From a virus (lineage: Duplodnaviria; Caudoviricetes), in IMG/VR virus record IMGVR_UViG_3300046795_000082, positions 1-64,000 of that record: a stretch of 64,000 nt of DNA. One strand, written 5' to 3'. Below the pieces are notes generated by a model that had not been told where the DNA came from, searched no databases, and was given only the letters and a program-made list of their open reading frames with translations. The translations under genes were made by a program, and so were the position numbers. Of this stretch, positions 1 to 64,000 are shown one piece after another (position 1 is the first letter of the stretch; every line of letters starts with the position of its first letter).

Positions 1-95
1 CCTGGCGCGAGAAGCGCGAGCGGCTGCAGGCGCAGATCAGCGAGCGCATCGCCCGCGACGCCGCGGTCAAGCGCATCGTCGACTCGCTCAGCTGA
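1..95 (+). CDS. 3' end of a truncated hypothetical protein
   Basis: Open frame from nt 3 (WREKRERLQAQISERIARDAAVKRIVDSLS*) ending TGA at 93-95; GC3-rich codons. Confidence 0.6.
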   Translation, partial: WREKRERLQAQISERIARDAAVKRIVDSLS

Positions 96-147
96 ACCAC
101 ACACCCACACACGTGCCCACACAGCACAGAAGAGAGAGAGGCTTCCG

Positions 148-669
148 ATGGATGACACCCTTGTGACCGCGATCGTCAGGGCGCTGCAGCTGCTGGTGCT
201 CGACCGCCAAATCCGCGCCTTCCTGCAGGCCTACGACCCCAAGGCACTGGCGCAGGTGACCCGCGCACTCGACGCTGCCGGCCTGCAGTCGGCGCCGACT
301 GACGCCCGCGAGCTGCCGAGCATTGTCGACTGGCGTGGCCATCCTGGCGTCGACGCCGCCGGCAACCTACGCCCGTGGCCAGGCGACAAGGCGCAGCAGG
401 CGGCCCGTGAGCGCATGGAGAACACCGGCACGTGGATGTCCCCCGACATCCTGGCCATTCCACCCGACCCGCGGCTGCCGGTCAGCGACGCTGACGCCCG
501 CGAAGAGTGGGCGATCGACGCCGCCATGGCGCTGGCGGCGGCCGGCGACGCGGAGCCGGCCGTCTGCGGCCGTCCGATCGATGCGGCCATCGTCGCACCC
601 TGCGAGAAGCCGGCGGGCCACGCCGGCCCGTGCCGCGCGTTCAGCCTAGAGACCGGCAACAGCTTCTGA
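148..669 (+). CDS. hypothetical early phage protein
   Basis: 173-aa ORF preceded by a GA-rich RBS-like tract (AGAGAGAGAGG). Confidence 0.7.
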   Translation: MDDTLVTAIVRALQLLVLDRQIRAFLQAYDPKALAQVTRALDAAGLQSAPTDARELPSIVDWRGHPGVDAAGNLRPWPGDKAQQAARERMENTGTWMSPDILAIPPDPRLPVSDADAREEWAIDAAMALAAAGDAEPAVCGRPIDAAIVAPCEKPAGHAGPCRAFSLETGNSF

Positions 670-746
670 CCCCTGCCCGCCCTGGTTGGCCACACCCGGC
701 CAGGGCGGTCCCATACACACGTGTAGACACAAGAGAGAGGCCCCTG

Positions 747-1169
747 ATGGACCCCAACGCGACCCTGACAGAGATCCACGAGATCCAAGCCCGCCTCGCC
801 GCGGGGCAGAAGCACTCACGACTCCAGCGGGCCGACCACGAGCGGCTCGCCGAACTATGCGCGGCGCTCGACGCCTGGCTCACCGCGGGCGGCTTCCTGC
901 CGACCGCCTGGGCACGCCCCAAGCGCGAACTACTGGTCTGGGTGCTGACCATCACCCACGGGCATGGCAGCAGCCACACGCTGCACCGAACGAAGGCGGG
1001 CGCACGAGCTGCCCTGGCAACCTATTGCCGCCGGGGCTGGGGTTACGTCTTCGACGATGGCGACGAACCCGAGCGCGACGACGACGTGATCGCCGCCTAC
1101 TGGGCGAAGCAGGAGCAGTTCGACGACCGGGAGTACTACGAGCTGAACGAAGAGACCGTCGGCGACTAG
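747..1169 (+). CDS. hypothetical phage protein (MDPNATL... type)
   Basis: ATG at 747 follows AAGAGAGAGG; the N-terminus MDPNATL..LDAWL..GGFLP..W resembles small actinophage-type proteins. Confidence 0.7.
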   Translation: MDPNATLTEIHEIQARLAAGQKHSRLQRADHERLAELCAALDAWLTAGGFLPTAWARPKRELLVWVLTITHGHGSSHTLHRTKAGARAALATYCRRGWGYVFDDGDEPERDDDVIAAYWAKQEQFDDREYYELNEETVGD

Positions 1170-1216
1170 TCGCCCGTGCCACACACACACCTGTAGACAA
1201 GAGAGAGAGGCATCCC

Positions 1217-1495
1217 ATGGCCCTGTATCGAGGACGGATTGACGTAACGCTGCACGCCGACAACGAGGACGACGCCGCCGACAAGCTGCTGAGCCTGGCC
1301 GAGGAGCTGACCATCGACGCGAACGTCGAGGACACCGAGCTGGTTGGCGAGCCCTTTGAGGACGAGACCCCGGACGTGCCGAACGAACGCACCGTCTGGG
1401 GCTGCAACAGCTGCGGCGCCGAGGTGCTGACGCTGAGCGGCAGCTGCAGGCGCTGCCGATACGAGCGGGAGGTGGGACCGTGCCACGCCAGCTAG
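1217..1495 (+). CDS. acidic hypothetical protein with C-terminal CxxC..CxxC zinc ribbon
   Basis: ATG at 1217 after GAGAGAGAGG; motifs CNSC and CRRC. Confidence 0.65.
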   Translation: MALYRGRIDVTLHADNEDDAADKLLSLAEELTIDANVEDTELVGEPFEDETPDVPNERTVWGCNSCGAEVLTLSGSCRRCRYEREVGPCHAS

Positions 1496-1653
1496 CCGTC
1501 CGCCGGTCGAAAGGCCAGGTCGTTGTCGTCCTGAACAACATCGTCCACACCATCAGCGAGCCGGCCTTCATCGAGCTGATGCACGCCGGCCTGGGCGTGC
1601 TGGAAGCCATCACGCACCAACGCGCGCAGGCCGAGAAGGGAGAGACCACATGA
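1480..1653 (+). CDS. small hypothetical protein
   Basis: GTG start after GGAGG; hand-translated VPRQLAVRRSKGQVVVVLNN...; stop overlaps the next ATG (ATGA). Confidence 0.5.
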   Translation: MPRQLAVRRSKGQVVVVLNNIVHTISEPAFIELMHAGLGVLEAITHQRAQAEKGETT

Positions 1654-1844
1654 ACCCCCAGAACCCCCTAGACGAGTTCCTGACCTGGCTCCACGACACC
1701 ATCGAGCAGGCCGACGACGAGCACACGCGCAACAAGCAGCACAGGGCCGATGCCGTGCGGATCGCGCTCCTGCACGAGCGGCTGATCACGCTGCGTGAAG
1801 TGCGGAATGCACTGCTCCCGACGCTGCGGAAGGGCCGCCAGTGA
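1650..1844 (+). CDS. small hypothetical protein
   Basis: 64-aa ORF coupled by overlaps to both neighbours. Confidence 0.6.
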   Translation: MNPQNPLDEFLTWLHDTIEQADDEHTRNKQHRADAVRIALLHERLITLREVRNALLPTLRKGRQ

Positions 1845-2071
1845 GCGGCCGGCACGCGACCGATTACACCCGGTGTCCAGACTGCGGCCACCGGACCGTG
1901 CTCTTCTACTTCGGGAAGGGCGGCGAGGACTACTACCGCTGCGGCTACAAGGTGCGCTTCAGCGCCCGCTGCGGGTTCAGCTGCTTCGCCGAGCCGGCCG
2001 GCTGGGACAGCTCCGGCAAGGCCGACCTGGCGCGCTGGCAGGCCCAGAACCCGAAGCGCCAGGACCCCTGA
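1841..2071 (+). CDS. zinc-finger hypothetical protein
   Basis: CPDC and C..C motifs; GTGA overlap with the upstream stop. Confidence 0.6.
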   Translation: MSGRHATDYTRCPDCGHRTVLFYFGKGGEDYYRCGYKVRFSARCGFSCFAEPAGWDSSGKADLARWQAQNPKRQDP

Positions 2072-2102
2072 AAGACACCCCCACACACGTATCCACACAG
2101 CG

Positions 2103-2142
2103 TTGACAGCCGCTCAGCTGAAAGCATATGCTTCTGATATGC
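2103..2142 (+). promoter_or_regulatory. sigma70-like promoter with palindromic operator
   Basis: TTGACA (2103-2108), 18 nt, TATGCT (2127-2132); contains the perfect palindrome AAGCATATGCTT; the 22-mer AAAGCATATGCTTCTGATATGC recurs exactly at 28192-28213. Confidence 0.7.
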
Positions 2143-2177
2143 GACAGCTGGGCGACGAGCAGAGAGAGAGGGCGACC

Positions 2178-2342
2178 ATGACGATTGATTGCACGACCGG
2201 CGTCCTGGCTGACGTGTTCGCGCGGCTGGTGAAGACCTACGGCGCGGCCCGCCTGGTGCAGGCGCTGCGACTGGTCATCACCGACCCGGTGACGCGGCAG
2301 CACCTGGCGCGGATCCTGACTGACGAGCGAGCCGACCAATAA
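2178..2342 (+). CDS. small hypothetical protein
   Basis: ATG at 2178 follows AGAGAGAGAGGG; the upstream TTG start in the ORF track is the promoter -35 box. Confidence 0.55.
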   Translation: MTIDCTTGVLADVFARLVKTYGAARLVQALRLVITDPVTRQHLARILTDERADQ

Positions 2343-2371
2343 CCCCCCATCACAGAGAGAGAGACGAGACC

Positions 2372-2518
2372 ATGCCGAAGCTGCAGGCGAAGGCGATCAG
2401 CCTCGACATCACGGCCACAGCCGCCAACACGACTCTGGCGGCCGACGCCGAGATCGAACGACTGAAGGCCGCCTTCGAGGCCGCCGAGAAGGACGACAGC
2501 GACCTGGGGGACCTGTGA
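2372..2518 (+). CDS. 48-aa hypothetical protein
   Basis: Hand-translated MPKLQAKAISLDITATAAN...DLGDL*; GA-rich leader; TGATG coupling to the next gene. Confidence 0.55.
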   Translation: MPKLQAKAISLDITATAANTTLAADAEIERLKAAFEAAEKDDSDLGDL

Positions 2519-2694
2519 TGGCCGTCCGTGCGAAGCCGCTGCGGAAACCCGACTTCACCGAACGCGAGCTGCGCGCCATCCTCGACGCGCTCGCGCTGGC
2601 GCTGGCCGGCGAACTGGACAACAACGAAGACGGCGACGCCATGGAGACGGCTCGCCTGAAGATCGCACTGTATCGAGAGAAAGGACGTGTCTGA
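2518..2694 (+). CDS. 58-aa hypothetical protein
   Basis: Hand-translated MAVRAKPLRKPDFTERELRAILDAL...; TGATG overlaps at both ends. Confidence 0.55.
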   Translation: MAVRAKPLRKPDFTERELRAILDALALALAGELDNNEDGDAMETARLKIALYREKGRV

Positions 2695-2816
2695 TGGACC
2701 CCGAGCTAGCCGAGCTGTTCCAAGAGTCAGATGTGGCGCTGTTGCTGGGCGTCGCCTTCGTTATCGGGGCAGGCCTGCTCGTCGTGCTGGGCTGGTGGCA
2801 CAAAAGGAGCGCGTGA
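2694..2816 (+). CDS. 40-aa single-pass membrane protein
   Basis: MDPELAELFQESDVALLLGVAFVIGAGLLVVLGWWHKRSA*: acidic N-terminus, one hydrophobic helix, basic tail. Confidence 0.55.
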   Translation: MDPELAELFQESDVALLLGVAFVIGAGLLVVLGWWHKRSA

Positions 2817-3022
2817 CCGAGCCGCCGGTCCACATCCGCCGGGCGGACGACTCCGGCGCGACCTACTGCGGCCAGCGAGGCGAGAGCATCTCGCTGGCCT
2901 TCTGGTTCGACCACGTCGTGGCGAACCGGGACGGGTGCTGCAAGGGCATCTGGCGGCGCCTCTGTGACACGTGTGACCACCGGCTGCCCTTCCCCCCAAA
3001 AGGGACGCTTCGGGGGGGCTAG
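2813..3022 (+). CDS. Cys-rich hypothetical protein
   Basis: GTGA overlap with the upstream stop; contains CC and CDTC. Confidence 0.45.
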   Translation: MTEPPVHIRRADDSGATYCGQRGESISLAFWFDHVVANRDGCCKGIWRRLCDTCDHRLPFPPKGTLRGG

Positions 3023-3065
3023 CTCCCCTATCTATCGCGACGTAGCGTCCCCGACGGAGGTTGTT

Positions 3066-3410
3066 ATGCCCCGTCGAACCGCTGCGGCGCCCGCCGCCAA
3101 ATCCACCGTCGTCAGCGCCCCCCTGATCGTCATCCGCGCCCTGGACCCTAACTCGCTGGTCGACGTCGGCAACGGCGAGTACACCATCATCGTCGGCGCC
3201 TGCGGGCTGAAGCGGCAGGACGGCACGCCGAGCCAGGCCGGCGACGTGCTCAGCGTCCAGGAGAACGGCACGCTGCAGACGCGGCCCGCCGGCACGAGCG
3301 GCAACTTTGAACGCTGCTGCAGGACGCTGGCCGGCGCCGTCTACCGGCCGATTGGCGCAGGCGGCATCGTCGTCATCCTCCCACTGGCGCAGGACGTGCC
3401 GAACAAATGA
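3066..3410 (+). CDS. hypothetical protein with fascin/beta-trefoil-like segment
   Basis: Segment VLSVQENGTLQTRPAGTSGNFE resembles a fascin-type repeat (xLSxxxDGxxxx..xGxWE). Confidence 0.45.
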   Translation: MPRRTAAAPAAKSTVVSAPLIVIRALDPNSLVDVGNGEYTIIVGACGLKRQDGTPSQAGDVLSVQENGTLQTRPAGTSGNFERCCRTLAGAVYRPIGAGGIVVILPLAQDVPNK

Positions 3411-4582
3411 GCGCCCTGCTGACCGCCGCCGAAGCCTACGTCGTGCTCTCCGGCGCGCAGGGCGGGGCCGAGCCCGCAGGGCCCCTCGACCGGCGCACCA
3501 TGAAGGCCAGCTACTGCAGCCACCGCGACCACGAAGGCGCAGTCGTCTTCGACCCGATTTACTTTGGCCTCTACTGGGGCCGGAACGACCGCGCGCGACT
3601 CGACGCCTGCCTACGAGTGAAGCGACAGTTGGGCGCCAATGCGGTGCAGCTCTGCGTCCAGGGCGGCTACGGCGACTACATGGCTGGGGCCACCTTCGAC
3701 TACCGCGGCAACCCGGCCGAGTATGGCCGGCTCTGCACCTACGTGCGGGACGAAGGGTTCACCCCGGTCATCCTGGTCGGCACCGCGGACGGCTACACCC
3801 ACACCGCCATCTACGACGGCTCGATGGCCCGGGTCCTCGACGCGACCGCGCACCTGGCCGGCGACGCCTGGTACTGCAGCGGCTACGAGGTCGACATGGA
3901 CCGGGGCGGCGGCTACACCGCCAAGGAGACCGACGACGCGATTGCCCTGATGCGGGCCCACACGGGTGCAGACGCGTTGCTGCTCCTCTGGCTGCAGCCG
4001 AACCGCTGCACCGCGGCGAGCTACTACGGCAGCAGCAAGCACAGCAAGCCCCAGCCCTGGCGGCCCGACGTCCAGCTGCGCTGGATCGGCACCGACACCG
4101 AAGGCGCCTGGATTGAGGCCGACGACCCGTATGAGGGGGACGAGCAGGGCGCCTGGTATCGCAGCCACGGCGGCGAGATTGACGGGCTCTGGTATCAGAC
4201 CCCGCACGGGGCCGACGGCCCGAGCTACCCGAGCCCCGGCGGGCAGCCCGGCCTCGACCCTCACGGCAAGCCCCGTTACTGGGACCGCCTGATTGAAATT
4301 TGCGACCGCTTCCTGCCGCCCGGCACGCCGATGCCGGCAGCCGAGGGCTTCATCGACACGAGCAATCTCACCCACACGAGTGGCACGGCGCCGAGCCTGC
4401 ATGGGGCGCCCGACTGGTTCGCCAGTCCCCGGCCGCGCCCGCGCCCGGTCCTCTGTGTCGGGGAGACCGTCCCCTACGAGTACAGCCGCGACCAGTGCTG
4501 TGACGAGGCGGTCGTGCGCTGCAGCGTCGACCTGGTCGGCTTAGGCGTCCCGAGTCACGGCTGCTGGCAGCCGAAGGCTTAA
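3407..4582 (+). CDS. putative TIM-barrel glycoside hydrolase-like protein (candidate lysin/depolymerase)
   Basis: 391 aa with alternating beta/alpha pattern; LGANAVQL resembles the GH5-type GxNxVR strand; candidate acid/base Glu in WYCSGYE and nucleophile Glu in LCVGET. Confidence 0.45.
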   Translation: MSALLTAAEAYVVLSGAQGGAEPAGPLDRRTMKASYCSHRDHEGAVVFDPIYFGLYWGRNDRARLDACLRVKRQLGANAVQLCVQGGYGDYMAGATFDYRGNPAEYGRLCTYVRDEGFTPVILVGTADGYTHTAIYDGSMARVLDATAHLAGDAWYCSGYEVDMDRGGGYTAKETDDAIALMRAHTGADALLLLWLQPNRCTAASYYGSSKHSKPQPWRPDVQLRWIGTDTEGAWIEADDPYEGDEQGAWYRSHGGEIDGLWYQTPHGADGPSYPSPGGQPGLDPHGKPRYWDRLIEICDRFLPPGTPMPAAEGFIDTSNLTHTSGTAPSLHGAPDWFASPRPRPRPVLCVGETVPYEYSRDQCCDEAVVRCSVDLVGLGVPSHGCWQPKA

Positions 4583-4628
4583 GTTGAGCCGAGTACTTTG
4601 TACTTAGTACTTAGCAGTACCTAGAGTG

Positions 4629-4649
4629 AGTAGAGCCTTCGGCTCTACT
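4629..4649 (+). terminator. hairpin, likely terminator
   Basis: AGTAGAGCC-TTC-GGCTCTACT is a perfect 9-bp stem 46 nt after the stop at 4582; the U-tract is weak. Confidence 0.55.
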
Positions 4650-4811
4650 TGCTGGTGAGGTGTGAAGGTTGTGAAGGTTTGCGGGGCTGCGAAGAAAGCC
4701 GCAGCGGTAACGGCGTCGAGAATTGCGAGACAACGGTGTCTGACTGCCGCTGCTCCCATTTCGCTACTGGGTGAGTCCTTGCTCGCAAGTTACGACGCCC
4801 CCGCGTGTCTT

Positions 4812-5009
4812 ATGCGCTGGCTGCTGATCGTGCTGGCGGTGCTCTTCGGGGCCTGCGCGCTGCCGCTGCGCCGGACGTGCGCGGATGGCTGGCCGCTCCG
4901 CGTACTCCAAGATCCGCAGTGCCCCCGCGGCATTTGCGGGTACACCTGCGCGCCCGACCGCTGGCGCGTGGAGTCGACTGATGCACCGCACGCGGATCCT
5001 CCCCGCTGA
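4812..5009 (+). CDS. small lipoprotein (o-spanin-like or exclusion lipoprotein)
   Basis: MRWLLIVLAVLFGA-C: basic/hydrophobic signal plus lipobox; short Cys/Pro-rich mature part. Confidence 0.6.
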   Translation: MRWLLIVLAVLFGACALPLRRTCADGWPLRVLQDPQCPRGICGYTCAPDRWRVESTDAPHADPPR

Positions 5010-5475
5010 CCGCTTCTTCGCCAGGGTCGACAAGTTTGAGTGTGAGTGCCCGAGCTGCGGCCGGCTGCTCTTCTCGACCGAGCGGCCGCCGAAGGCCTCA
5101 CGGCTGCAGTCCCGCGGTCGGCAGCGTGGCGACATCCGGGAGACCCCACGTACCGCGTCGGTCTGGGACCTGGTCTGGAACCCCCTCTCCCAGCGCCTAC
5201 GTTGCCCCTGGTGCGGCATCGTCTACCTGATTGGCCTCGTGGCCTTCCCGGTGAAGCATGGCGCCAGGCGGCCTCTGAAGGCCCCTCCTGACACCATCCC
5301 CGACAAGCGCCAGCTGCTGGAGTTGCGGCGGCGGACCGGCGGGTGGTGGGCGAAGGCGCACTACGCTGAAGGGCAGGAGGTCAACCTGGTTGTGGACGAG
5401 CCCTGTATTTGCCCGCCGAACGGCTGGGCGGTCGCCTGCCCGATCCACGGGGTGGAGAGAGACCCTGACATATAG
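4981..5475 (+). CDS. multi zinc-finger hypothetical protein
   Basis: CPSC, CPWC and CIC..CPIH motifs; ATG at 4981. Confidence 0.6.
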   Translation: MHRTRILPADRFFARVDKFECECPSCGRLLFSTERPPKASRLQSRGRQRGDIRETPRTASVWDLVWNPLSQRLRCPWCGIVYLIGLVAFPVKHGARRPLKAPPDTIPDKRQLLELRRRTGGWWAKAHYAEGQEVNLVVDEPCICPPNGWAVACPIHGVERDPDI

Positions 5476-5485
5476 TACCTATATT

Positions 5486-5642
5486 GACACTCTTGGTAGG
5501 TAAGCCTAGGTGAGTCTAGTAGTTAGAAAGAGTGCCATAAGAGTGACAGTGCCAATGGATGAGTCGGAAAGAGTGACACTGACACTCTTCGTGACACTCT
5601 TTTAAATATATATATATATAAGAGTTAATGCCCAAGAGTGTC
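5486..5642. promoter_or_regulatory. putative replication origin (iterons plus AT-rich melt region)
   Basis: About 7 copies of GACACTCTT or its near-reverse complement AAGAGTG(A/T/C)C at 5486, 5528, 5539, 5569, 5581, 5593 and 5634, around a TTTTAAATATATATATATATAA tract (5600-5621); lies just past the helicase stop. Confidence 0.65.
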
Positions 5643-5671
5643 AGCCCCCCCGCCCCTCTGTCAGGAAAATC

Positions 5672-6616
5672 CTAGTGGACGACGACCCGCGCGTAGACCC
5701 CGTAGCGCTTCTTCTCGACCAGCTCTTCCTCGACGAGGGTCTGGAGCACGCGTATTACCGTGCGGCGTGAGAGCGGGATCGCCTCCGCTAGCTCGACCAA
5801 CACAGCCAGCTCCATCTCGGCCCCGTTCTCCGGCAGCAGCGCCAGCACCCGCGCGCAGTTCCCGCGGTCCGCCCCCGAGTAGGGAACGAACAGGCCCTGC
5901 TCGTCGCGTTCCAGCCGGAAGGTCTCCGGCTTGGTCATGTGCGGGTGCCAGGTGAACTCGTAATAGGGCTTCCCGATCTCCTCCGGCGCGGCCAGGTAGC
6001 ACTGCGTGTCACCGTAGGCGTGCTGGGCCGCGCTCCCGAGGATGGCGTCCTGGGGTCGAAGGTAGCGAGCCCGCTTGTCCGCCTTCATCTTGCTAGTGTG
6101 GGCCGTCGCGAGCATCGTCAGGTTACGCTCGCGGAGCATCGCGCGAATCTCGTGGCAGGCAATGGCGCAGCCGTCGTAGTCGTTTAGGTTCCCCCCGAGG
6201 AAGAGGCCGAGCGGGTCGACGAACAGCAGGCCGCCTGGGCGAAGCTTGAGCCGGTCCACCATCTCGGTCAGCCGCATCGTACGCTCGTAGCGCTTGCGGA
6301 GCGTCTTGGGGTCGAAGAAGGGGTCATCGAGCATCGAGTAGAACTTCACGCCCGGGTAGCCGACCAGCGCAAACCAGTGTGCGCCCCCGGACAGCCACCC
6401 CCGGTCGGCCGCAATGACCCCAATATCGCTGACGCGGCCAGGCTGGTGGCCGAAGATCGGCTGTTCCCGGTGGAAATGCGCGAGGATGCCGGCGACTAAG
6501 GCGGTCTTGCCGGTGCCGGCGGCACCAGCGAGGAACGAGAGACTACGGAACGGGAAGATGTGGCCGAGCGGGTCGGGGAACCGTTGACAGGCGGTGACGT
6601 TTGTGGGACTCTTCAT
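5672..6616 (-). CDS. RecA-fold AAA_25/RepA-type replicative helicase with C-terminal wHTH
   Basis: Walker A GAAGTGKT, Walker B LFVDPL, AHTSK and ILGS motifs; C-terminal helix-turn-helix LSRRTVIRVLQTLVEEELVEK. Confidence 0.8.
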   Translation of the reverse strand: MKSPTNVTACQRFPDPLGHIFPFRSLSFLAGAAGTGKTALVAGILAHFHREQPIFGHQPGRVSDIGVIAADRGWLSGGAHWFALVGYPGVKFYSMLDDPFFDPKTLRKRYERTMRLTEMVDRLKLRPGGLLFVDPLGLFLGGNLNDYDGCAIACHEIRAMLRERNLTMLATAHTSKMKADKRARYLRPQDAILGSAAQHAYGDTQCYLAAPEEIGKPYYEFTWHPHMTKPETFRLERDEQGLFVPYSGADRGNCARVLALLPENGAEMELAVLVELAEAIPLSRRTVIRVLQTLVEEELVEKKRYGVYARVVVH

Positions 6617-6844
6617 CTGACCCTCCTCATCTGGCCCTCAGTTGGGTGGCGGGGTGGTCGTCTCTCTCTCAGGGACGGGGTGCTGTGTGGGCAGCCCGTC
6701 CCGTTTTTGTGTACGAACCCGCCGCGGAAGGCGCCGTTCTACCGCACGCCCCCACCGATCGCAACCCCCGAAATGTAGGTACCCAACCAGGTTAGGCCGC
6801 TAGGCTATTTGCACGCTCTCTCACGCGTGTCCACGTGGAAAGGC

Positions 6845-6873
6845 TTGACAAGCTTTGAAGCCTTCCATACATT
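6845..6873 (+). promoter_or_regulatory. sigma70-like promoter
   Basis: TTGACA, 17 nt, TACATT, upstream of RBS GGAGG and ATG at 6900. Confidence 0.7.
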
Positions 6874-6899
6874 CGAGTGATTCCCCTCAGGAGGGACCA

Positions 6900-7202
6900 A
6901 TGCAGACCGAGTATGGACGTGACCTCCAAGACGACGAACAGCCGATCCGGGACGCGCTCCAGGCGCGGCCGGGCAAGCCCCTGAAGATTCGGCTCCAGCC
7001 CGCCGTGTTCTGGCCGGGTGTGGGACGAGGCCAATACAAAGTCTGGCGCGACGTGATCTGGACCGTGGAGTGCGACACGGCCGAGGAGGCGTTCGCGCTA
7101 CGTGACGCTCTCCGGGCGTTCTTTCAGGCCGTCGGAGTCAAGGGTCCTGTGCCTGTCCGAGCGCTACTCCGAGGGGAGCGGAAGGAGGAGGCTATCGCAT
7201 GA
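6900..7202 (+). CDS. hypothetical protein
   Basis: ATG at 6900 with RBS GGAGGG; ATGA overlap with the next gene. Confidence 0.65.
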   Translation: MQTEYGRDLQDDEQPIRDALQARPGKPLKIRLQPAVFWPGVGRGQYKVWRDVIWTVECDTAEEAFALRDALRAFFQAVGVKGPVPVRALLRGERKEEAIA

Positions 7203-7639
7203 ACTTGTCTACACGCGTGCTAGGGACTCACGCCGTCCACCACCTGGAAGAACTGACCGAGGAGGCAGTGCTGATCGTTGGCAAGGACCGGCTGACCAGA
7301 CACGACCTGGCGGCGGTGGGCTGCTATAACTTCCCGGCCGCCCGCCGCCTCAGCGCCGCGGTCGCCAAGCAGCTCAGTGTGCGGAGTCTCAAGCAGCTCT
7401 TCGACGAGATCGCCCCGACCGACCTGGCCCTGCCAGGGCTGGGGGTGATTAGCCTCGCCGTCCTGGGGGCCGCCTGGGAGCACAGGGGCATCGGCGGCGA
7501 GGCGCCGCTGGAGAGCTACGTGAAGAACCACCGCGCCCAGGACGAGAAGCGGGAGCTGCTCACCTTCGACAGCATCAAGCGGCGCGAGCACGACCGGCTG
7601 GCAGTAGCGACCAAGACCAAGCGGAGGCGCCGAGCCTGA
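7199..7639 (+). CDS. hypothetical protein with RNAP alpha-CTD-like HhH segment
   Basis: ...IAPTDLALPGLGVISL aligns by eye with alpha-CTD xTExELLKxPNLGxKSL; basic C-terminus. Confidence 0.45.
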   Translation: MNLSTRVLGTHAVHHLEELTEEAVLIVGKDRLTRHDLAAVGCYNFPAARRLSAAVAKQLSVRSLKQLFDEIAPTDLALPGLGVISLAVLGAAWEHRGIGGEAPLESYVKNHRAQDEKRELLTFDSIKRREHDRLAVATKTKRRRRA

Positions 7640-7811
7640 TGACGATTGCTACTACGTCCTCGTCGTCGCGACGCATCTCGCCGCCGGATTCCTGGGCTAT
7701 CTGGTCGGCCTGCAACGAGGCTTCTGGGCCGGTACCCGCGCTGCTGCAAGTCTTCACGACGAGGACCCAAAGGTGGATTGACCCACACACGTGTCACAGA
7801 GGGAGACGACG

Positions 7812-8399
7812 ATGACGACGACGAGCGAGAAGCTGCTGGAACTGGCGGCGCACTACGAAGAGAAGGCCAAGGCGCTGCGCCTGGCGGCGGCGGAACTGAA
7901 CGGCCACCTGACCACCAAGGCCAAAGCCACGATCGGACCGAAGCTGGAGGCCGCCATAGGCCTGCGGGGTCGACGGCCACCCGAGATGATGGCAGCGCGC
8001 CGCGCCATCGTGCGCGAACTCGTCGCCAGCGGTGTGAGCAAGACGCTGGACCTGCAGGCCGCTCTGGCGAAGCGGAGCATGAACGTGAACCAGGCGACCA
8101 TCATCACTGACCTGGCTGCGGTGGGCGCGATGAAGACCGGGAGCGGCCGTGACACCCACTGGACGCTGGGCGAGCCGGCCGGCAAGCACGCGACCAAGCG
8201 CAAGCCCGCGAAGACTGGCGTGTGGGCCGTCAGGATCAAAAACAACCGCGAGGAGTCCGCCAAGCTCCTGGCGCGGATCGCGTCGGCCGGCAAGCCAGTC
8301 ACGAAAGTCGGGCCACGCATCGGTGCGCTGGTTCGTCGCGGCTACGTCGAGAAAACCCCCGACGGGTACATTCGCACCGACAAGGCTTTCACGATTTAA
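7812..8399 (+). CDS. DNA-binding protein with ArgR-like winged-helix domain and a second C-terminal wHTH
   Basis: RRAIVRELV..KTLDLQAALAKRSMNVNQATIITDL matches the ArgR N-domain pattern (R..I..II...Q.EL...L...GF.VTQATISRDI). Confidence 0.6.
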   Translation: MTTTSEKLLELAAHYEEKAKALRLAAAELNGHLTTKAKATIGPKLEAAIGLRGRRPPEMMAARRAIVRELVASGVSKTLDLQAALAKRSMNVNQATIITDLAAVGAMKTGSGRDTHWTLGEPAGKHATKRKPAKTGVWAVRIKNNREESAKLLARIASAGKPVTKVGPRIGALVRRGYVEKTPDGYIRTDKAFTI

Positions 8400-8426
8400 T
8401 CTAGCCTCTACCCTCTCAAGCGAGTC

Positions 8427-8567
8427 CTGCGAGTCATCGCTCAGGCATGATGACTCGCAGTCCTCTTATGCCCTCACCAGGGGCACCGCCGACCTACCGG
8501 CAGCCCAGCCCGGACAGGAGGCCCCCTTCATTAACCCAGTGTGAAAGTCCTCGTAGTCATGATGACT
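8427..8567. promoter_or_regulatory. inverted repeats (operators and/or terminator)
   Basis: 12-bp perfect IR CTGCGAGTCATC/GATGACTCGCAG (8427-8438, 8449-8460) and AGTCAT-G-ATGACT (8555-8567). Confidence 0.5.
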
Positions 8568-8689
8568 GCGGGGGATAGGGCATCTGGGGAACCGTCACAC
8601 CACCGCCACGCCCGACGGTGGATGTGCATGGTTGACTTGACGCGCGCTTAGTCCGGGTTCATTTTCCCGCACGTAACAGGAGCGCGACG

Positions 8690-9052
8690 ATGGAGCCGTT
8701 GATGTCACCAACGAACGGACCGCGCAGCTTTCCGGCCAAGCCCGTCGACCCGCCGGTGGGACAGACCGTAGTTCCTGCGGGCAGCCAGCAGGGAAGCCTC
8801 AGTAAGGCCCAGGCCAGAAGCCTCAGTAAAGCCCTGGCGGCATATCTCGCCGGACCTCCGCGGCGGTCCCAACGCGAGCTGGCACGACGCCTGGGAGTCA
8901 ACCAGAGTTTCATTTCAAAAATTCTGCGCGGCGTGCGCTCAATCAGCTTGAAGCTCGCAATCGAGCTGCACGCGAAAACGGGGATTTCGCTCGACCATCT
9001 CCAGCTACCGCGCAAGAGGCACAAACAGCCGCGACCGCCCAGCACCACGTAA
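8690..9052 (+). CDS. XRE-family (Cro/CI-like) HTH regulator
   Basis: SQRELARRLGVNQSFISKILRG..ISLKLAIEL is a canonical HTH_3 pattern. Confidence 0.85.
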   Translation: MEPLMSPTNGPRSFPAKPVDPPVGQTVVPAGSQQGSLSKAQARSLSKALAAYLAGPPRRSQRELARRLGVNQSFISKILRGVRSISLKLAIELHAKTGISLDHLQLPRKRHKQPRPPSTT

Positions 9053-9070
9053 TCACGCGTTCCGACGGAG

Positions 9071-10491
<1,421 letters not shown>

Positions 10492-11001
10492 ATGGGTAGC
10501 GTGGGCGGCTCTCGACACTACGGCGGCGGTGGGCTCGGACAGACAGGCGTGTGGGCGTGTCCGGCGTGCGGCGCCGAGAACCAGGGGCCGATCGACCAGG
10601 GCTGCGCGCTGTGCGGTGCTGGCAAGCCGGGCCGCCGCGTCAAGCCGTCGACACCGCCGCCTCCGCCACCCGCGCACGACGACGACCCGCGTGTGGAGCA
10701 GGGCGACGTCGCCGACTACTGGGCGCGCACCCATCCCGAGGCCTCGATCGCTCAGGCCTACCGCGCCGGCTATCTCGACGGCGTCCGCGAGGCGCTCGCC
10801 AAGACCCGCGCGGCAGAGGCCTCACCGCCGCTCCTCGTCGAGGACAAAGCGCGCCGCACGATCATCGCGGCGCTCGCGCTCTTTCGCGACCAGGTACTCG
10901 CGAGCAGCCCCGAGGAGGTCACCAGCGGGGAGTGGCTGAGCGCCGACGAAGCGGATGCGGTCATCGCGGAACTGACGGAACTGGAGACCACCCATGCCTG
11001 A
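10492..11001 (+). CDS. zinc-ribbon hypothetical protein
   Basis: WACPACGAEN...CALCG (RanBP2-type pattern). Confidence 0.65.
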   Translation: MGSVGGSRHYGGGGLGQTGVWACPACGAENQGPIDQGCALCGAGKPGRRVKPSTPPPPPPAHDDDPRVEQGDVADYWARTHPEASIAQAYRAGYLDGVREALAKTRAAEASPPLLVEDKARRTIIAALALFRDQVLASSPEEVTSGEWLSADEADAVIAELTELETTHA

Positions 11002-11191
11002 TCGAATGCTGCAATTCTTCGAATACGCGCACCTGCCGGAGCCCCTGCAGGCGGCCAGTCGACGCTTCTACGAGCTGGCGCACGGGGTCGTGGACGACTT
11101 CCCGATGAACCCGGAACGCACGGTCTGCCTTCGCAAGCTCCTGGAGGCCAAGGACGCCGCCGTTCGCACCCTGCTCTACAAGGAGGCGTGA
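10994..11191 (+). CDS. small helical-hairpin protein, candidate nucleotide-signal sponge (Acb2/Tad1-hairpin-like)
   Basis: FFEYAHLP..LQ..S..F..LA.....P..PERTVCLRKLLEAKDAAVR is a widespread phage family; the second helix resembles the Tad1 RE.A.ALT..EEA.MW helix. Confidence 0.5.
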   Translation: MPDRMLQFFEYAHLPEPLQAASRRFYELAHGVVDDFPMNPERTVCLRKLLEAKDAAVRTLLYKEA

Positions 11192-12510
11192 TGCCTGACG
11201 CACGCCGTATCTTCACCGCCACCCTGATCCTGGGCGTCCCTGGCGCCGGCAAGACGTCACTATTAGCAACCTTCGCGCGCTACCTCTGGGAGACCTACAC
11301 ACGCGTGCTCCTGTTGTACAGCTGGGACGGCGGCGCGATCCCGACCGACCTGCAGAAGCTGATGCAGCAGGGCCTCATCCGGTTCTGGCGCTGTCGCACG
11401 CGCTCCGCTCCTGGCCTGGGCATCGAGACGCTCTATTTGGCCACTAAGGGCTATTGGCCGCGCCACATCGACCCTACGACTGGGGAGACCTCACCGGCCG
11501 TCGACCTCGTGCCGCCGGTCACGACCGAGTACCACGTCACCTGCCCCAAGGGCCATCCGCTGGCGAAGCTGCCGACGCGCGCGACGATCGCCCCGACCTA
11601 CTGCGACGCCTGCAAGACGCTCATCGCGCTCAACGAGCTGACGGTGGCCGAGACCGTCACCCGCACGGTTGGATTCGAGAAGGTCGGTGGCGTGGCGTTC
11701 GACGGCCTGACCTCGATGACCCAGGTGGTTATGGAGCATATGGACCATGCCCGCGGCCAGGGCCTGATCGGCGGCGAGAAGCCGGCCTTCGGCGGCAACG
11801 TCATCTCCGGGTCCATCAAGCTGGGCGGCAACAACCGGGCGGACGTGGGGTTCGGCCAGAGTCGCGGGCAGCAGTTCGTGATGAACAGCCTCTCGATTCC
11901 CCACCTCGTCGAGGGCCCCGTCTTCACCGCGCTCTCGATGGAAGCGACCGACGAGGGCGGCCTGCCAATCGTCGGGGCGAAGCTCCCGGGGCGCGCGGCG
12001 ACCGACGAAGCCAGCAGCTGGTTCGGCAACGCCTGGGAGATGGGGAAGACCATCGACGACGGTGGCGGGGAGCACTTCACCCTGTTCCTGCGCCCGTTCA
12101 CCGACGCCCAGAACCGGCGGCACCTGCTCAAGACCTCCGCATCCCCGACGGGGCTGCCCGACCAGCTGACCGACCCGATCGGCGAACCCTGGAAGCAGGC
12201 GAACCTGGGGCTGGTCTACAGCCTGCTCGACCAGGACCTGGCCCGGGCGCTCGCCGAGGAAATTCCTGGCGCCCCGGGGATGGCTGCCACGCCGAAGGAC
12301 TACGGCGGTGGCACGTTCCAGGTCTTCACCACGCCAGTGCCATCGCCTCGCCAGGAGGTGGAGCTGCCGCTGCCGTTCGCTCCACCTGTCGCCCCACCCC
12401 GAGCCGCCGCACCGGTGGCCACCGCGCGGAAGCGCCGCGCCGATGCGGCCCCGCCACCCCCCGGAATGCGCCCCCCAGCGCGGGCCCCAGAAACGGAACC
12501 CGTCGCCTAA
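11191..12510 (+). CDS. Sak4-like AAA ATPase/ssDNA annealing protein with zinc-ribbon insertion
   Basis: Walker A GVPGAGKT, Walker B VAFDGLT, inserted CPKGH..CDAC; located between exonuclease and SSB-like genes. Confidence 0.7.
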   Translation: MPDARRIFTATLILGVPGAGKTSLLATFARYLWETYTRVLLLYSWDGGAIPTDLQKLMQQGLIRFWRCRTRSAPGLGIETLYLATKGYWPRHIDPTTGETSPAVDLVPPVTTEYHVTCPKGHPLAKLPTRATIAPTYCDACKTLIALNELTVAETVTRTVGFEKVGGVAFDGLTSMTQVVMEHMDHARGQGLIGGEKPAFGGNVISGSIKLGGNNRADVGFGQSRGQQFVMNSLSIPHLVEGPVFTALSMEATDEGGLPIVGAKLPGRAATDEASSWFGNAWEMGKTIDDGGGEHFTLFLRPFTDAQNRRHLLKTSASPTGLPDQLTDPIGEPWKQANLGLVYSLLDQDLARALAEEIPGAPGMAATPKDYGGGTFQVFTTPVPSPRQEVELPLPFAPPVAPPRAAAPVATARKRRADAAPPPPGMRPPARAPETEPVA

Positions 12511-12531
12511 CCAAGACAGGAGCACACGTGT

Positions 12532-13188
12532 ATGGGAAAGACACTGCAGGAACTTCAGCTGAAAGACGAAGCCATGCCGACCGCGGGAGACGACCTGGGT
12601 GAACTGCCGACCTTCGGGACGTTCTCACCCCCGCCGCCGGCCGGCGCCTACCGGTTCAAGCTCCCGACGGTCCTGACCGGGATCTGGGACACCTTCGATG
12701 TGCCCGAGAAGACGCCGCCCCAACGGGTCAAGGCGATCTTCGACCGGGAGCACCCGCTGCTCATCATCCAGTCGCCAGGGGGGAAGCACAACCAGGAGCC
12801 CTTTGAGACGCGCCTGACCAACAACGAGCGGAAGCGCGGCAAGGGCGGGTCGGTCGTCGCCAGCGACCTCGACTACGTGCTGCGGGCGTGCGGGGTGAGC
12901 AAGAAGCCGAAGAACAACCGCGAATACATGGTCGCGGTGCAGCAGCAAGGCGGCAAGGAGTTTGGCGCCGACATTCGCTATTCGTGGCGCTGCAGCAAGG
13001 ACCGCGACGTTCGCGTCCGCGACGCGGCCGGCCAGTTCCAGGTCATCGAGGATAAGAAGGGCTGCGGGACGGCCTACTACCAGGAAGACGTCGGCAAGGT
13101 CAATGGCGAGGTGCCCTACGAGGTGACCTGCGAGCAGTGCGGCGCGACGCTGCGCGCGTTCCCCAATCTCGACAACATCAGGAGCTGA
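12532..13188 (+). CDS. putative ssDNA-binding protein (DUF669-like OB fold) with C-terminal zinc ribbon
   Basis: PPPAGAYRFKL start of OB fold; position directly after the Sak4-like gene; CEQC. Confidence 0.55.
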   Translation: MGKTLQELQLKDEAMPTAGDDLGELPTFGTFSPPPPAGAYRFKLPTVLTGIWDTFDVPEKTPPQRVKAIFDREHPLLIIQSPGGKHNQEPFETRLTNNERKRGKGGSVVASDLDYVLRACGVSKKPKNNREYMVAVQQQGGKEFGADIRYSWRCSKDRDVRVRDAAGQFQVIEDKKGCGTAYYQEDVGKVNGEVPYEVTCEQCGATLRAFPNLDNIRS

Positions 13189-13191
13189 CCC

Positions 13192-13425
13192 ATGACAACA
13201 CCCAAGCGAGACCCGATCCTCGCGGTCCTGCACTATTTCGAGACCGCCGAGCTGCCGCGGGCCGAGCAGGCATTCGAGCTGGTGCGGGAGGCGCTCCGGA
13301 AGCGCCGGCTGCCGAAGACACCGCCGGTTCGCGTCGCTGTTCCCGCGGCCACCAAGAAGGCCCCGCCGCCGAACAACAAGAAGAAGGCACCGGCCGCTAC
13401 ACCGGCCGCGCCGCTCCCGAGCTAA
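13192..13425 (+). CDS. small basic hypothetical protein
   Basis: 77-aa ORF with Lys/Pro-rich tail. Confidence 0.55.
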   Translation: MTTPKRDPILAVLHYFETAELPRAEQAFELVREALRKRRLPKTPPVRVAVPAATKKAPPPNNKKKAPAATPAAPLPS

Positions 13426-13430
13426 GGGCG

Positions 13431-13619
13431 ATGTTCGACACCAGCTGCTACAACCTCGCGCTGCACTGGCTGGAGGACGAGCCGCTGCGGACCCAGGAGG
13501 AACGGGAGGCGCGGGCCATAGGGCTCGCGCAGGCCATCCAGGACGCGATCGAGGGCTGGTTGGAAGACAACCCTCAACACCACAACCTCGATGAGGAGCT
13601 GAACCGCCTTGACTCGTAA
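13431..13619 (+). CDS. small acidic hypothetical protein
   Basis: ATG at 13431 (MFDTSCYNLALHWLEDE...). Confidence 0.55.
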   Translation: MFDTSCYNLALHWLEDEPLRTQEEREARAIGLAQAIQDAIEGWLEDNPQHHNLDEELNRLDS

Positions 13620-14769
13620 GACGCCACTCGTCCTCGTTGGTGACGGACCGCAGGAGGCGACTGGGCTGGGGCGCATCGCACGCGACCTCGGGATGCTCGT
13701 GACGTCGACGCCACTCGACATCGAGTTCCTGCAGATCGGCGGCAGCGTGCCGCCGTGCTGGACCGCCTGGCCACACGTGCCCATGGGGGTGACGGAGCGG
13801 GGTGACGACTGGGGAGTCTCGTTCGTCGAGGCCATCTATCGTGACCGCTTCGGCGACACGCCGGGTGTCCTCTGGCTCGTCTGGGACCCGGCGCGCTGCT
13901 ATGCCTACGCCGCGTGCAACCTGCCGGTCCAGCACTGGGGCTACCTGGCGGTCGACTCGCACAATCGCTACGGGGGCCTTTCTGGGCTCCCAGCAGCCGC
14001 TGTAGCGACGTTCGACCGCGTGTTGGGATATGGACGCTGGGGCGCAGAAGTCCTCCGTACGGCCCGCGAGACGCCTGTGAGCTACCTTCCCCACGGCCTG
14101 TGGCTGGAGACATTTCGGCCGCCCAGTGGAGAAGAGTGGGCCTGGGTGGCCGCGCAGCTCGGTCCACACGTCGGCCGAGCGGCCGTCATCGGCTGCGTGG
14201 CCACCAATCAGGCGCGCAAGGACCTGGCGCTCTACGCTGAGACGCTGGCGACCTTGCGCGACCGCGGACACCTGGTCTACGGCTGGCTCCACACCGACGC
14301 CGTCACGGGCGCATGGTCGATCGACCAGCTCGTCGCCGACTGCGGGCTGCGAAAGCAGCTCACCGTGACGATCGGGAATTTGACCGACCGGCAGCTGGCG
14401 TGTCTCTACCACCGCTGCACGGTGACGATCGCGCCCGGCCTGGGCGAGGGGTTCGGCTATCCGATCGTCGAGAGCCTCGCCAGCGGCGTGCCGGTCGTCC
14501 ATGGAGATTTCGGTGGCGGTAGCGAATTGGTGCCCAAACTGGAATGGCGCATTCCGATCCGAGAAGTCCGCCGCGAGAGCATCTACGCGCTGACCCGCCC
14601 GGTCTACCGCGCCGAGGACGCCGCCAACGCCGTGGAACGCGTGTGGAGGTGGCAGGCGGAGGTCGGCCCGACCGTCGCCGCCGCCTACTGTCGCGGCTGC
14701 GTCGCCCATCTCGACTGGGGCGTGCTCGCGCCCCGCTGGACCACTTGGCTCAAGGCAGGTCTGCAATGA
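13609..14769 (+). CDS. GT-B glycosyltransferase (GT4-like)
   Basis: VATNQARKD and EGFGYPIVESLASGVPVV (Ex7E donor-binding motif). Confidence 0.9.
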   Translation: MTRKTPLVLVGDGPQEATGLGRIARDLGMLVTSTPLDIEFLQIGGSVPPCWTAWPHVPMGVTERGDDWGVSFVEAIYRDRFGDTPGVLWLVWDPARCYAYAACNLPVQHWGYLAVDSHNRYGGLSGLPAAAVATFDRVLGYGRWGAEVLRTARETPVSYLPHGLWLETFRPPSGEEWAWVAAQLGPHVGRAAVIGCVATNQARKDLALYAETLATLRDRGHLVYGWLHTDAVTGAWSIDQLVADCGLRKQLTVTIGNLTDRQLACLYHRCTVTIAPGLGEGFGYPIVESLASGVPVVHGDFGGGSELVPKLEWRIPIREVRRESIYALTRPVYRAEDAANAVERVWRWQAEVGPTVAAAYCRGCVAHLDWGVLAPRWTTWLKAGLQ

Positions 14770-15014
14770 AAAGCGCCTTGGTTCACGGGCAGCTGGTCAT
14801 CGTCGAGGGCCAGGCCGGCAGTGGCGTGCCGCTCATCGTGACCACCATCGAGTGCGACATCTGCGGCAGCTACTCGATCGTTGTCGCGGCCCACCACGCC
14901 AAGTCACTCCTGAAGATCCTGCGCGACTGCATCGCCGAACTGCCCGACGAGGCGACCGCTGACGAAGGGCAGCCGCTGCCGACGCGCCGACCGCCGAACC
15001 CGGAGGACAACTGA
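14766..15014 (+). CDS. small hypothetical protein with CxxC
   Basis: CDIC; ATGA/TGATG coupling within the operon. Confidence 0.55.
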   Translation: MKSALVHGQLVIVEGQAGSGVPLIVTTIECDICGSYSIVVAAHHAKSLLKILRDCIAELPDEATADEGQPLPTRRPPNPEDN

Positions 15015-15826
15015 TGGCCATTGGCATCGTGACGGCGACCACCAACCTGGCCCGGGCGAGCCGGACGATCGACAGCTGGAGCCAGTGCTCCAGCCGCCGG
15101 ATACCAATCCAGATCGTCGTCAATGGCGGCGTCGCAGCGCGCCCCTACCTGGGCGTCGTTCCGGCCTTCCGCGAGGGCGTCGACGAGCTGCTGCGAACCG
15201 AGCCGGAGGTCGACATCATCGCCTGCTTCCACGACGACCTGACGATTCTCGACGAGGGCTGGGACACGCGTGTCCAGCAGGCGTTCGACCGCCATAAGAC
15301 GCTCGGCCTAGCCGGCTTCAGTGGCGCCATCGGGCTGGGCACCGACGACCTCTACCACGGCCCCTACGACCCGATGCAGCTGGCGCGGATTGGGTTCCGC
15401 TCCAACCTAGTCGACGCCGAGACCCACGGGGCGCGCAGCCTGGTGCCGGAGATGGTCGTCTGCTGCGATGGCTTCTCCCAGATCGGCCGGCGGGCCTTCT
15501 TCCTGGGCCAGTCGCTGCAGGAGCACTTGGAACATCAGACCAGCCGGCGGGGCTGCACCCGCCCGTGGACCGCGCTGGAGCAGCTGGGGTTCGTGCATCA
15601 CTTCTACGACGGTGCGCTGGGCTGCCTGGCGCGTCGCTTGGGCTGGCAGGTGCGCTATCTGCCAGTGCGGTGTCACCACCAGGGGGGCCAGACCGCGGTC
15701 GGCGACCCCGGCTATCAACGCTGGGCCGCGCTGGAAATTGACGGAGGCGACCGTGGATTCTGGGAAGCGGCCCATCGAATTGGCTACGACACCTTCAAAG
15801 ACGTCCTCCCCCTCCGGCTCCGATGA
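15014..15826 (+). CDS. GT-A glycosyltransferase (GT2-like)
   Basis: IIACFHDDL (DxD-equivalent), DGF and HHFYD motifs. Confidence 0.8.
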   Translation: MAIGIVTATTNLARASRTIDSWSQCSSRRIPIQIVVNGGVAARPYLGVVPAFREGVDELLRTEPEVDIIACFHDDLTILDEGWDTRVQQAFDRHKTLGLAGFSGAIGLGTDDLYHGPYDPMQLARIGFRSNLVDAETHGARSLVPEMVVCCDGFSQIGRRAFFLGQSLQEHLEHQTSRRGCTRPWTALEQLGFVHHFYDGALGCLARRLGWQVRYLPVRCHHQGGQTAVGDPGYQRWAALEIDGGDRGFWEAAHRIGYDTFKDVLPLRLR

Positions 15827-16043
15827 GCGCTGTGAGGGGATTGTGCAGCGCCTGCTGCCTGAGCGGGGCTACGGCTTCATCCGCGCGCGCGACGGGCAGT
15901 ACGTGGGGGTTGACTTCTTCTTCCACGCGTCGGGCCTGATTGGCGGCTGCGCGATGCGCGACCTGGAGCAGGGCGACCTGGTCCGCTTCGAACCGCGCCT
16001 CGCGGCGAAGGGCCACCGCGCCGAGAACATCGAGCTGTTATGA
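15823..16043 (+). CDS. cold-shock domain protein (start codon out of frame by one base)
   Basis: GIVQRL..ERGYGFI (RNP1) and DFFFHAS (RNP2), VRFE..KG.RAENI; ATG at 15823 is one base off the domain frame. Confidence 0.75.
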
Positions 16044-16855
16044 AAGTGCTCGCCACCCACCCCGGCCGCTACGGCGACCTGCTCTGGGCGCTGCCCACCG
16101 TGCGGGCCCTGGCGCAGACCTTCAGCTGCCAGGTCGACCTGCTCCTGTCACCCCGCTACAGTGACCCATACTTCTGCGCGCTGCTGAAACGGCAGATCTA
16201 CATCGGCACGGTCACCCACATGCGTGACTGGGCGATTCTCGAAACCGCGCCAATCTCACCGCGGATCCCCCCAAACCTGCCTCCGGGCTACGACCGCATC
16301 TTTCATCTCGGCTACACCGACTGGCCCGCGCACGCGCTGCCCCTGGAGACCTATCAGCTCACGTCTCGGCACGCCCTGCTGGCCCCGCTCAACCTCGCGC
16401 AGCCGTGGATCGTAGCGCAGGCACCGATGCGCCTCTGTAAGGTCGTCGTCGGCTTCTCCGATGAATATTTCGAGATGAAATACGGCCTGGCGCGGCTGCT
16501 GTGGGAGCACCTCGGTGAGGCGATGGTCAATCTCTCGGGCGGGCCGCGCTGGACGACCCCCGAGACCCGTATCGAGCGCAACTGGGAAGCGGCAGCGAAC
16601 TGGATTGCTGGCGCCGAGCTGTTCGTCGGCTGCTGTTCAGCGCTGCACGTGCTCGCGTGTGCCCTCGGCACACCGGTGATTCTCGTCGAGCCGCAGGTCG
16701 CACGCCACCACGACGCCTTCTATCCCTACGGCAAGCTCGGACCCGAGGTCCTGCTCCTGACCGGTAACGACGGCCTGCCCACCTTCGACAGCCGCCATCT
16801 CCTCGATGCGGTCGACGCCCGGATCCCCCACACGCGTGAGGAGGCGATGCCATGA
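16040..16855 (+). CDS. GT-B glycosyltransferase (GT9/heptosyltransferase-like)
   Basis: GRYGDLLWALPTVRAL and LFVGCCSALHVLACALGTPVI match the GT9 patterns GD....P..RAL and F.G.DSG..H.A.A.G.P. Confidence 0.75.
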   Translation: MKVLATHPGRYGDLLWALPTVRALAQTFSCQVDLLLSPRYSDPYFCALLKRQIYIGTVTHMRDWAILETAPISPRIPPNLPPGYDRIFHLGYTDWPAHALPLETYQLTSRHALLAPLNLAQPWIVAQAPMRLCKVVVGFSDEYFEMKYGLARLLWEHLGEAMVNLSGGPRWTTPETRIERNWEAAANWIAGAELFVGCCSALHVLACALGTPVILVEPQVARHHDAFYPYGKLGPEVLLLTGNDGLPTFDSRHLLDAVDARIPHTREEAMP

Positions 16856-17253
16856 GCCGCTTGGTGAACTTCGGTCTCGGCGAGGTGTGTGACCGCGTCA
16901 GCATCCTCGCCCTGAAGATTCTCTACGGGGAGAGCAAGAGCGTCGACGTGCAGCACTTCCGAAACGAGCGCGCCGCGCTGATGGTGAAGGTCCTCACCAG
17001 AGACGGAGGCCGCTGGATCGAGTACTACAGCGACCTGGCCGCGGTGAATGCTGCGATCTGGCAGGCCGAGGAGATGATTCGCGGCCGACGTGAAGCGATC
17101 ACCCACACCGAGGACGAAGGCGAACTCGCCGCGCACCACTACCAGGCCGGCGCGCTCGGCCTGCAGATCGCCACGCTCAACGACCGACGCGCCGCGCTCA
17201 TTCAGCAGATCAACGGCTTCGTCGGGGACGACAAGGCGGTGGAGAAGGTATGA
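16852..17253 (+). CDS. DUF6165-like all-helical protein
   Basis: GEVCDRVSILALK..., L..VN..IW..E..IR, and N..RA.L...IN pattern. Confidence 0.6.
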   Translation: MSRLVNFGLGEVCDRVSILALKILYGESKSVDVQHFRNERAALMVKVLTRDGGRWIEYYSDLAAVNAAIWQAEEMIRGRREAITHTEDEGELAAHHYQAGALGLQIATLNDRRAALIQQINGFVGDDKAVEKV

Positions 17254-18200
17254 AGGTCCTGCTGGTGACCACCTGGGGCGAGCCCTGCGGCATCGCCGAG
17301 CACAGCGCGATGCTCAAGGAGGCGGTCGAAGCTGCCGACCCCGACATCCAGGTCTTCCCCAACAGCGACCTCCTCGACCCGGCGCTGCTCGACGACGGGC
17401 GCGGCATCGACATCCTGCACCTGAACTATCAGGCCGCCCTCCACTCGCGGTGGACCTCAGCCCAGATCGCTTTCCTCCGCACGACCGGGATGAAGGTCGT
17501 CGTCACGTATCACGACTCCGGCGTCCCGAACTCCGATCACTGCAAAGCGATCATCGACGCGGCGGATGCCGCCGTCGTCCACGAGCCGTTCGACGACCTA
17601 CCGGCCGAGAAGACGCACTACTGGCGCATGGGAGTGCCCGAGGCGCCACAGCGCTACCGCCTGTTTCGCGCCAGCCCCGGCCACCGTCCCGTGCTGGGCA
17701 CGATCGGCTTCCCGTTTGGGTGGAAGAACTACAGCGCGCTGATTCGCGGGGCCGATGCGGCCGGCTGGAACGTGCTGCTGCTGGCGCCGACGGCCAGCAA
17801 GGAGCAGATCGCTGAGTGGCTGGACTGCAGTGACCACATCTTCGTCCGCGCGCAGTTCCTGCCCCGGGAGGAGGCCGTGCAGTGGCTCGCGGGCTGCGAC
17901 GCCACCGCCTTCACGTACGTCACGCACAACACCGGCCAGAGCGGCGCGATCCTGTTGGGCATCGCGGCCAGAAAGCCGGTGTTTGCGCTCAGAACCTGCA
18001 GGCAGTTCCGCGCCCTCTACGCCGACCCGATCGGCCGGCTGGCGATTCGCTGGATCGACAATTTCGACGACCTGGCGAAGGAGCTGCGCGCGCTGCCGCT
18101 CACCGGGAAGCCGGACAAGCCGACCGTCGCGCTCGCCGAGCAGGAGAGCTGGGCGCACCTGGGCAAGAAATACGCGGCGCTCTACCGGAGCCTCGTATGA
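17250..18200 (+). CDS. GT-B glycosyltransferase (GT4-like)
   Basis: MKVLLVTTWGEPCGIAEHS N-terminus, LHLNYQ, VTYHD and SGAILLGIAARKPV motifs. Confidence 0.75.
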   Translation: MKVLLVTTWGEPCGIAEHSAMLKEAVEAADPDIQVFPNSDLLDPALLDDGRGIDILHLNYQAALHSRWTSAQIAFLRTTGMKVVVTYHDSGVPNSDHCKAIIDAADAAVVHEPFDDLPAEKTHYWRMGVPEAPQRYRLFRASPGHRPVLGTIGFPFGWKNYSALIRGADAAGWNVLLLAPTASKEQIAEWLDCSDHIFVRAQFLPREEAVQWLAGCDATAFTYVTHNTGQSGAILLGIAARKPVFALRTCRQFRALYADPIGRLAIRWIDNFDDLAKELRALPLTGKPDKPTVALAEQESWAHLGKKYAALYRSLV

Positions 18201-18397
18201 AGGTCAGCGAGTGCATCGCGCGGCTGGAGAACGTGCTCAGGAAGCACGGCGACGTCCAGTGTGAATCCGACTGCCCATACTGCAACCGCTCGTTTGTCGT
18301 CGGCGTCGTCGCCACCGCCCCCGAGACCGTGCGCCTGAATCACCGGGAGAGCGATGGCCCCGTCGGCACGCGCGCCGTGAAAGAACAAAGAGGGTGA
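18197..18397 (+). CDS. small hypothetical protein
   Basis: ATGA overlap; CPYC. Confidence 0.5.
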   Translation: MKVSECIARLENVLRKHGDVQCESDCPYCNRSFVVGVVATAPETVRLNHRESDGPVGTRAVKEQRG

Positions 18398-18398
18398 C

Positions 18399-18959
18399 AT
18401 GGGCGTCCTCAGCGTCTTCGCTCCGGCGGCAGTGTTCATCGAAACGGGCCTCGGCAGCGGACAGTCGCTACGCGCGGCGCTCAGCGAGCCCTTTGAGACG
18501 CTGCACTCGATCGAAATTGATGCGTCGCTGATCGCGCGCTGCGACCTGGTTGATCCGCGTCTGACGATCCACCACGGCAGCAGTCCCAACATCCTGCCGA
18601 CGATCATCGACCCGGAGCGGTCAACGATGTTCTGGCTCGATGCCCATTACTCGGCCGGGCTCTACACCTCGGACTCGGACGTCGACCGGACCCGGCTCGA
18701 CCCGCGCTACGGCCAGTGTCCGCTGCTCGCCGAGCTAGCGATCATCCGCGCGGCGCCGTGGCGCGTCCGCCCGTGGATCTACATCGACGACGCCGAGTGC
18801 TTCGTGACGCCGATCTATGAGGGGATGCTCGCGCAGTATGACCGGGCGCAGTATCCAACCGAAGCCGAGGTCCGTGCGGCCCTCCCTGAGCGGTATCACG
18901 TCGAGACCCTCGACATGCGTGGATGGGCCTTCCGAGCGACACCCGAGGAGCAGCGATGA
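18399..18959 (+). CDS. class I SAM-dependent methyltransferase
   Basis: FIETGLGSG (motif I), LHSIEID (motif II), GSS, FWLDAH. Confidence 0.8.
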   Translation: MGVLSVFAPAAVFIETGLGSGQSLRAALSEPFETLHSIEIDASLIARCDLVDPRLTIHHGSSPNILPTIIDPERSTMFWLDAHYSAGLYTSDSDVDRTRLDPRYGQCPLLAELAIIRAAPWRVRPWIYIDDAECFVTPIYEGMLAQYDRAQYPTEAEVRAALPERYHVETLDMRGWAFRATPEEQR

Positions 18960-19594
18960 GCGAGCTGCTGCTGTCGCGCACGCTCGACCCGGCCGACTAT
19001 GACCGTTTCACCGAGGAGCTGAAAGTCGTCGACGGCTACAGCCTCGACGGCCAGCATCCGCACCGCCGCTGGGAGTATGGCCTGGCGCTGCACGCCATCT
19101 GGCGCTGGCGGCAGCGGCCCGGGACCCGCTTGGACCGGGAGGACCCCATCTACGACGTCGGCGGGGCCGGCACGCCCTTCCATCACATGCTCACCGAGTG
19201 GACGCTCGGGGACGTCGACGTGATCGACCCGACGCTCAATCGCACCGTCGAGCGCTACGCGGTCGCTGGGGCGGCGCTCGCGGACGTGGTCACGTGTATC
19301 TCGGTGATCGAGCACGTCAAGGACGTCGACCGCTTTCTCTACGCCCTGAGCTGCCTCGTCGCGCCGGGCGGCCTCGTGATCATCACGATGGACTACTGGA
19401 ACCGCTGCGGCGCCGACACCGCCGAGAATCGCGACTCACGGCAGCGCATCTACTGTCCGAAGACTTACGCGCAGCTGCGAAACGCGTGTACGCCGCTGCA
19501 CCTCACCACGTTCGGGGGCGTCGATCCGAGCTGGCATGGCGCGCAGGTCTGGGACTACACGTTCGCCAGCCTGGTACTGGAAAAGCGGGCATGA
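18956..19594 (+). CDS. class I SAM-dependent methyltransferase (Methyltransf_11-like)
   Basis: RRWEY, IYDVGGAG, VVTCISVIEHV, LVAPGG. Confidence 0.8.
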   Translation: MSELLLSRTLDPADYDRFTEELKVVDGYSLDGQHPHRRWEYGLALHAIWRWRQRPGTRLDREDPIYDVGGAGTPFHHMLTEWTLGDVDVIDPTLNRTVERYAVAGAALADVVTCISVIEHVKDVDRFLYALSCLVAPGGLVIITMDYWNRCGADTAENRDSRQRIYCPKTYAQLRNACTPLHLTTFGGVDPSWHGAQVWDYTFASLVLEKRA

Positions 19595-20136
19595 CGGCGC
19601 TCTCCCGCACCTGTCGGCTCCGCGACTTTCCCGACTGCATCACCGTCGCGGCCTGGCAGCAGCACCTCGCCAACATCGCCTGGGCGCGCTGGATCGAGGA
19701 GCGGCACACACAGACGCGGACCCCGAACTACGTCGTCAACTGGAGCGGATGCCCCTTCGACGCGCCGGGGCCGACCGCCATTTACCAGCTGCGGGGAGAG
19801 CCGGTCCCGAAGACTCCCGAGAACGTGCCCGCGGTCTTCGCCCTCTCGGTGCTCGACCATCTGGACGCGCCGCTGCGCTTCTTCGTCGACGCGCTCGCGC
19901 AGGTGCGCCGCGGGGGCCTGCTGTTCTGCACCTACGCGTTCTGGGACGCCGAAGGGCCGGACCTCGCCGCCGGCAACGACGGGCGTCGGCGGATCTACGA
20001 CGCGACCAGCCAGCGCAAGCTCCTGGCTGAACTCCGCAAGATGGACCTGCTGCCCTTCGGCGGCCTCGACTGGAGCTATCACGGTCACACGCTCGACGAC
20101 CACACCCTCGCCAGCCTGGTGCTGACGCGGCGCTGA
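19591..20136 (+). CDS. divergent methyltransferase-like paralog
   Basis: VFALSVLDHL, VRRGGLL, RRIYD and DWSYHG..ASLVL parallel the upstream MTase; motif I is degenerate (VVNWSG). Confidence 0.6.
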   Translation: MTALSRTCRLRDFPDCITVAAWQQHLANIAWARWIEERHTQTRTPNYVVNWSGCPFDAPGPTAIYQLRGEPVPKTPENVPAVFALSVLDHLDAPLRFFVDALAQVRRGGLLFCTYAFWDAEGPDLAAGNDGRRRIYDATSQRKLLAELRKMDLLPFGGLDWSYHGHTLDDHTLASLVLTRR

Positions 20137-20148
20137 AGGGAGGACGAG

Positions 20149-21405
20149 ATGAAGGTCACCACCAGCATGTGCCGGGCCTGCCGAAGCGGCCTGGAGCCGC
20201 TCGTCGACCTCGGCGACATCTGCCTGTCCGGGTTTCCTGCCCGCGACGAGGCGGACCGGCCCCGAGCGCCTCTGCTCCTCTGCGCGTGTGGCGCCTGCCG
20301 ACTCGTCCAGCTGGGGCATACCGTCTCTCGGGATGACCTGTTCTGTCACTACTGGTATCAGAGCGGCATCAACGAAACGATGCGCGACGAGCTGGCGAGC
20401 GTCGTCGAGGACGCGGTCATGCGTGTGGGTGAGATGACCCCCAACGACGTCGTCCTGGACATCGGGGCGAACGACGGAACGCTCCTGACCCACTACCGGA
20501 CGCTCGGACTCAACCCCCTCCACGACGGCCCGATCCGTGTCGCCTACGAGCCCGCCCGAAACCTCCAAGAGGCCTTGCGGCTGGCCGCCGACGTCATCGT
20601 CGCGGACTACTTCCCGGAGCGCTACAAGGAGATTCAGCGCCTGGAGGGACGGGTGAAGATCATCACGTCGATCGCCATGGTCTACGCGGTCAACGCGCTG
20701 GCGCCGTTCCTCGCCGCCATCGCCGCGCTGCTGCACCGGGACGGCGTGTGGATCGTGCAGTTCCAGGACCTGGCGCAGATGCTCCAGACGCGCGCCTTCG
20801 ACAACATCTGCCACGAGCACCTCTGCTACTTCAGCCTGGAGAGCTTCGGGAAGCTCCTCGTGCCCTACGGGCTCCAGGTCGTCGATGCCGGGCGCCGCGC
20901 CATCAACGGCGGCAGCCTGCGCCTGACCGTGCAGCACAGTGGACACCAGGTCGACCGACACGTCATGGAGCGGCTGGCCGAGGAATCTGGCTGCCAGCAG
21001 TGGACCGCGCTGGAGGCGTTCGACGCGCGGGTGCAGGAGACGATTCGCCACATTCGCGGCGCCGTCACGCCCTGGATCGGTCGGGGGCGCACGGTCGACC
21101 TCTACGGGGCGTCGACCAAGGCCAATACGCTCCTCCAGGTCTGCCACGTCGACCACCGTGTCCTGCGCCAGGCCTGGGAACGAAGCCCCGAGAAGGTCGG
21201 CCGGCGCACCGTGGGGACCGACATCCCGATCGTCAGCGAGGAGGACGGACGCGCCGACCCGCCGGACGCCTTGCTCGTCGGGATCTGGCAGTTCCGCGAA
21301 GCCATCCTTGTGCGTGAGAGCGCCTTCCTGCGGAGCGGCGGGACGCTCATTTTCCCGCTGCCCAACGTCGACCTGGTGCGAATCGCGTGGAACGCCACGG
21401 CCTGA
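20149..21405 (+). CDS. NDP-hexose C-methyltransferase
   Basis: N-terminal zinc site CRAC..C..C, LVQL, YWYQSG, VLDIGANDGTLL, FDNICHEHLCYFS, INGGSL, YGASTKANTLLQ: the full TcaB9/TylC3/NovU-type architecture. Confidence 0.9.
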   Translation: MKVTTSMCRACRSGLEPLVDLGDICLSGFPARDEADRPRAPLLLCACGACRLVQLGHTVSRDDLFCHYWYQSGINETMRDELASVVEDAVMRVGEMTPNDVVLDIGANDGTLLTHYRTLGLNPLHDGPIRVAYEPARNLQEALRLAADVIVADYFPERYKEIQRLEGRVKIITSIAMVYAVNALAPFLAAIAALLHRDGVWIVQFQDLAQMLQTRAFDNICHEHLCYFSLESFGKLLVPYGLQVVDAGRRAINGGSLRLTVQHSGHQVDRHVMERLAEESGCQQWTALEAFDARVQETIRHIRGAVTPWIGRGRTVDLYGASTKANTLLQVCHVDHRVLRQAWERSPEKVGRRTVGTDIPIVSEEDGRADPPDALLVGIWQFREAILVRESAFLRSGGTLIFPLPNVDLVRIAWNATA

Positions 21406-21414
21406 AGGAGACCC

Positions 21415-21522
21415 ATGCATCTACTCGAAATCGGTGGCCGGCTGGAGACGGTGCTGCTCCTCGTCACCCTCGCCGTGCTGGTCGTCTTCTGGTGGCACTT
21501 CCGCAGCGGAGCGCGACGATGA
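21415..21522 (+). CDS. 35-aa single-pass membrane protein
   Basis: Hand-translated MHLLEIGGRLETVLLLVTLAVLVVFWWHFRSGARR*; RBS GGAG; ATGA overlap with the next gene. Confidence 0.5.
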   Translation: MHLLEIGGRLETVLLLVTLAVLVVFWWHFRSGARR

Positions 21523-21980
21523 AGGAAATCACAGGAGACCTCTGGGCGCAGGTCTGCGACGCGCGCTGCATCACTACCAACGGCACGGTCACCAACGCCG
21601 GGCGCGGGGTGATGGGCCGAGGCGTCGCGCGCCAGGCCAAGGACCGCTACCCAGGTATCGAGCTGCACCTCGGGCGGATGGTCCGCCGCTTCGGCAATCA
21701 CACGCAGCTGCTGGTCGACGAGCCGGATGGCGTACCCCTCATCGCCCTGCCGGTCAAACACAACTGGCCCGACAAAGCCGACCTGCTGCTCATCAAGCGC
21801 AGCATGACAGAACTGGTCACACTCACCGACACGCGTGGCTGGCAGGTGGTCGTGCTACCGCGGCCAGGCTGCGGCAACGGCAAGCTGCACTGGGACCAGG
21901 TCGAGCGCCTGATCACGCCGCTGCTCGACGACCGGTTCCTCGTCGTCTACGCCGGCACTGGGGAGCGATGGGAAGCATAG
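21519..21980 (+). CDS. macrodomain protein, TARG1/DarG-like ADP-ribosylhydrolase
   Basis: GDL, TTN, MGRGVA..AK.RYP, LPVKHNW (DarG FPTK.HW-like catalytic Lys) and LPRPGCGNGKL.W. Confidence 0.8.
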   Translation: MKEITGDLWAQVCDARCITTNGTVTNAGRGVMGRGVARQAKDRYPGIELHLGRMVRRFGNHTQLLVDEPDGVPLIALPVKHNWPDKADLLLIKRSMTELVTLTDTRGWQVVVLPRPGCGNGKLHWDQVERLITPLLDDRFLVVYAGTGERWEA

Positions 21981-22027
21981 TGAGAAAGAGTTGCAACATG
22001 ATGCCTGATGAGAGTAGAGTGACTTCC

Positions 22028-22252
22028 ATGCCCACACAACCACGAAAGCCCGCCAGCAAACCGACGGAGAGACAAGGGCTGGTCTCCCTCGCCGAAGCCG
22101 CCGCGTACCTCGGACTCTCCGAGGGGACGCTGCGGAATTGGGTGTCGATGCGGAGGATCGAGTACGTGAAGATCGGCAGCCGCACCTGCTTCCGGCCCGC
22201 CGCGCTCGACGCCTATATCGCGGCGCAGACGGTGCCGGCGGTCAATCGCTGA
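22028..22252 (+). CDS. xis: excisionase / HTH_17 DNA-binding protein
   Basis: LVSLAEAAAYLGLSEGTLRNWV..I..VKIG....F...LDAYI; directly upstream of the integrase. Confidence 0.8.
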   Translation: MPTQPRKPASKPTERQGLVSLAEAAAYLGLSEGTLRNWVSMRRIEYVKIGSRTCFRPAALDAYIAAQTVPAVNR

Positions 22253-22270
22253 GAGACGAGAGAGGGACCG

Positions 22271-23374
22271 ATGCGACTCTACAAACGGTGTGACTGTCCG
22301 GAGACCGGCTGCTCGCACTCCCTGTGGTACGGCTTCAAGCACAAGGGGAAGCCCTACCGGGGGTCGACGTTCACGGCCAACCGAAAGCTCGCGCTGCGGA
22401 TTGCCACCCGCGCGCGCAACAAGGTCGTCGGCGAGCGCGCCGGCCTGGAGATGGACGACGAGGCGGCGCCGCTGCAGCCGCTGCTCTCCGAGGCGCGGGT
22501 GCAGTACATCAACTGGGCGAAGGGCGACCACCCCGCCACCGCCGAGTCGGAGGACCTGCGCGTGCTGACCGTGTTCCAGGACATCCTCGACGACAAACGA
22601 CTCGACGCGTACACGCCGTTCGACATCGAGCGCTGGCGCACCGCCCGCCTCAAGAGCGGCGTCGTCCGCAACACCGTCATCCGCAACACGATCGTCCTGC
22701 AGGGGTTTTTCTCCAAGGCCCGCATCTGGCACAAGCTGAAGGCCTCGCCGTTCGACAAGGTCGACGGGTGGAAGCCGGATGAGACCAAGCGCTTGACGCT
22801 CGACGACCGCCAGCTGCACATCGCCTTCACCGAGCTGCCGGCGCCCTACTGCTTCGTCTGCCGCGTGACGCTCGAATCGCTCGCGCGGCTGTCCGAGGTG
22901 CTCGGGCTGCAGCGGACCGACCTGGGCCCGAGCTGGATTCAGATCAAGCGCAAGGGCGGGCGGGTCGACCTGGTCACCGTCTCCGCGGACCTGCTCGCCG
23001 ACCTGCGCGCCTGGTGCCCGCTCGACCGCAAGTACGTCTTCGCAAACGAGCCGGGCGACCGCCTGCCGATGGACGCGGATACGGCGTCGGCCAACATGAC
23101 GCGGGAGTTTCGGCGTATCGGGCTGGAGGGCTTCAGCCATCACTGCTTCCGCCACACCGGCGTGACGCTGATGCTGGAGAACGGCGTGAACCCGCGGGCG
23201 ATCCAGCAGCTGGCCGGCTGGTCGTCCCTGCGTCAGCTGGCGCGCTATGGCCACGCACGGGATGCGGAGTCGCGGCGCGCGGTGGAAGGCAATGCGGCGT
23301 ACTACCGGAAGGTGATGGCGCAGAAACCGGTGGAGCCGAACACCCAGGCCACCAGTGAACCGGGGTCACAGTAG
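22271..23374 (+). CDS. int: tyrosine integrase
   Basis: Catalytic R (ARLSE), K (KRKG), HxxR (HCFRH), W (AGW) and Y (ARYGH). Confidence 0.9.
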   Translation: MRLYKRCDCPETGCSHSLWYGFKHKGKPYRGSTFTANRKLALRIATRARNKVVGERAGLEMDDEAAPLQPLLSEARVQYINWAKGDHPATAESEDLRVLTVFQDILDDKRLDAYTPFDIERWRTARLKSGVVRNTVIRNTIVLQGFFSKARIWHKLKASPFDKVDGWKPDETKRLTLDDRQLHIAFTELPAPYCFVCRVTLESLARLSEVLGLQRTDLGPSWIQIKRKGGRVDLVTVSADLLADLRAWCPLDRKYVFANEPGDRLPMDADTASANMTREFRRIGLEGFSHHCFRHTGVTLMLENGVNPRAIQQLAGWSSLRQLARYGHARDAESRRAVEGNAAYYRKVMAQKPVEPNTQATSEPGSQ

Positions 23375-23613
23375 GGAGCACAGCGGTTGTTCGACCTGTC
23401 GTAAGTAGTGGTCCTTCCAGCACTTCGTCTTCCTACTGACACCCGGCATCAGTGCCAGCCGGGGCTGGTGAGGGGGTGAGGCGGGCTGAACCCGCACACG
23501 ACGAGATGCGGGTAACCGAAAGGGCGACTATGACTTAGCGGGCGGTCCGGCTGCACGACACCTCACGCCGGATCGTCCGCTCGGGGCAGGAGGGGATCAC
23601 AAAGGGGATCACA
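23361..23613. mobile_element. putative attP region
   Basis: Non-coding gap after int with direct repeat AGGGGATCACA x2 (23591-23601, 23603-23613) and related GGGGTCACA (23362-23370), as expected for arm-type sites. Confidence 0.5.
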
Positions 23614-23636
23614 CGAACGACCGCGGGGAGGACTGA

Positions 23637-24680
23637 ATGTCTGAACCGTGGGTCATCATGCCGGTGCTGGCGGCACCGGTCGAGACTGAAGCCGCCATCA
23701 GCGACGTCCTCGCGCAGACCATGGGCTGCCGGCTCCTGGTCGTCAACCAAGGCATCGACACCCCCTTCCGCCAGCACCTCGAACGGATCGCCGAGGCCTA
23801 TCCCTCACGCGTGTTCGTGTGGTCGCACGTGCCGCCGCTGGCGAGCCTGGCGGCGACCTGGAACCGCGCCCTCGACTTCGCCTGGGAGACCGGCGCGCAC
23901 GCGGCCCTGGTCATCGGCAACGACGTCCGCCTGGCGCCGAACACGTTGCGCGAACTGGACGGCGTCATGGGCCACTGCGACCCGTACGTGGTCACGGGTG
24001 TGGGTGTGAGCCCCGAGCAGTTCACGCCTGGCGAGCCGGTGCCGCCCGTCCTGCTGACCCCACCGGACAAGCAGGGCTGGGGGCAACCCCTGGAGCGCGG
24101 CGGGCCAGACTTCAGCTGCTTCTACATCTCGCGCCAGGGGCACCACCTGTTCCGGTTCGACGAGGGCTTCATCCCGGCCTATTGCGAGGACTGTTCGCTC
24201 CACCGAGAGATGATGCTCGCCGGTGAGGGGCATCGAATCTACAGCGTCAACGTCCCCTTCGGCCACATCGGCAGCATCACCCTGAAGACCGTCGACGCGA
24301 AGACCCGCAGCCACATCGAGCGGCTGACCCAGACGACCTCGCGCGCGCACTACCTGGCGAAGTGGGGCGGGGCGGTGAACGAGGAGCGCTACACGGTCCC
24401 CTTCGACCCGACGACCGCACGAGACGGTGTGACCACTCCTGACCTATTTGCGGAGGTGCAGCGTGGGCAAGACGATCGACCAGCTCAAACTCAACGACCA
24501 GCCGCTCAGCCCCGACGACGTACGCGACGCCGCGTGGTACCAGTTCGCCATCGAGATCGACGACCTGCTGGCGACGGGCAAGTACGGGTGGGCGGAGAAG
24601 ACCCTGGGGGACATCCAGCAGACGGTCACCGAGACCCACCAGGTGACACAAGGCCAGCGACAGGCGGTGGCGAACATTGA
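23637..24680 (+). CDS. GT-A glycosyltransferase (GT2-like)
   Basis: VIMPV, SLAATWN, VIGNDV, DFSCF, FDEGF.PAYCED; the last about 70 codons overlap the next gene and look non-native. Confidence 0.8.
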   Translation: MSEPWVIMPVLAAPVETEAAISDVLAQTMGCRLLVVNQGIDTPFRQHLERIAEAYPSRVFVWSHVPPLASLAATWNRALDFAWETGAHAALVIGNDVRLAPNTLRELDGVMGHCDPYVVTGVGVSPEQFTPGEPVPPVLLTPPDKQGWGQPLERGGPDFSCFYISRQGHHLFRFDEGFIPAYCEDCSLHREMMLAGEGHRIYSVNVPFGHIGSITLKTVDAKTRSHIERLTQTTSRAHYLAKWGGAVNEERYTVPFDPTTARDGVTTPDLFAEVQRGQDDRPAQTQRPAAQPRRRTRRRVVPVRHRDRRPAGDGQVRVGGEDPGGHPADGHRDPPGDTRPATGGGEH

Positions 24681-24738
24681 AGCCGGCATTTACCGCAGCC
24701 GTGGGAGGCGCTATGAAGGCTTCGGTCGACGACGCTGA
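24463..24738 (+). CDS. hypothetical protein
   Basis: GTG start after GGAGG; typical codon usage. Confidence 0.6.
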   Translation: MGKTIDQLKLNDQPLSPDDVRDAAWYQFAIEIDDLLATGKYGWAEKTLGDIQQTVTETHQVTQGQRQAVANIEAGIYRSRGRRYEGFGRRR

Positions 24739-24916
24739 CCCGATCGATTGCAAGCACGGCCAGCACGCGCCTCTCGACGAGCTGCCGCCGTCGCCGGGCG
24801 ACGGTCACACGGTCGAGGTCGACTGGCGCTGTCCCGCGTGTATGCGCCTGGTCAGGACGGTGAGCTGGACGCAGGAGGCGTGGCTGAAGGACCAGGCCAA
24901 GCGCAGGAGGACGTGA
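24713..24916 (+). CDS. small Cys-containing hypothetical protein
   Basis: CKH and CPAC; TGATG coupling to the next gene. Confidence 0.5.
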   Translation: MKASVDDADPIDCKHGQHAPLDELPPSPGDGHTVEVDWRCPACMRLVRTVSWTQEAWLKDQAKRRRT

Positions 24917-25191
24917 TGGACCATCGCATTGAAGCGGATTTCCAGACCTTGTTGATGCAGGCGGCGGACACCACCCAGCTGTATCTCAGTCGGGCAATCC
25001 ACGACATCGACGAGGCGCTCAGCCCGGGCTATGCCGCGAAGCACCCGGAGTTGGTCGCCGCCTTTATCACGACCGCAGCTCGGGACTTCCACAGCTCGAT
25101 GGTGGGGGTGGCGCTGCAGCAGCTCACCGACGCCGTGCAGGACATCGCTAACCACTTCGAACGCAGCGTGGAGATAAGTGCCCAGACTTAG
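24916..25191 (+). CDS. hypothetical phage protein
   Basis: 91 aa with the GYAAKHPELVAAF motif seen in small phage proteins. Confidence 0.65.
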   Translation: MDHRIEADFQTLLMQAADTTQLYLSRAIHDIDEALSPGYAAKHPELVAAFITTAARDFHSSMVGVALQQLTDAVQDIANHFERSVEISAQT

Positions 25192-28174
25192 TCACCCGCC
25201 GGGCTGTCGCGGCTGCGTCCTCGACGACAAGGGCGAGGGCTTCGCGCCGGCTGACGGCCCACCTGAGAGCTGGCTGCTGCTGGTCGGTGAGGCGCTCGGG
25301 AAGGTCGAGGCGCTGACCGGCCGCCCCTTCGTCGGCGACGCGGGCGGGATGCTGACGCGACTGCTGAACCTCCTGGGGTGGAAGCGGGAGGCGATCCGCA
25401 TCCACAACGCCATCAGCTGCCACCCGCCGCACGATTGGATGGATGAGCGTGCGCCCTGGTATTACCGCGCCCTGGGCCACTGCCCCTACCTGGAACAGAC
25501 CCTCTACGAAGGCCACCAGGTCGTCGTGCCGATGGGCCAGACGGCGCTACGGCGCGTCATGCACCTGGAGCACCGCAAGAAGGTCCGCGTCCAGGACTTC
25601 CATGGGGCGCTCCTGCGTGACCCAGGAGACCGCTTCTCTGTCGTCCCCACCTTCCACCCCTCCTTCTTGCAGAGAGGGGCTCACAACCTCATTGGGACGG
25701 TTTTATGGGACCTTCTGAGAGCCGAGTCGGTCCGCGATCACGGGGTGCCGCCAGACGACCACAGCCTGGTCGTCGACCCGCCGATCGAGTGGTTCCGCGC
25801 CTGGGTCGACCAGGTCATCGCGGCACGCCAGCAGGACCCCGCCGCGTATCCCATCAGTAGTGACGTCGAGACGCCCGACAAGGCGGGCGGCAAGGACGAA
25901 GGCGAGATGACCGCTGACGACCGCTCGATGCAGCTCCTGCGGCACAACGTCAGCTGCCATCCGGACGAAGGCGTGACCGTGCCGCACGACGGACCCTACA
26001 TCGCCGAGCTGGCACGGCTCTATGCGTCGCCCGGCGCGATCTGGATGTGGAACAGAGAGTATGACTTCGTCCGCCAGGTCACCGCCGGCCTGCTCCGGGA
26101 AGACGACAGCACGCGTGTCGTGGACCTGATGTGGCTGTGGCACGTGCTCCAGAGCGACCTGCCGCGAGGCCTGGGATTCGTCGCGCCGTTCTATTCGAAC
26201 TACGGGCCGTGGAAGCACCTGGCCGACGAAGACCCGGAGGGCTACGGCGCCATCGATGGCCTGCAGACTCACCGCGTCGGCTTCGGCATCATCCGGGACC
26301 TGGTCGCGCAGGGAATCTACAAAGTCGCGATGCGCCACACCCACGAGCTGCTGACCAAGGTCCTGCGGCCGGCGCAGCTGGTCGGGGTGAAGGTCGACCG
26401 GCAGCGGCTGCTCGTCTTCAAGGCCGAGCTGATCGACAAGGCGCGCGAGCGCATCGACACCCTGCAGACACGCGTGCCGGCGAATCTGCTCCCGCTCACA
26501 CCGAAGGAGGGCTACAAGCACCAGCCGGCAGCCACCCTCCTCCACGTTAAGGCCACGGCGTTCACCCGGAAGGGGACGCCGCGGGCCGGCAAACCCTCGT
26601 CGGAAATCAAGCAGGAGCTGTATGCGCGTGCCCAGATCGTCGAGAAGCTCGTCCTCAAGGAAGTCCTCACCTGTCGGACGTGCGGCGCTACCGACCTTGA
26701 TCGACGCCACCGCTGCGCTTCTGCTCAGAACCCTCACGCTCTACCGCCAGCTCTTGACCTGGCAGTCGCGTCCGTTCGGCGCTGGTACTGGCAGGAGCCG
26801 CTCAACCCCGACTCGCCCAAGCAGATCCTCGCCTACATCAAGTTCCGCAAGCACCGCGCCGGCCGGCCGAAGAAGGGCGCGGCGAGCGAGTCGACCGACC
26901 GGGAAACGCTCGACCGGCTCGTAGCCCAGACCGGCGACCCGTTCTACGCGACGCTCCTGGACTACCGCGCCATCGCCAAGGTCAAGGGCACGTATGTGGA
27001 GGCGACCGAGCGGCTGCTCGACGCCGACGACCGGATCCACCCGGTGCCGACCTTCAAGCCCTCGACCGGTCGGCTCAGCTACATGAATCCGAACATCACC
27101 AACGTCGTGGCCGACAAGGACGAGAAGCGCAACCTGGCCGCGGGGTTCCGGCGCTGCATCGTCGCCTCGCCCGGCTGCCGACTGCTGGAGGTCGACTTCG
27201 CCGGCATCGAGGCGGTCGAGACCGGGTGGTGCGCCAGGGACGCCGAGTACTACCGGCTCGCCGGCCTGGGCGTCCACGGCGCCTTGGTGACCCACGTGCT
27301 CGGGCAGCCCTACGACCCAGCCGACAGTGACGACGCACTGGGCGCGCTCTTCAAGCGGATGAAGGTCGAGCACCCAGACCTCTACGACCCGGCCAAGCGC
27401 TACATCCACGGGCGGGCCTATGGCCTGACGGTCGCCGGCATGGTGCTCCAGTTCCCGCACCTCTTCCCGCGCGTCGCGACCGCCGAGAAGTACGCCCGCA
27501 TCTACGAACAGATGGCGCCGCTGGTGGCCGGCTGGCAGCGGACGACGCAGGAGCGGGCGAGCCGGCAGCACTTCCTCGGCGGCCAGGACCACCCGTTTGG
27601 CTACCGGCACTGGTTCTGGTCGGTCTACACCTACAAGCGGCTGACGCCGGTCCAGCACGCGCGCTTGTTAGCCAAGTATGAGAAGGCTGGCCAGGCGGCG
27701 CCGGTGGTCGACATCAACGGCCAGTGGTTCAAGGTCGGCCTGGGCGAGGACGGCAAGCGCGTGCTGGCGTTCTACCCGCAGTCGATCGCGGCGGCGATTC
27801 TGAAAGAAGCGCTGCTGCGCCTGTTCGCCGACCCGGACTCGCCGAGCTACATCGGGACGGCCTACTACGGCAAGACGCCGCTCCGGGCGCCCATCCACGA
27901 CTCGATGCTGCTGGAGGTGCCCACACGCGTGTGGGACCGGGTCTACGAGACGGTCTGCATGGAGATGCAGCGGCCCATCCCGCAGCAGGCGCTGCCGGCC
28001 GAGTGGCAGCGCCCAGGCGAGTACGTCCGCATCGGCATCGCCGCGAAAGCCGGCCAGGACTGGGCGACGATGGAGGACCTGGTCGTGCCGCACTACGCCG
28101 AGAGCTGGATCGCCAGCCCCATCGACGAGGCCGATGAAGACGACTGGAACGACCTCGCCCGCGTCATCGCCTGA
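25178..28174 (+). CDS. polA: family A DNA polymerase with N-terminal family-4 UDG-like domain and 3'-5' exonuclease
   Basis: UDG: CRGC, VGEALG, PFVG.AG, SCHPP, TFHPS. Exonuclease: SDVET, WN..YD, Y...D. Polymerase: VDFAGIE (A), KRYIHGRAYG (B), IHDS (C). Confidence 0.92.
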   Translation: MPRLSHPPGCRGCVLDDKGEGFAPADGPPESWLLLVGEALGKVEALTGRPFVGDAGGMLTRLLNLLGWKREAIRIHNAISCHPPHDWMDERAPWYYRALGHCPYLEQTLYEGHQVVVPMGQTALRRVMHLEHRKKVRVQDFHGALLRDPGDRFSVVPTFHPSFLQRGAHNLIGTVLWDLLRAESVRDHGVPPDDHSLVVDPPIEWFRAWVDQVIAARQQDPAAYPISSDVETPDKAGGKDEGEMTADDRSMQLLRHNVSCHPDEGVTVPHDGPYIAELARLYASPGAIWMWNREYDFVRQVTAGLLREDDSTRVVDLMWLWHVLQSDLPRGLGFVAPFYSNYGPWKHLADEDPEGYGAIDGLQTHRVGFGIIRDLVAQGIYKVAMRHTHELLTKVLRPAQLVGVKVDRQRLLVFKAELIDKARERIDTLQTRVPANLLPLTPKEGYKHQPAATLLHVKATAFTRKGTPRAGKPSSEIKQELYARAQIVEKLVLKEVLTCRTCGATDLDRRHRCASAQNPHALPPALDLAVASVRRWYWQEPLNPDSPKQILAYIKFRKHRAGRPKKGAASESTDRETLDRLVAQTGDPFYATLLDYRAIAKVKGTYVEATERLLDADDRIHPVPTFKPSTGRLSYMNPNITNVVADKDEKRNLAAGFRRCIVASPGCRLLEVDFAGIEAVETGWCARDAEYYRLAGLGVHGALVTHVLGQPYDPADSDDALGALFKRMKVEHPDLYDPAKRYIHGRAYGLTVAGMVLQFPHLFPRVATAEKYARIYEQMAPLVAGWQRTTQERASRQHFLGGQDHPFGYRHWFWSVYTYKRLTPVQHARLLAKYEKAGQAAPVVDINGQWFKVGLGEDGKRVLAFYPQSIAAAILKEALLRLFADPDSPSYIGTAYYGKTPLRAPIHDSMLLEVPTRVWDRVYETVCMEMQRPIPQQALPAEWQRPGEYVRIGIAAKAGQDWATMEDLVVPHYAESWIASPIDEADEDDWNDLARVIA

Positions 28175-28186
28175 CCATCAACCGAC

Positions 28187-28214
28187 TTGACAAAGCATAT
28201 GCTTCTGATATGCT
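28187..28214 (+). promoter_or_regulatory. sigma70-like promoter with palindromic operator
   Basis: TTGACA, 16 nt, TATGCT, with AAGCATATGCTT in the spacer; shares a 22-mer with 2121-2142. Confidence 0.75.
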
Positions 28215-28229
28215 TAGTGGATGGTCACA

Positions 28230-28397
28230 ATGAATGCGACACTCACCGCAGACGAAGCCGAACTGCTGGCGCTCTTCCGCCAGATCGGCCCCACGAAACG
28301 CGACGCGCTGCTCAAATTCGTCCGCACCATGCCACGAGCCATCGTCGTCGTCACTGACGCACAAGGCGGGGAGAAAAAGCCGGACGTGGCGTCGTGA
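28230..28397 (+). CDS. 55-aa protein resembling repressor C-terminal helices
   Basis: Hand-translated MNATLTADEAELLALFRQIGPTKRDALLKFV...; first gene after the promoter. Confidence 0.55.
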   Translation: MNATLTADEAELLALFRQIGPTKRDALLKFVRTMPRAIVVVTDAQGGEKKPDVAS

Positions 28398-28542
28398 CCT
28401 GGGTGCTGCTCGGGTCGACAGACCTGAGCGAGGAACAACGCATTGCCCTGGGCTGCCGGCCGCGCACGTGGCGCGGCTGGTGGTTCTGGGTCCGCTACTG
28501 GTCGCCGCCCGCGCTGTGGTGGCAACGATTGAGGGGACGCTG

Positions 28543-28806
28543 ATGGGAAACCGCGTCTCTCCCATCACTGGTCCAGCGCCGCCGAAATACCGCCAGTTGC
28601 CCTGCCCGACGTGTGGACACCTACGGCGCGTCATCAATGGGCACTGGCTGCGCTACGTGCGACAGGCGGCTGGACTCGACCAACGACGACTCGGCAAGAT
28701 GATTTGCGTCAGCGGGCCGTATCTGAGCGACCTTGAATCGAACCGGCGAGACTGTCCGCTCGACGTGCTCGACGCCTGGGAGACACAATGGACGAGACGC
28801 CCGTGA
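28543..28806 (+). CDS. zinc-finger plus XRE HTH regulator
   Basis: CPTC followed by LRYVRQAAGLDQRRLGKMICVSGPYLSDLE. Confidence 0.75.
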   Translation: MGNRVSPITGPAPPKYRQLPCPTCGHLRRVINGHWLRYVRQAAGLDQRRLGKMICVSGPYLSDLESNRRDCPLDVLDAWETQWTRRP

Positions 28807-28973
28807 CGGAAGATGTCGTGACCCTGACGCGCGAAGAGGCCGACTTGCTGTATCACCTGCTGCGGTCGCTCTGCATCGTCGGTCCCAGTCACACGCTGCA
28901 CATCGGTGGGCACGTCGTCGAACCGCCGCAACGAAAGCCGAGGAGACACAATGGACGAGACGCTCTTGACTGA
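28788..28973 (+). CDS. small hypothetical protein
   Basis: RBS GGAG, ATG at 28788. Confidence 0.55.
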   Translation: MDETPVTEDVVTLTREEADLLYHLLRSLCIVGPSHTLHIGGHVVEPPQRKPRRHNGRDALD

Positions 28974-29166
28974 ACTGATTCGCCGACAGACCTCGGCGTC
29001 TGTCGTAACCGTGATTACCCGCACCATCGACACCACCGCCGAGGAGATGGCCAGAGACATCCTGCGCGAGCCAGCCTTCCGCGACGCGATGCGGGAGCTG
29101 GTGCGGATCGCCTTCAACCACGCGCTGCAGCAGCTGAGTGAGCCGACGACGGGAGGGCAGCCGTGA
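28951..29166 (+). CDS. small hypothetical protein
   Basis: RBS AGGAG, ATG at 28951. Confidence 0.55.
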   Translation: MDETLLTELIRRQTSASVVTVITRTIDTTAEEMARDILREPAFRDAMRELVRIAFNHALQQLSEPTTGGQP

Positions 29167-29294
29167 ACGACGACGCCCAGGCGATCCGGTCCCAGCTGGA
29201 GACGATCCGGTCGCTGCTCTCGGAGATCCGCTACACGCTGGCTATCCTTGCCGGCGTCCTGGTGATGCAGGCGCTAGGGCGGTGGTGGCCATGA
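29163..29294 (+). CDS. small membrane protein
   Basis: GTGA and ATGA overlaps; C-terminal hydrophobic helix. Confidence 0.45.
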   Translation: MNDDAQAIRSQLETIRSLLSEIRYTLAILAGVLVMQALGRWWP

Positions 29295-29815
29295 CCTACT
29301 ACCCGACCCTCGCCGAGGACCTCACCCGCGCGAAGGAGATTCTGGCGAAGGGCAGCGGCGGAAAGTTCTCCGTCGAACTGGAGAAGCTGGGGCCGGAGCT
29401 GTACGCGCGCCTGACCGACCTCGCGGGCGGCACGATCTATGAGGCCGACACCTATGCCGCCTACAAGCTGCTGGAGAGCTTTGTCGCCGAGATCGAGCGG
29501 TTGCGCGCCGCCTATTCGCCGATGACTGACGATCCCTTCGACCACAACGGCGAGTGCAAGTTCTGCGATGAGCAGGCAATGCACCGGGCCGACTGCCCGT
29601 GGCTACTGCAGTTGATCGCGGAGCACGCGCGACTCGCCGCCGTCGAGCGCGAGCGGGACGATGAACGACGTTGGGCAGGCTATGAGCGAGGGCGGGCGGA
29701 GCGCGCCGAGGCCGACGTCGCGAAGAAGAACGCCGCGCTCGCGGAGATTGCCGACGAGCCGGTCGTCACACCGGCCGTCACGATTGCGCGCGGCGCGCTG
29801 GGGTGGGACCAATGA
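29291..29815 (+). CDS. hypothetical coiled-coil protein
   Basis: ATG at 29291 coupled to the upstream stop; CKFC..H..C motif. Confidence 0.6.
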   Translation: MTYYPTLAEDLTRAKEILAKGSGGKFSVELEKLGPELYARLTDLAGGTIYEADTYAAYKLLESFVAEIERLRAAYSPMTDDPFDHNGECKFCDEQAMHRADCPWLLQLIAEHARLAAVERERDDERRWAGYERGRAERAEADVAKKNAALAEIADEPVVTPAVTIARGALGWDQ

Positions 29816-30075
29816 CTTTCGGACGCAAGCCCTACTCGACGAAGTTCACCGCGCGGCAGAACCCGCAGCGCTATCTCCTCTCGGGGATCCCGCCAACCAT
29901 GTGGACACGCGTGAAGGCGGGCGCGCGACAGGAAGGCATTTCGGTCCGCGCCCTGATTCTCCAGCTGCTGGACGACTGGCTGCAGCGACGCATCGACGAC
30001 CAGGTCGTCAAGCACGCCGCCGACGACAGCGCCTGGGAGCCGCCGGTCACGGTCCCACCGGTCCACCAGGACTAG
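29812..30075 (+). CDS. ribbon-helix-helix DNA-binding protein
   Basis: YLLSGIPPTMWTRVKAGARQEGISVRALILQLLDDWL (Arc/FitA-like pattern). Confidence 0.7.
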   Translation: MTFGRKPYSTKFTARQNPQRYLLSGIPPTMWTRVKAGARQEGISVRALILQLLDDWLQRRIDDQVVKHAADDSAWEPPVTVPPVHQD

Positions 30076-30317
30076 CCGCCTCTCTGAGAGGCTCAGGCGT
30101 TCACCTGGGCCCTTCCCCCTGTCCCTAGCACCGATCGTCGTTCCTGGAGGCGCCTGGCCAGCCCGGTGGGGCGGTTTACTCGACGGTCAGCAAGTCCACG
30201 AAGTGTTCCGGGGACGTAGGCACTTCGCCGGGGTAGGGGGCTAGCTTCGCGAGGAGGTCCTCGTCGAGGGGAAACTCGGGGCCGCCCGGACTGGTCAGCT
30301 CGAACAGCCGGTCCGCC

Positions 30318-32306
30318 TTATTTTTTGGGGAGGCGGGACCACTCGGGCGGGACGAGGCCGGTGGCGCGGAGCGGGGCGTCTTCTCCGAGGACACTGCGTC
30401 GGAAGGCGCTGGTCCGGTTGGACGCGGCGAGGTCGTAGATTCGTCCATAGAACTCCTCGGGGCTCATCCTACCACGCCCCCGCTCATTCCACAACTTCAC
30501 GACCTGCTTCATAAACACCGGGTCCCGGCGCTGTTCGGGCGTGAAGAGTCCCTTGACGGCCTCCCACGAAATCGACTGCCCCTGGTTCGGCACGAGCCCG
30601 CGGCCCTGCGCCGCGCGTGTCGTCGACTCCTGGTAGAGCGGATAGGCGCCCTTGAAGCCGAGTTTTGTGGGGCTGCCCGGAGAACTCCCGGTCACCCGGT
30701 CGACCAGCGGTCCGCCGCCGACCGGCAGCATCAGGGTGCCGGCGATATTGTGGACGTCGGAGGTGGCGCTACGCGGGTCCTCGGGGACGGAGATGTCGTT
30801 GTAGAAATTGCGAATCTTGTGCCCCTCGCCCAGCCGGGCGGAGATGTTCGCGTCACTGGGGTCGTCGAGAATCGACAGCGCATCGGCCATGTTCTCGTAG
30901 GTCTGCCACTTCATTTTCCGGGCTCGGGGATCGTCCCCGCCGGTCATCGCACGCGGGATGACGAGGTTCCCCTCCGGCGAATAGATGCCGAACTCGTTGG
31001 GGTCGTTCGTTTCGCTGAAGGCCCGAATCATGCGCGCCTTGTGCTCCGGCGACAGCTCGTTGAACCGGAAGCCGATATGCGCTTTCGCCTCGTCGATCTC
31101 CCGCATGATCTTCATCCGATACTTCACCAGGCGGTCCCCCGTCAGCTGGTGATCGTGAATCCACGCCTCACCCTGCTTGGTCCGTGTCACCACGTAGCGG
31201 TCGAACAGGGGGCGTGTGAAGGCCTCGTCGGACTGCTTGAACTGCCGCCAGTATTTCGCCAGTCGCTTCGACACCTCGATGTTGATCGGCCACTCGGTCC
31301 CCGCGCTTTGTGTCGCGAGCACGCCCGCGGCGGCGTTGCGGCTGATGCCGAAGGGGACGGCGAGCTGCGTAATCTCGTCGTCTCCGATCTTGCGGGCCCC
31401 CTGGTACCAGCCGCCGGCCCGCCGCTGGATACGCGGGGGCTCCATGCCGATGAGCGCATCGAGGTTCTCGGCGCCGTGGCCGACGAAGGCGTCGAGGATG
31501 CCTTGGTCGGAATAGCCACGCTCGCGCTCGGTGAGCATCGGGTAGGCGGGCCCCTGCTTGGGCACGACGCGACGCACCTCCTCGGCGAGCCGGTGGATGT
31601 AAGCCGGGTCCTCGGCGGCGTCCTTCATGCCGGTCGTCAGGAGCGTCCCGGCCTGCTCGGCGGCGGCGGCGCGGATGGGGTCCTCGGGGAAGCGTGTCGA
31701 GACGAGCAGGCGTTCCCCGATCCGTTCGGTGGGGGCCCGGGACATCCGCAGGAACGGAGCGGCGGCCGCGAGGCCAGCTCCGGGCAGGTCGAGCTGGAGC
31801 GCCGCCCCACCTGGGGTCGTCGCGTCGGCCAGTTGCTCCATCAGCTGGTTGGGCCCAACCTGCGGCAAGCCGGTGAGGGTGTCGATGAACGGGCTGCCGG
31901 TCTGCGGCAGCGTCAGCTGCTGCCGGACGGCATCGACCGTAGCCTGCGTCTGCGGGTCACGCGTGAAGAGCGAGCCGAGATAGTCCTGCACGCCTTGGGG
32001 GAGGTACCGCTGGTAGCCGCTCCGCAGACCCGCGTAGGCGTCGCCGAAGGCCCTCGGCATGGCCGGCAGCTGGTCACCCATCGCCCCGAAGAAGCGGCTG
32101 ATGCCGGCCCGGTCGGCGGCGGCGTCTCGCAGCGCCGGCTCCGGCGGTGCGGTCACCGGTGGCGCGCCGCCTTCACCCAAGTCGACCGGGACGCCGTTGA
32201 CCGTCGCGAAGGTCATCGGCACTTGCCGGCTGTCGGCCGGCGCGGCGACCGGGGGCGGGGTTGCGAGGACCGTGCGACGCCGGAGCTTCTGCTGCGGATC
32301 AGCCAT
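30318..32306 (-). CDS. putative ejected virion protein with helical DNA-glycosylase-like C-terminal domain
   Basis: Pro-rich N-terminus, then WY..A, AAGVLA..S..W..N, HKIRNFYNDI, TSDVH, YPLY...AA..G..P.Q.QSISWEAV; last gene of the ejection cluster. Confidence 0.55.
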   Translation of the reverse strand: MADPQQKLRRRTVLATPPPVAAPADSRQVPMTFATVNGVPVDLGEGGAPPVTAPPEPALRDAAADRAGISRFFGAMGDQLPAMPRAFGDAYAGLRSGYQRYLPQGVQDYLGSLFTRDPQTQATVDAVRQQLTLPQTGSPFIDTLTGLPQVGPNQLMEQLADATTPGGAALQLDLPGAGLAAAAPFLRMSRAPTERIGERLLVSTRFPEDPIRAAAAEQAGTLLTTGMKDAAEDPAYIHRLAEEVRRVVPKQGPAYPMLTERERGYSDQGILDAFVGHGAENLDALIGMEPPRIQRRAGGWYQGARKIGDDEITQLAVPFGISRNAAAGVLATQSAGTEWPINIEVSKRLAKYWRQFKQSDEAFTRPLFDRYVVTRTKQGEAWIHDHQLTGDRLVKYRMKIMREIDEAKAHIGFRFNELSPEHKARMIRAFSETNDPNEFGIYSPEGNLVIPRAMTGGDDPRARKMKWQTYENMADALSILDDPSDANISARLGEGHKIRNFYNDISVPEDPRSATSDVHNIAGTLMLPVGGGPLVDRVTGSSPGSPTKLGFKGAYPLYQESTTRAAQGRGLVPNQGQSISWEAVKGLFTPEQRRDPVFMKQVVKLWNERGRGRMSPEEFYGRIYDLAASNRTSAFRRSVLGEDAPLRATGLVPPEWSRLPKK

Positions 32307-32309
32307 GGG

Positions 32310-34673
32310 TCACCGTGGCGGCGGCGGCGTGGACACGCGTGGGGGCGTGCGCGGGAAGGGCGCGGTGCCGACTGGCGGGGGCGGGGGCGTGGCCCTGATC
32401 GCCTCGGCCCGCTTGGCGTAGTCGTCGAGCCGATTCATCACCGCACCCGTCCAGGCCACCGCACGCGCGCCACGGGCGGGGATCGTCAGCCCCTGCGTGA
32501 GCAGGCGCACGCCTCCCGGTGTGTTCATCAACAGGCTGATGACACCTCCCAAACTCTGCCCGGCGATCGTCGCGTAGGGGTGGGGAAACAGGTTGTAGGC
32601 ACTCACCCCGGTCAAGCCCGTGATGGCCGACCCGCTCGGATTGGGGTTCTCCGCAATCTTCTTGGCGAGCAAGAAGAACGAGTCGAGGTCGGCCCGGTTC
32701 GCCCCGTAGAGCAGGTCCTTGGTCGCGTCACCGAGCTTGTTCCATTCCCCCGCGGCGCCGGTCGCACCGGACAGCCACTCGCCACTGCCCGCACGAGACT
32801 TGACAAACAGATGCTCCAGCACCGCACGGCCCAGGGCCGGCATGGCCTGCGGCGCGTGCGCCTGCAGCTCACGCAGGTGCTGGATCCCCAGGTCCTGCCC
32901 CATGGTCGCCTGCTTGAACGCGCCGACCGGCTCTACGCGCAGCCGTTCGAAGATCTCCTCGGCAGCGCGCTTGGCCGACGCCTCGCTGCGGCCCATCTGC
33001 AGTTCGTCCAGTGCGTTGATCCCGGACGGGCTGTGTGCCTGGCCGACCGTGTGGTCGATCGCGTCCTGGAGCAGCTGTGTCGCCTGCGCGGCCATTCCCT
33101 GGCTCGCGTCGCGCAGCTGCGGCAGCTCGGCGCCACGCCCGAGACTCTTGATGGCGCCGAGGTCCTTCTCAAGCGACACGGCGGGCGCGTAGTCGGGGCC
33201 CGTGACCAGATTCTGGAGCGCCTGCAGACCAGGGGACAGCTGCTGCTGCCCGACGGGCATCCGGTGCAGCGCCTCGTCGAGCATCGGCCGCAGCGCACCC
33301 TTGATCTGCCGCAGGTCGACCGGCAGCTGCATCGCTTGCATCACGGGGACAGGCGTGCCACCCGGCATCCCCATGAAGCCAGTCCCTGGACGCGTCCCGA
33401 CCTGCACCTGCACGGTGTTGGCTGGGTCTGTCGCCACCTGTTCGAAGTTCTGGTAATGCCCCCGCATGTCGGTGTGTCTGTCGACGATGTAGTCCTCGAT
33501 CCCGTGCTGAATGCCGCGACCCGCCAACTCGGGCGACGTAGGGACAGGCGACACACGCCCCGCCAGACGCTCCCCCGTCGCTTCCAGCTGCTGCCCCTGG
33601 AGGAGTCGACGGTTGCGACTAATCCGTGACCCCGGGAGGGTAGCCCCGGACGTGCGCTCCAGGTTGCGCGCCAGCGTGCTCCCACTGGCCGTCGGCGCGT
33701 CGACGAACACCCCTTCGCGATGACCCAACGCGACCGCGGCGGCTTCTTCTGGCGTCAGCCGCGGACGGAACAGCGGGCGGGCGAGGCGGCCTTCCATCAG
33801 CTCCGGCCCGAAGGCCTGCAGGCCGACATCGGTGAGCGCACCAGCCATTTCCGGCCACTGGCCGGCGTTGGCGTAGTCGGCGCTCTGCTTCAAGCGCTCG
33901 CCGACGACCGGAATGGCGCTCACCAGCTCCTGGTTCGCCGCGCCGACGTCACCCTGCACGAACCGCTTGCCTGCCTCACGCAGGTGCTCGCCGGTGGCTT
34001 CACCGACCGCCTGGCCCATCGCCCCCGGTCCCTGGTAGAGCGCTTTGGCTCCTGCCCACAGCTTTTTGGGGTCGAGCGCCGACAGGGCTTGCCGGCCGTA
34101 GCGGACCGCCGTCCGCGCGAGGGCGGCCCGCGGGTCCATCGGCGCGGAGCCCACGTTGGGCGCGTCGGTGAGGATGTCGCCCAGCTGCGCGAGGTAGGGG
34201 TGCTGCTCGTCGAAGCCCTTGGGCGGCGGCTCGCCGACCTGTGGCGAAGCGGGCGGCGGCACCGCAACGGCGCCGGGCCGACGTGCGGGCGCGGGCGCAG
34301 ACGCGGGCTTCAGCTGACCGAGGACCTTCTGGACGTAAGGGTCAGTGACCGATGTCGGCGCCTGCGGGCTGGCGTTGTAGTGGCGCAGTGCCATCACCAC
34401 GTCGCCATTGTTGCGGGCGATGAGGTCGCGCAGCTCCTCGATGCCGCCGCGGATGTTGTCGGCCGGGTCGTCGGGGTTGACGTTGTGGCGCGCCATCGTC
34501 TCCGGCATCAGCTGCATGATGCCGCGCGCACCCGTCGGCGAGACGGCAGCCGGGTTCAGGCTCGACTCGGTCATCGCGACAGCCCTCGCGAGGCGCGGGT
34601 CGACCTGATACTTGGTGGCGATGCCCGTGATGACATCGTCCCAGTTCGCGGGGGTACCCCTGTCGTCAGCCAT
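32310..34673 (-). CDS. internal virion/ejection protein with N-terminal lytic transglycosylase (SLT)
   Basis: AVAMTESS (catalytic Glu), GIMQLMP, ALRHYNA; TAATG coupling gives the start at 34673. Confidence 0.85.
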   Translation of the reverse strand: MADDRGTPANWDDVITGIATKYQVDPRLARAVAMTESSLNPAAVSPTGARGIMQLMPETMARHNVNPDDPADNIRGGIEELRDLIARNNGDVVMALRHYNASPQAPTSVTDPYVQKVLGQLKPASAPAPARRPGAVAVPPPASPQVGEPPPKGFDEQHPYLAQLGDILTDAPNVGSAPMDPRAALARTAVRYGRQALSALDPKKLWAGAKALYQGPGAMGQAVGEATGEHLREAGKRFVQGDVGAANQELVSAIPVVGERLKQSADYANAGQWPEMAGALTDVGLQAFGPELMEGRLARPLFRPRLTPEEAAAVALGHREGVFVDAPTASGSTLARNLERTSGATLPGSRISRNRRLLQGQQLEATGERLAGRVSPVPTSPELAGRGIQHGIEDYIVDRHTDMRGHYQNFEQVATDPANTVQVQVGTRPGTGFMGMPGGTPVPVMQAMQLPVDLRQIKGALRPMLDEALHRMPVGQQQLSPGLQALQNLVTGPDYAPAVSLEKDLGAIKSLGRGAELPQLRDASQGMAAQATQLLQDAIDHTVGQAHSPSGINALDELQMGRSEASAKRAAEEIFERLRVEPVGAFKQATMGQDLGIQHLRELQAHAPQAMPALGRAVLEHLFVKSRAGSGEWLSGATGAAGEWNKLGDATKDLLYGANRADLDSFFLLAKKIAENPNPSGSAITGLTGVSAYNLFPHPYATIAGQSLGGVISLLMNTPGGVRLLTQGLTIPARGARAVAWTGAVMNRLDDYAKRAEAIRATPPPPPVGTAPFPRTPPRVSTPPPPR

Positions 34674-36430
34674 TACTGATATGGCTTTCCCTGGTGATGC
34701 AGCACACCGTTCACCATCGTCCACTCAGCTGGGGCCGCACCAGCTCCCGACGCAGACGGAGCCGGCGGAGCCGTCCCGACAGCCGCCTGTGGCCGCTTCA
34801 CGCCGCCCCCGAAGATGAAGCCGGGGTCGATGTTGTGCGCTGCGGCGCGGTCCTCAATGCGTTGCCGCTCGTCGTCGTTGTAGCTCGACATGCTAGCGAG
34901 GAACTGTCGCGCCGTCTCGGCCATCGCCTTCAGGTCCCCTTCGGGCACGCCCGCGCCGCCGCCGACCCACCGGCCGTAACCACTCCCCGGAGGACCGGGC
35001 TCCCAACCCTTGCCAACGTAGCGCTCGTACATCCCCTGGATGCGCGGGATGATGGCCAGGCCGGCCGCCGAGCGGTCATACTCCGACTCGCGCACGACCG
35101 AGGTCGGGTCGAGGATCTTCTGGAAGGTCACGAGGACCGCCTGCGTGGCACCGAGGGGGTCCTGGCTGAGACGCTTGAGCCCCACGTCCATCAGGCCGAG
35201 CTGCTGCTGCATCGTGCGCTGCGCCTTGTTGCGCGTCTCCCACTTGGTGTTCAGCTGCTCGATCAGTTTGGACTTGAGCGGGGTGATGACCGCCGAGTTG
35301 TTTTCAAGTTCGGCCGCGCGGAGCTTGGCCTCCGCGTTGAAGAGCTGTTCTTCCCGCAGCACGATGCCGCGCTCCCTCGGCGTCAGGCGGCGCTCCACCG
35401 CCACCGGGTCCTCGCCGGGCTTGCCGAATTTCTCCGCCGCCAGCTCTTCCCGTTTGCTGTAGCTGCGGGTGGGTAGTTTGGTCGCCGGTCGCGCGTCGGG
35501 GGGCAACGGCTGGCCGGCCTGGTCGAGATAGCGCCCCGTCCGCACGTCGTAGGAGGCGAAGTCCTGCGTCACCTGGCCATCGGCGCCGACATACTCGACC
35601 GTCATCGGCTTGAACGCTGCCCCGCCAGCCGCGCGCGTCTTGCTGCTGGCGATGAGCTGCGCAGCCCACTTCTCCGGGTTCACTTCGCCGGAGCGCCGCG
35701 CGACATCGACCAGGGCCTGATACTCGCCTGTCTCCTTGGCGCGCGCGATGTTGACCGCTGTCTCCTCCGCCGTCGGGAAGGCCTGCGGGAGCCCATACAC
35801 GGGTGTCCGTGTGGTAGTGGTGAGCGACTCGGGCTGCCGGGCAGCTCCGGCCGGCGGTAGCGCACCGCGCAGCTGGTCCGGTCCGACCTGGGGAATGTCC
35901 GGCGGGGGCGGTGGCGCGGCGAGACTCTCGGGCGGCGCGCCGGTCGGTGGCGTCGCGGGTACCTGCGGCAAGGGCCCTGGCGGAGCCGGAGGCGGCCCTG
36001 GGAGCGGTGCCTGTGCCGCCGGAGGGGTAGCGCCAGGGGTCGTCGTCTGGGCCGTCGTCTGGGCCGCTGGAGCGGCCGTAGGAGGCAGCGTCGGCAGATA
36101 GCCGGCGGTCTGTGGCGGGGTCACGTGTGTCTCCACGTCCTCGCCCAGCTGCTGCGGCGTATTCAAGTAGTTCAGGAGCTTCGGGTAGACCGCGTTCCCC
36201 TGCATCTCGCCGATCCAGCCCTTCAGGCCGCCAGCGCGTTTACGCGGCTGAGTGGTCTGGAGCATCCCGGTCGCCGCCATCGCCCGAATCTCCGGGTCCT
36301 GCGAATTGAGTAGCGCCTGGTAGACCGTCGCCTCGCGCGCGTTGGCCGCAACCGCTTCGTCCCGCTGCTCCTTCTCAATCTCGTGCGAGCGGTTCTGGTA
36401 GCCCGTGACCATGCCTTCCAGCCAGCCCAT
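34673..36430 (-). CDS. internal virion/ejection protein
   Basis: 585 aa, helical with Pro-rich linker; located in the ejection cluster. Confidence 0.6.
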   Translation of the reverse strand: MGWLEGMVTGYQNRSHEIEKEQRDEAVAANAREATVYQALLNSQDPEIRAMAATGMLQTTQPRKRAGGLKGWIGEMQGNAVYPKLLNYLNTPQQLGEDVETHVTPPQTAGYLPTLPPTAAPAAQTTAQTTTPGATPPAAQAPLPGPPPAPPGPLPQVPATPPTGAPPESLAAPPPPPDIPQVGPDQLRGALPPAGAARQPESLTTTTRTPVYGLPQAFPTAEETAVNIARAKETGEYQALVDVARRSGEVNPEKWAAQLIASSKTRAAGGAAFKPMTVEYVGADGQVTQDFASYDVRTGRYLDQAGQPLPPDARPATKLPTRSYSKREELAAEKFGKPGEDPVAVERRLTPRERGIVLREEQLFNAEAKLRAAELENNSAVITPLKSKLIEQLNTKWETRNKAQRTMQQQLGLMDVGLKRLSQDPLGATQAVLVTFQKILDPTSVVRESEYDRSAAGLAIIPRIQGMYERYVGKGWEPGPPGSGYGRWVGGGAGVPEGDLKAMAETARQFLASMSSYNDDERQRIEDRAAAHNIDPGFIFGGGVKRPQAAVGTAPPAPSASGAGAAPAEWTMVNGVLHHQGKPYQ

Positions 36431-36440
36431 TGCGTGCTCC

Positions 36441-37709
36441 TCAGCGATTGAACGCGTCGATGACGTCGCGCGTCAGGCCGCCCCAGGCCTCTCCGGCCTT
36501 CGACCCCTGGCCCGCCGCCCACTGCCGATTCTGTGCGCCGCCGGTGAGCGCGCTGTTGTAGATGCTCCCGGCCGTACCGTAGAGCGGCGCTGCCGCACGC
36601 GTGCCTTCCACGCCAAGGTTCCCCAGCGCCTCGGCGGCCTTCGGTTGGACGCCCGTGACGAGGCCCGCCAACCCGCTGGCGCGCTGGCGATTCAGCTCGC
36701 CGCGCTGGACGTCGCGCGCGGCGCCGCGCACGCCAGACTGCTCCAGTGCGCGGTTGGCGCCGCGGTAGGTATCGGTCAGGGCCGCACGACTCGGCGCCAC
36801 GGCCTGCGACATCGCCGCTCGGTTGCCCTTCAGGAGCGTCTGGTAGTAGCTGCCCGCGTCGCGCAGGTAGGGCTTGCTCTCGCCGATCGCCGCGTCGGCC
36901 GCACTGGCCGCACCGCCAGCCACCTTGTTCGCGTTGGCCAGGGCGGCGAGTTCCTCCGGTGAGCGTCGCATCGCCTGGTCCTGCGCGCGCTTGGCCATGT
37001 AGCCGCTGATGAGCGACGAGCCGACGCTGCCGGCAACCCGACCGACGGGACTCCGCAGGGCGCCCTGGACCGCACCTAGCGCACCCCCGCCCCCAGCCGC
37101 CGCGGTACCCACCGCTCCAGACGGCGCCAAGCCAGCGACCGTGCCGGTCGCCGTCGGCACGGTGATCGTCGACGGCAGGACTGCGCCGCCGGCCCCCGCC
37201 GCGCCTGCACCACCGGCTCCACCCCCGCCACCAGCGCCAGCCGCGCCGGCCGCACCCCCGCCGCTGAACGCGCCGGTAGCCGCTAACCCACCGACTGCCG
37301 CCGCACCCGTCAGCGCCCCGACGGTAATCCCCGGATGGCGCTTCCAGTACGGGTCTTCTTTCCTGGTCCCGCTGGGGTCGTGGTGCCAGTTCTCCGGCAG
37401 ATGCTCGACCGGTGTGCCAGCGCCCTGCGTTCCATAGTTGCCCGGCATCCCCGCGGCGTACTCAGGATGCTCTTTGAGAATCTCGGTCCATGCCTGGCCC
37501 GTCCGCGCCGTGCGTTCGGGACCGGTGCCGAGGTAGTCCTCCCAGGAGGCGTAGTTGGCGAGCTGGCTGTCTGGGATCGATGCGAGTCCCGGATAGCGCC
37601 GTCGGAGGGCGGCGATGTCTGTCGACACCGTCGCGCCTGGCGCGCCGAGCAGCCGCACGTAGTTCGACGCGTTGAGCTGGTCCGGCCGAGTCCCGACGGT
37701 TAAAGCCAT
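36441..37709 (-). CDS. Gly/Ala-rich DNA-transfer (pilot/ejection) protein
   Basis: Central GA-rich hydrophobic stretch and Gln/Ala-rich C-terminus, as in P22-like ejection proteins. Confidence 0.6.
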   Translation of the reverse strand: MALTVGTRPDQLNASNYVRLLGAPGATVSTDIAALRRRYPGLASIPDSQLANYASWEDYLGTGPERTARTGQAWTEILKEHPEYAAGMPGNYGTQGAGTPVEHLPENWHHDPSGTRKEDPYWKRHPGITVGALTGAAAVGGLAATGAFSGGGAAGAAGAGGGGGAGGAGAAGAGGAVLPSTITVPTATGTVAGLAPSGAVGTAAAGGGGALGAVQGALRSPVGRVAGSVGSSLISGYMAKRAQDQAMRRSPEELAALANANKVAGGAASAADAAIGESKPYLRDAGSYYQTLLKGNRAAMSQAVAPSRAALTDTYRGANRALEQSGVRGAARDVQRGELNRQRASGLAGLVTGVQPKAAEALGNLGVEGTRAAAPLYGTAGSIYNSALTGGAQNRQWAAGQGSKAGEAWGGLTRDVIDAFNR

Positions 37710-37721
37710 AGTCCCTTCCCT

Positions 37722-38318
37722 TTACGTCCAGCCGCCTGTGGGGTAGCCCGTCGTCGGGGGGGTCGTATAGAGCGCCGGCTCTGGCAGCAGGTCGTGACTG
37801 GCAAAGCCTGCGTTGCCGGGCCGGGCTCGCTCTTCCATGTAGGCGTCCCACCCCTGATACCACTTGGCATCGCCACCCTGCCACGGGTCCTGCACGACAG
37901 CCAGCCAGTAGCTGTAATCGTCGCGGCTCCAGTGGAACAGGCTCGCCTTGATGTCCGCTTCCATCGTGGTCGGGTCGATGCTCATCGGAATAATCGGCTC
38001 GCCGTGAGACCCCGGACCAGTCGCCGGCTCGCCTGGTGACAGGCCACCCCCCGCCGCGCGTTCGCCGGCCGTCAGCTGCGCTTCGCCCGTGGCATCGATG
38101 GCGGCCTGGTGCGCCGCCGCGATCTCGGCGTCCTGCTCGTTGGTCCGCGTGACCACGCGTGTCAGCGTGCCTTCGGCCGCCTGGAGCCGCCCTTCCAGGT
38201 CGAAGACGCGCTCCCACAGGAGCCGCACCGACTGCTGCGCGCGCCAGTCCGCGATGGTGTCGACATGCGGATATTGGCGTTTGAGGGCCTTCACAGCCAC
38301 TTCGATGACAGGGGTCAT
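37722..38318 (-). CDS. virion protein with coiled coil (tail needle-like?)
   Basis: Heptad region VFDLEGRLQAAEGTL...; located directly downstream of the nozzle gene. Confidence 0.45.
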   Translation of the reverse strand: MTPVIEVAVKALKRQYPHVDTIADWRAQQSVRLLWERVFDLEGRLQAAEGTLTRVVTRTNEQDAEIAAAHQAAIDATGEAQLTAGERAAGGGLSPGEPATGPGSHGEPIIPMSIDPTTMEADIKASLFHWSRDDYSYWLAVVQDPWQGGDAKWYQGWDAYMEERARPGNAGFASHDLLPEPALYTTPPTTGYPTGGWT

Positions 38319-41300
38319 CCTCCCACTCCCGGACTGGCGGTCGTGCTCCTGGCGCCACCTCCGCTCGTCTGAGCGGCCAATACGGCGTGGGTCATGGGTC
38401 TGCTTGGATCCTGGTCGTCGTTACCGAAGGGCTGGACGATGATCGAGTCGTAGGCGCCCCAGGGCTGGACGGCCACGGTCGTCTCGTCGCGATATAGCCA
38501 GAAGGCCGTCGGCGCGGTGAGGATGTACTTAATCAAGACGCCCTTGCCGGCGCGGAAGCCCGGCAGAAAACGACGCTGCTTCATGCCGTCAGTCGAGGGG
38601 ATGGTGTAGTCCTCGATCACCGTCCCGCCCGTCTGGTTGTTGTGCATGATGGTTCGCAGGTTCACCTCCGTTGTCGATTTCAACGTGACGTGCGCCCACA
38701 GCGGGTAGAACCAGCCCGGGAGGCCATGGTTGGTCTCCTGCGTCTCCCAGCGCGTGAGCTGGAAGGGCTCCTCGTCGAAGAGGGGCTCCGCGGTGTAGAG
38801 GCGCCCTGGGTTGGCATCGACCGGGAACATCCGCCAGACGCGGCCGAGGTGCTGGTCGGTGAGCGCGATCTGCACGACCCGCCGGCCGGTGGTGTTTACC
38901 GTCAGGGTCTCGACGGTGACGCCATCGACTTCTACCTGGACGGCCTTGTCCTGGCCGAAGGTGTCACATTCGAAAATCACGGCCTTCAGCCACTTGTCGG
39001 CGTGGGTGCCGAGGATGCTGAAGTTCTGGTTCCAGTTCGCCTGCCCGCTCGGTTCCTCGTCCAGGTGCCATCGGTGGGTATAGAGCAGGCCATCGTTGTC
39101 ATCGATGGCGCGGAAGCGCAGGACGTGGCCGCGCCCCCAGGGCAGCGTCAGGTGAACGACCGCCCGACCGTTGGCGACGACCGGCCAGTAGGACAGGCCC
39201 GCCAGCGTGTTGAGCAGCTGCACGCCGTCGACGAAGACCTCGATCTGCTTCTCCTGGCCGAAGGTATTGCAGTAGAGGTCGAGGCCGGTGTAGTAGACAT
39301 CCCACTGGTTTTCAAAGTGGACGTCCCACTTGCTGATGCGCGGCGGCTCCTCCAGGTAGATCCAGTCGGCGCGGTAGAGCAGCCACGGCACGCAGTCACC
39401 CGGGTCGGGCCGGATGCGGACCATGTTCGCGGAGACCGCCGGCCAGGAGAACTTCAGCTTGTGCCGGTTACCGGCCAGCACCTCCAGGGTGGCGATGAGA
39501 AAGCGCTGCCCCAGGAGGTCGCCCTCGATGAAGACGGTCTTCGGGACGCCGCCGGTGTCGCAGTCGAGGGTGATGCCGGTGACCCAGGTCTCGTCGGCGT
39601 AGTTCAGGTCGTCCCAGTTGGTGACACGCGTGTTGGTGAGGTCGGGCTGTAGCGTGATCGCGTAGCCGAGCTGATAGAGGCTCATCGGATCGTTCGACGT
39701 CGAGCCGGAGAAGCTGCCACTGAGATGACAGCTCAGCGAGTGCGCCTTCTGCGGATTGGCGCCGAAGGTGTGGACGAGGAACCGCGCGCGGCCGTCGCCA
39801 CCGCTGACCCCGAGTGCCGCGTCGCTGACGTTCTCCTCGTTGAAGAACACCTGGACCGAGATGTCGGTCGACTGCGGGTCGGCATCGAGGAAGATGTCGC
39901 CGTAGAGCTTCTCCTCGCGCCGGCCACCACTCATCGCCCCGGTCCGCAGATACCAGTTGATCGCCTGCCCATCGTCGTCCGGCCCGTAGTGCGTGTAGAC
40001 CTTGCCCGTGCCCTGGCCGCCAATCAGGAGCAGGTCCTCGTCCCGCCCCTCGACGCAGGCGTTCGGCCGACCGAAGTTGTAGTGCCGCCAGAACTTTTGG
40101 AGGATCGAGTAGACGAGCACCTGCCGCCCACCCAGCCGGTCGACATACTGGAAGTAGAGCGCGTTCTCCCAGACGGTCAGGCGCAGCTCGTTCGGTTGGG
40201 TCTTGTCGATCCACTCGTAACCGTTGACCGTGAAGCCGTAGAAGAGCGGGTTGATGGTTTCCGAGAGCCACTCCTCCGGCCCACCCTGCGTCGCGAAGAC
40301 GCCGTCCTCGGCGACGAAGTAGACGATGCCGCCGGGGCCGACGCAGAAGGCCCAGCGCCCGAGCAGGCCGCGCGTGCAGAGCGATGGGGACGCCGTCACG
40401 CCCCCCGCCTGGCCGGTCAGGTTCGGGTAGATGAAATACAGCCGGTGGCGACTGAAGACGAAGCCCTGATGGCCGGCGAGGCCGCCGTGCATCAGCTCCT
40501 CGCTCGGCGGGCAGACTTCGACGTTGCCGCTGGCCGACCAGTGGTCCGGCGCGTCCGGCATCGAGAAGTAGAGATGCCCTGGGCGGCGCGGGTCGCCGCA
40601 GGCGAAGAGCATCCCCTCCAGCGGGCCCCAGAGCGCGGGGACTGCCTGGTTGAGGACCGCGTCCCCGTTGTCGTCGACGGTCGGCACGGGCTGGAAGTGG
40701 TCGATCGGGATCGGGTCGGTGGCCACGATAGCGTCGTCGGTCAGGTCGTCGACGAAGACACCCCCGTCGCTGTCGTTCATGCCGCAGTACATCCAGTCGT
40801 CGAACAGGCTCCCGCCCCGGCGATAGATGCGCTGGCGCACCGCGCCGTCGCCGTAGGCCGGGGGGTCGACCAGGACTTGGCTGCGCGCGGCGTCGAGCAT
40901 GGTGGTCTGCTCGTCGCTGCCATTGCTCTCGGCCCCCGTGCGCGGGTCGTAGTTAGTCGCCTTGTAGTCGTACTGCTGGTCGCCTGGCTGGACGGTGTCG
41001 GGGCCAAAGCCGCCGTAGAGGTAGAGGTCGTCGAGGCTGACCAGGACGTCCCGCTCCTCCTCGGTAATACGCGTGCGGACGTAGAGGATGACACCAGTGA
41101 TGGTCGCCCAGCCGCGGTCCGGCGAGCTGCCGATGCGCTGGAAGTCGCCGCGCCGCAGCGGCGAGCCGAGGACGCCGTAGCTGAACCACTGGTGCGCGCC
41201 GAGCCCGAGCTGGAAGCTCGGGGCGCGGTCCGGGTCGGTCTCAGCGCGGCGCGCTTCCCAGCTGTCGCGGTTGTCCTTGAAGGCGCGGTCGTGCGCGTCC

Positions 41301-42367
41301 TTGTCGCGGATCGCCTTGATGCGCGCGGCCTCGGCCGCCTCGACCTGCGACATGGCCGCCTGGACGAACTGCACGTAGTCGTTGGCGCGGAAGGCCTTGA
41401 CGTAGGCGTCGCCGTTGGCGGCGATGTCGCTGGCGGTCCCCGGCAGGACCGTCGCGTCGAAGGTCTCGCTGCAGACCAGGTAGATCCGAAGTTCTTCGAT
41501 CAGCTGCGGATGACTGAGCTTCATCCAGCCGTGAACCAGGTCGTCGTCGGTGGCGGCGACCGTCTCGCTCCCGCCCACCTTGGTGAGGATGGAGAGGTCG
41601 CGCGAGACTCCGCAGCCCCACCAGCTGTCGTAGGTCGTGTCCACCGTGCTTCCCGCACTGGTCGTGCCGGAGACGCCAACGCTGGGGTCGGGCGGCGCGC
41701 TGGTGTCTTCCACCATCGCCGCGGGCGTGTCGGTGGCGTGGCTGTGCATGTCGAGGCCAGGCACAGCCGTCCAGGCGCCAAACGCGGTCCCGTCGCTGTC
41801 GTCGCACATGGCGATACCGGTGCGGTACTCCGTCCCCAGGCTAGTCGTGACGGCGGCGCTCGGCTTCGGCAGTCCGATCGGCAGGGCCAGGCCGTCGGCG
41901 CGGATCTTGGCCATCTTCGTCCGGTCGGCGACGAACATCCAGGGGTCGCCACTCTGCGGCGGCCGGTGCGGGAGAAACGTCACCGGGTCGCCCGAGTAGC
42001 CGCTATCGACGGTCGTGGGAGTCGTCGGCGCATGGAGCGGGTCTGGGTCGACTGGCCCCTGCTTGATGGTCGTGCCGACACTGTAGAAGCGTGTGTGCGT
42101 GCCGGTGTGCGGGTTGCGAAGTTTGCGAAGCGCCCGCGTCGTCGCCCCGCTGCCGGTGAGCGCGTACTGGCGCTGGCCCTGGCGGATGGTCGCTTCGAAC
42201 TCGTGCTCGTGCCAGATGTTGGTGAGCCGCGACCAGCCTTCCATCGCGTCGAGGCTGTCTTTCAGGTTCAGCCCGTTGACGCCGAAGCGGACGATCTGCG
42301 TTTCGAAGGGGGCTTCGAACTGGGCGCCGGTGACGTTGTTGCTGCGCCGTGTGATCTGTTCGGCCAT
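38315..42367 (-). CDS. large tail/nozzle (P22 gp10 / T7 gp12-like) protein
   Basis: 1350 aa, beta-rich with propeller-like segments (LYFS..PDHW, GIVYFV..DGVF, QVLVYS....W); follows the adaptor genes. Confidence 0.65.
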   Translation of the reverse strand: MAEQITRRSNNVTGAQFEAPFETQIVRFGVNGLNLKDSLDAMEGWSRLTNIWHEHEFEATIRQGQRQYALTGSGATTRALRKLRNPHTGTHTRFYSVGTTIKQGPVDPDPLHAPTTPTTVDSGYSGDPVTFLPHRPPQSGDPWMFVADRTKMAKIRADGLALPIGLPKPSAAVTTSLGTEYRTGIAMCDDSDGTAFGAWTAVPGLDMHSHATDTPAAMVEDTSAPPDPSVGVSGTTSAGSTVDTTYDSWWGCGVSRDLSILTKVGGSETVAATDDDLVHGWMKLSHPQLIEELRIYLVCSETFDATVLPGTASDIAANGDAYVKAFRANDYVQFVQAAMSQVEAAEAARIKAIRDKDAHDRAFKDNRDSWEARRAETDPDRAPSFQLGLGAHQWFSYGVLGSPLRRGDFQRIGSSPDRGWATITGVILYVRTRITEEERDVLVSLDDLYLYGGFGPDTVQPGDQQYDYKATNYDPRTGAESNGSDEQTTMLDAARSQVLVDPPAYGDGAVRQRIYRRGGSLFDDWMYCGMNDSDGGVFVDDLTDDAIVATDPIPIDHFQPVPTVDDNGDAVLNQAVPALWGPLEGMLFACGDPRRPGHLYFSMPDAPDHWSASGNVEVCPPSEELMHGGLAGHQGFVFSRHRLYFIYPNLTGQAGGVTASPSLCTRGLLGRWAFCVGPGGIVYFVAEDGVFATQGGPEEWLSETINPLFYGFTVNGYEWIDKTQPNELRLTVWENALYFQYVDRLGGRQVLVYSILQKFWRHYNFGRPNACVEGRDEDLLLIGGQGTGKVYTHYGPDDDGQAINWYLRTGAMSGGRREEKLYGDIFLDADPQSTDISVQVFFNEENVSDAALGVSGGDGRARFLVHTFGANPQKAHSLSCHLSGSFSGSTSNDPMSLYQLGYAITLQPDLTNTRVTNWDDLNYADETWVTGITLDCDTGGVPKTVFIEGDLLGQRFLIATLEVLAGNRHKLKFSWPAVSANMVRIRPDPGDCVPWLLYRADWIYLEEPPRISKWDVHFENQWDVYYTGLDLYCNTFGQEKQIEVFVDGVQLLNTLAGLSYWPVVANGRAVVHLTLPWGRGHVLRFRAIDDNDGLLYTHRWHLDEEPSGQANWNQNFSILGTHADKWLKAVIFECDTFGQDKAVQVEVDGVTVETLTVNTTGRRVVQIALTDQHLGRVWRMFPVDANPGRLYTAEPLFDEEPFQLTRWETQETNHGLPGWFYPLWAHVTLKSTTEVNLRTIMHNNQTGGTVIEDYTIPSTDGMKQRRFLPGFRAGKGVLIKYILTAPTAFWLYRDETTVAVQPWGAYDSIIVQPFGNDDQDPSRPMTHAVLAAQTSGGGARSTTASPGVGG

Positions 42368-42382
42368 CAGCTCGCCTTGAAA

Positions 42383-42442
42383 CCAATCAGATGCATTTAG
42401 CTCCAATCAGACGCATCTAGCTCTAATCAGACCCATCTAGCT
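42383..42442. repeat. three tandem about 20-bp repeats
   Basis: CCAATCAGATGCATTTAGCT / CCAATCAGACGCATCTAGCT / CTAATCAGACCCATCTAGCT. Confidence 0.9.
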
Positions 42443-43072
42443 CCACCCGCCGAGGATGATCGACGTCGCCACGCGCGTCAGCTCATAGCGGCGGTCGCAG
42501 TAGTCGGCCCGCTCGACGTCGAGGAGACGCCCGACTTTGCGGAGGAGCGTCCCCAGGGCGCCGTACTTGACTGCGCTCACGAACTCCTCGGCGAGCGGCA
42601 GCACGGTGCCAGGGGCGTCACCCGTGACCTCCGGGGGGACCAGCACGTAGACGACGATGAAGGTGCCGTCGACGGCGGGCGTCGGCACGAGGCGGAGCGT
42701 CCGCATCTCGGTGTCGAGGTCAGCGTAGCCAATGGGGTGACCCGGCGTCGTCTCCCAGCCCGGCAGCGCCAGGTCGCTCTCAAAGCCATCGACTGGCCCG
42801 AGATTGTTGCCGCCACCCACCGGGTCGTACCAGCCGCAGTAGGCGGTCGCCAGCCAGTCGGCCGGCAGCGTGATCTGGGTCGTCCCGGCGGCCACCGCCT
42901 GGTAGGCGCCGGTGATCTGCAGATGCACGTCACGGCTGAGCGCACGGATGCTCGCGTTGACCGCGTCGAGCACCTCCACGCGTGTCCAGATGCCACTGGG
43001 CCACGTGTCGCCCCAGTCGGGCGGCTCGATGAGCGTGAGTTGCAGCTCGGCGAGCAAGGCGCGGTCGACCAT
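42437..43072 (-). CDS. head-tail adaptor-like protein
   Basis: W...EVLDAVN, L.LP.DW, LRLVPTP, AVKYGAL: adaptor-type pattern. Confidence 0.6.
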   Translation of the reverse strand: MVDRALLAELQLTLIEPPDWGDTWPSGIWTRVEVLDAVNASIRALSRDVHLQITGAYQAVAAGTTQITLPADWLATAYCGWYDPVGGGNNLGPVDGFESDLALPGWETTPGHPIGYADLDTEMRTLRLVPTPAVDGTFIVVYVLVPPEVTGDAPGTVLPLAEEFVSAVKYGALGTLLRKVGRLLDVERADYCDRRYELTRVATSIILGGWS

Positions 43073-43833
43073 CACTCCTGCTCCGTCTGGGCGTCGGCGG
43101 TGTGCCGGGAGAACTGCGTGGCGATGCCTTGGATCTGATTGGGCGCGTCCTTGGTCGGCCACAGGGGCCGACGGTAGTCGAGGCCGGCGAAGCGGCGATA
43201 AGCCTGGTGCTGTTTGAGCAGGCCGTTCTCTTCGGCCGCCGCTTTGAGGAAGGCATCGAAGTAGGCGCGGGTGGCCCGCCACCGGTGGCCGGCTTCCTTG
43301 AAGCTGGCGACGTGCAGCGCCATGTCGACGATGACGTCGATGATTTCCTCGCCCAGGTTGACGAAGTCCCCACCGTTGACCAGGACGGGCGTGGACAGCA
43401 CGCCGTCGCCGAGCAGCGCGCCGAACGTCGTGCCGGTCCCAGGGAGCGTCGGCCAGATACTGATCCCGGTCAGCGAGATCGGAGCCCAGAGCAGCGGCCG
43501 GGTCGGCACGTCGCCGCCGCTGGCGGTGGTCTCCCCCGCCCAGCCCGGCCGCATCAGGCCGTATTCGGCGAGCGACGTCGGGTGGAGCGGGTCACCCGCG
43601 GCCGTGGTGACTCGCATGGCGTAGGTCATCGGCGCTGGCAGATGGACCTCGCTGACCGAGTTGATGATGTCGAGTGGGACGCGCGTGCGCCACCGGCCGG
43701 TCAGGAGGTTCCACTCGCGCAGGCTTTCGTTGAGCGCCAGGCGCGCCTCCTCAGCGGTCCAGAAGACGGTCTGGTCCCAGCGCTGCGCCATCACCAGCTG
43801 CAGGTCAACGAGGGTCGTGGCGGTGTAGGCCAT
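43072..43833 (-). CDS. head-tail adaptor-like protein (paralog)
   Basis: W..EE...ALN, ISIWPT, IVDMAL.VA..KE; same layout as its neighbour. Confidence 0.6.
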   Translation of the reverse strand: MAYTATTLVDLQLVMAQRWDQTVFWTAEEARLALNESLREWNLLTGRWRTRVPLDIINSVSEVHLPAPMTYAMRVTTAAGDPLHPTSLAEYGLMRPGWAGETTASGGDVPTRPLLWAPISLTGISIWPTLPGTGTTFGALLGDGVLSTPVLVNGGDFVNLGEEIIDVIVDMALHVASFKEAGHRWRATRAYFDAFLKAAAEENGLLKQHQAYRRFAGLDYRRPLWPTKDAPNQIQGIATQFSRHTADAQTEQE

Positions 43834-43842
43834 GGGCTAGTC

Positions 43843-44880
43843 TCAGGTCAGAATACCGCTCTGACAACCCCCTCCGCCGCCACCACCGGGCGGCGGGGGC
43901 CCCGGTGGCAGCGACGGTTCTCCACCACCGCCGCCGCCTTCGCCGCTGCCACCACCTTCTCCGCCGCCACCGCCGCCAATGGTAATTAGGATGTCGCTAT
44001 CCAGTTCGCCCAGGCGGGCACCGACACTGCCGACGACGGTAGAGACCGTCGCCACCACATACGGCGAGCCCGGGTCTGGCCCGTAGAGATACGTGCCGTC
44101 ATCCGGGTTGTACCACCAGTAGCTTTCGATCCAGTCGACGATGAGGGCGTAATAGTTGGCCCCGATCGTGACGCCGTCGGCCGACACCGCGGGGTCACCA
44201 AGAAAGGCAGGCTTGAACGGGACCTCCGCCGCATTGACCGTCATCAGCCCCGCGTTGTTGGGCGAGCCTTGCCAGAAAAGATCCTCTCGTGTCCACGGGA
44301 CGTGTGAGAGAGGGTGCTCGATGATCGGCGCGGTCTTAAATTCTGTGTAGCCGCTGCCGGTCGTGCCGGTCTCCCACGCAAACTCTGCCCCCCCAAACGA
44401 CACCGGGAAGGGGTTGGCCGGGATGTTGTCGAACGTCATCCCGTTCCTCGGGTACCCGAGGTCCTCGGGGCCCCAGCCAAACTCCGTACGATCCTCGTTC
44501 GCAATGATGCCCGTCGACGGCTCCGACGACTTCAGCCACGCCACGAACTGAATCGAGACAATGGGCGCCCCCGGCTGGATGATCAGCTCGTCCTTGAAGA
44601 AGGCACTGCCTATCGGCGCACCGGGGTCGTAGTGTTCCGTTGGCGGTTTGGTGTAAGTGATCGCTCGTCCGTCAGGGGTCTTCAGACACTGACCGCCGTC
44701 GAAGTCCCCGACGAGCGCGTACGCCGAATCGTAGTACGGTGACGCGGGATCGTAGCGGTTATTCAGGTTCCAGGGGCCGACGAAGGTGATCCAGTAGGTG
44801 GGCGAGTCGTCGTCCAGGTAGGGCCAGACGAACAGCGTCGTGATGGTGCCAACCGGGAGGGTGCTCGGGGGGATAGGCAC
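43843..44880 (-). CDS. virion-associated protein with Gly/Pro-rich C-terminal linker
   Basis: 345 aa, aromatic-rich, ending in GGGG/PPPP tracts; located in the structural operon. Confidence 0.5.
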   Translation of the reverse strand: MPIPPSTLPVGTITTLFVWPYLDDDSPTYWITFVGPWNLNNRYDPASPYYDSAYALVGDFDGGQCLKTPDGRAITYTKPPTEHYDPGAPIGSAFFKDELIIQPGAPIVSIQFVAWLKSSEPSTGIIANEDRTEFGWGPEDLGYPRNGMTFDNIPANPFPVSFGGAEFAWETGTTGSGYTEFKTAPIIEHPLSHVPWTREDLFWQGSPNNAGLMTVNAAEVPFKPAFLGDPAVSADGVTIGANYYALIVDWIESYWWYNPDDGTYLYGPDPGSPYVVATVSTVVGSVGARLGELDSDILITIGGGGGGEGGGSGEGGGGGGEPSLPPGPPPPGGGGGGGCQSGILT

Positions 44881-44882
44881 GG

Positions 44883-45296
44883 CTACTCCGGCGCTCCACC
44901 CGCCGGCTCCAGCGCGACGTGCGGCGTGACGATGATCAGCGTGCCGGCCGCGATCGTCACCGGCCCGCCGAAGCGTTCGGCCATCACCACTTCCCCCGAC
45001 ACATCGGTGATGTAGTACCCGTAGGCGTTCCCGCCGGTCCCCGTGAACCCGAACGACTGCGCCGGGTACTCGATGAGGGGCGGGTCACCCGGCGTGACGA
45101 CCCAGTTCGTGGGGGCGAGTGCGATGCTGGCGTAGCCGCCCGCCGTCACCTCCACAAAGGAGGACGCGGTACTCGTGCTGGCGGGCGAGATGTCGTTGGC
45201 GAAGAGCCGAAGCTGCCACGGCGCTTGCGTGGGGAGGGAGCCGGTCCATACGGAGAGCCACAGGACTTCCCCGACGTTCGGGACGACGGCGGCCAT
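44883..45296 (-). CDS. small structural protein (paralog 1)
   Basis: VVPNV, LRLFAND, EV..GGY, YGYY, V.AERF, VTP. Confidence 0.65.
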   Translation of the reverse strand: MAAVVPNVGEVLWLSVWTGSLPTQAPWQLRLFANDISPASTSTASSFVEVTAGGYASIALAPTNWVVTPGDPPLIEYPAQSFGFTGTGGNAYGYYITDVSGEVVMAERFGGPVTIAAGTLIIVTPHVALEPAGGAPE

Positions 45297-45297
45297 C

Positions 45298-45714
45298 TCA
45301 GTCTCCCAACAGCGAACCCAGCGACAGGCGTGGCGTCACCTTGATGGTGTCGCCAGCGGCCGGATAGTGTGGCGGGCTCTCCAGTCGCTGCGCGAGCACG
45401 ATCTCCCCAGCGCCGTCCACGATGTAGTAGCCGAAGATGGTGCTCGGCCAGTTGGTCGCACCCGTGAATCCGAAGAGCTTCTGCGGCTGCAGCGCAACCG
45501 ACGGCGCACCGGGGGTGAAGGTCCAGTCCGCCGGCTGAAGCACCGCCGGGGCGTAGCCGCCACCGGAGACTTCCGTCAGGGACGCGGCAGTCGTGTCGCC
45601 CGTCGGCACCACGTCGTTCTCGTACAACCGCAAGATCCACAGCAGCGTCGCGGCGGTCTGTCCAGTCCAATTTGCCAGCGCCGTAGCTGCCGCGACATTC
45701 GGGACGACGGCCAT
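45298..45714 (-). CDS. small structural protein (paralog 2)
   Basis: VVPNV, LRLYEND, EVSGGGY, FGYY, VLAQRL, VTP; a clear paralog of 44883-45296. Confidence 0.65.
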   Translation of the reverse strand: MAVVPNVAAATALANWTGQTAATLLWILRLYENDVVPTGDTTAASLTEVSGGGYAPAVLQPADWTFTPGAPSVALQPQKLFGFTGATNWPSTIFGYYIVDGAGEIVLAQRLESPPHYPAAGDTIKVTPRLSLGSLLGD

Positions 45715-45720
45715 GACCGC

Positions 45721-46011
45721 TCAGAAGGGCACGCCGAGGATGGTGAGCGTCGCCCCGGCGCCGACCGCGTAGAAGTCCGAGAGCTTGAGCGGACCCGTGT
45801 CGAAGGGGCCGATCGAGAGCGGGCTGGTCGCCGCCGCCGCGAGCTTGAGGCCCGTGGCGGTCGTGACCGTGTTGTCGCTCCCAAGGAAGGCGTCCGCCGA
45901 AGTGACGAGCAGCAGCTGGCGGAACGGGATGTTCAGCGCCTCGCTGCCGCCGAAGGGATCCGAGAGGCGCTTCACCGTCGCGGCGAGCGCGATCTGGTAG
46001 GTCTTCACCAT
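45721..46011 (-). CDS. small structural protein
   Basis: 96 aa, beta-rich, in the operon. Confidence 0.6.
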   Translation of the reverse strand: MVKTYQIALAATVKRLSDPFGGSEALNIPFRQLLLVTSADAFLGSDNTVTTATGLKLAAAATSPLSIGPFDTGPLKLSDFYAVGAGATLTILGVPF

Positions 46012-46022
46012 GACACGCGTGC

Positions 46023-46316
46023 CTACGTCTTGTCGATCGTGCCGGGGTTGCGTTCCTTCAGGTCCGGCGGGTCGTCCGGCTTCTGGTTCGGTTCGAAGCG
46101 GTTCGGGACCGACGGCAGCCCGCTCACCGAATTGCTCGCCTCGCTCTTGTCGAAGTAGGGCACAGGCAGGTCGGACCAGAGCGGCTTGCAGGCGTTGCCG
46201 TGCTCGTCGCCGCCCTCGGCGTTCGGGTCCGAGCCCGAGCTGGTGATCGTGTCGCCACTCAAGTCGGTCGAGATCGGCATCCCGGGGTCATCCCAGAAGG
46301 TTTTGATGTCAGCCAT
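46023..46316 (-). CDS. small acidic hypothetical protein
   Basis: ATG at 46316 (MADIKTFWDDPG...) after GAGG. Confidence 0.55.
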   Translation of the reverse strand: MADIKTFWDDPGMPISTDLSGDTITSSGSDPNAEGGDEHGNACKPLWSDLPVPYFDKSEASNSVSGLPSVPNRFEPNQKPDDPPDLKERNPGTIDKT

Positions 46317-46323
46317 AACCACC

Positions 46324-47046
46324 TCACCAGGCGACGGCATCGGTGGCCCGCTCGCTCGGGCTCCCCGCGCAGTCGCAGTCACACAGCGTCCAGCTGTCCC
46401 ACAGGTCGTCGGGATACTGCTCGTCGTCGCGGAGGCTGAGCATCTGGACGCCGTACTTGAACTCGTCCGCCTTGGTCTTCGCCAGCCCCGTGTTGAAGTA
46501 GGGGTTCGGCTTCTCGCCCGTGCCCGGCCAGAGCGCCGCTTGCGCCAGGGCGCCCGCGATGAGCACCTCGCCGCCATCGGCCAGTACACCGGTGAGCACC
46601 GAGGTGTCGTCGAGCCGAGCGCCCTGGCGGTTGTAGACGGCCGTCAGCGTGGACGCGCTCCCGTGCGGGTAGACCAGGTAGCGCGCCTGGCCCACCGTCG
46701 GGGGCGTCACCGAGGGCGACGCCGCGACCAGGGCGGTGACCGGGCCGGTGGCGACGTTCGCCGGGTCCGTACAGCCCAGCTCCGCGAGCGACTTGTCGAA
46801 GCAGATGCGAACCTGCCGACTCTTGTCGACCACGACGCGGAAGCTGGCGAAGTCGGTCGGCAGCGTCACGTAGAGGTCGGACGTGAGGATCGGCAACGTG
46901 GCCTCGCCGCGCATGAAGCCCCAGCGACGCGCCGCGAGGAGTTGCTTCCAGGCCGCATTCACCCACTCGCGCGCGAGGAAGGTCGGCGCGGCTGGACAAT
47001 ACAGCCGCACCGTCCGCCAGCAATCGCCGTAGGTGAACGCGGGCAT
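46324..47046 (-). CDS. head-tail adaptor-like protein (third paralog)
   Basis: REWVNAAW, LPTDF, YLVYP, LIAGALAQA. Confidence 0.55.
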   Translation of the reverse strand: MPAFTYGDCWRTVRLYCPAAPTFLAREWVNAAWKQLLAARRWGFMRGEATLPILTSDLYVTLPTDFASFRVVVDKSRQVRICFDKSLAELGCTDPANVATGPVTALVAASPSVTPPTVGQARYLVYPHGSASTLTAVYNRQGARLDDTSVLTGVLADGGEVLIAGALAQAALWPGTGEKPNPYFNTGLAKTKADEFKYGVQMLSLRDDEQYPDDLWDSWTLCDCDCAGSPSERATDAVAW

Positions 47047-47358
47047 CTACGACCCGATGATTTCCATCTGACAGCTGAAGCCCGAGAGGTCGGTCCCGTT
47101 AGCCACCTCCGCCCCAGGCGCCGAGAACCATTGGACCTTCTGGGTCGCCGAGTTCCAGGCCACCACACGCGTGTTCACCCCCGCGGCATCGAGTGCGGGG
47201 GTGAAGCTGGCGACGACGATCGTCCCCAGCCCGAAGGACGCGGGAGTGGCCGCCTCCCCACCCGTGGCGTAGAGCGTGGGTCCACTCCAGCGTGCGACAC
47301 GACGGAGGAAGTTGCCGGTGTTGTCGAAGTAGTTGCCGACGCGACGATCGACAGGCAT
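47047..47358 (-). CDS. small virion protein
   Basis: 103 aa, RBS GGAGG; Y.TGG motif typical of head accessory proteins. Confidence 0.55.
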   Translation of the reverse strand: MPVDRRVGNYFDNTGNFLRRVARWSGPTLYATGGEAATPASFGLGTIVVASFTPALDAAGVNTRVVAWNSATQKVQWFSAPGAEVANGTDLSGFSCQMEIIGS

Positions 47359-47370
47359 GGTTCCTCCTTC

Positions 47371-47925
47371 CTACGTCGTCTCAGGCAGGTCGAGGTCGAC
47401 CAACACGCGCGCCTCGCTGGCGAGCCTGGTGAGCGGCGTCGAGACCCGACCGAGGGGGACGTTGGTCGGCGCGGTGCCCGCAGCGATGCGCGCGCCCTTG
47501 CCGGCGGTGGCCGCCGAGCCGATGACGGTGTCGCCAACGGCTGCCGCGGTGCTGTCGGCATCGACCAGCTTCGGATAGCCCGGGCCGGCGAACTGGACAC
47601 ACGTGTAGTTGCCCTTGGTGACCAGGTTGTTGAAGATGCCGGCGACCGCGTTCAGGTTGGTGTTGACGGTGGTGACGAGGTACTGGGACTTGTCGACCCA
47701 GTAGGCGACCGCGCCCGGGAAGGGGCCGACGGTCATCGTCGAGTCCGTCTTCACCAGCTGGTAGCGCTTCGACGAGCCGGTCTTCGGTGGCGCCCCGCGC
47801 CCCGTCGGCTGGATGACGGTGAAGCGGCTGCCCAGTAGGCCAGGCGCGTGGAGAGTCGGCGTGTCCTCGCCCTCGGGGTTGCCGCTCTGGAGGTAGACGG
47901 CCGGATTCTCAAAACGATTCGGCAT
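47371..47925 (-). CDS. capsid decoration/cement-like protein
   Basis: Directly follows the MCP; beta-rich (KGNYTCVQFAG). Confidence 0.55.
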   Translation of the reverse strand: MPNRFENPAVYLQSGNPEGEDTPTLHAPGLLGSRFTVIQPTGRGAPPKTGSSKRYQLVKTDSTMTVGPFPGAVAYWVDKSQYLVTTVNTNLNAVAGIFNNLVTKGNYTCVQFAGPGYPKLVDADSTAAAVGDTVIGSAATAGKGARIAAGTAPTNVPLGRVSTPLTRLASEARVLVDLDLPETT

Positions 47926-47934
47926 GGCGGCCTC

Positions 47935-48987
47935 CTAGCTGCCAATCCCGTGGATGACGCGCGAGAGTCGCAGCGCCTTCACGGTGAGGTTGCCGGCGTA
48001 GAGGATCTGGCCGGAGACCTGGTTGTCCTCGCGCGCACCCTTGAAGCCGGTGAAGCCGAAGGCGAACTTGCGGCTTTGCGCGATGTAGAGACGGATGTAG
48101 GCGTCGTCCCCCTGGGGCCCGAAGTTCAACCACCAGAAGGTCTCGTTGGGGGCGTAGTAGTTGCCCAGGTCGTCGTCGTTGACGCCGTCGGCGCCAGGGC
48201 AGTACTGCGACATCATGATCGTCGCTTTGTCGAACTTCATCCCCGGCCAGTTGATCTCCGGCTGGGTCGTGTCGATGATCTGATGCGGGAGGAAGTTCTC
48301 CGAGATGTAGCCCATGCAGCGGTTGGTCGTGATCGCGGTGGCCGGCGCCTCGTTGCCGATGATCGTGCTGTAGTAGCTGTGCCGCAGGACCCGGTAGGAG
48401 ATGGGGTTGCCGCCGAGGTTCGCGGCGACCAGGCCGGTCGGCGCGGTCAGCGCGGGCGCCACGTCCACACGCGTCTGGCCGCCATAGCTCGGGAAGACGT
48501 TCCCGGTCCAGGTCGGGTCGGCGCCGTTGGTGAGCGCCTCCTCCAGGCCGTTGATTTCCATCGAGCGGTCGTCGCCGACGATCGGCTGGCCGTGGTGGAA
48601 GGCGGCGATTTCGAGGATGGCGGACATGGTCAGGCTGGCCTGCGCCATGTCGGTGCGGATGACCGAGAAGGCCGCCCGCGGCCCGGCCATCTCGACTTCC
48701 AGGTCTTCCAGAAATTCGGTGACCGTCACCTGGTAGTAGCGGGGGCCGAAGAGCAAGCCGGTGCGGGTCTGCCGGCGCGTGATGTCGAACGTCCCGCCCT
48801 TCCGGTACGAGCCACCCTTCATCGGCTTGTACATGAAGTTTTCTTGAATCTGCGGGCCGATCCACTTCCGGTTGAAGCGGCCCTTGGCCATGGCGATGAA
48901 CGGCCCGGCCTTGAAATAGCCATCGACGACACCCGGCTCGATTTCGCGGGTCACCGTCGTGTTGACATCGTCCAGCTGAATGGGCAC
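47935..48987 (-). CDS. major capsid protein
   Basis: 350 aa after the scaffold gene; HK97-fold-type motifs (DGYF..P, GG.I, INGL, G..F.G); position in the operon. Confidence 0.8.
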   Translation of the reverse strand: MPIQLDDVNTTVTREIEPGVVDGYFKAGPFIAMAKGRFNRKWIGPQIQENFMYKPMKGGSYRKGGTFDITRRQTRTGLLFGPRYYQVTVTEFLEDLEVEMAGPRAAFSVIRTDMAQASLTMSAILEIAAFHHGQPIVGDDRSMEINGLEEALTNGADPTWTGNVFPSYGGQTRVDVAPALTAPTGLVAANLGGNPISYRVLRHSYYSTIIGNEAPATAITTNRCMGYISENFLPHQIIDTTQPEINWPGMKFDKATIMMSQYCPGADGVNDDDLGNYYAPNETFWWLNFGPQGDDAYIRLYIAQSRKFAFGFTGFKGAREDNQVSGQILYAGNLTVKALRLSRVIHGIGS

Positions 48988-49002
48988 GGGGGCCCTCCTG
49001 TG

Positions 49003-49791
49003 TTATGAGCCGCGCGCAGACTGCAGCCGTTCGTATTCGGCGACGGCCGTGTCGAGCGTGTGTGCGGCGGTGCCATCCTTCGTCGCGAGCACGTCGAGCG
49101 GCGAGGACTCGGAGCGCAGGGGGAACGGGTGGGTCGACTGACCCTTGGTCCGTTCCAGCAACCGCTTCTCGACCTCGTCGTTGATGCGTTTGTCGTCTGC
49201 CTCTTTGGCCTTGGCCTGCAGCTGCGGCCCGTAGCGCTCGACGTAGGCGTCCTGGAGCGAGAAGATTCGTCCGGGCTGACCGGCGATTGGGCGGCCGACC
49301 TTGGGGTTCTGAACCAGTTCAAGCGCGTCGAGCGGCTCGCCGAAGATCGCCATGTGCCGACCGGCCTGCGAGGCGATGAAGGCGGAGACCGCGATGTAGT
49401 CCTTCCCCGCGCTGTTCACGGCCTCGTCGGCCAGCCGACGCACGTCGTCTTCGGTGATCGCCGCGAGCAGCGCCGGGTTGGGATTCGGGTTCGGATTCGG
49501 GTTCGGATTCGGGTTCCCACCCCGCTCCTTCGCCTTGTCGAGCGCGTCTTTGTTCACGGCGTACCACTCGTTCAACCGCTCGTAGTGCTCGTTCAGGGCG
49601 ACCTCTTTGTCCCGAAGCCCGTCCATCGATTTGCTGTAGTCGGCGCGGGCCAGCGTGCCGTCGCCCATCAGGACCACGGCCTCCTTCGCCTCCGCCGCAT
49701 CAAAGACCGTCTTCGCCTGTGCCTGCAGCTCCGTCGGGAGCTTGGCGAGCACGCCAGCGAGGAACGACTGACCCGACTCAAACGCACCCAT
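49003..49791 (-). CDS. capsid scaffolding protein
   Basis: Helical and charged, with a (NP)n linker; directly upstream of the MCP. Confidence 0.7.
   Translation of the reverse strand: MGAFESGQSFLAGVLAKLPTELQAQAKTVFDAAEAKEAVVLMGDGTLARADYSKSMDGLRDKEVALNEHYERLNEWYAVNKDALDKAKERGGNPNPNPNPNPNPNPALLAAITEDDVRRLADEAVNSAGKDYIAVSAFIASQAGRHMAIFGEPLDALELVQNPKVGRPIAGQPGRIFSLQDAYVERYGPQLQAKAKEADDKRINDEVEKRLLERTKGQSTHPFPLRSESSPLDVLATKDGTAAHTLDTAVAEYERLQSARGS
49475..49515 (-). repeat. (Asn-Pro)n coding microrepeat
   Basis: GGATTCGGGTTC tandem copies on +, encoding GNPNPNPNPNPNP. Confidence 0.85.
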
Positions 49792-49886
49792 GTGTCACTC
49801 CCTCCGCGAAGGCCAGCGCTCCCTCCATCCCTCCGCTCGCGCGGGCGAGGATGTGGACACGCCTCTCCACGTGTTTGGCGTTCTGC

Positions 49887-50285
49887 CTACACCGACCCGG
49901 GTCCGGCCACACCCTGGTCGATTCCGCCGCCTGGGAACGCCGGCCCTGGCGCCGTCGGCGAGACCGGCCCGGCGCCGGCCTGCATCAGATCCGCGAGATA
50001 TTGCTGAATCATGTCCTTGATGAGCGCGAGCTGTGCCCCCTTGTCCGGGGTGATCTGCGACCAGGAGTCCAGGAGGTCGGACATCGACTGGGCCGACTGG
50101 GTGATGCCAGTCAGGACCTCGGGCGGCATCTGGGTCGTGGGGAGCTGACTGGCCAGCCCCTTCATCGAGAAGGGGTCGCCTCCGCCTCCGCCCATCGGCG
50201 TCGGCGAGGGTGGCGGCTGGTCGAGTGCCGTGCTGCCAGGGGTCGGGCCGGTGCCAGGAAAGCCCGCGCCAGCGGGGAAAGCCAT
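49887..50285 (-). CDS. Pro/Gly-rich portal-cluster protein
   Basis: 132 aa; helical core with disordered ends. Confidence 0.6.
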   Translation of the reverse strand: MAFPAGAGFPGTGPTPGSTALDQPPPSPTPMGGGGGDPFSMKGLASQLPTTQMPPEVLTGITQSAQSMSDLLDSWSQITPDKGAQLALIKDMIQQYLADLMQAGAGPVSPTAPGPAFPGGGIDQGVAGPGSV

Positions 50286-50605
50286 TAGCTCCTCCGTCTT
50301 GAGAGTGACCGTGTGCGACGCACATCTCGCGTGGGAGCCACGTCTCGCGCGGACGTGTCGGCGAACAGGCGCGTTCCCTCGGAGATGGCCCGCGGGGTCG
50401 CCAGGCCCCCACGCACTGGCCGGTCGAGACCGACCTCTTCATCGAAGCTGCGGCTGCGCGTCTTGGCCGGCGCGAGCGGCGGCGTGGGCGGGGGACCAAA
50501 GAAACTCTCGCGGTTCCGGACGCCCCGCCGCCCGAGGTCGTTGATCTTCAGGACCAGTTCGTCCCCCGTGGCGCGCGCCGGTGGGACGTCATCGTCCTTA
50601 GCCAT
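50285..50605 (-). CDS. basic hypothetical protein
   Basis: 106 aa; coupled start/stop overlaps. Confidence 0.55.
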   Translation of the reverse strand: MAKDDDVPPARATGDELVLKINDLGRRGVRNRESFFGPPPTPPLAPAKTRSRSFDEEVGLDRPVRGGLATPRAISEGTRLFADTSARDVAPTRDVRRTRSLSRRRS

Positions 50606-50772
50606 CAGTACCGCCCGCCGCCGCGCATCGACTTCTGCGCCGGACTGAAGCCCTTCTTCTGGAAGCCGCCCTTCTTGCCGAACGGCTTGCTCTTCTTCTT
50701 GCTGGACATGGGCGGCGGGGGGCCGCCCCCCTCGTCTGCCGGGGGTCCGCCGAACGGTCTACCGAAGGCCAT
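50605..50772 (-). CDS. small Lys/Gly-rich basic protein (possible DNA-condensing core protein)
   Basis: MAFGRPFGG...SKKKSKPFGKKGGFQKKGF...; TGATG overlaps. Confidence 0.55.
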   Translation of the reverse strand: MAFGRPFGGPPADEGGGPPPPMSSKKKSKPFGKKGGFQKKGFSPAQKSMRGGGRY

Positions 50773-51215
50773 CACGCGACTCTCTTTCCGCGGTATACCG
50801 CGCGGTAATTCAGCTTGCGAATCTCGGCGAAGCACACGACCCGCGCCGCACGGACCTCAGGCGCGATCTGTCCGCGCTGCAGGCGTCCTTCTTCGACCGC
50901 TGCGAGGCGCAGGATTGCGTCAGCCTGCGGACGCTTGATCACGAGGTACGGGTAGACCAACCGGATCACACGAAGCGCTTGATCGCAGGCAACGCGGAAA
51001 CACCATGACGGTTTGCGATTGCTCCTGGCGTCGTGGCGAGGATGAATTTGTCCGAACGGCAATCGCTCGCGCAACCACGCCAGTAGGTTGAGATCGATGT
51101 TGGTGATCTGGAGGTGCGGACGCACCCAGTCCGGCCGGCCGCCACGCGTGAACAGGCCGATGCAACCTTCCCCGTCGATGATTCCAGCCAAGTACGCGAT
51201 CTCTTCGGTCGTCAT
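50772..51215 (-). CDS. single-motif LAGLIDADG homing endonuclease
   Basis: YLAGIIDGEGCI motif near the N-terminus; L.I.N.D..LL, FG.I and YL..K..QA. Confidence 0.85.
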   Translation of the reverse strand: MTTEEIAYLAGIIDGEGCIGLFTRGGRPDWVRPHLQITNIDLNLLAWLRERLPFGQIHPRHDARSNRKPSWCFRVACDQALRVIRLVYPYLVIKRPQADAILRLAAVEEGRLQRGQIAPEVRAARVVCFAEIRKLNYRAVYRGKRVA

Positions 51216-51373
51216 CGCCGTTTGCCCGACAAGCTCCGTTTCGGCCCGTGCCACTTCTTGCCCAGCTCGGGCTTCTTGTTCGCGGTGGCATAGAAGACGC
51301 GCTCGCCCTTCTCGCCCCCGTACTGGCTCCGCATCGAGCGGAGGACCTTGGAGCCGGAGTCGGTCAGCGGCAT
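51212..51373 (-). CDS. 53-aa basic phage protein
   Basis: Hand-translated MPLTDSGSKVLRSMRSQYGGEKGERVFYATANKKPELGKKWHGPKRSLSGKRR*; ATGA overlap with the endonuclease. Confidence 0.7.
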   Translation of the reverse strand: MPLTDSGSKVLRSMRSQYGGEKGERVFYATANKKPELGKKWHGPKRSLSGKRR

Positions 51374-51422
51374 GACGGGCTAGCGTCGGAGGAGATCAGG
51401 GGTTTGTCTAGCCCCCCTTTGT

Positions 51423-51650
51423 CTAGCAGCGGCTACAGCGATCGGCACGCGTGCCGTCGAGGCGACCTCCGCAATCGCGGCAGACACCACGCGCGCGATT
51501 CGCCGCTCGACGAAGTCGGCGCTGCTCGTTCCTGACGGCGCAGCAGACTTGACACCGCCACCCGCTGCGACGCTTCACACGCCCGCAGATCGCGCACCGC
51601 TCGGCCTGAAGCTGCTTGTACTGCCACTGGGTTTGGCGAGAACCGATCAC
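51423..51650 (-). CDS. Cys-rich zinc-finger protein
   Basis: CAIC, CQVC, CRDC and CSRC; coupled to the portal stop. Confidence 0.55.
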   Translation of the reverse strand: MIGSRQTQWQYKQLQAERCAICGRVKRRSGWRCQVCCAVRNEQRRLRRAANRARGVCRDCGGRLDGTRADRCSRC

Positions 51651-53791
51651 TTCTTCGACTCGCTCACGGTCGTGCGGCCGTCGGATTTCTCTTCCTGGTG
51701 TGGGGGTTCCTGGCCACTGGCCTTACGGCCGGCCGGGCTGACGGTTTGGCCGATCCCCATCATGGCCTGCGCCTGGAGGCGCTCGGTCACCGTGACCGGG
51801 ACGCGCAGCTCCATGATCTGCCCCGACTGCGGGTCCATCTGGAAGGTGCGGCCGGAGGCAGGGTCGGTGTACTGCGGCAGCGGCATCGCGCCAGCGACCA
51901 TCGCCTGCATCGCGCCGGGCGTCTGCTGCACCTGCTGCAGGATCTGCGGCATCACGTCTGGTGGGGGTGGCGAGAGTGGGGGCAGCGGCACGGCCGGCGG
52001 CGCACCGACGTTGGGGGTTTCCAGCGTCTCGTGCAGCGACCAGAAGTCGTAGTAGCCCATGCGCGAGAGCTGCACGCGCATCATCTTGCGCTCGGTGGCA
52101 TCCATGGCCAGGACGCTGTTCGGGGCGACGACGAAGATGAACTGCTTGTGGAACCACTGCGCGCGCTCGTCGCGGGTGGTGGTCGTCGCGTCCAGCTCCG
52201 GCGTGTAGCCGGGCTGGCCAGGCATGAGCGCGGGCACGAAGTTGTCGGGGTCGAAGTCGAACTCGTCCAGCGTCTGGCCGCCGGTGCCGAGGACCTGCAG
52301 GCGCTTCTGCTTGGAGAGGAACTGGAAGTAGTTGATCTTCACCATCTCGCTGAAGTCGCGCAGGAACAACTCGACCTGGCGAGCCTCGCTGCGAATCTCG
52401 GGGGTCAGGGCCTCGTAGTACTTCTGAATCGTGTCGGCCGCCGGCATCTGGCGCAGCTGCAGCAGGGCCGACAGGTTGGCGGTGCCCGAGAGGTCGGTAA
52501 ACTTCTGGGTCAGCTTCTCCCACATCTCCAGCCCGAGCTGGATGATGCTGGGGTTGGGGCCGTCCTCCTTCTTCCACGGGTCGCCGAAGCCCGGCATGAC
52601 CTTGACCCGCTTACCTGGACGGCGCGGGTCCATCAGCTTCATGGTCGACTCGCTGACGGCGTTTCTGTTGTAGACGACGTCGGGGTTCAGCCACTGCTGC
52701 ATCGCCAGGCGCACGTCCTGGACGGTGTCGTTGATAGCGTCCTGGAGCGGCAGGAGGTCGTTGAAGAGGGGGATGCCCAGGAACTGCCAGGGGACGCTCC
52801 AGAGCTTCATACGGCAGAAGGGATACATCCCGTGCCAGTAGGTGTTGGGGCCGTCGTAGATGACCGCGTCGTCGGTGGCGACCAGGAGGCGCCCGCGGGG
52901 GTAGAGCGGCTCGTTGGGCTGCGCCACGTAGGCCCAGTTGCTGCCGGGCGTACCCATCGTGATCGGGCGGGCGGTCAGATTGCGCGTGCGGTCGCGGAAG
53001 TAGGCGCGGTAGAGCACCAGGGCGCCCGCCCGGGCCTTTCTGACCGTCCCTGCGCTGCCCCCGAAGGCGATCGAGTCCAGGGGGTCAGCCGGAGTAATCA
53101 GGCGGCTCAGGCCGGTCCTGAAGCGCCCCATGACGCGTCCCAGCATGGTGTCTGAGGCCGGGCGGAAGAGCGTCGCCTTGGTTGGGTACATGCCACGCAG
53201 GACGTTGACCGTGTGCTCCTCGCGGAAGCAGACCCCTTCCCAGGTCTGGACCGAGCGGCCGAAGCTGGGCCTGAGCGGCAGGGTGTCGCGCGGGTCGCGC
53301 GCGGACAGCTCGTGCGCGCCGCCCATCGGGACGTGGGGATCCCAGTCGATGACCAGGTCGCCCGTCCCTCCAGCGAGCGAGTACTTGACACAGTCCCCCA
53401 AATCCAAATCCATCATCCGGGTAATCCACTCGGCCATCAACAGCTGGTTGAGCATGTTGGCCTGGAGCTGGTACTCGGGGTTGGTCTTCCAGCCGGCGAC
53501 CGGCTTGAGGTCGGTGATGGCGCTGACGTGCGCCTGCATCGCTTTCCGGGTCTCGTTGATCGTGACCTGGGGGAGGTATTTGAGCTTGCAGCGCTCGGCC
53601 GAGAGCTGCTCGCCGACGATGTAGGCCTGGGCCCGGCTGATCATGTCGTAGCTCGGGTCCTGGCGATTGATCGCGTCGCCCTCCTGGACCCACTCGCGCA
53701 GCCAGTTGAGGACGCGCGGGTCGCCGTGCAGGAGACTCTCCGCGGTGGTCCGCGGCAGGTCGAGGACGCCGGATTGCGAGAAGTCAGCCAT
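51647..53791 (-). CDS. portal protein
   Basis: 714 aa in the usual position; P22/T7-like portal motifs (PLQD.IN, A..NP, SG.., I...Y..L, K..Y). Confidence 0.8.
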   Translation of the reverse strand: MADFSQSGVLDLPRTTAESLLHGDPRVLNWLREWVQEGDAINRQDPSYDMISRAQAYIVGEQLSAERCKLKYLPQVTINETRKAMQAHVSAITDLKPVAGWKTNPEYQLQANMLNQLLMAEWITRMMDLDLGDCVKYSLAGGTGDLVIDWDPHVPMGGAHELSARDPRDTLPLRPSFGRSVQTWEGVCFREEHTVNVLRGMYPTKATLFRPASDTMLGRVMGRFRTGLSRLITPADPLDSIAFGGSAGTVRKARAGALVLYRAYFRDRTRNLTARPITMGTPGSNWAYVAQPNEPLYPRGRLLVATDDAVIYDGPNTYWHGMYPFCRMKLWSVPWQFLGIPLFNDLLPLQDAINDTVQDVRLAMQQWLNPDVVYNRNAVSESTMKLMDPRRPGKRVKVMPGFGDPWKKEDGPNPSIIQLGLEMWEKLTQKFTDLSGTANLSALLQLRQMPAADTIQKYYEALTPEIRSEARQVELFLRDFSEMVKINYFQFLSKQKRLQVLGTGGQTLDEFDFDPDNFVPALMPGQPGYTPELDATTTTRDERAQWFHKQFIFVVAPNSVLAMDATERKMMRVQLSRMGYYDFWSLHETLETPNVGAPPAVPLPPLSPPPPDVMPQILQQVQQTPGAMQAMVAGAMPLPQYTDPASGRTFQMDPQSGQIMELRVPVTVTERLQAQAMMGIGQTVSPAGRKASGQEPPHQEEKSDGRTTVSESKK

Positions 53792-53794
53792 GGT

Positions 53795-53992
53795 TCAGGC
53801 CCACGGCGGCGTCGGGGTCGGCCCCCAGACGATGTAGATCAGCGCCAGCAGGCCGATGACGGCGCGCAGGACGAGCGCCATGTCGCCGGACGGGGTCGGC
53901 AGGCCGAGCAGCCGCAGCACTGGCGGCAGCAGCCAGAAGAGCACGGCCACGACGAAGACGGCAACCAGGACGCGCCACAACACCGCTTTCAT
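53795..53992 (-). CDS. two-TM membrane protein (possible holin)
   Basis: 65 aa with two hydrophobic helices. Confidence 0.6.
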   Translation of the reverse strand: MKAVLWRVLVAVFVVAVLFWLLPPVLRLLGLPTPSGDMALVLRAVIGLLALIYIVWGPTPTPPWA

Positions 53993-54492
53993 GTCCCCTC
54001 CTCACGCGTGTGCAGGTGATCGAGGCCCGTCGGCGTCGAGTCGTCGACCCCAGGCCCGTACTCGACATCCGGTTCCACGGCAGACTTGCGGAGCGAGGCG
54101 CCGAATTTCTTGGCGTAGGCGGGGTCGGGCTGCTCGCCGCCCTGCCACTTCGGCTGGATGGTGTGGACGTCCTGGTTGCTCTTGTCCTGAGACCAGCGGC
54201 GCCAGACGACTGGCTGCCCTTCGCCGTCCCGGAAGCGCTGCTCGCTGTCGCGCTCGATGTCCCGGAGCTTCTTCAGGCTGTCGACGGTGACGGGGTTGTT
54301 CATCCCGTCGAAGGTGTCGAACGCTTCGAAGCCCGGACCACAGGCGGCGTCCATCCGTCCGACCTGGGGGATCCAGTTGGTCTTGCGCCCACAGTGCTCG
54401 GGGGCGCCCTTCTGGGCGCCTATCGTCGCGGGTACCGCGACGTCGACCAGGACCTGGCCGCAGACCTGACACCAGAAATCGTGTAGCGCCAT
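53989..54492 (-). CDS. FmdB-like zinc-ribbon protein
   Basis: M.LHDFWCQVCG...EHCG; ATG at 54492. Confidence 0.65.
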   Translation of the reverse strand: MALHDFWCQVCGQVLVDVAVPATIGAQKGAPEHCGRKTNWIPQVGRMDAACGPGFEAFDTFDGMNNPVTVDSLKKLRDIERDSEQRFRDGEGQPVVWRRWSQDKSNQDVHTIQPKWQGGEQPDPAYAKKFGASLRKSAVEPDVEYGPGVDDSTPTGLDHLHTREEGT

Positions 54493-54593
54493 CAGCGTTC
54501 TCCCCACGCGCGTGCGATGACGTAGATCAGCCACGCGAACACCAGGCCGACGATGACGATGGCCTGGCCGATCGAGATGTCAGGAAGGGTCAT
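54492..54593 (-). CDS. 33-aa membrane peptide
   Basis: Hand-translated MTLPDISIGQAIVIVGLVFAWLIYVIARAWGER*; coupled at both ends. Confidence 0.5.
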   Translation of the reverse strand: MTLPDISIGQAIVIVGLVFAWLIYVIARAWGER

Positions 54594-54928
54594 CACGCCA
54601 CCAGCACCGTCACGAGCACGCCGTCTCCCCCGTTGTCGACGTCGACCCAGAAGTCCGCCACGTTGATCGCGTTGGGCGCCAGGGTGAGCGCCGTCGAGAA
54701 GGTCGGCAGCGCCGAGCCCGCAGGGACCGCCAGGATCGCGTAGAGGCCCGTGAAGGCGAAGCGGTTGAGGGTCTGCGTGCCGATGTAGACCCGGCCGGTG
54801 TTGGTCGGCAGCGCCTGGAACATCACGCCGTGGACGGCGAGGCGACTGTCGGGCGCCGCGATGATGTTCTGCGTCGCGCGCACCGGCGTGCCAGGGGTCG
54901 GGAGGAGCTTGCCAAGCGATTGAATCAT
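54593..54928 (-). CDS. small beta-rich virion protein
   Basis: QALPTNTGRVYIG motif; 111 aa. Confidence 0.6.
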   Translation of the reverse strand: MIQSLGKLLPTPGTPVRATQNIIAAPDSRLAVHGVMFQALPTNTGRVYIGTQTLNRFAFTGLYAILAVPAGSALPTFSTALTLAPNAINVADFWVDVDNGGDGVLVTVLVA

Positions 54929-55126
54929 CTAGAGGCTCCAGCTATCGCCGAGCACGACGCCGGACCAGGGCGTCCCGAGCTTCGCGTCGGGTGGGCCTTC
55001 GCCGCCGCCGCTCGGGCCCTCACGCGTGTCCAGGAGGACGTATCCGCTCAGGTCCTCCAGCCACACCCAGCCGCCAGCCTCCTGAAGGAGCCGATCCACG
55101 ACGACCACCGGCAGCAGCTCACTCAC
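54929..55126 (-). CDS. small hypothetical protein
   Basis: GTG start; VSELLPVVVVDRLLQEAGG.... Confidence 0.4.
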   Translation of the reverse strand: MSELLPVVVVDRLLQEAGGWVWLEDLSGYVLLDTREGPSGGGEGPPDAKLGTPWSGVVLGDSWSL

Positions 55127-55497
55127 GCAGCACCCACCAGCGGCGGGAACCCGGCGGCGGCGGCGAGGGCATCCCAATCGGTCGCGAGTTGCGACAGGAG
55201 ATCGGGATCGCCCGCGGCGGTGACGACCTGACCGGTCTGCATCGGAAAGTCGTAGACGTGCGTCGTGTCGAAATTCATCACGTTGGGCCGGAAGACGAAG
55301 CTCGGGAGGATCACCGTGAGTTCCAGGTCGAGTTGCCGGATGACCTGTTGGGCGTAGTCGACGCGGTTCGCGTGGTTCAAGGTGTTGAGATCTTCGTTCA
55401 GTACTTGCCACGCCACGGTGGAGAACGCGCCGCGCACCCGGCGCCGGAAGCGTTCATCGGCCGCGAGGGCGGCTTGCGTGTAGGTGTCGTTGGGCAT
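55123..55497 (-). CDS. hypothetical virion-associated protein
   Basis: ATG at 55497 (MPNDTYTQAALAAD...) after GGGAG. Confidence 0.6.
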   Translation of the reverse strand: MPNDTYTQAALAADERFRRRVRGAFSTVAWQVLNEDLNTLNHANRVDYAQQVIRQLDLELTVILPSFVFRPNVMNFDTTHVYDFPMQTGQVVTAAGDPDLLSQLATDWDALAAAAGFPPLVGAA

Positions 55498-55513
55498 CAG
55501 GCGCTCCCGTGTG

Positions 55514-56893
55514 TCAGATGAAGTAGAACCCGTGGAGCCGAATGATCGCCGTCGCCGCGACTGCGGTGCAGGCGATGGTGTTCGCCACCGCCCCGCTCCC
55601 GACCGCCGCGAGCACAATCGTGGTCGTGCCAGGGTTCGCGACCGCGGTGAACTGCGTGCAGCCCGCGGGCTGCGTCACGCCACTGATATAGGTGATGTCG
55701 AAGCCGGACTGTGCCGTGCCCCCGACGGTATAGGGCAGGCCGGTAATCAGGGCGATCCCGGCGGCGCCACCCGTCGAGGTGAGCGTGATGTCGACCGTGA
55801 AGTGGACGAGTTTTTTGATCTTCAGATAGGAGCCGTTGCGGGTGGAATATGTCGCGGTGCCAGCGGTCGTCGATCCGCTGAAGGTCGGCGTCCAAGCGGT
55901 CGTCGGGACGTAGTCGAGTTCTTGCTGCACGAACGCGGTCGATGCGGCTTGCGTGGTGTTCGTCGCGGCGGCGGCGGTCGGCACGGTCGGCGTGCCGGTC
56001 AGCGCGGGCGAGGCAAGCGGCGCGAAACTCGTCGCGACGAAGGACGTCGTGGCGACCTCTGTCGTATTCGTACCCGGTGCCGGTGTCGGGGCCACGAGCT
56101 TGGTCGCCACGGTGACGACGCCAGCGTTGTCGATCCGCAGTCGCTCGACGCCAACCAGCGACCCGTCCGGCGTGGTCGTAATCGTAAACAGGCCCGGCAT
56201 ACTGCTCGCGGACACCGTGCCATCGACACTCGCCGTGAGTTGGACCCCGCCACCGAAGACGCTTCCGCCGGTATCACCCATAAAACTCAGCGTCCCGAAC
56301 GAGTCTCCATTGACAAGGGCGCTACCGCCGCGCGTATGCCGCCACAGGCTGTTAGGACCACCGACGCCGACCGTCGTCCGCTCAACGATCTGTCGCGAGG
56401 CCCCCGGCGTGCTGCCAGTCAACAGGAACCGATCCGTGCCCGGTGTCGCGGTGCCGAGCGCAAGATTCCCGCTGACACAGAGTGACGGGGATGCGCTCGT
56501 CACGCGCATAACTTCCGTCGCGCCGTTGGTGCCGACCCCGACGATGACATCGGCCCCGGTCGTACCTGCACCGGATGTCGGCTTCAGGGTCAGCGTCGAA
56601 GTGGTGCCTGTCCCGCCGACCACCGTCGGCGCGGTGATCGAGGTCACGGCCGGATTCGCACTGTAGGTCGAAGGCGCGCCGCCGGCGAGGACCGTGCCGA
56701 CCGCCCCGGTCGCGAGGGTGTCGGACACCGTCACATCCCCAGTGCCGGTGTCCGCACCCGTCGAAGACAGCGTGACCCCGGCGCCCGCCACGATCTTCGC
56801 GACGACGGCCTGCCCCGCCGTGGCGGTATTGAGATCATCGCGCCCGATGGTGGCGTCCTTGATCTGGGCGCTGCGGACTTCGGTGCGGGCCAT
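55514..56893 (-). CDS. tail fibre/spike protein
   Basis: Very Thr/Gly/Ala-rich; fibre motifs (ATT.FV, FAPLASPALTGTPT.PT, AST.FV, W.PT). Confidence 0.7.
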   Translation of the reverse strand: MARTEVRSAQIKDATIGRDDLNTATAGQAVVAKIVAGAGVTLSSTGADTGTGDVTVSDTLATGAVGTVLAGGAPSTYSANPAVTSITAPTVVGGTGTTSTLTLKPTSGAGTTGADVIVGVGTNGATEVMRVTSASPSLCVSGNLALGTATPGTDRFLLTGSTPGASRQIVERTTVGVGGPNSLWRHTRGGSALVNGDSFGTLSFMGDTGGSVFGGGVQLTASVDGTVSASSMPGLFTITTTPDGSLVGVERLRIDNAGVVTVATKLVAPTPAPGTNTTEVATTSFVATSFAPLASPALTGTPTVPTAAAATNTTQAASTAFVQQELDYVPTTAWTPTFSGSTTAGTATYSTRNGSYLKIKKLVHFTVDITLTSTGGAAGIALITGLPYTVGGTAQSGFDITYISGVTQPAGCTQFTAVANPGTTTIVLAAVGSGAVANTIACTAVAATAIIRLHGFYFI

Positions 56894-56896
56894 GAC

Positions 56897-57868
56897 TCAG
56901 ATCAGGTAGTTCACGCGCAGCCGGTCGGTCGCCGCCGGAGCCGCCAGGTAGGTGATCGTGGCGCCGGCAATGGTGTAGTCGTTCCCCGCGCCCGGCTCCT
57001 GCAAGAGGCCGTTCAGGAAGACCTGCTCACTGCTCACCACCGGTGTGTTCGCCAGCGTGAAGACGGTGTTCGATCCGTTCAGCGTGCCGGCGGGCGTCTC
57101 GCGCGTGATGAACTTCGCGGTGTTGACCTTCAGGCCGAGCGCCGAAACCGTGATGCTGGTCCCATCGAGCGCGACCTGCATCTTCTTCGGCGTGCTCGCG
57201 TCGAACTTGAGGCCCGCGCTGGTGTCGATGTTCGCGCTGACCAGGTCCGCCGCCACGGTGAGGCCGTCGCCGCCGATGAGGTCCAGCGTGTTGCCCGTCT
57301 TGGTCAGGCCCGCGCCCGCGACGACGGTGCCCGCCCCGGAGAACTGCGTGAAGGTCAGGGGCGTGGTCCCGAGCACGATCGGATTGGGCGTGGTCAGGAC
57401 ATAGCCGTTACCCGCCCCCGCCGTCCCTTCTTCCACAAACGTGAACAGGCCGGCGGTCACGTCCGCCGATACGTCCGCGTCCGTCGCGCGTTGCCACGCC
57501 CCTGTCGCGACCGTGTAGATGCCGTTGTCCTGCGCTGCGGTCTGGGCTTTGACGAGCACGCGGTCTCCGGCGATGAGTGTCACGCCGTCGATGGTCTGGG
57601 CGGCGGTCAGTGTGATGTTGGCCGTCGTTGCCGCTCGTACCGAGGCCTTGACATCGAGACCTTGCGCGGCGGCATCGACATACGCCTTGGTCGCTGCATC
57701 CTGGGCAGCGGTCGGGTTCAGGACGTTGGTCAGGGCGAACCCGCCCATCGACTGCGTGCCGGTGTGGGGGTTGGTGCCGGCGGCGACGATCACCGTGGCG
57801 TTGACTTCGGTCGCTGTGACCGACCCGGCAAGAATCTGGGTGGTGCCGCGAATCCTCGTATTGGCCAT
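56897..57868 (-). CDS. fibre/head-fibre-like protein
   Basis: NPTAAQDAATKAYVD, GDRVLVK.Q....NGIY, RATDAD; C-terminal Ig-like domain. Confidence 0.7.
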   Translation of the reverse strand: MANTRIRGTTQILAGSVTATEVNATVIVAAGTNPHTGTQSMGGFALTNVLNPTAAQDAATKAYVDAAAQGLDVKASVRAATTANITLTAAQTIDGVTLIAGDRVLVKAQTAAQDNGIYTVATGAWQRATDADVSADVTAGLFTFVEEGTAGAGNGYVLTTPNPIVLGTTPLTFTQFSGAGTVVAGAGLTKTGNTLDLIGGDGLTVAADLVSANIDTSAGLKFDASTPKKMQVALDGTSITVSALGLKVNTAKFITRETPAGTLNGSNTVFTLANTPVVSSEQVFLNGLLQEPGAGNDYTIAGATITYLAAPAATDRLRVNYLI

Positions 57869-57870
57869 GG

Positions 57871-58656
57871 CTAAGTCCTCTGGTAAGTGACCAGCACCCG
57901 ATCCCCCGAGAGGGGCGGCATCAGGAACGTCACACTCGCGCCACTGATGCTGTAGTCGATGCCGCGCGCGTCCTGCAGGAGCCCGTTGAGAAACACCTGC
58001 TCGGTGTCGGCGACGGGCGGGTTCGTCAGCGTGAACGTGGAGTTACTCCCGTCGACGGGGCCGGTCGGGACCTCGCGCACGGCGAGGCCGAACGCCGCGC
58101 CTGTGACCACCAGCATCATGGTCGCTTGATTGTTCAGGAGCGCGCCGCCGCTGCTGACCCACGCGACGGGGAGTTCGATATAGGTCGTCTTGTCGACCGT
58201 TGCCGACGTGGTCGTGAACTTCGCAAACAGCGTGGAGTCGTTCTTGTCCTGGAAGTAGATGGTGGACCCAGACGGGACGAGCAGGAGGTAGGCGTGGACA
58301 TCGCTCCCGCCGGTCGTGATGTTGCGGACCCACACGCGTGTCACCGCGGTGTAGGGGAACGCCGCGTCGAATCGCACCTGATTGCTGGTCGGCGGTTCGA
58401 CGGTCGTCGTCGAGAAGTCGAAGGGCAAGGGGGTGGCGCCGCTCCCGGTGGGGCCGGTCGCGCCCGTCGGTCCGGGGTCCCCCTGGGGTCCCTGGGGGCC
58501 GGCGGGGCCGGGGATGCCCGCGGCGAGCGCGGTCACCTGGCTGACCAACGCTTTCTTGGTGTCCGGCGTGCCGCCCGGGTCGTCGACGATGAGCAGCAGG
58601 TCGGTCAGCTCGACGACGTCGATCGGGTCGAGCTGGGTGACCTTCTTGTCAGCCAC
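57871..58656 (-). CDS. collagen-repeat fibre protein
   Basis: G-X-Y run GIPGPAGPQGPQGDPGPTGATGPTG; C-terminal domain paralogous to that of 56897-57868. Confidence 0.7.
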   Translation of the reverse strand: MADKKVTQLDPIDVVELTDLLLIVDDPGGTPDTKKALVSQVTALAAGIPGPAGPQGPQGDPGPTGATGPTGSGATPLPFDFSTTTVEPPTSNQVRFDAAFPYTAVTRVWVRNITTGGSDVHAYLLLVPSGSTIYFQDKNDSTLFAKFTTTSATVDKTTYIELPVAWVSSGGALLNNQATMMLVVTGAAFGLAVREVPTGPVDGSNSTFTLTNPPVADTEQVFLNGLLQDARGIDYSISGASVTFLMPPLSGDRVLVTYQRT

Positions 58657-58848
58657 GGCGGGTCGGCTCCCACGGGCACGCGAGGAAGACCCCCAGCCGC
58701 ACCAGCCGCTGACCCCACCGACGGAGCCGGCCCAGGATACGCGCGCGCAGGGTGCGCCGGTCCGGCGGGCAGTTGAGGAACAGGAGTGGTGCGTCGCCGA
58801 GGTGCGGCTGGTCCTGCACGCTGAGCGGCGTCGCGGCGGGCCACATCG

Positions 58849-59256
58849 CTAGCCGCCTTTGTGGAACAGCTCGTCTTCGATGCGGTCGACCACGGCCTTC
58901 ATCTCGGCTTCGACTGTGCGGCCGCGCTTCATGGCGCGGTGCTGCAGCTCGGCGACCTGGCCGGGGGTGAAGGGAATGCGGATGTCGCCGACTTTGATGG
59001 ACGCCAGGCGCTCGATGGCCTTGACCAGGTCGGGGCCGGAGCGGGTCGAGCCGAAGCCGGTGGTCACCTCGATGGCGTCGCAGTCGGCTGGCGAGAGGAG
59101 CAGGCCGGGGACCGGGGCCGGTGTCGCCAGGGTCTGGAGCTGGTCTAGAAGGGCCCGGATCTGCGTCAGGATGGCGTCAGGCGCGCGACCGGTCGTCGAA
59201 GTAGAGGCCGGCCGGGTCGCTGTCGGTAACGCTCCAGGGGTCGTCGTCGGGGTCAT
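58849..59256 (-). CDS. hypothetical protein with RHH-like C-terminus
   Basis: IRIPFTPGQVAELQHRAMKRGRTVEAEMKAVV; the start position is uncertain. Confidence 0.5.
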   Translation of the reverse strand: MTPTTTPGALPTATRPASTSTTGRAPDAILTQIRALLDQLQTLATPAPVPGLLLSPADCDAIEVTTGFGSTRSGPDLVKAIERLASIKVGDIRIPFTPGQVAELQHRAMKRGRTVEAEMKAVVDRIEDELFHKGG

Positions 59257-61465
59257 GCCGGTGCTCTCCTTCCAGCTCCGCGGCTTCCTCGCTGGTGGCT
59301 GGACTGTTGCGCCAGTCGAGACGGGACAGGGGGCGGTCCTTGCTGAGCGCGTCGAGGGCCACTTTGCGGCGCCGCCGCTCGGCGACTGGTTCGATCTCGC
59401 CTCCCGCCATGCGCCAGGCCACGTAGTAGCCGATGGCGGCGGCCATCACCGCGTCGTCGTGCTGGCCGCGGGCCGCCTCGGCCTCGCCGATTGTGGAGGC
59501 CGTCACGAAGTGGCGCAACTCCCCCCGAGTAATCGGGGAGTTCAGGACCAGCTCGGGCTGGTGGGTGATCGGGTCGAAGGCGGTGATGGCGCCGTGGAAG
59601 CTGGCCAGGAGCAGGGGCCGGGTGCGCGGGCTGGTGACCCAGCCGATGCGCGTCGAGTAGCGGCGCTCGGGCGACGCGGCGTCGGCGTATTCCCAGACAT
59701 AGAAGTAGCTGTAGCCGAGGTGCAGCTGCAGGGTGTCCTGGGTGGCCAGGCCGTGGCTGTTGGTCTCGATGGCGGCCATGGCTTCGACCCCGTCGCTGTC
59801 GCTGTAGTAGCGGCCGATGGCGTCGCAGACGAAGGCCAGGGCCTTGGGGTCCAGGGCGTTGGTGCAGTACTGGGCGACCTGCTCGGCCGGGTCTTCGATG
59901 GTCGGCTGGCGAATGACGTCGATGACCGAGTAGTCCTGGAGGAGGCCGTCAGAGACATCGACGCTCATCACGTAGCGGCGGGTGCCGCGGATGCGGGGGT
60001 ATTCCCAGATCGCCAGGACGCCGCCGCGCAGGTTCTTCAGGCTGGCGAGCTGGTCTTTGGGCAGGCGCCGGAAGCCGTAGCCGGGCGGAACCGGGTTGGT
60101 CTCGTGCTGCAGGGCGCCCCCACGCGTGTGCAGGTGAGGAGCGACTGGCGGGACGACGCGCTTCGGTTGGATGTCGATGCTCGGGCTCTCGCGGCGCAGC
60201 TTGGCCACCTCGATGGCGGGCTCGACCGACCAGACGTCGAGGAGGGGCCGGCGGCTGCCGGCGCGGTCGATCTGCTCCAGCTGGTCGAGGGTGAAGATGC
60301 TGCGGCCGGCATACTGGAAGCACTCCAGGTCGTCGGCGGGGTACTCCTTCAGGAACTTGTGGAGGTAGCCCTTGCTCTCGTAGAAGCGGCGGGTCGACTC
60401 ATACCAGTAGAGCTGGTCGCGGGAGAGGGTGACCGTGCGGCCAAACCACTTCGGGCTGTCGCGCTCGCACTTCTCGGCGTGGGCGGTGGTGGTGGTGGCG
60501 GGGGTCCAGTCGAGCGGGGCCGGCAGGGCGTATTTGCTCGGCTCGGCGCACCAGGGGATGAAGACGTTTCTGAAGCGACCGACGCCCTCGCCGCTGGCCA
60601 GCCAGTGCTGGTGCCACCAGTCGCCGGCAAACTCCGCGGTGGCTTCGTAGAGGACCAGGGTGTCACGCGCGTAGGGGATGGCTGGCAGCAGGGCCGTATC
60701 GAGTTGCTCTGGGTTCTCCCAGGTCGGGAGTTCACTGATGTGGACACAGCTGTAGGTCTGACCGCGGCCGATTGAGCCCTTGCTGCCTTCCTGGCCGGAG
60801 ACGGCCTGCAGCGCGCCGCGGGTCGACTTGCCCCAGGCGGTCTTGAGGAAGCATTGGTTGGCGAGGGACAGCTCGCGGTTCTTGTTGAAGTAGACCCGGG
60901 CGGGCTTGAGGAACCAGGGCAGCTGGTCGTAGATGCGGACGACCATGCGGAAGAGATACCCGGCCTGTTCCTCGACGTCGGCGCCAGAGAGGGCGCGCAC
61001 GTGGGTCCGCGTGACCAGGCGATGGGCGACCAGGGCTTCGGCGAGGGTCGAGACGCCGAGCTGTCTGGCCTTGAGGATGTTCAGGAGCAGGCCGTCCTTG
61101 CGCTGGCCACTGGCGCCTTCCTTCTCCAGGCGCGCGAGCTGGTCGAGAACCAGCTGCTGCGACTCCCAGAGGGGGGTCAGGCGGCGCAGGCCGTGGCCTT
61201 CCATGTCGATCCAGCAGAAGCGCTCAGCGAAGTAGGGGAAGTCGAAGATGACGCGCAGGCGGCTGGCGGCGACGAAGCGCTGCTCGTCGTGGGTCAGGGG
61301 GCGGGTGGGCTGCCCCTCGTCATCGACCGCCTGCATGACTTGACTGGTCAGCGCGGCGCTGTCGTCGACACTGTAGCGGGTCAGGCCCTTCGGGAAGAGG
61401 GTCCTGAAGGTCGGCTGGGCGAGGAGGGTGGCTTCGTCCTGGGCAATCAGGTCGGGGTGGTACAC
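59177..61465 (-). CDS. terL: terminase large subunit
   Basis: ILKARQLGVST (Walker A region), VHISE (Walker B), YEAT (coupling), SVDVSDG and HDD nuclease acidic motifs. Confidence 0.92.
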   Translation of the reverse strand: MYHPDLIAQDEATLLAQPTFRTLFPKGLTRYSVDDSAALTSQVMQAVDDEGQPTRPLTHDEQRFVAASRLRVIFDFPYFAERFCWIDMEGHGLRRLTPLWESQQLVLDQLARLEKEGASGQRKDGLLLNILKARQLGVSTLAEALVAHRLVTRTHVRALSGADVEEQAGYLFRMVVRIYDQLPWFLKPARVYFNKNRELSLANQCFLKTAWGKSTRGALQAVSGQEGSKGSIGRGQTYSCVHISELPTWENPEQLDTALLPAIPYARDTLVLYEATAEFAGDWWHQHWLASGEGVGRFRNVFIPWCAEPSKYALPAPLDWTPATTTTAHAEKCERDSPKWFGRTVTLSRDQLYWYESTRRFYESKGYLHKFLKEYPADDLECFQYAGRSIFTLDQLEQIDRAGSRRPLLDVWSVEPAIEVAKLRRESPSIDIQPKRVVPPVAPHLHTRGGALQHETNPVPPGYGFRRLPKDQLASLKNLRGGVLAIWEYPRIRGTRRYVMSVDVSDGLLQDYSVIDVIRQPTIEDPAEQVAQYCTNALDPKALAFVCDAIGRYYSDSDGVEAMAAIETNSHGLATQDTLQLHLGYSYFYVWEYADAASPERRYSTRIGWVTSPRTRPLLLASFHGAITAFDPITHQPELVLNSPITRGELRHFVTASTIGEAEAARGQHDDAVMAAAIGYYVAWRMAGGEIEPVAERRRRKVALDALSKDRPLSRLDWRNSPATSEEAAELEGEHRHDPDDDPWSVTDSDPAGLYFDDRSRA

Positions 61466-61468
61466 GGC

Positions 61469-62029
61469 CTACCGGCTGCGGCGCAGCGGTCGGCTGAGCG
61501 CTTTCTTGGCTTTCCTGGGCGGGGCCAGCTCCGCGGGGGCCTGGAGGGGCTTGCGGCCGTACTTGGCTTCCAGCGCCGGGTCGGGCAGCATGATGTCACG
61601 TTCGCCGGTGATCGGGTCTGGCAGGTTGAGGCCCTTGGCCAGGGAGCGGTCCTTCTCGGCCTGGAAGCCTTCCAGCTCGGCGGGGCTGAAGTTGCGGGGG
61701 TCGCCTCCGGCCGTGGGGTAGTCCCGGCCTCCCGCCCAGCGCGGCGCGATGGACTGCCAGAAGGTCATGGCCTTCTCGCCGAGCCCCTCCCGCTGCGCCT
61801 GGCGAGAGTGGGTCAGCTCGTGGGTGAAGACGTTGTCCAGCTCGTCGGACGAGAGGCCCTGCAGGGCGGAGGGGTTGTAGGTGACGTTGCCGAAGGGGCT
61901 GGTGTGCGCCTGGCCGCCGCGCGCCAGGGTGCCCATGATCGCGCCCTGGGGTTCGATCGAGACGCCGGCCACGTCCGGCATCTCCTTGCGGACCCGCGCG
62001 ATCGATCCGGCGATCGGGTCGTCAGCCAC
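61469..62029 (-). CDS. zincin-like metallopeptidase domain protein
   Basis: VFTHELTHSRQ (HExxH) and downstream ELEG; GTG start after GGAG. Confidence 0.65.
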   Translation of the reverse strand: MADDPIAGSIARVRKEMPDVAGVSIEPQGAIMGTLARGGQAHTSPFGNVTYNPSALQGLSSDELDNVFTHELTHSRQAQREGLGEKAMTFWQSIAPRWAGGRDYPTAGGDPRNFSPAELEGFQAEKDRSLAKGLNLPDPITGERDIMLPDPALEAKYGRKPLQAPAELAPPRKAKKALSRPLRRSR

Positions 62030-62660
62030 GCCGCATACTCCGGCCAAAGGTGCGCGGCTTGGCCATACTGCGAGGCGCGGCGAACGTGCTAGCGGGGGCC
62101 TGCATGGTCTGCGGCTGCGCCATCTCCTGCGGCGCGGCCATGCCCTGCTCTTGCGCGAGACCGACCGGTGAACTCATGCCTGGCGGCTGCTGCATCCCGG
62201 CGGGGCCGCCCATCATGTCACCCGCGCCGGCCACCGCGCCGCCGATGCCGCCCGCGCCCAGTCCGCCGCCGATGCCGCCGCCCGTCATCGAGTTGCGCCA
62301 GCCGCCGAGGCCACCCGGCAGGCCACCCATGAGATGCGGATCGACCCGTCCGCGGTTCCAGTTCTGAAAACTCTTCTGATCGGGGAACGACGCGGGAGCC
62401 CCGGCTGGCTGCCCACCCTCCCCCCACGAGAATTTGCCTTGGGACATTCCCGGTCCCATGATGCCCGCGACGCGGCCACCCATCGCCTGGCCCGCGGCGC
62501 CGGCCCCCGCGGCTGCACCCAGGCCGCCAGGCGCTGGGGGAGCCGCTGTGCCTGGGCCCTTCATCCCGGGCAGGCCAACCGCGCCACCGACGCCCTTGAC
62601 GCCAGGAATCGAGCCGAAGGCTTTGCCTACCGCACCGCCTAACGCATCGAACATCCCCAT
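62022..62660 (-). CDS. Gly/Met/Pro-rich low-complexity protein
   Basis: 212 aa, RBS GGAGG; composition as in ejected or virion proteins. Confidence 0.55.
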   Translation of the reverse strand: MGMFDALGGAVGKAFGSIPGVKGVGGAVGLPGMKGPGTAAPPAPGGLGAAAGAGAAGQAMGGRVAGIMGPGMSQGKFSWGEGGQPAGAPASFPDQKSFQNWNRGRVDPHLMGGLPGGLGGWRNSMTGGGIGGGLGAGGIGGAVAGAGDMMGGPAGMQQPPGMSSPVGLAQEQGMAAPQEMAQPQTMQAPASTFAAPRSMAKPRTFGRSMRRG

Positions 62661-63487
62661 TACGAACCTCCTGCGTCTGCAGCTGGTTTATCCGGCTCGT
62701 CTTCGTCCTCGTCCTCAGGCGTGTCTACGTCATCTGGCTCAGGTGCCAGGTCTGGCAGTTCGGGTTCGGGTTCGGTCTCGTCGGGTTGCGTCATCATGGG
62801 CCTCCGGGGACGGAAGAGCACTTCGCCGACGGCTTGCTGGAGCTGTTCCAGGACGCCGGGGCCGTGCGCGGCGACTTGGGTCGCGGCGACGACCTGGTTC
62901 TGTTGAATCAGCAGGCCTCCACCCTTGGCGACCATCTGGCCCAGTTCCAGCGCGAGCTTCTGGCGGTCGAGGTCAGGCTCGGACCGAACGGCGCCGGTGC
63001 CGTGGCAGGTGAAGCAGGCGTGGCGTTTGGCCTCGTCGCCCTTGCACGCGGGGCAGACGATGGGCAGCGGCGTCGCGCGGGTCATCACATCCTCGACGAT
63101 CGGGGGCAGTTTGCGCGCGATGATGGCGCTCGCTTCCACGTGGGCACGCGTGATGACGGCTTTCTTGTAGGCGGCGAGCAGGTCGGCGACGGTGAGGCCG
63201 GCGCGGTGGCAGAGCGTGCGGAGGCTCCAGTGGGCGTAGCGCGGGTCGAGGAGGTGGGTGACGACCTGGTCGACGTCCGGAGCGGTCGTGGCGACGCTGA
63301 GGACCTGGGCCAGCTCCTCGCGGCCTCCGATGACGCGTGCGAAGGTTTCGACTGCATCGTCGTTGAGCGTGGCTTCTGCCGGCGTCAGGAACTCGGGTTG
63401 GCGCGCGGCGGCAGGAATCAGCGCCGTGGTCGACGATGCGGCGTGCGGCCGGCGTCGTTTCCGGCCGCTGGTGACCGAGAGGGCCAC
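62660..63487 (-). CDS. putative terminase small subunit with DnaJ-type zinc finger
   Basis: HTH-like region (WSLRTLCHRAGLTV), CPACKG..CFTCHGTG, acidic tail; close upstream of terL. Confidence 0.45.
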   Translation of the reverse strand: MALSVTSGRKRRRPHAASSTTALIPAAARQPEFLTPAEATLNDDAVETFARVIGGREELAQVLSVATTAPDVDQVVTHLLDPRYAHWSLRTLCHRAGLTVADLLAAYKKAVITRAHVEASAIIARKLPPIVEDVMTRATPLPIVCPACKGDEAKRHACFTCHGTGAVRSEPDLDRQKLALELGQMVAKGGGLLIQQNQVVAATQVAAHGPGVLEQLQQAVGEVLFRPRRPMMTQPDETEPEPELPDLAPEPDDVDTPEDEDEDEPDKPAADAGGS

Positions 63488-63646
63488 CTTAGCGGTCCTC
63501 TAGTTCTCTGACGGGGCACGGCGCGCGGTGCGTCAGCGTCGCGTCTGTCGGCTTACCGTCGTACTTTAGTTGCACGTACGCCTGGCAGTGCTTGCATTGG
63601 AGCCAGTGCCCGGGTGGATCGCTCGTCCAGTAGTAGGCGAGATTCA

Positions 63647-63859
63647 CTAGCGTGCTCCATGGCTGGTGATGATTCTGTGGCCGAGGAGCTGGTGCGCGAG
63701 TTCGCCGACACGCGTGAGGGCGAGCACGCGCGCGGGCTCGGGATAGGGCTGCGGGCGGAGGAAGCGTGCGACCTCCGGGTCGTGCGTGGCGGGTAGGACG
63801 ACCGTCGCGGTGTCGAGTGCGGGCCGCGTTTTCCGCGTACGCCCTCTCATTTGGCTCAT
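63647..63859 (-). CDS. small hypothetical protein
   Basis: 70 aa; ATGA overlap with the upstream partial ORF. Confidence 0.45.
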   Translation of the reverse strand: MSQMRGRTRKTRPALDTATVVLPATHDPEVARFLRPQPYPEPARVLALTRVGELAHQLLGHRIITSHGAR

Positions 63860-64000
63860 TGGCGCGCGGCGGCGAGGCGCGCGAGCTGGTCTTCGCGCTC
63901 GACGAGGCGTTTATGGAGATCCACGGTTTTCTCGTCGGCGAGATAAATCAAGATTTCGTCCTCGTCGGGGATGTGGCCGGTGTCGCGGTGCGTGCGCGCG
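63856..64000 (-). CDS. 3' end of a truncated hypothetical protein
   Basis: Open minus frame ...HRDTGHIPDEDEILIYLADEKTVDLHKRLVEREDQLARLAAARQ*. Confidence 0.55.
   Translation of the reverse strand, partial: ARTHRDTGHIPDEDEILIYLADEKTVDLHKRLVEREDQLARLAAARQ

Follow-up and report, generated by a model that had tools for sequence, protein, structure and literature searches.

The region from 13609 to 24680 holds an accessory glycan-assembly cassette of seven genes, set among the early replication genes of a 72-kb, high-GC, uncultivated soil phage. We analysed a 64-kb window of its genome, and the absence searches covered the full 72,266-bp record. The comparison panel had 11 genomes of a ~70-kb phage clade, five with the cassette (including the subject phage) and six complete ones without it. 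The seven genes encode five glycosyltransferases (GTs), a DUF6165-like protein and a C-methyltransferase, and sit in four separate slots amid backbone replication genes. They are present in all five cassette genomes and in none of the six others. This all-or-none pattern indicates that they form one functional unit. All seven proteins are intact and soluble with acidic pI, and are 34–65% identical to their counterparts in the four further cassette phages. The core-gene tree mixes cassette-bearing and cassette-less genomes, hence the cassette has been gained or lost no fewer than three times. The original prediction of a multi-enzyme glycan-building unit thus holds: its genes are intact, conserved, cytoplasmic by composition and reliant on host sugar nucleotides. 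We tentatively propose that the cassette builds a short, methyl-branched oligosaccharide on an acceptor other than DNA, preferably a lipid-linked glycan of the host envelope.

All genes lie on the plus strand. From 13609 to 20149 they either overlap by 4 bp (ATGA) or lie no more than 16 nt apart, as expected from the translationally coupled run first described. The gene upstream of the run had been labelled SSB-like, which family searches did not confirm. Several interspersed genes do not belong to the cassette. An 82-aa ORF with no family match (14766–15014) overlaps the stop of the first GT gene by 4 bp and has weak homologues in cassette and cassette-less genomes alike. The cold-shock domain gene (15843–16043; Pfam CSD, 2.5e-10) is a backbone gene with 42–58% homologues in six of six cassette-less genomes. 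A 66-aa Cys-rich ORF (18197–18397) matches only phrog_38414 (2.5e-4), and its single homologue (47%) comes from a cassette-less genome. Three ORFs inside the run were absent from the original list. The first (21519–21980) has a coding frame by GC3 plot and a Pfam Macro match under the cut-off (2e-3); this macro-domain-like ORF is not a glycan gene and has 49–58% homologues in two relatives, G002 and G003. The second (21998–22252) is excisionase-like (Pfam HTH_17, 2e-10; phrog_66, 7e-10), its start being uncertain between 21968 and 22028. The third (22271–23374) is a tyrosine integrase (Pfam Phage_integrase, 1.7e-15; phrog_1, 2e-37) without a match in the five relatives searched. The sole host lead is a contig that falls in the bin of a Gemmatimonadales MAG; a search of 301 genomes from the phylum of that order yielded no attB. 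A conserved small ORF in another frame (24448–24738), recognized by GC3 frame plot and homologues, is a backbone gene, with 44–52% homologues in L006 and L002 and further ones in cassette-less genomes. The cassette is flanked by a fusion of a UDG domain with a family A DNA polymerase (25178–28174; Pfam UDG, 2.8e-18; DNA_pol_A, 8.7e-25).

The five predicted GTs were all recovered in place by Pfam, PHROG, homologue or structure matches. The first (13609–14769, 386 aa) is a GT4-family enzyme of GT-B fold, matched by Pfam Glyco_trans_1_4 (3e-10) and Glycos_transf_1 (8e-10), both over the cut-off, and by phrog_2170 (1.6e-20). Its EX7E-type motif GEGFGYPIVE is unchanged across three sequences, and an alternative start is possible at ATG 13693. 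The second (15014–15826, 270 aa) is a Glyco_tranf_2_5-like enzyme of GT-A fold. It has no Pfam match of its own and was assigned via its 500 homologues (E ≤ 1e-3); among the 120 matches listed, identity is 53–82% and PF13712 (Glyco_tranf_2_5) is found in 12. The third (16040–16855, 271 aa) is a GT9-like, heptosyltransferase-like GT-B enzyme. Its AF2 model (pLDDT 93.8) has WaaC, TibC and WaaF as best Foldseek matches (about 1e-7) and VIA Z scores of 15–18 against GT9 entries, the next family reaching 11; the NCBIfam TibC match is weak (3.6e-4). The adjacent gene (16852–17253, 133 aa) encodes a DUF4254/DUF6165-like helical protein, which matches a DUF4254 cluster in the Atlas (feature score 0.93, TM 0.85) and, with a TM of 0.77, a bacterial cluster whose members are 65% DUF6165 and 25% Glyco_transf_9. 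It is probably the partner of the GT9-like enzyme. The fourth GT (17250–18200, 316 aa) is a GT4-like GT-B enzyme without the canonical EX7E motif; the best Foldseek matches of its AF2 model (pLDDT 93.7) are GlgM (5e-12), SenB, HepE, PimA and MshA, down to 1e-9. It has 428 homologues, and its profile gave no match in six complete relatives. The fifth (23637–24680) is a GT2 enzyme of GT-A fold (phrog_29879, 5e-10) with 809 library matches, PF00535 being present in 32 of 45 sampled homologues; Asp96, Asp185 and His210 are invariant. Residues 1 to about 272 form its catalytic domain. The final ~75 residues of the ORF are an Arg/Pro-rich read-through that overlaps 24448–24738, with a frame switch near 24400.

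We found the predicted methyltransferases at their places too, but not as four members of one pathway, since it is the C-methyltransferase alone whose presence tracks that of the GTs. The intact class I methyltransferase at 18956–19594 (212 aa; Methyltransf_23/11/12, Methyltransf_23 at 1e-7; motif DVGGAG) has homologues of up to 54% in cassette-less genomes. Its paralogue at 19591–20136 (181 aa), linked to it by tblastn cross-matches, has a degenerate SAM motif in which NWSGCP replaces GxGxG, and 47–57% homologues in six of six cassette-less genomes. Hence, this pair, like the cold-shock gene, belongs to the backbone. The class I SAM methyltransferase-like protein at 18399–18959 (186 aa) is intact and phage-specific, with no homologue in the 10 relatives. 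It carries ETGLGSG as motif I and has Atlas TM values of 0.75–0.81 to class I and FkbM methyltransferase clusters as well as to a GT2-fused domain; it is a candidate sugar O-methyltransferase. The cassette enzyme at 20149–21405 (418 aa) is a member of the NDP-hexose C-methyltransferase family, for which sugar C-methylation is predicted. It matches Pfam Methyltransf_14 (2e-32), Methyltransf_23 (7e-12) and Methyltransf_13 (4e-9). Template alignment runs end to end with D-mycarose 3-C-methyltransferase (4rv9, 3.5e-44), TcaB9 and 5t6b. It shares all three domains with TcaB9, D-mycarose 3-C-methyltransferase and KijD1 (E 1e-33 to 1e-44), and the zinc cysteines (CxxC...CxxC) and the HEH of FDxIxHEHLxY are conserved.

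TcaB9-type enzymes sit with a 4,6-dehydratase and a ketoreductase in antibiotic deoxysugar clusters, whereas the phage encodes neither. No Epimerase/dehydratase or NTP_transferase domain was found in the full record, which indicates dependence on host sugar nucleotides. In two relatives an SDR gene lies directly upstream of the C-methyltransferase gene. As this family is best known from small-molecule pathways, and the structural neighbours of the GT4-like enzyme include the small-molecule GTs MshA, BshA, SenB and GlgM, we considered a role without a macromolecular acceptor, in which a free glycoside or oligosaccharide is the product or the sugar nucleotides of the host are diverted. Variants of this idea are the starving of host envelope synthesis and a signalling or decoy molecule. 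It would agree with the lack of any acceptor candidate among our results. However, five polysaccharide-type transferases of GT2, GT4 and GT9 exceed the needs of diversion or of a simple glycoside, and no aglycone-forming enzyme was found in the genome; such a role is improbable.

We regard DNA as a very unlikely acceptor. In this reading, an oligosaccharide on a modified phage base would protect against restriction or other defences that target nucleic acids. In its favour, the cassette lies amid replication genes and, in relatives, beside Dam-type and D12-type DNA methyltransferases, and its patchy distribution is typical of counter-defence genes. Some phages have GT-A and GT-B enzymes, encoded close to replication genes, that place mono- to trisaccharides, including heptose, on 5hmC (10.1101/2023.12.21.572611). 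Such clusters, with GTs that depend on C5-MT/5mYOX or ThyS, and the T-even alpha/beta-glucosyltransferases resemble the cassette in having LPS/teichoic-acid-related GT-A and GT-B enzymes. They differ from it in their precursor enzymes, which we did not find in the clade. Specifically, neither Thymidylat_synt nor C5 DNA_methylase was found in the full record, as predicted for the former, nor ThyS in the three complete cassette-bearing relatives. The prediction that TET/JBP is absent stands insofar as Tet_JBP gave no match, in a search of the full record whose control was silent and a search of the three relatives that had no positive control. Thus, no enzyme generating 5hmC or 5hmU was found in these four phages. 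The altered polymerase with its UDG domain and the replication-gene position had been adduced for DNA hypermodification, but full-length, 69–76% identical homologues of the fusion occur in cassette-bearing and cassette-less relatives alike, including all six complete genomes that lack the cassette (69–75%), as do the neighbouring replication genes. No base-precursor enzyme and a UDG-PolA shared with cassette-less relatives therefore make DNA glycosylation unlikely. Aside from this, every cassette protein has an acidic pI. The cassette also has more GTs than DNA-glycan clusters plus a sugar C-methyltransferase; the oversized glycan that this implies would be, to our knowledge, larger than any known on DNA. 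At 73 other viral loci of the C-methyltransferase family, 145 flanking genes included 45 SDR/GDP-mannose dehydratases and 24 FkbM methyltransferases, and no base-modifying family was among the 25 commonest.

Virion protein is nearly as likely an acceptor as the host envelope glycan, although the idea that phage capsid, tail or fibre proteins are decorated in the cytoplasm, ahead of assembly or while it proceeds, is itself doubtful. The cassette proteins are all soluble and acidic, no protein encoded in the full record had more than two hydrophobic segments (in line with the lack of a GtrA flippase and a multi-TM GT-C first noted), and TibC, a protein O-heptosyltransferase, is also among the matches of the GT9-like model (Z about 15). 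The cassette is found in lytic members of the clade. There is also a precedent: as summarized in PMC11600133 (citing Freeman et al., 2023), in mycobacteriophages of cluster F (Che8) and cluster O (Corndog-like) three GTs encoded in tandem after an O-methyltransferase modify capsid and tail tube proteins. Virion glycosylation is the only experimentally proven role given there for comparable bacterial-phage operons. Like the cassette, these operons combine a cytoplasmic GT set and a methyltransferase, lie outside the structural block and use host sugar nucleotides (PMC11600133). The claim that our system is undescribed hence stands only in part, as phage virion operons of GTs and methyltransferases (PMC11600133) and DNA-glycan GT clusters (10.1101/2023.12.21.572611) have been published. 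In contrast to the mycobacteriophage operons, the five GTs of the cassette come from other families, among them the GT9-like enzyme with its DUF6165 partner, and the cassette adds an NDP-sugar C-methyltransferase; the host of our phage is unlikely to be a mycobacterium. Moreover, no virion gene co-varies with the cassette across the 11 genomes. The major capsid protein shares 83–87% identity and its C-terminus with the counterpart in cassette-less phages, and the other conserved virion proteins likewise keep their lengths and C-termini whether or not the cassette is present. Of the four other cassette-bearing phages, three lack any homologue of the Thr/Ser-rich fibres at 55514–58656, once proposed as the acceptor; only the fibre at 57871–58656 has a match (31%) in the fourth (G311), and three cassette-less phages match it equally. 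Equally Ser/Thr-rich fibres are present in cassette-less phages, and the cassette lies in the early arm, apart from the structural genes. In capsid glycosylation of chlorovirus PBCV-1, virus-encoded cytoplasmic GTs and methyltransferase, exemplified by A064R with two GT domains and a methyltransferase domain, make a methylated oligosaccharide independently of host pathways. The glycans of PBCV-1, a giant virus of eukaryotes, are N-linked, and the comparison with the cassette is by enzyme types, not by sequence.

We slightly favour a host envelope glycolipid over virion protein as the acceptor. GT9, GT4 and GT2 families build the LPS core and O-polysaccharide on the cytoplasmic side without a dedicated flippase. 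The same families and folds are found in the cassette and in enzymes of the LPS core and ABC-type O-polysaccharide (WaaC/WaaF of GT9, WaaG-type GT4, GT2, and the methyl-capping RfbT and WbdD), which are soluble or peripheral, act sequentially at the cytoplasmic face and use methylation as tailoring. Our preference draws on this family membership and on an FkbM methyltransferase in G003 that weakly matches V. cholerae RfbT. The lack of a virion gene co-varying with the cassette also supports the envelope as the acceptor. The 'tailoring' slot between the GT4-like and C-methyltransferase genes varies from phage to phage, which would be expected if a surface glycan is diversifying. On the other hand, the cassette enzymes are phage-encoded and only 10–17% identical to the cellular ones, the lipid acceptor is putative, and the phage lacks genes for lipid A, Kdo, export and ligation. 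As no priming transferase, flippase, ABC transporter or ligase was found in the phage or close relatives, export would rest wholly on the host. An integrase homologous to that at 22271–23374 is missing in most cassette-bearing relatives, which counts against an envelope glycan, because surface conversion by a purely lytic phage needs another rationale. In the proposed pathway, the cassette enzymes would draw on host NDP-sugars, and the C-methyltransferase would act on a host-made NDP-4-keto-6-deoxyhexose intermediate, a host reductase completing the branched sugar. With one residue per transferase, the oligosaccharide made by the five GTs could reach about five sugars. It would be assembled in the cytoplasm or on the inner side of the membrane, on a lipid-linked acceptor of the LPS-core or ABC-transporter O-polysaccharide type, and the phage-specific methyltransferase at 18399 may O-methylate the product. 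Host machinery would then export the glycan and thereby alter the surface of the infected or lysogenic cell.

We compared the region of the run (13609-24680) across related phages, which were found with the C-methyltransferase and with PolA, the fusion of a UDG domain to a family A DNA polymerase (25178-28174). Ten related genomes were taken in full, giving 11 with the window phage. The closest PolA relatives (69-75% identity) keep a common backbone consisting of the 11188 and 12532 genes, a cold-shock domain (CSD) gene, a PIF1/RecD-like helicase, a Methyltransf_23 pair, the 24448 ORF, and PolA, and they are without any glycosyltransferase (GT), DUF6165-like gene, or C-methyltransferase. These last genes, seven in the window phage (five GTs, the DUF6165-like gene, and the C-methyltransferase), are referred to as the cassette. 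All seven are found in 5 of the 11 genomes and none in the other six, which are complete. Where present, they fill four separate slots among the backbone genes. In a concatenated tree of four core proteins, cassette-bearing and cassette-less genomes are interspersed (support 0.85-1.0), which calls for no fewer than three gains or losses. The all-or-none pattern and the tree are the strongest evidence that the seven genes would function as one working unit. Recombination swapping the whole 12532-PolA segment at once could be a cheaper route to the same pattern. The CSD and the Methyltransf_23 pair lie outside the working unit. A variable tailoring slot extends from the GT4-like gene to the C-methyltransferase and holds the 18399 methyltransferase in the window phage (the only one of the 11 genomes to have it), two FkbM methyltransferases in the related genome G003, and, in both G004 and a MAG contig carrying the same cassette, an NAD-dependent epimerase/dehydratase. 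In 9 of the 11 genomes (for example L002:908-2434, L006:1924-3759, and L007:2700-4625), the PIF1/RecD-like helicase, an SF1 enzyme, is encoded between the CSD and GT9-like genes; the window phage and G002 do not have it in this interval.

The original prediction had listed five GTs, four methyltransferase-type genes, a DUF6165 protein, and a CSD, and family scans, fold predictions, and homologue annotation show this inventory to be correct. Direct Pfam, PHROG, and NCBIfam scans verified only part of it, and the remainder was reached by more sensitive methods. The first enzyme (13609-14769) is a GT4. It exceeds the curated Pfam cut-offs for Glycos_transf_1 and Glyco_trans_1_4 (40.9 and 39.0 bits, cut-offs 27 and 26.4), and the EX7E motif of its C-terminal domain reads GEGFGYPIVES, invariant in three sequences. 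The second (15014-15826) has no Pfam match of its own and is a probable Glyco_tranf_2_5-like GT-A, assigned through its family of homologues, which number 500; precomputed PF13712 annotation occurs on 12 of the 120 matches listed, those being 54-62% identical. The third (16040-16855) is a GT9-like GT-B by predicted structure. Its model (pLDDT 93.8) has a two-domain GT-B fold, and the nearest solved structures are the GT9 heptosyltransferases WaaC, WaaF, Veillonella (V. parvula) GT9, and TibC, with a VIA Z of 17-18 for the first three, 15 for TibC, and 11 for the next family. The protein has no Pfam match to Glyco_transf_9 (PF01075) and scores 19.6 bits against NCBIfam TibC, under the cut-off of 200. 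By the fold of the model it is closest to GT9 structures, and ADP-heptose is a candidate donor. The fourth (17250-18200) is a GT4-like GT-B, likewise by predicted structure (pLDDT 93.7), with Foldseek values of 5e-12 to 1e-9 against GlgM, SenB, HepE, PimA, and MshA. It scores 16.7 bits against Glyco_transf_4, under the cut-off of 28.5, and has no canonical EX7E, the corresponding position reading NTGQSGAILQG; a BFVD fold search with its model gave generic viral GT1/GT4 matches that do not discriminate between acceptors. The fifth (23637-24680) is a probable GT2, assigned from a PHROG 'galactosyl transferase' match and from PF00535 on homologues. The protein itself has no Pfam match; among its 809 library hits, 32 of 45 sampled homologues carry PF00535 (best 2.6e-21), and it has the conserved NND and ED motifs. 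Over its last ~75 codons this ORF reads, as an Arg/Pro-rich stretch, through a small conserved gene (24448-24738) that lies in another frame. The coding frame changes near 24400, the Arg/Pro-rich tail is not kept in relatives, and the overlap of the small gene with the tail of the GT2 ORF also occurs in L002. PDB profile searches using five-sequence alignments of the 15014, 16040, and 17250 proteins yielded nothing useful, and hhalign of the GT4-like and GT9-like families against a three-sequence GT4 alignment gave no signal (probability <1%). We rejected the possibility that the genes are decaying or unexpressed, as catalytic motifs are kept, the models are confident, and the cassette proteins have hundreds of metagenome homologues, 50-80% identical.

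The small protein encoded at 16852-17253 is assigned as DUF4254/DUF6165-like through Atlas clusters, one of which is bacterial and has DUF6165 on 65% and Glyco_transf_9 on 25% of its members. It has zero matches in phage records, and prediction of its complex with the GT9-like protein gave no verdict either way (score 0.00). Direct family scans identify the CSD (15843-16043), a Methyltransf_23 enzyme (18956-19594), and a three-domain NDP-sugar C-methyltransferase (20149-21405), while the class I methyltransferase fold at 18399-18959 comes from the Atlas. The 18956 methyltransferase has a paralogue in the 19591 protein, whose glycine-rich SAM motif is degenerate. In the C-methyltransferase, the Zn-ribbon, class I SAM, and C-terminal domains all score above cut-off (PF08421 37.1, PF13489 45.8, and PF08484 112.6 bits). 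It aligns end to end with D-mycarose 3-C-methyltransferase (4rv9), TcaB9, and a third solved sugar 3-C-methyltransferase (5t6b), with E values from 1e-44 to 1e-33; the alignment with 4rv9 covers residues 6-410, and both CxxC pairs and the FDxIxHEHLxY motif are conserved. Only five phage records match it: one is a Synechococcus phage, and the others are uncultured phages with records of 635-735 kb.

We then inspected the supply of sugar nucleotides. The 72-kb genome contains no SDR epimerase/dehydratase and no nucleotidyltransferase (NTP_transferase), so the sugar nucleotides must be made by the host; a 4,6-dehydratase, the source of an NDP-4-keto-6-deoxyhexose for the C-methyltransferase, is likewise absent from it. 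An SDR gene adjoins that of the C-methyltransferase in relatives G004 and L083 and in many other viral loci. The two genes flanking C-methyltransferase relatives were scanned in 73 other viral loci (145 genes), of which 45 are of SDR or GDP-mannose-4,6-dehydratase type and 24 are FkbM methyltransferases; the 25 commonest flanking families include no base-modifying family. These neighbours support action on a nucleotide sugar.

The 72,266-bp record, of which the window is the first 64 kb, is rated complete by CheckV and has an even GC content of ~68% throughout. Genes on the + strand up to ~30 kb form the early/replication arm, and those on the - strand from 30.3 kb on are structural (terminase, lytic transglycosylase tail protein, and fibres). 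A nucleotide search of phage records returned zero matches, and the best match of the PolA protein is 25% identical over 43% of the query, which indicates no cultured relative. No tRNA gene was found. From 13609 to 20149, successive genes either overlap by 4 bp (ATGA) or are separated by no more than 16 nt, and a promoter and terminator scan of 12-26 kb gave no more than chance-level hits. The upstream genes 11188-12510 and 12532-13188 match nothing in Pfam, PHROG, or PDB, and the second, previously called SSB-like, belongs to no detectable family. A 160-aa ORF at 13137-13619 with low GC3 (0.68) and an Arg/Ala-rich N-terminus is probably over-called; the real genes here may be one starting at ATG 13431 or the ORF 13192-13425. 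On the - strand, 32310-34724 encodes a virion protein of 804 aa whose N-terminal domain is a lytic transglycosylase (phrog_669 and phrog_2013); this protein may be chiefly responsible for peptidoglycan degradation by the phage. Beyond the window lie a DUF2201 metallopeptidase plus VWA-like protein (L082:3684-5033, genome 67184-68533), an AAA-type ATPase two genes upstream of it (L082:1498-2691), and a small ORF resembling SpoVG by eye (L082:5556-5840, genome 69056-69340), which is common only to two cassette-bearing relatives, G002 and G004.

The original prediction missed three genes between the C-methyltransferase and the last GT, none of them related to glycans. The first (21519-21980) is a macro-domain-like ORF with its own frame in the GC3 plot and a weak Pfam Macro match (2e-3). 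Its N-terminus resembles TARG1/DarG-type macro domains, the ORF is 49-58% conserved in two relatives, and it could serve in counter-defence against ADP-ribosylating systems. It is followed by an HTH_17 excisionase-like ORF and a tyrosine integrase (22271-23374). Together with a 262-bp non-coding stretch, a candidate attP, the latter two occupy 21998-23636, where relatives have a Dam-type methyltransferase. At the same place before PolA, the sister genome G310 carries a tyrosine recombinase that is unrelated to this integrase (L116:17214-18644), and two unique genes of cassette-less phages in this slot have no PDB match. In relatives, a phage Dam (PF05869) lies between the C-methyltransferase and the GT2, and one has a D12-class adenine methyltransferase as well (Dam and D12-class loci L002:11447-12082, L003:11206-11904, L006:11424-12056, and L002:13235-14299); the window phage has no Dam.

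Three acceptors were weighed. Known phage DNA glycosylation requires 5hmC or 5hmU, which are made either by a thymidylate-synthase-like enzyme or by a C5-methyltransferase together with a TET-like dioxygenase (10.1101/2023.12.21.572611). Six-frame searches, in which the controls for both families worked, found neither PF00303 nor PF00145 in the window phage genome, and PF00303 is also absent from three complete cassette-bearing relatives; PF12851 (TET/5mYOX) had no match in any of these genomes, its control being silent. No known enzyme forming hydroxymethylated bases was thus found. The UDG-PolA fusion and the replication neighbours, previously cited in support of DNA hypermodification, occur equally in cassette-less phages, and the Dam-type adenine methyltransferases in the replication region of relatives are of the ordinary kind. 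It is very improbable that the cassette glycosylates phage DNA, and we give hardly any credence to a new hypermodification chemistry that would place a multi-sugar, C-methyl-branched glycan on DNA without the known enzymes forming 5-hydroxymethyl-pyrimidines.

Glycosylation of a virion protein has the best experimental precedent (PMC11600133). In mycobacteriophage-type systems, glycans are located at the C-termini of capsid and tail-tube subunits. Bearing on this indirectly, the major capsid protein here is 83-87% identical to the version of cassette-less phages with the same C-terminus, and in the other conserved virion proteins neither a C-terminal extension nor a Ser/Thr tract goes with the cassette. 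Among the 11 genomes, none of the structural genes tracks the presence of the cassette. The Thr/Ser-rich fibres (55514-58656), which had been proposed as the acceptor, do not bear this out: three of the four other cassette-bearing phages lack any homologue of them, the match of the third fibre gene is only 31% and is seen in G311 as well as in three cassette-less phages, and comparable fibres are also found in cassette-less genomes. This takes away the specific argument from the fibres, but conserved virion proteins are only slightly less probable as acceptor than the host envelope.

The host envelope is slightly favoured over the virion, as a tentative candidate. LPS core and ABC-transporter-type O-polysaccharides are built on the cytoplasmic side by enzymes of the GT9, GT4, and GT2 families together with methyl tailoring, and such assembly enzymes need no flippase of their own. 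GtrABC seroconversion differs in having a GtrA flippase, a GtrB bactoprenol GT, and a multi-TM GT-C, a set that the window phage does not have. In agreement with the earlier observation that GtrA and a multi-TM GT-C are missing, a Kyte-Doolittle scan of the genome found no protein with at least three hydrophobic segments, which fits envelope-assembly families that need no flippase. A surface-exposed product would also agree with the location in the early arm, the patchy distribution as accessory genes, and the variability of the tailoring slot. The only lead to a host is the 48.6-kb contig with the same cassette, which is binned in a Gemmatimonadales MAG and itself looks like phage DNA. A search for attB with the 321-bp region after the integrase against 301 genomes of the phylum Gemmatimonadota gave chance-level matches only.

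To our knowledge, phage-encoded glycosylation is proven for few acceptors, namely DNA of T-even and related phages, mycobacteriophage virions, and O-antigen conversion. Several kinds of phage GT clusters have been published; this cassette is set apart by its size, the GT9/DUF6165 pair, the branched-sugar methyltransferase, and its clean all-or-none distribution. Of the 72-kb genome, ~8 kb is given over to the five transferases and this methyltransferase, and the pairing of a GT9-like enzyme with the uncharacterised DUF4254/DUF6165 protein provides a first functional context for that family. The presence or absence of the whole cassette in otherwise near-identical phages offers a natural with/without comparison for the acceptor search, and sets the minimal gene set for heterologous reconstitution. 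If the acceptor is DNA, the chemistry would be new; if it is the virion, virion glycosylation would extend beyond actinophages; and if it is the host envelope, the cassette would represent an unusually elaborate surface conversion.
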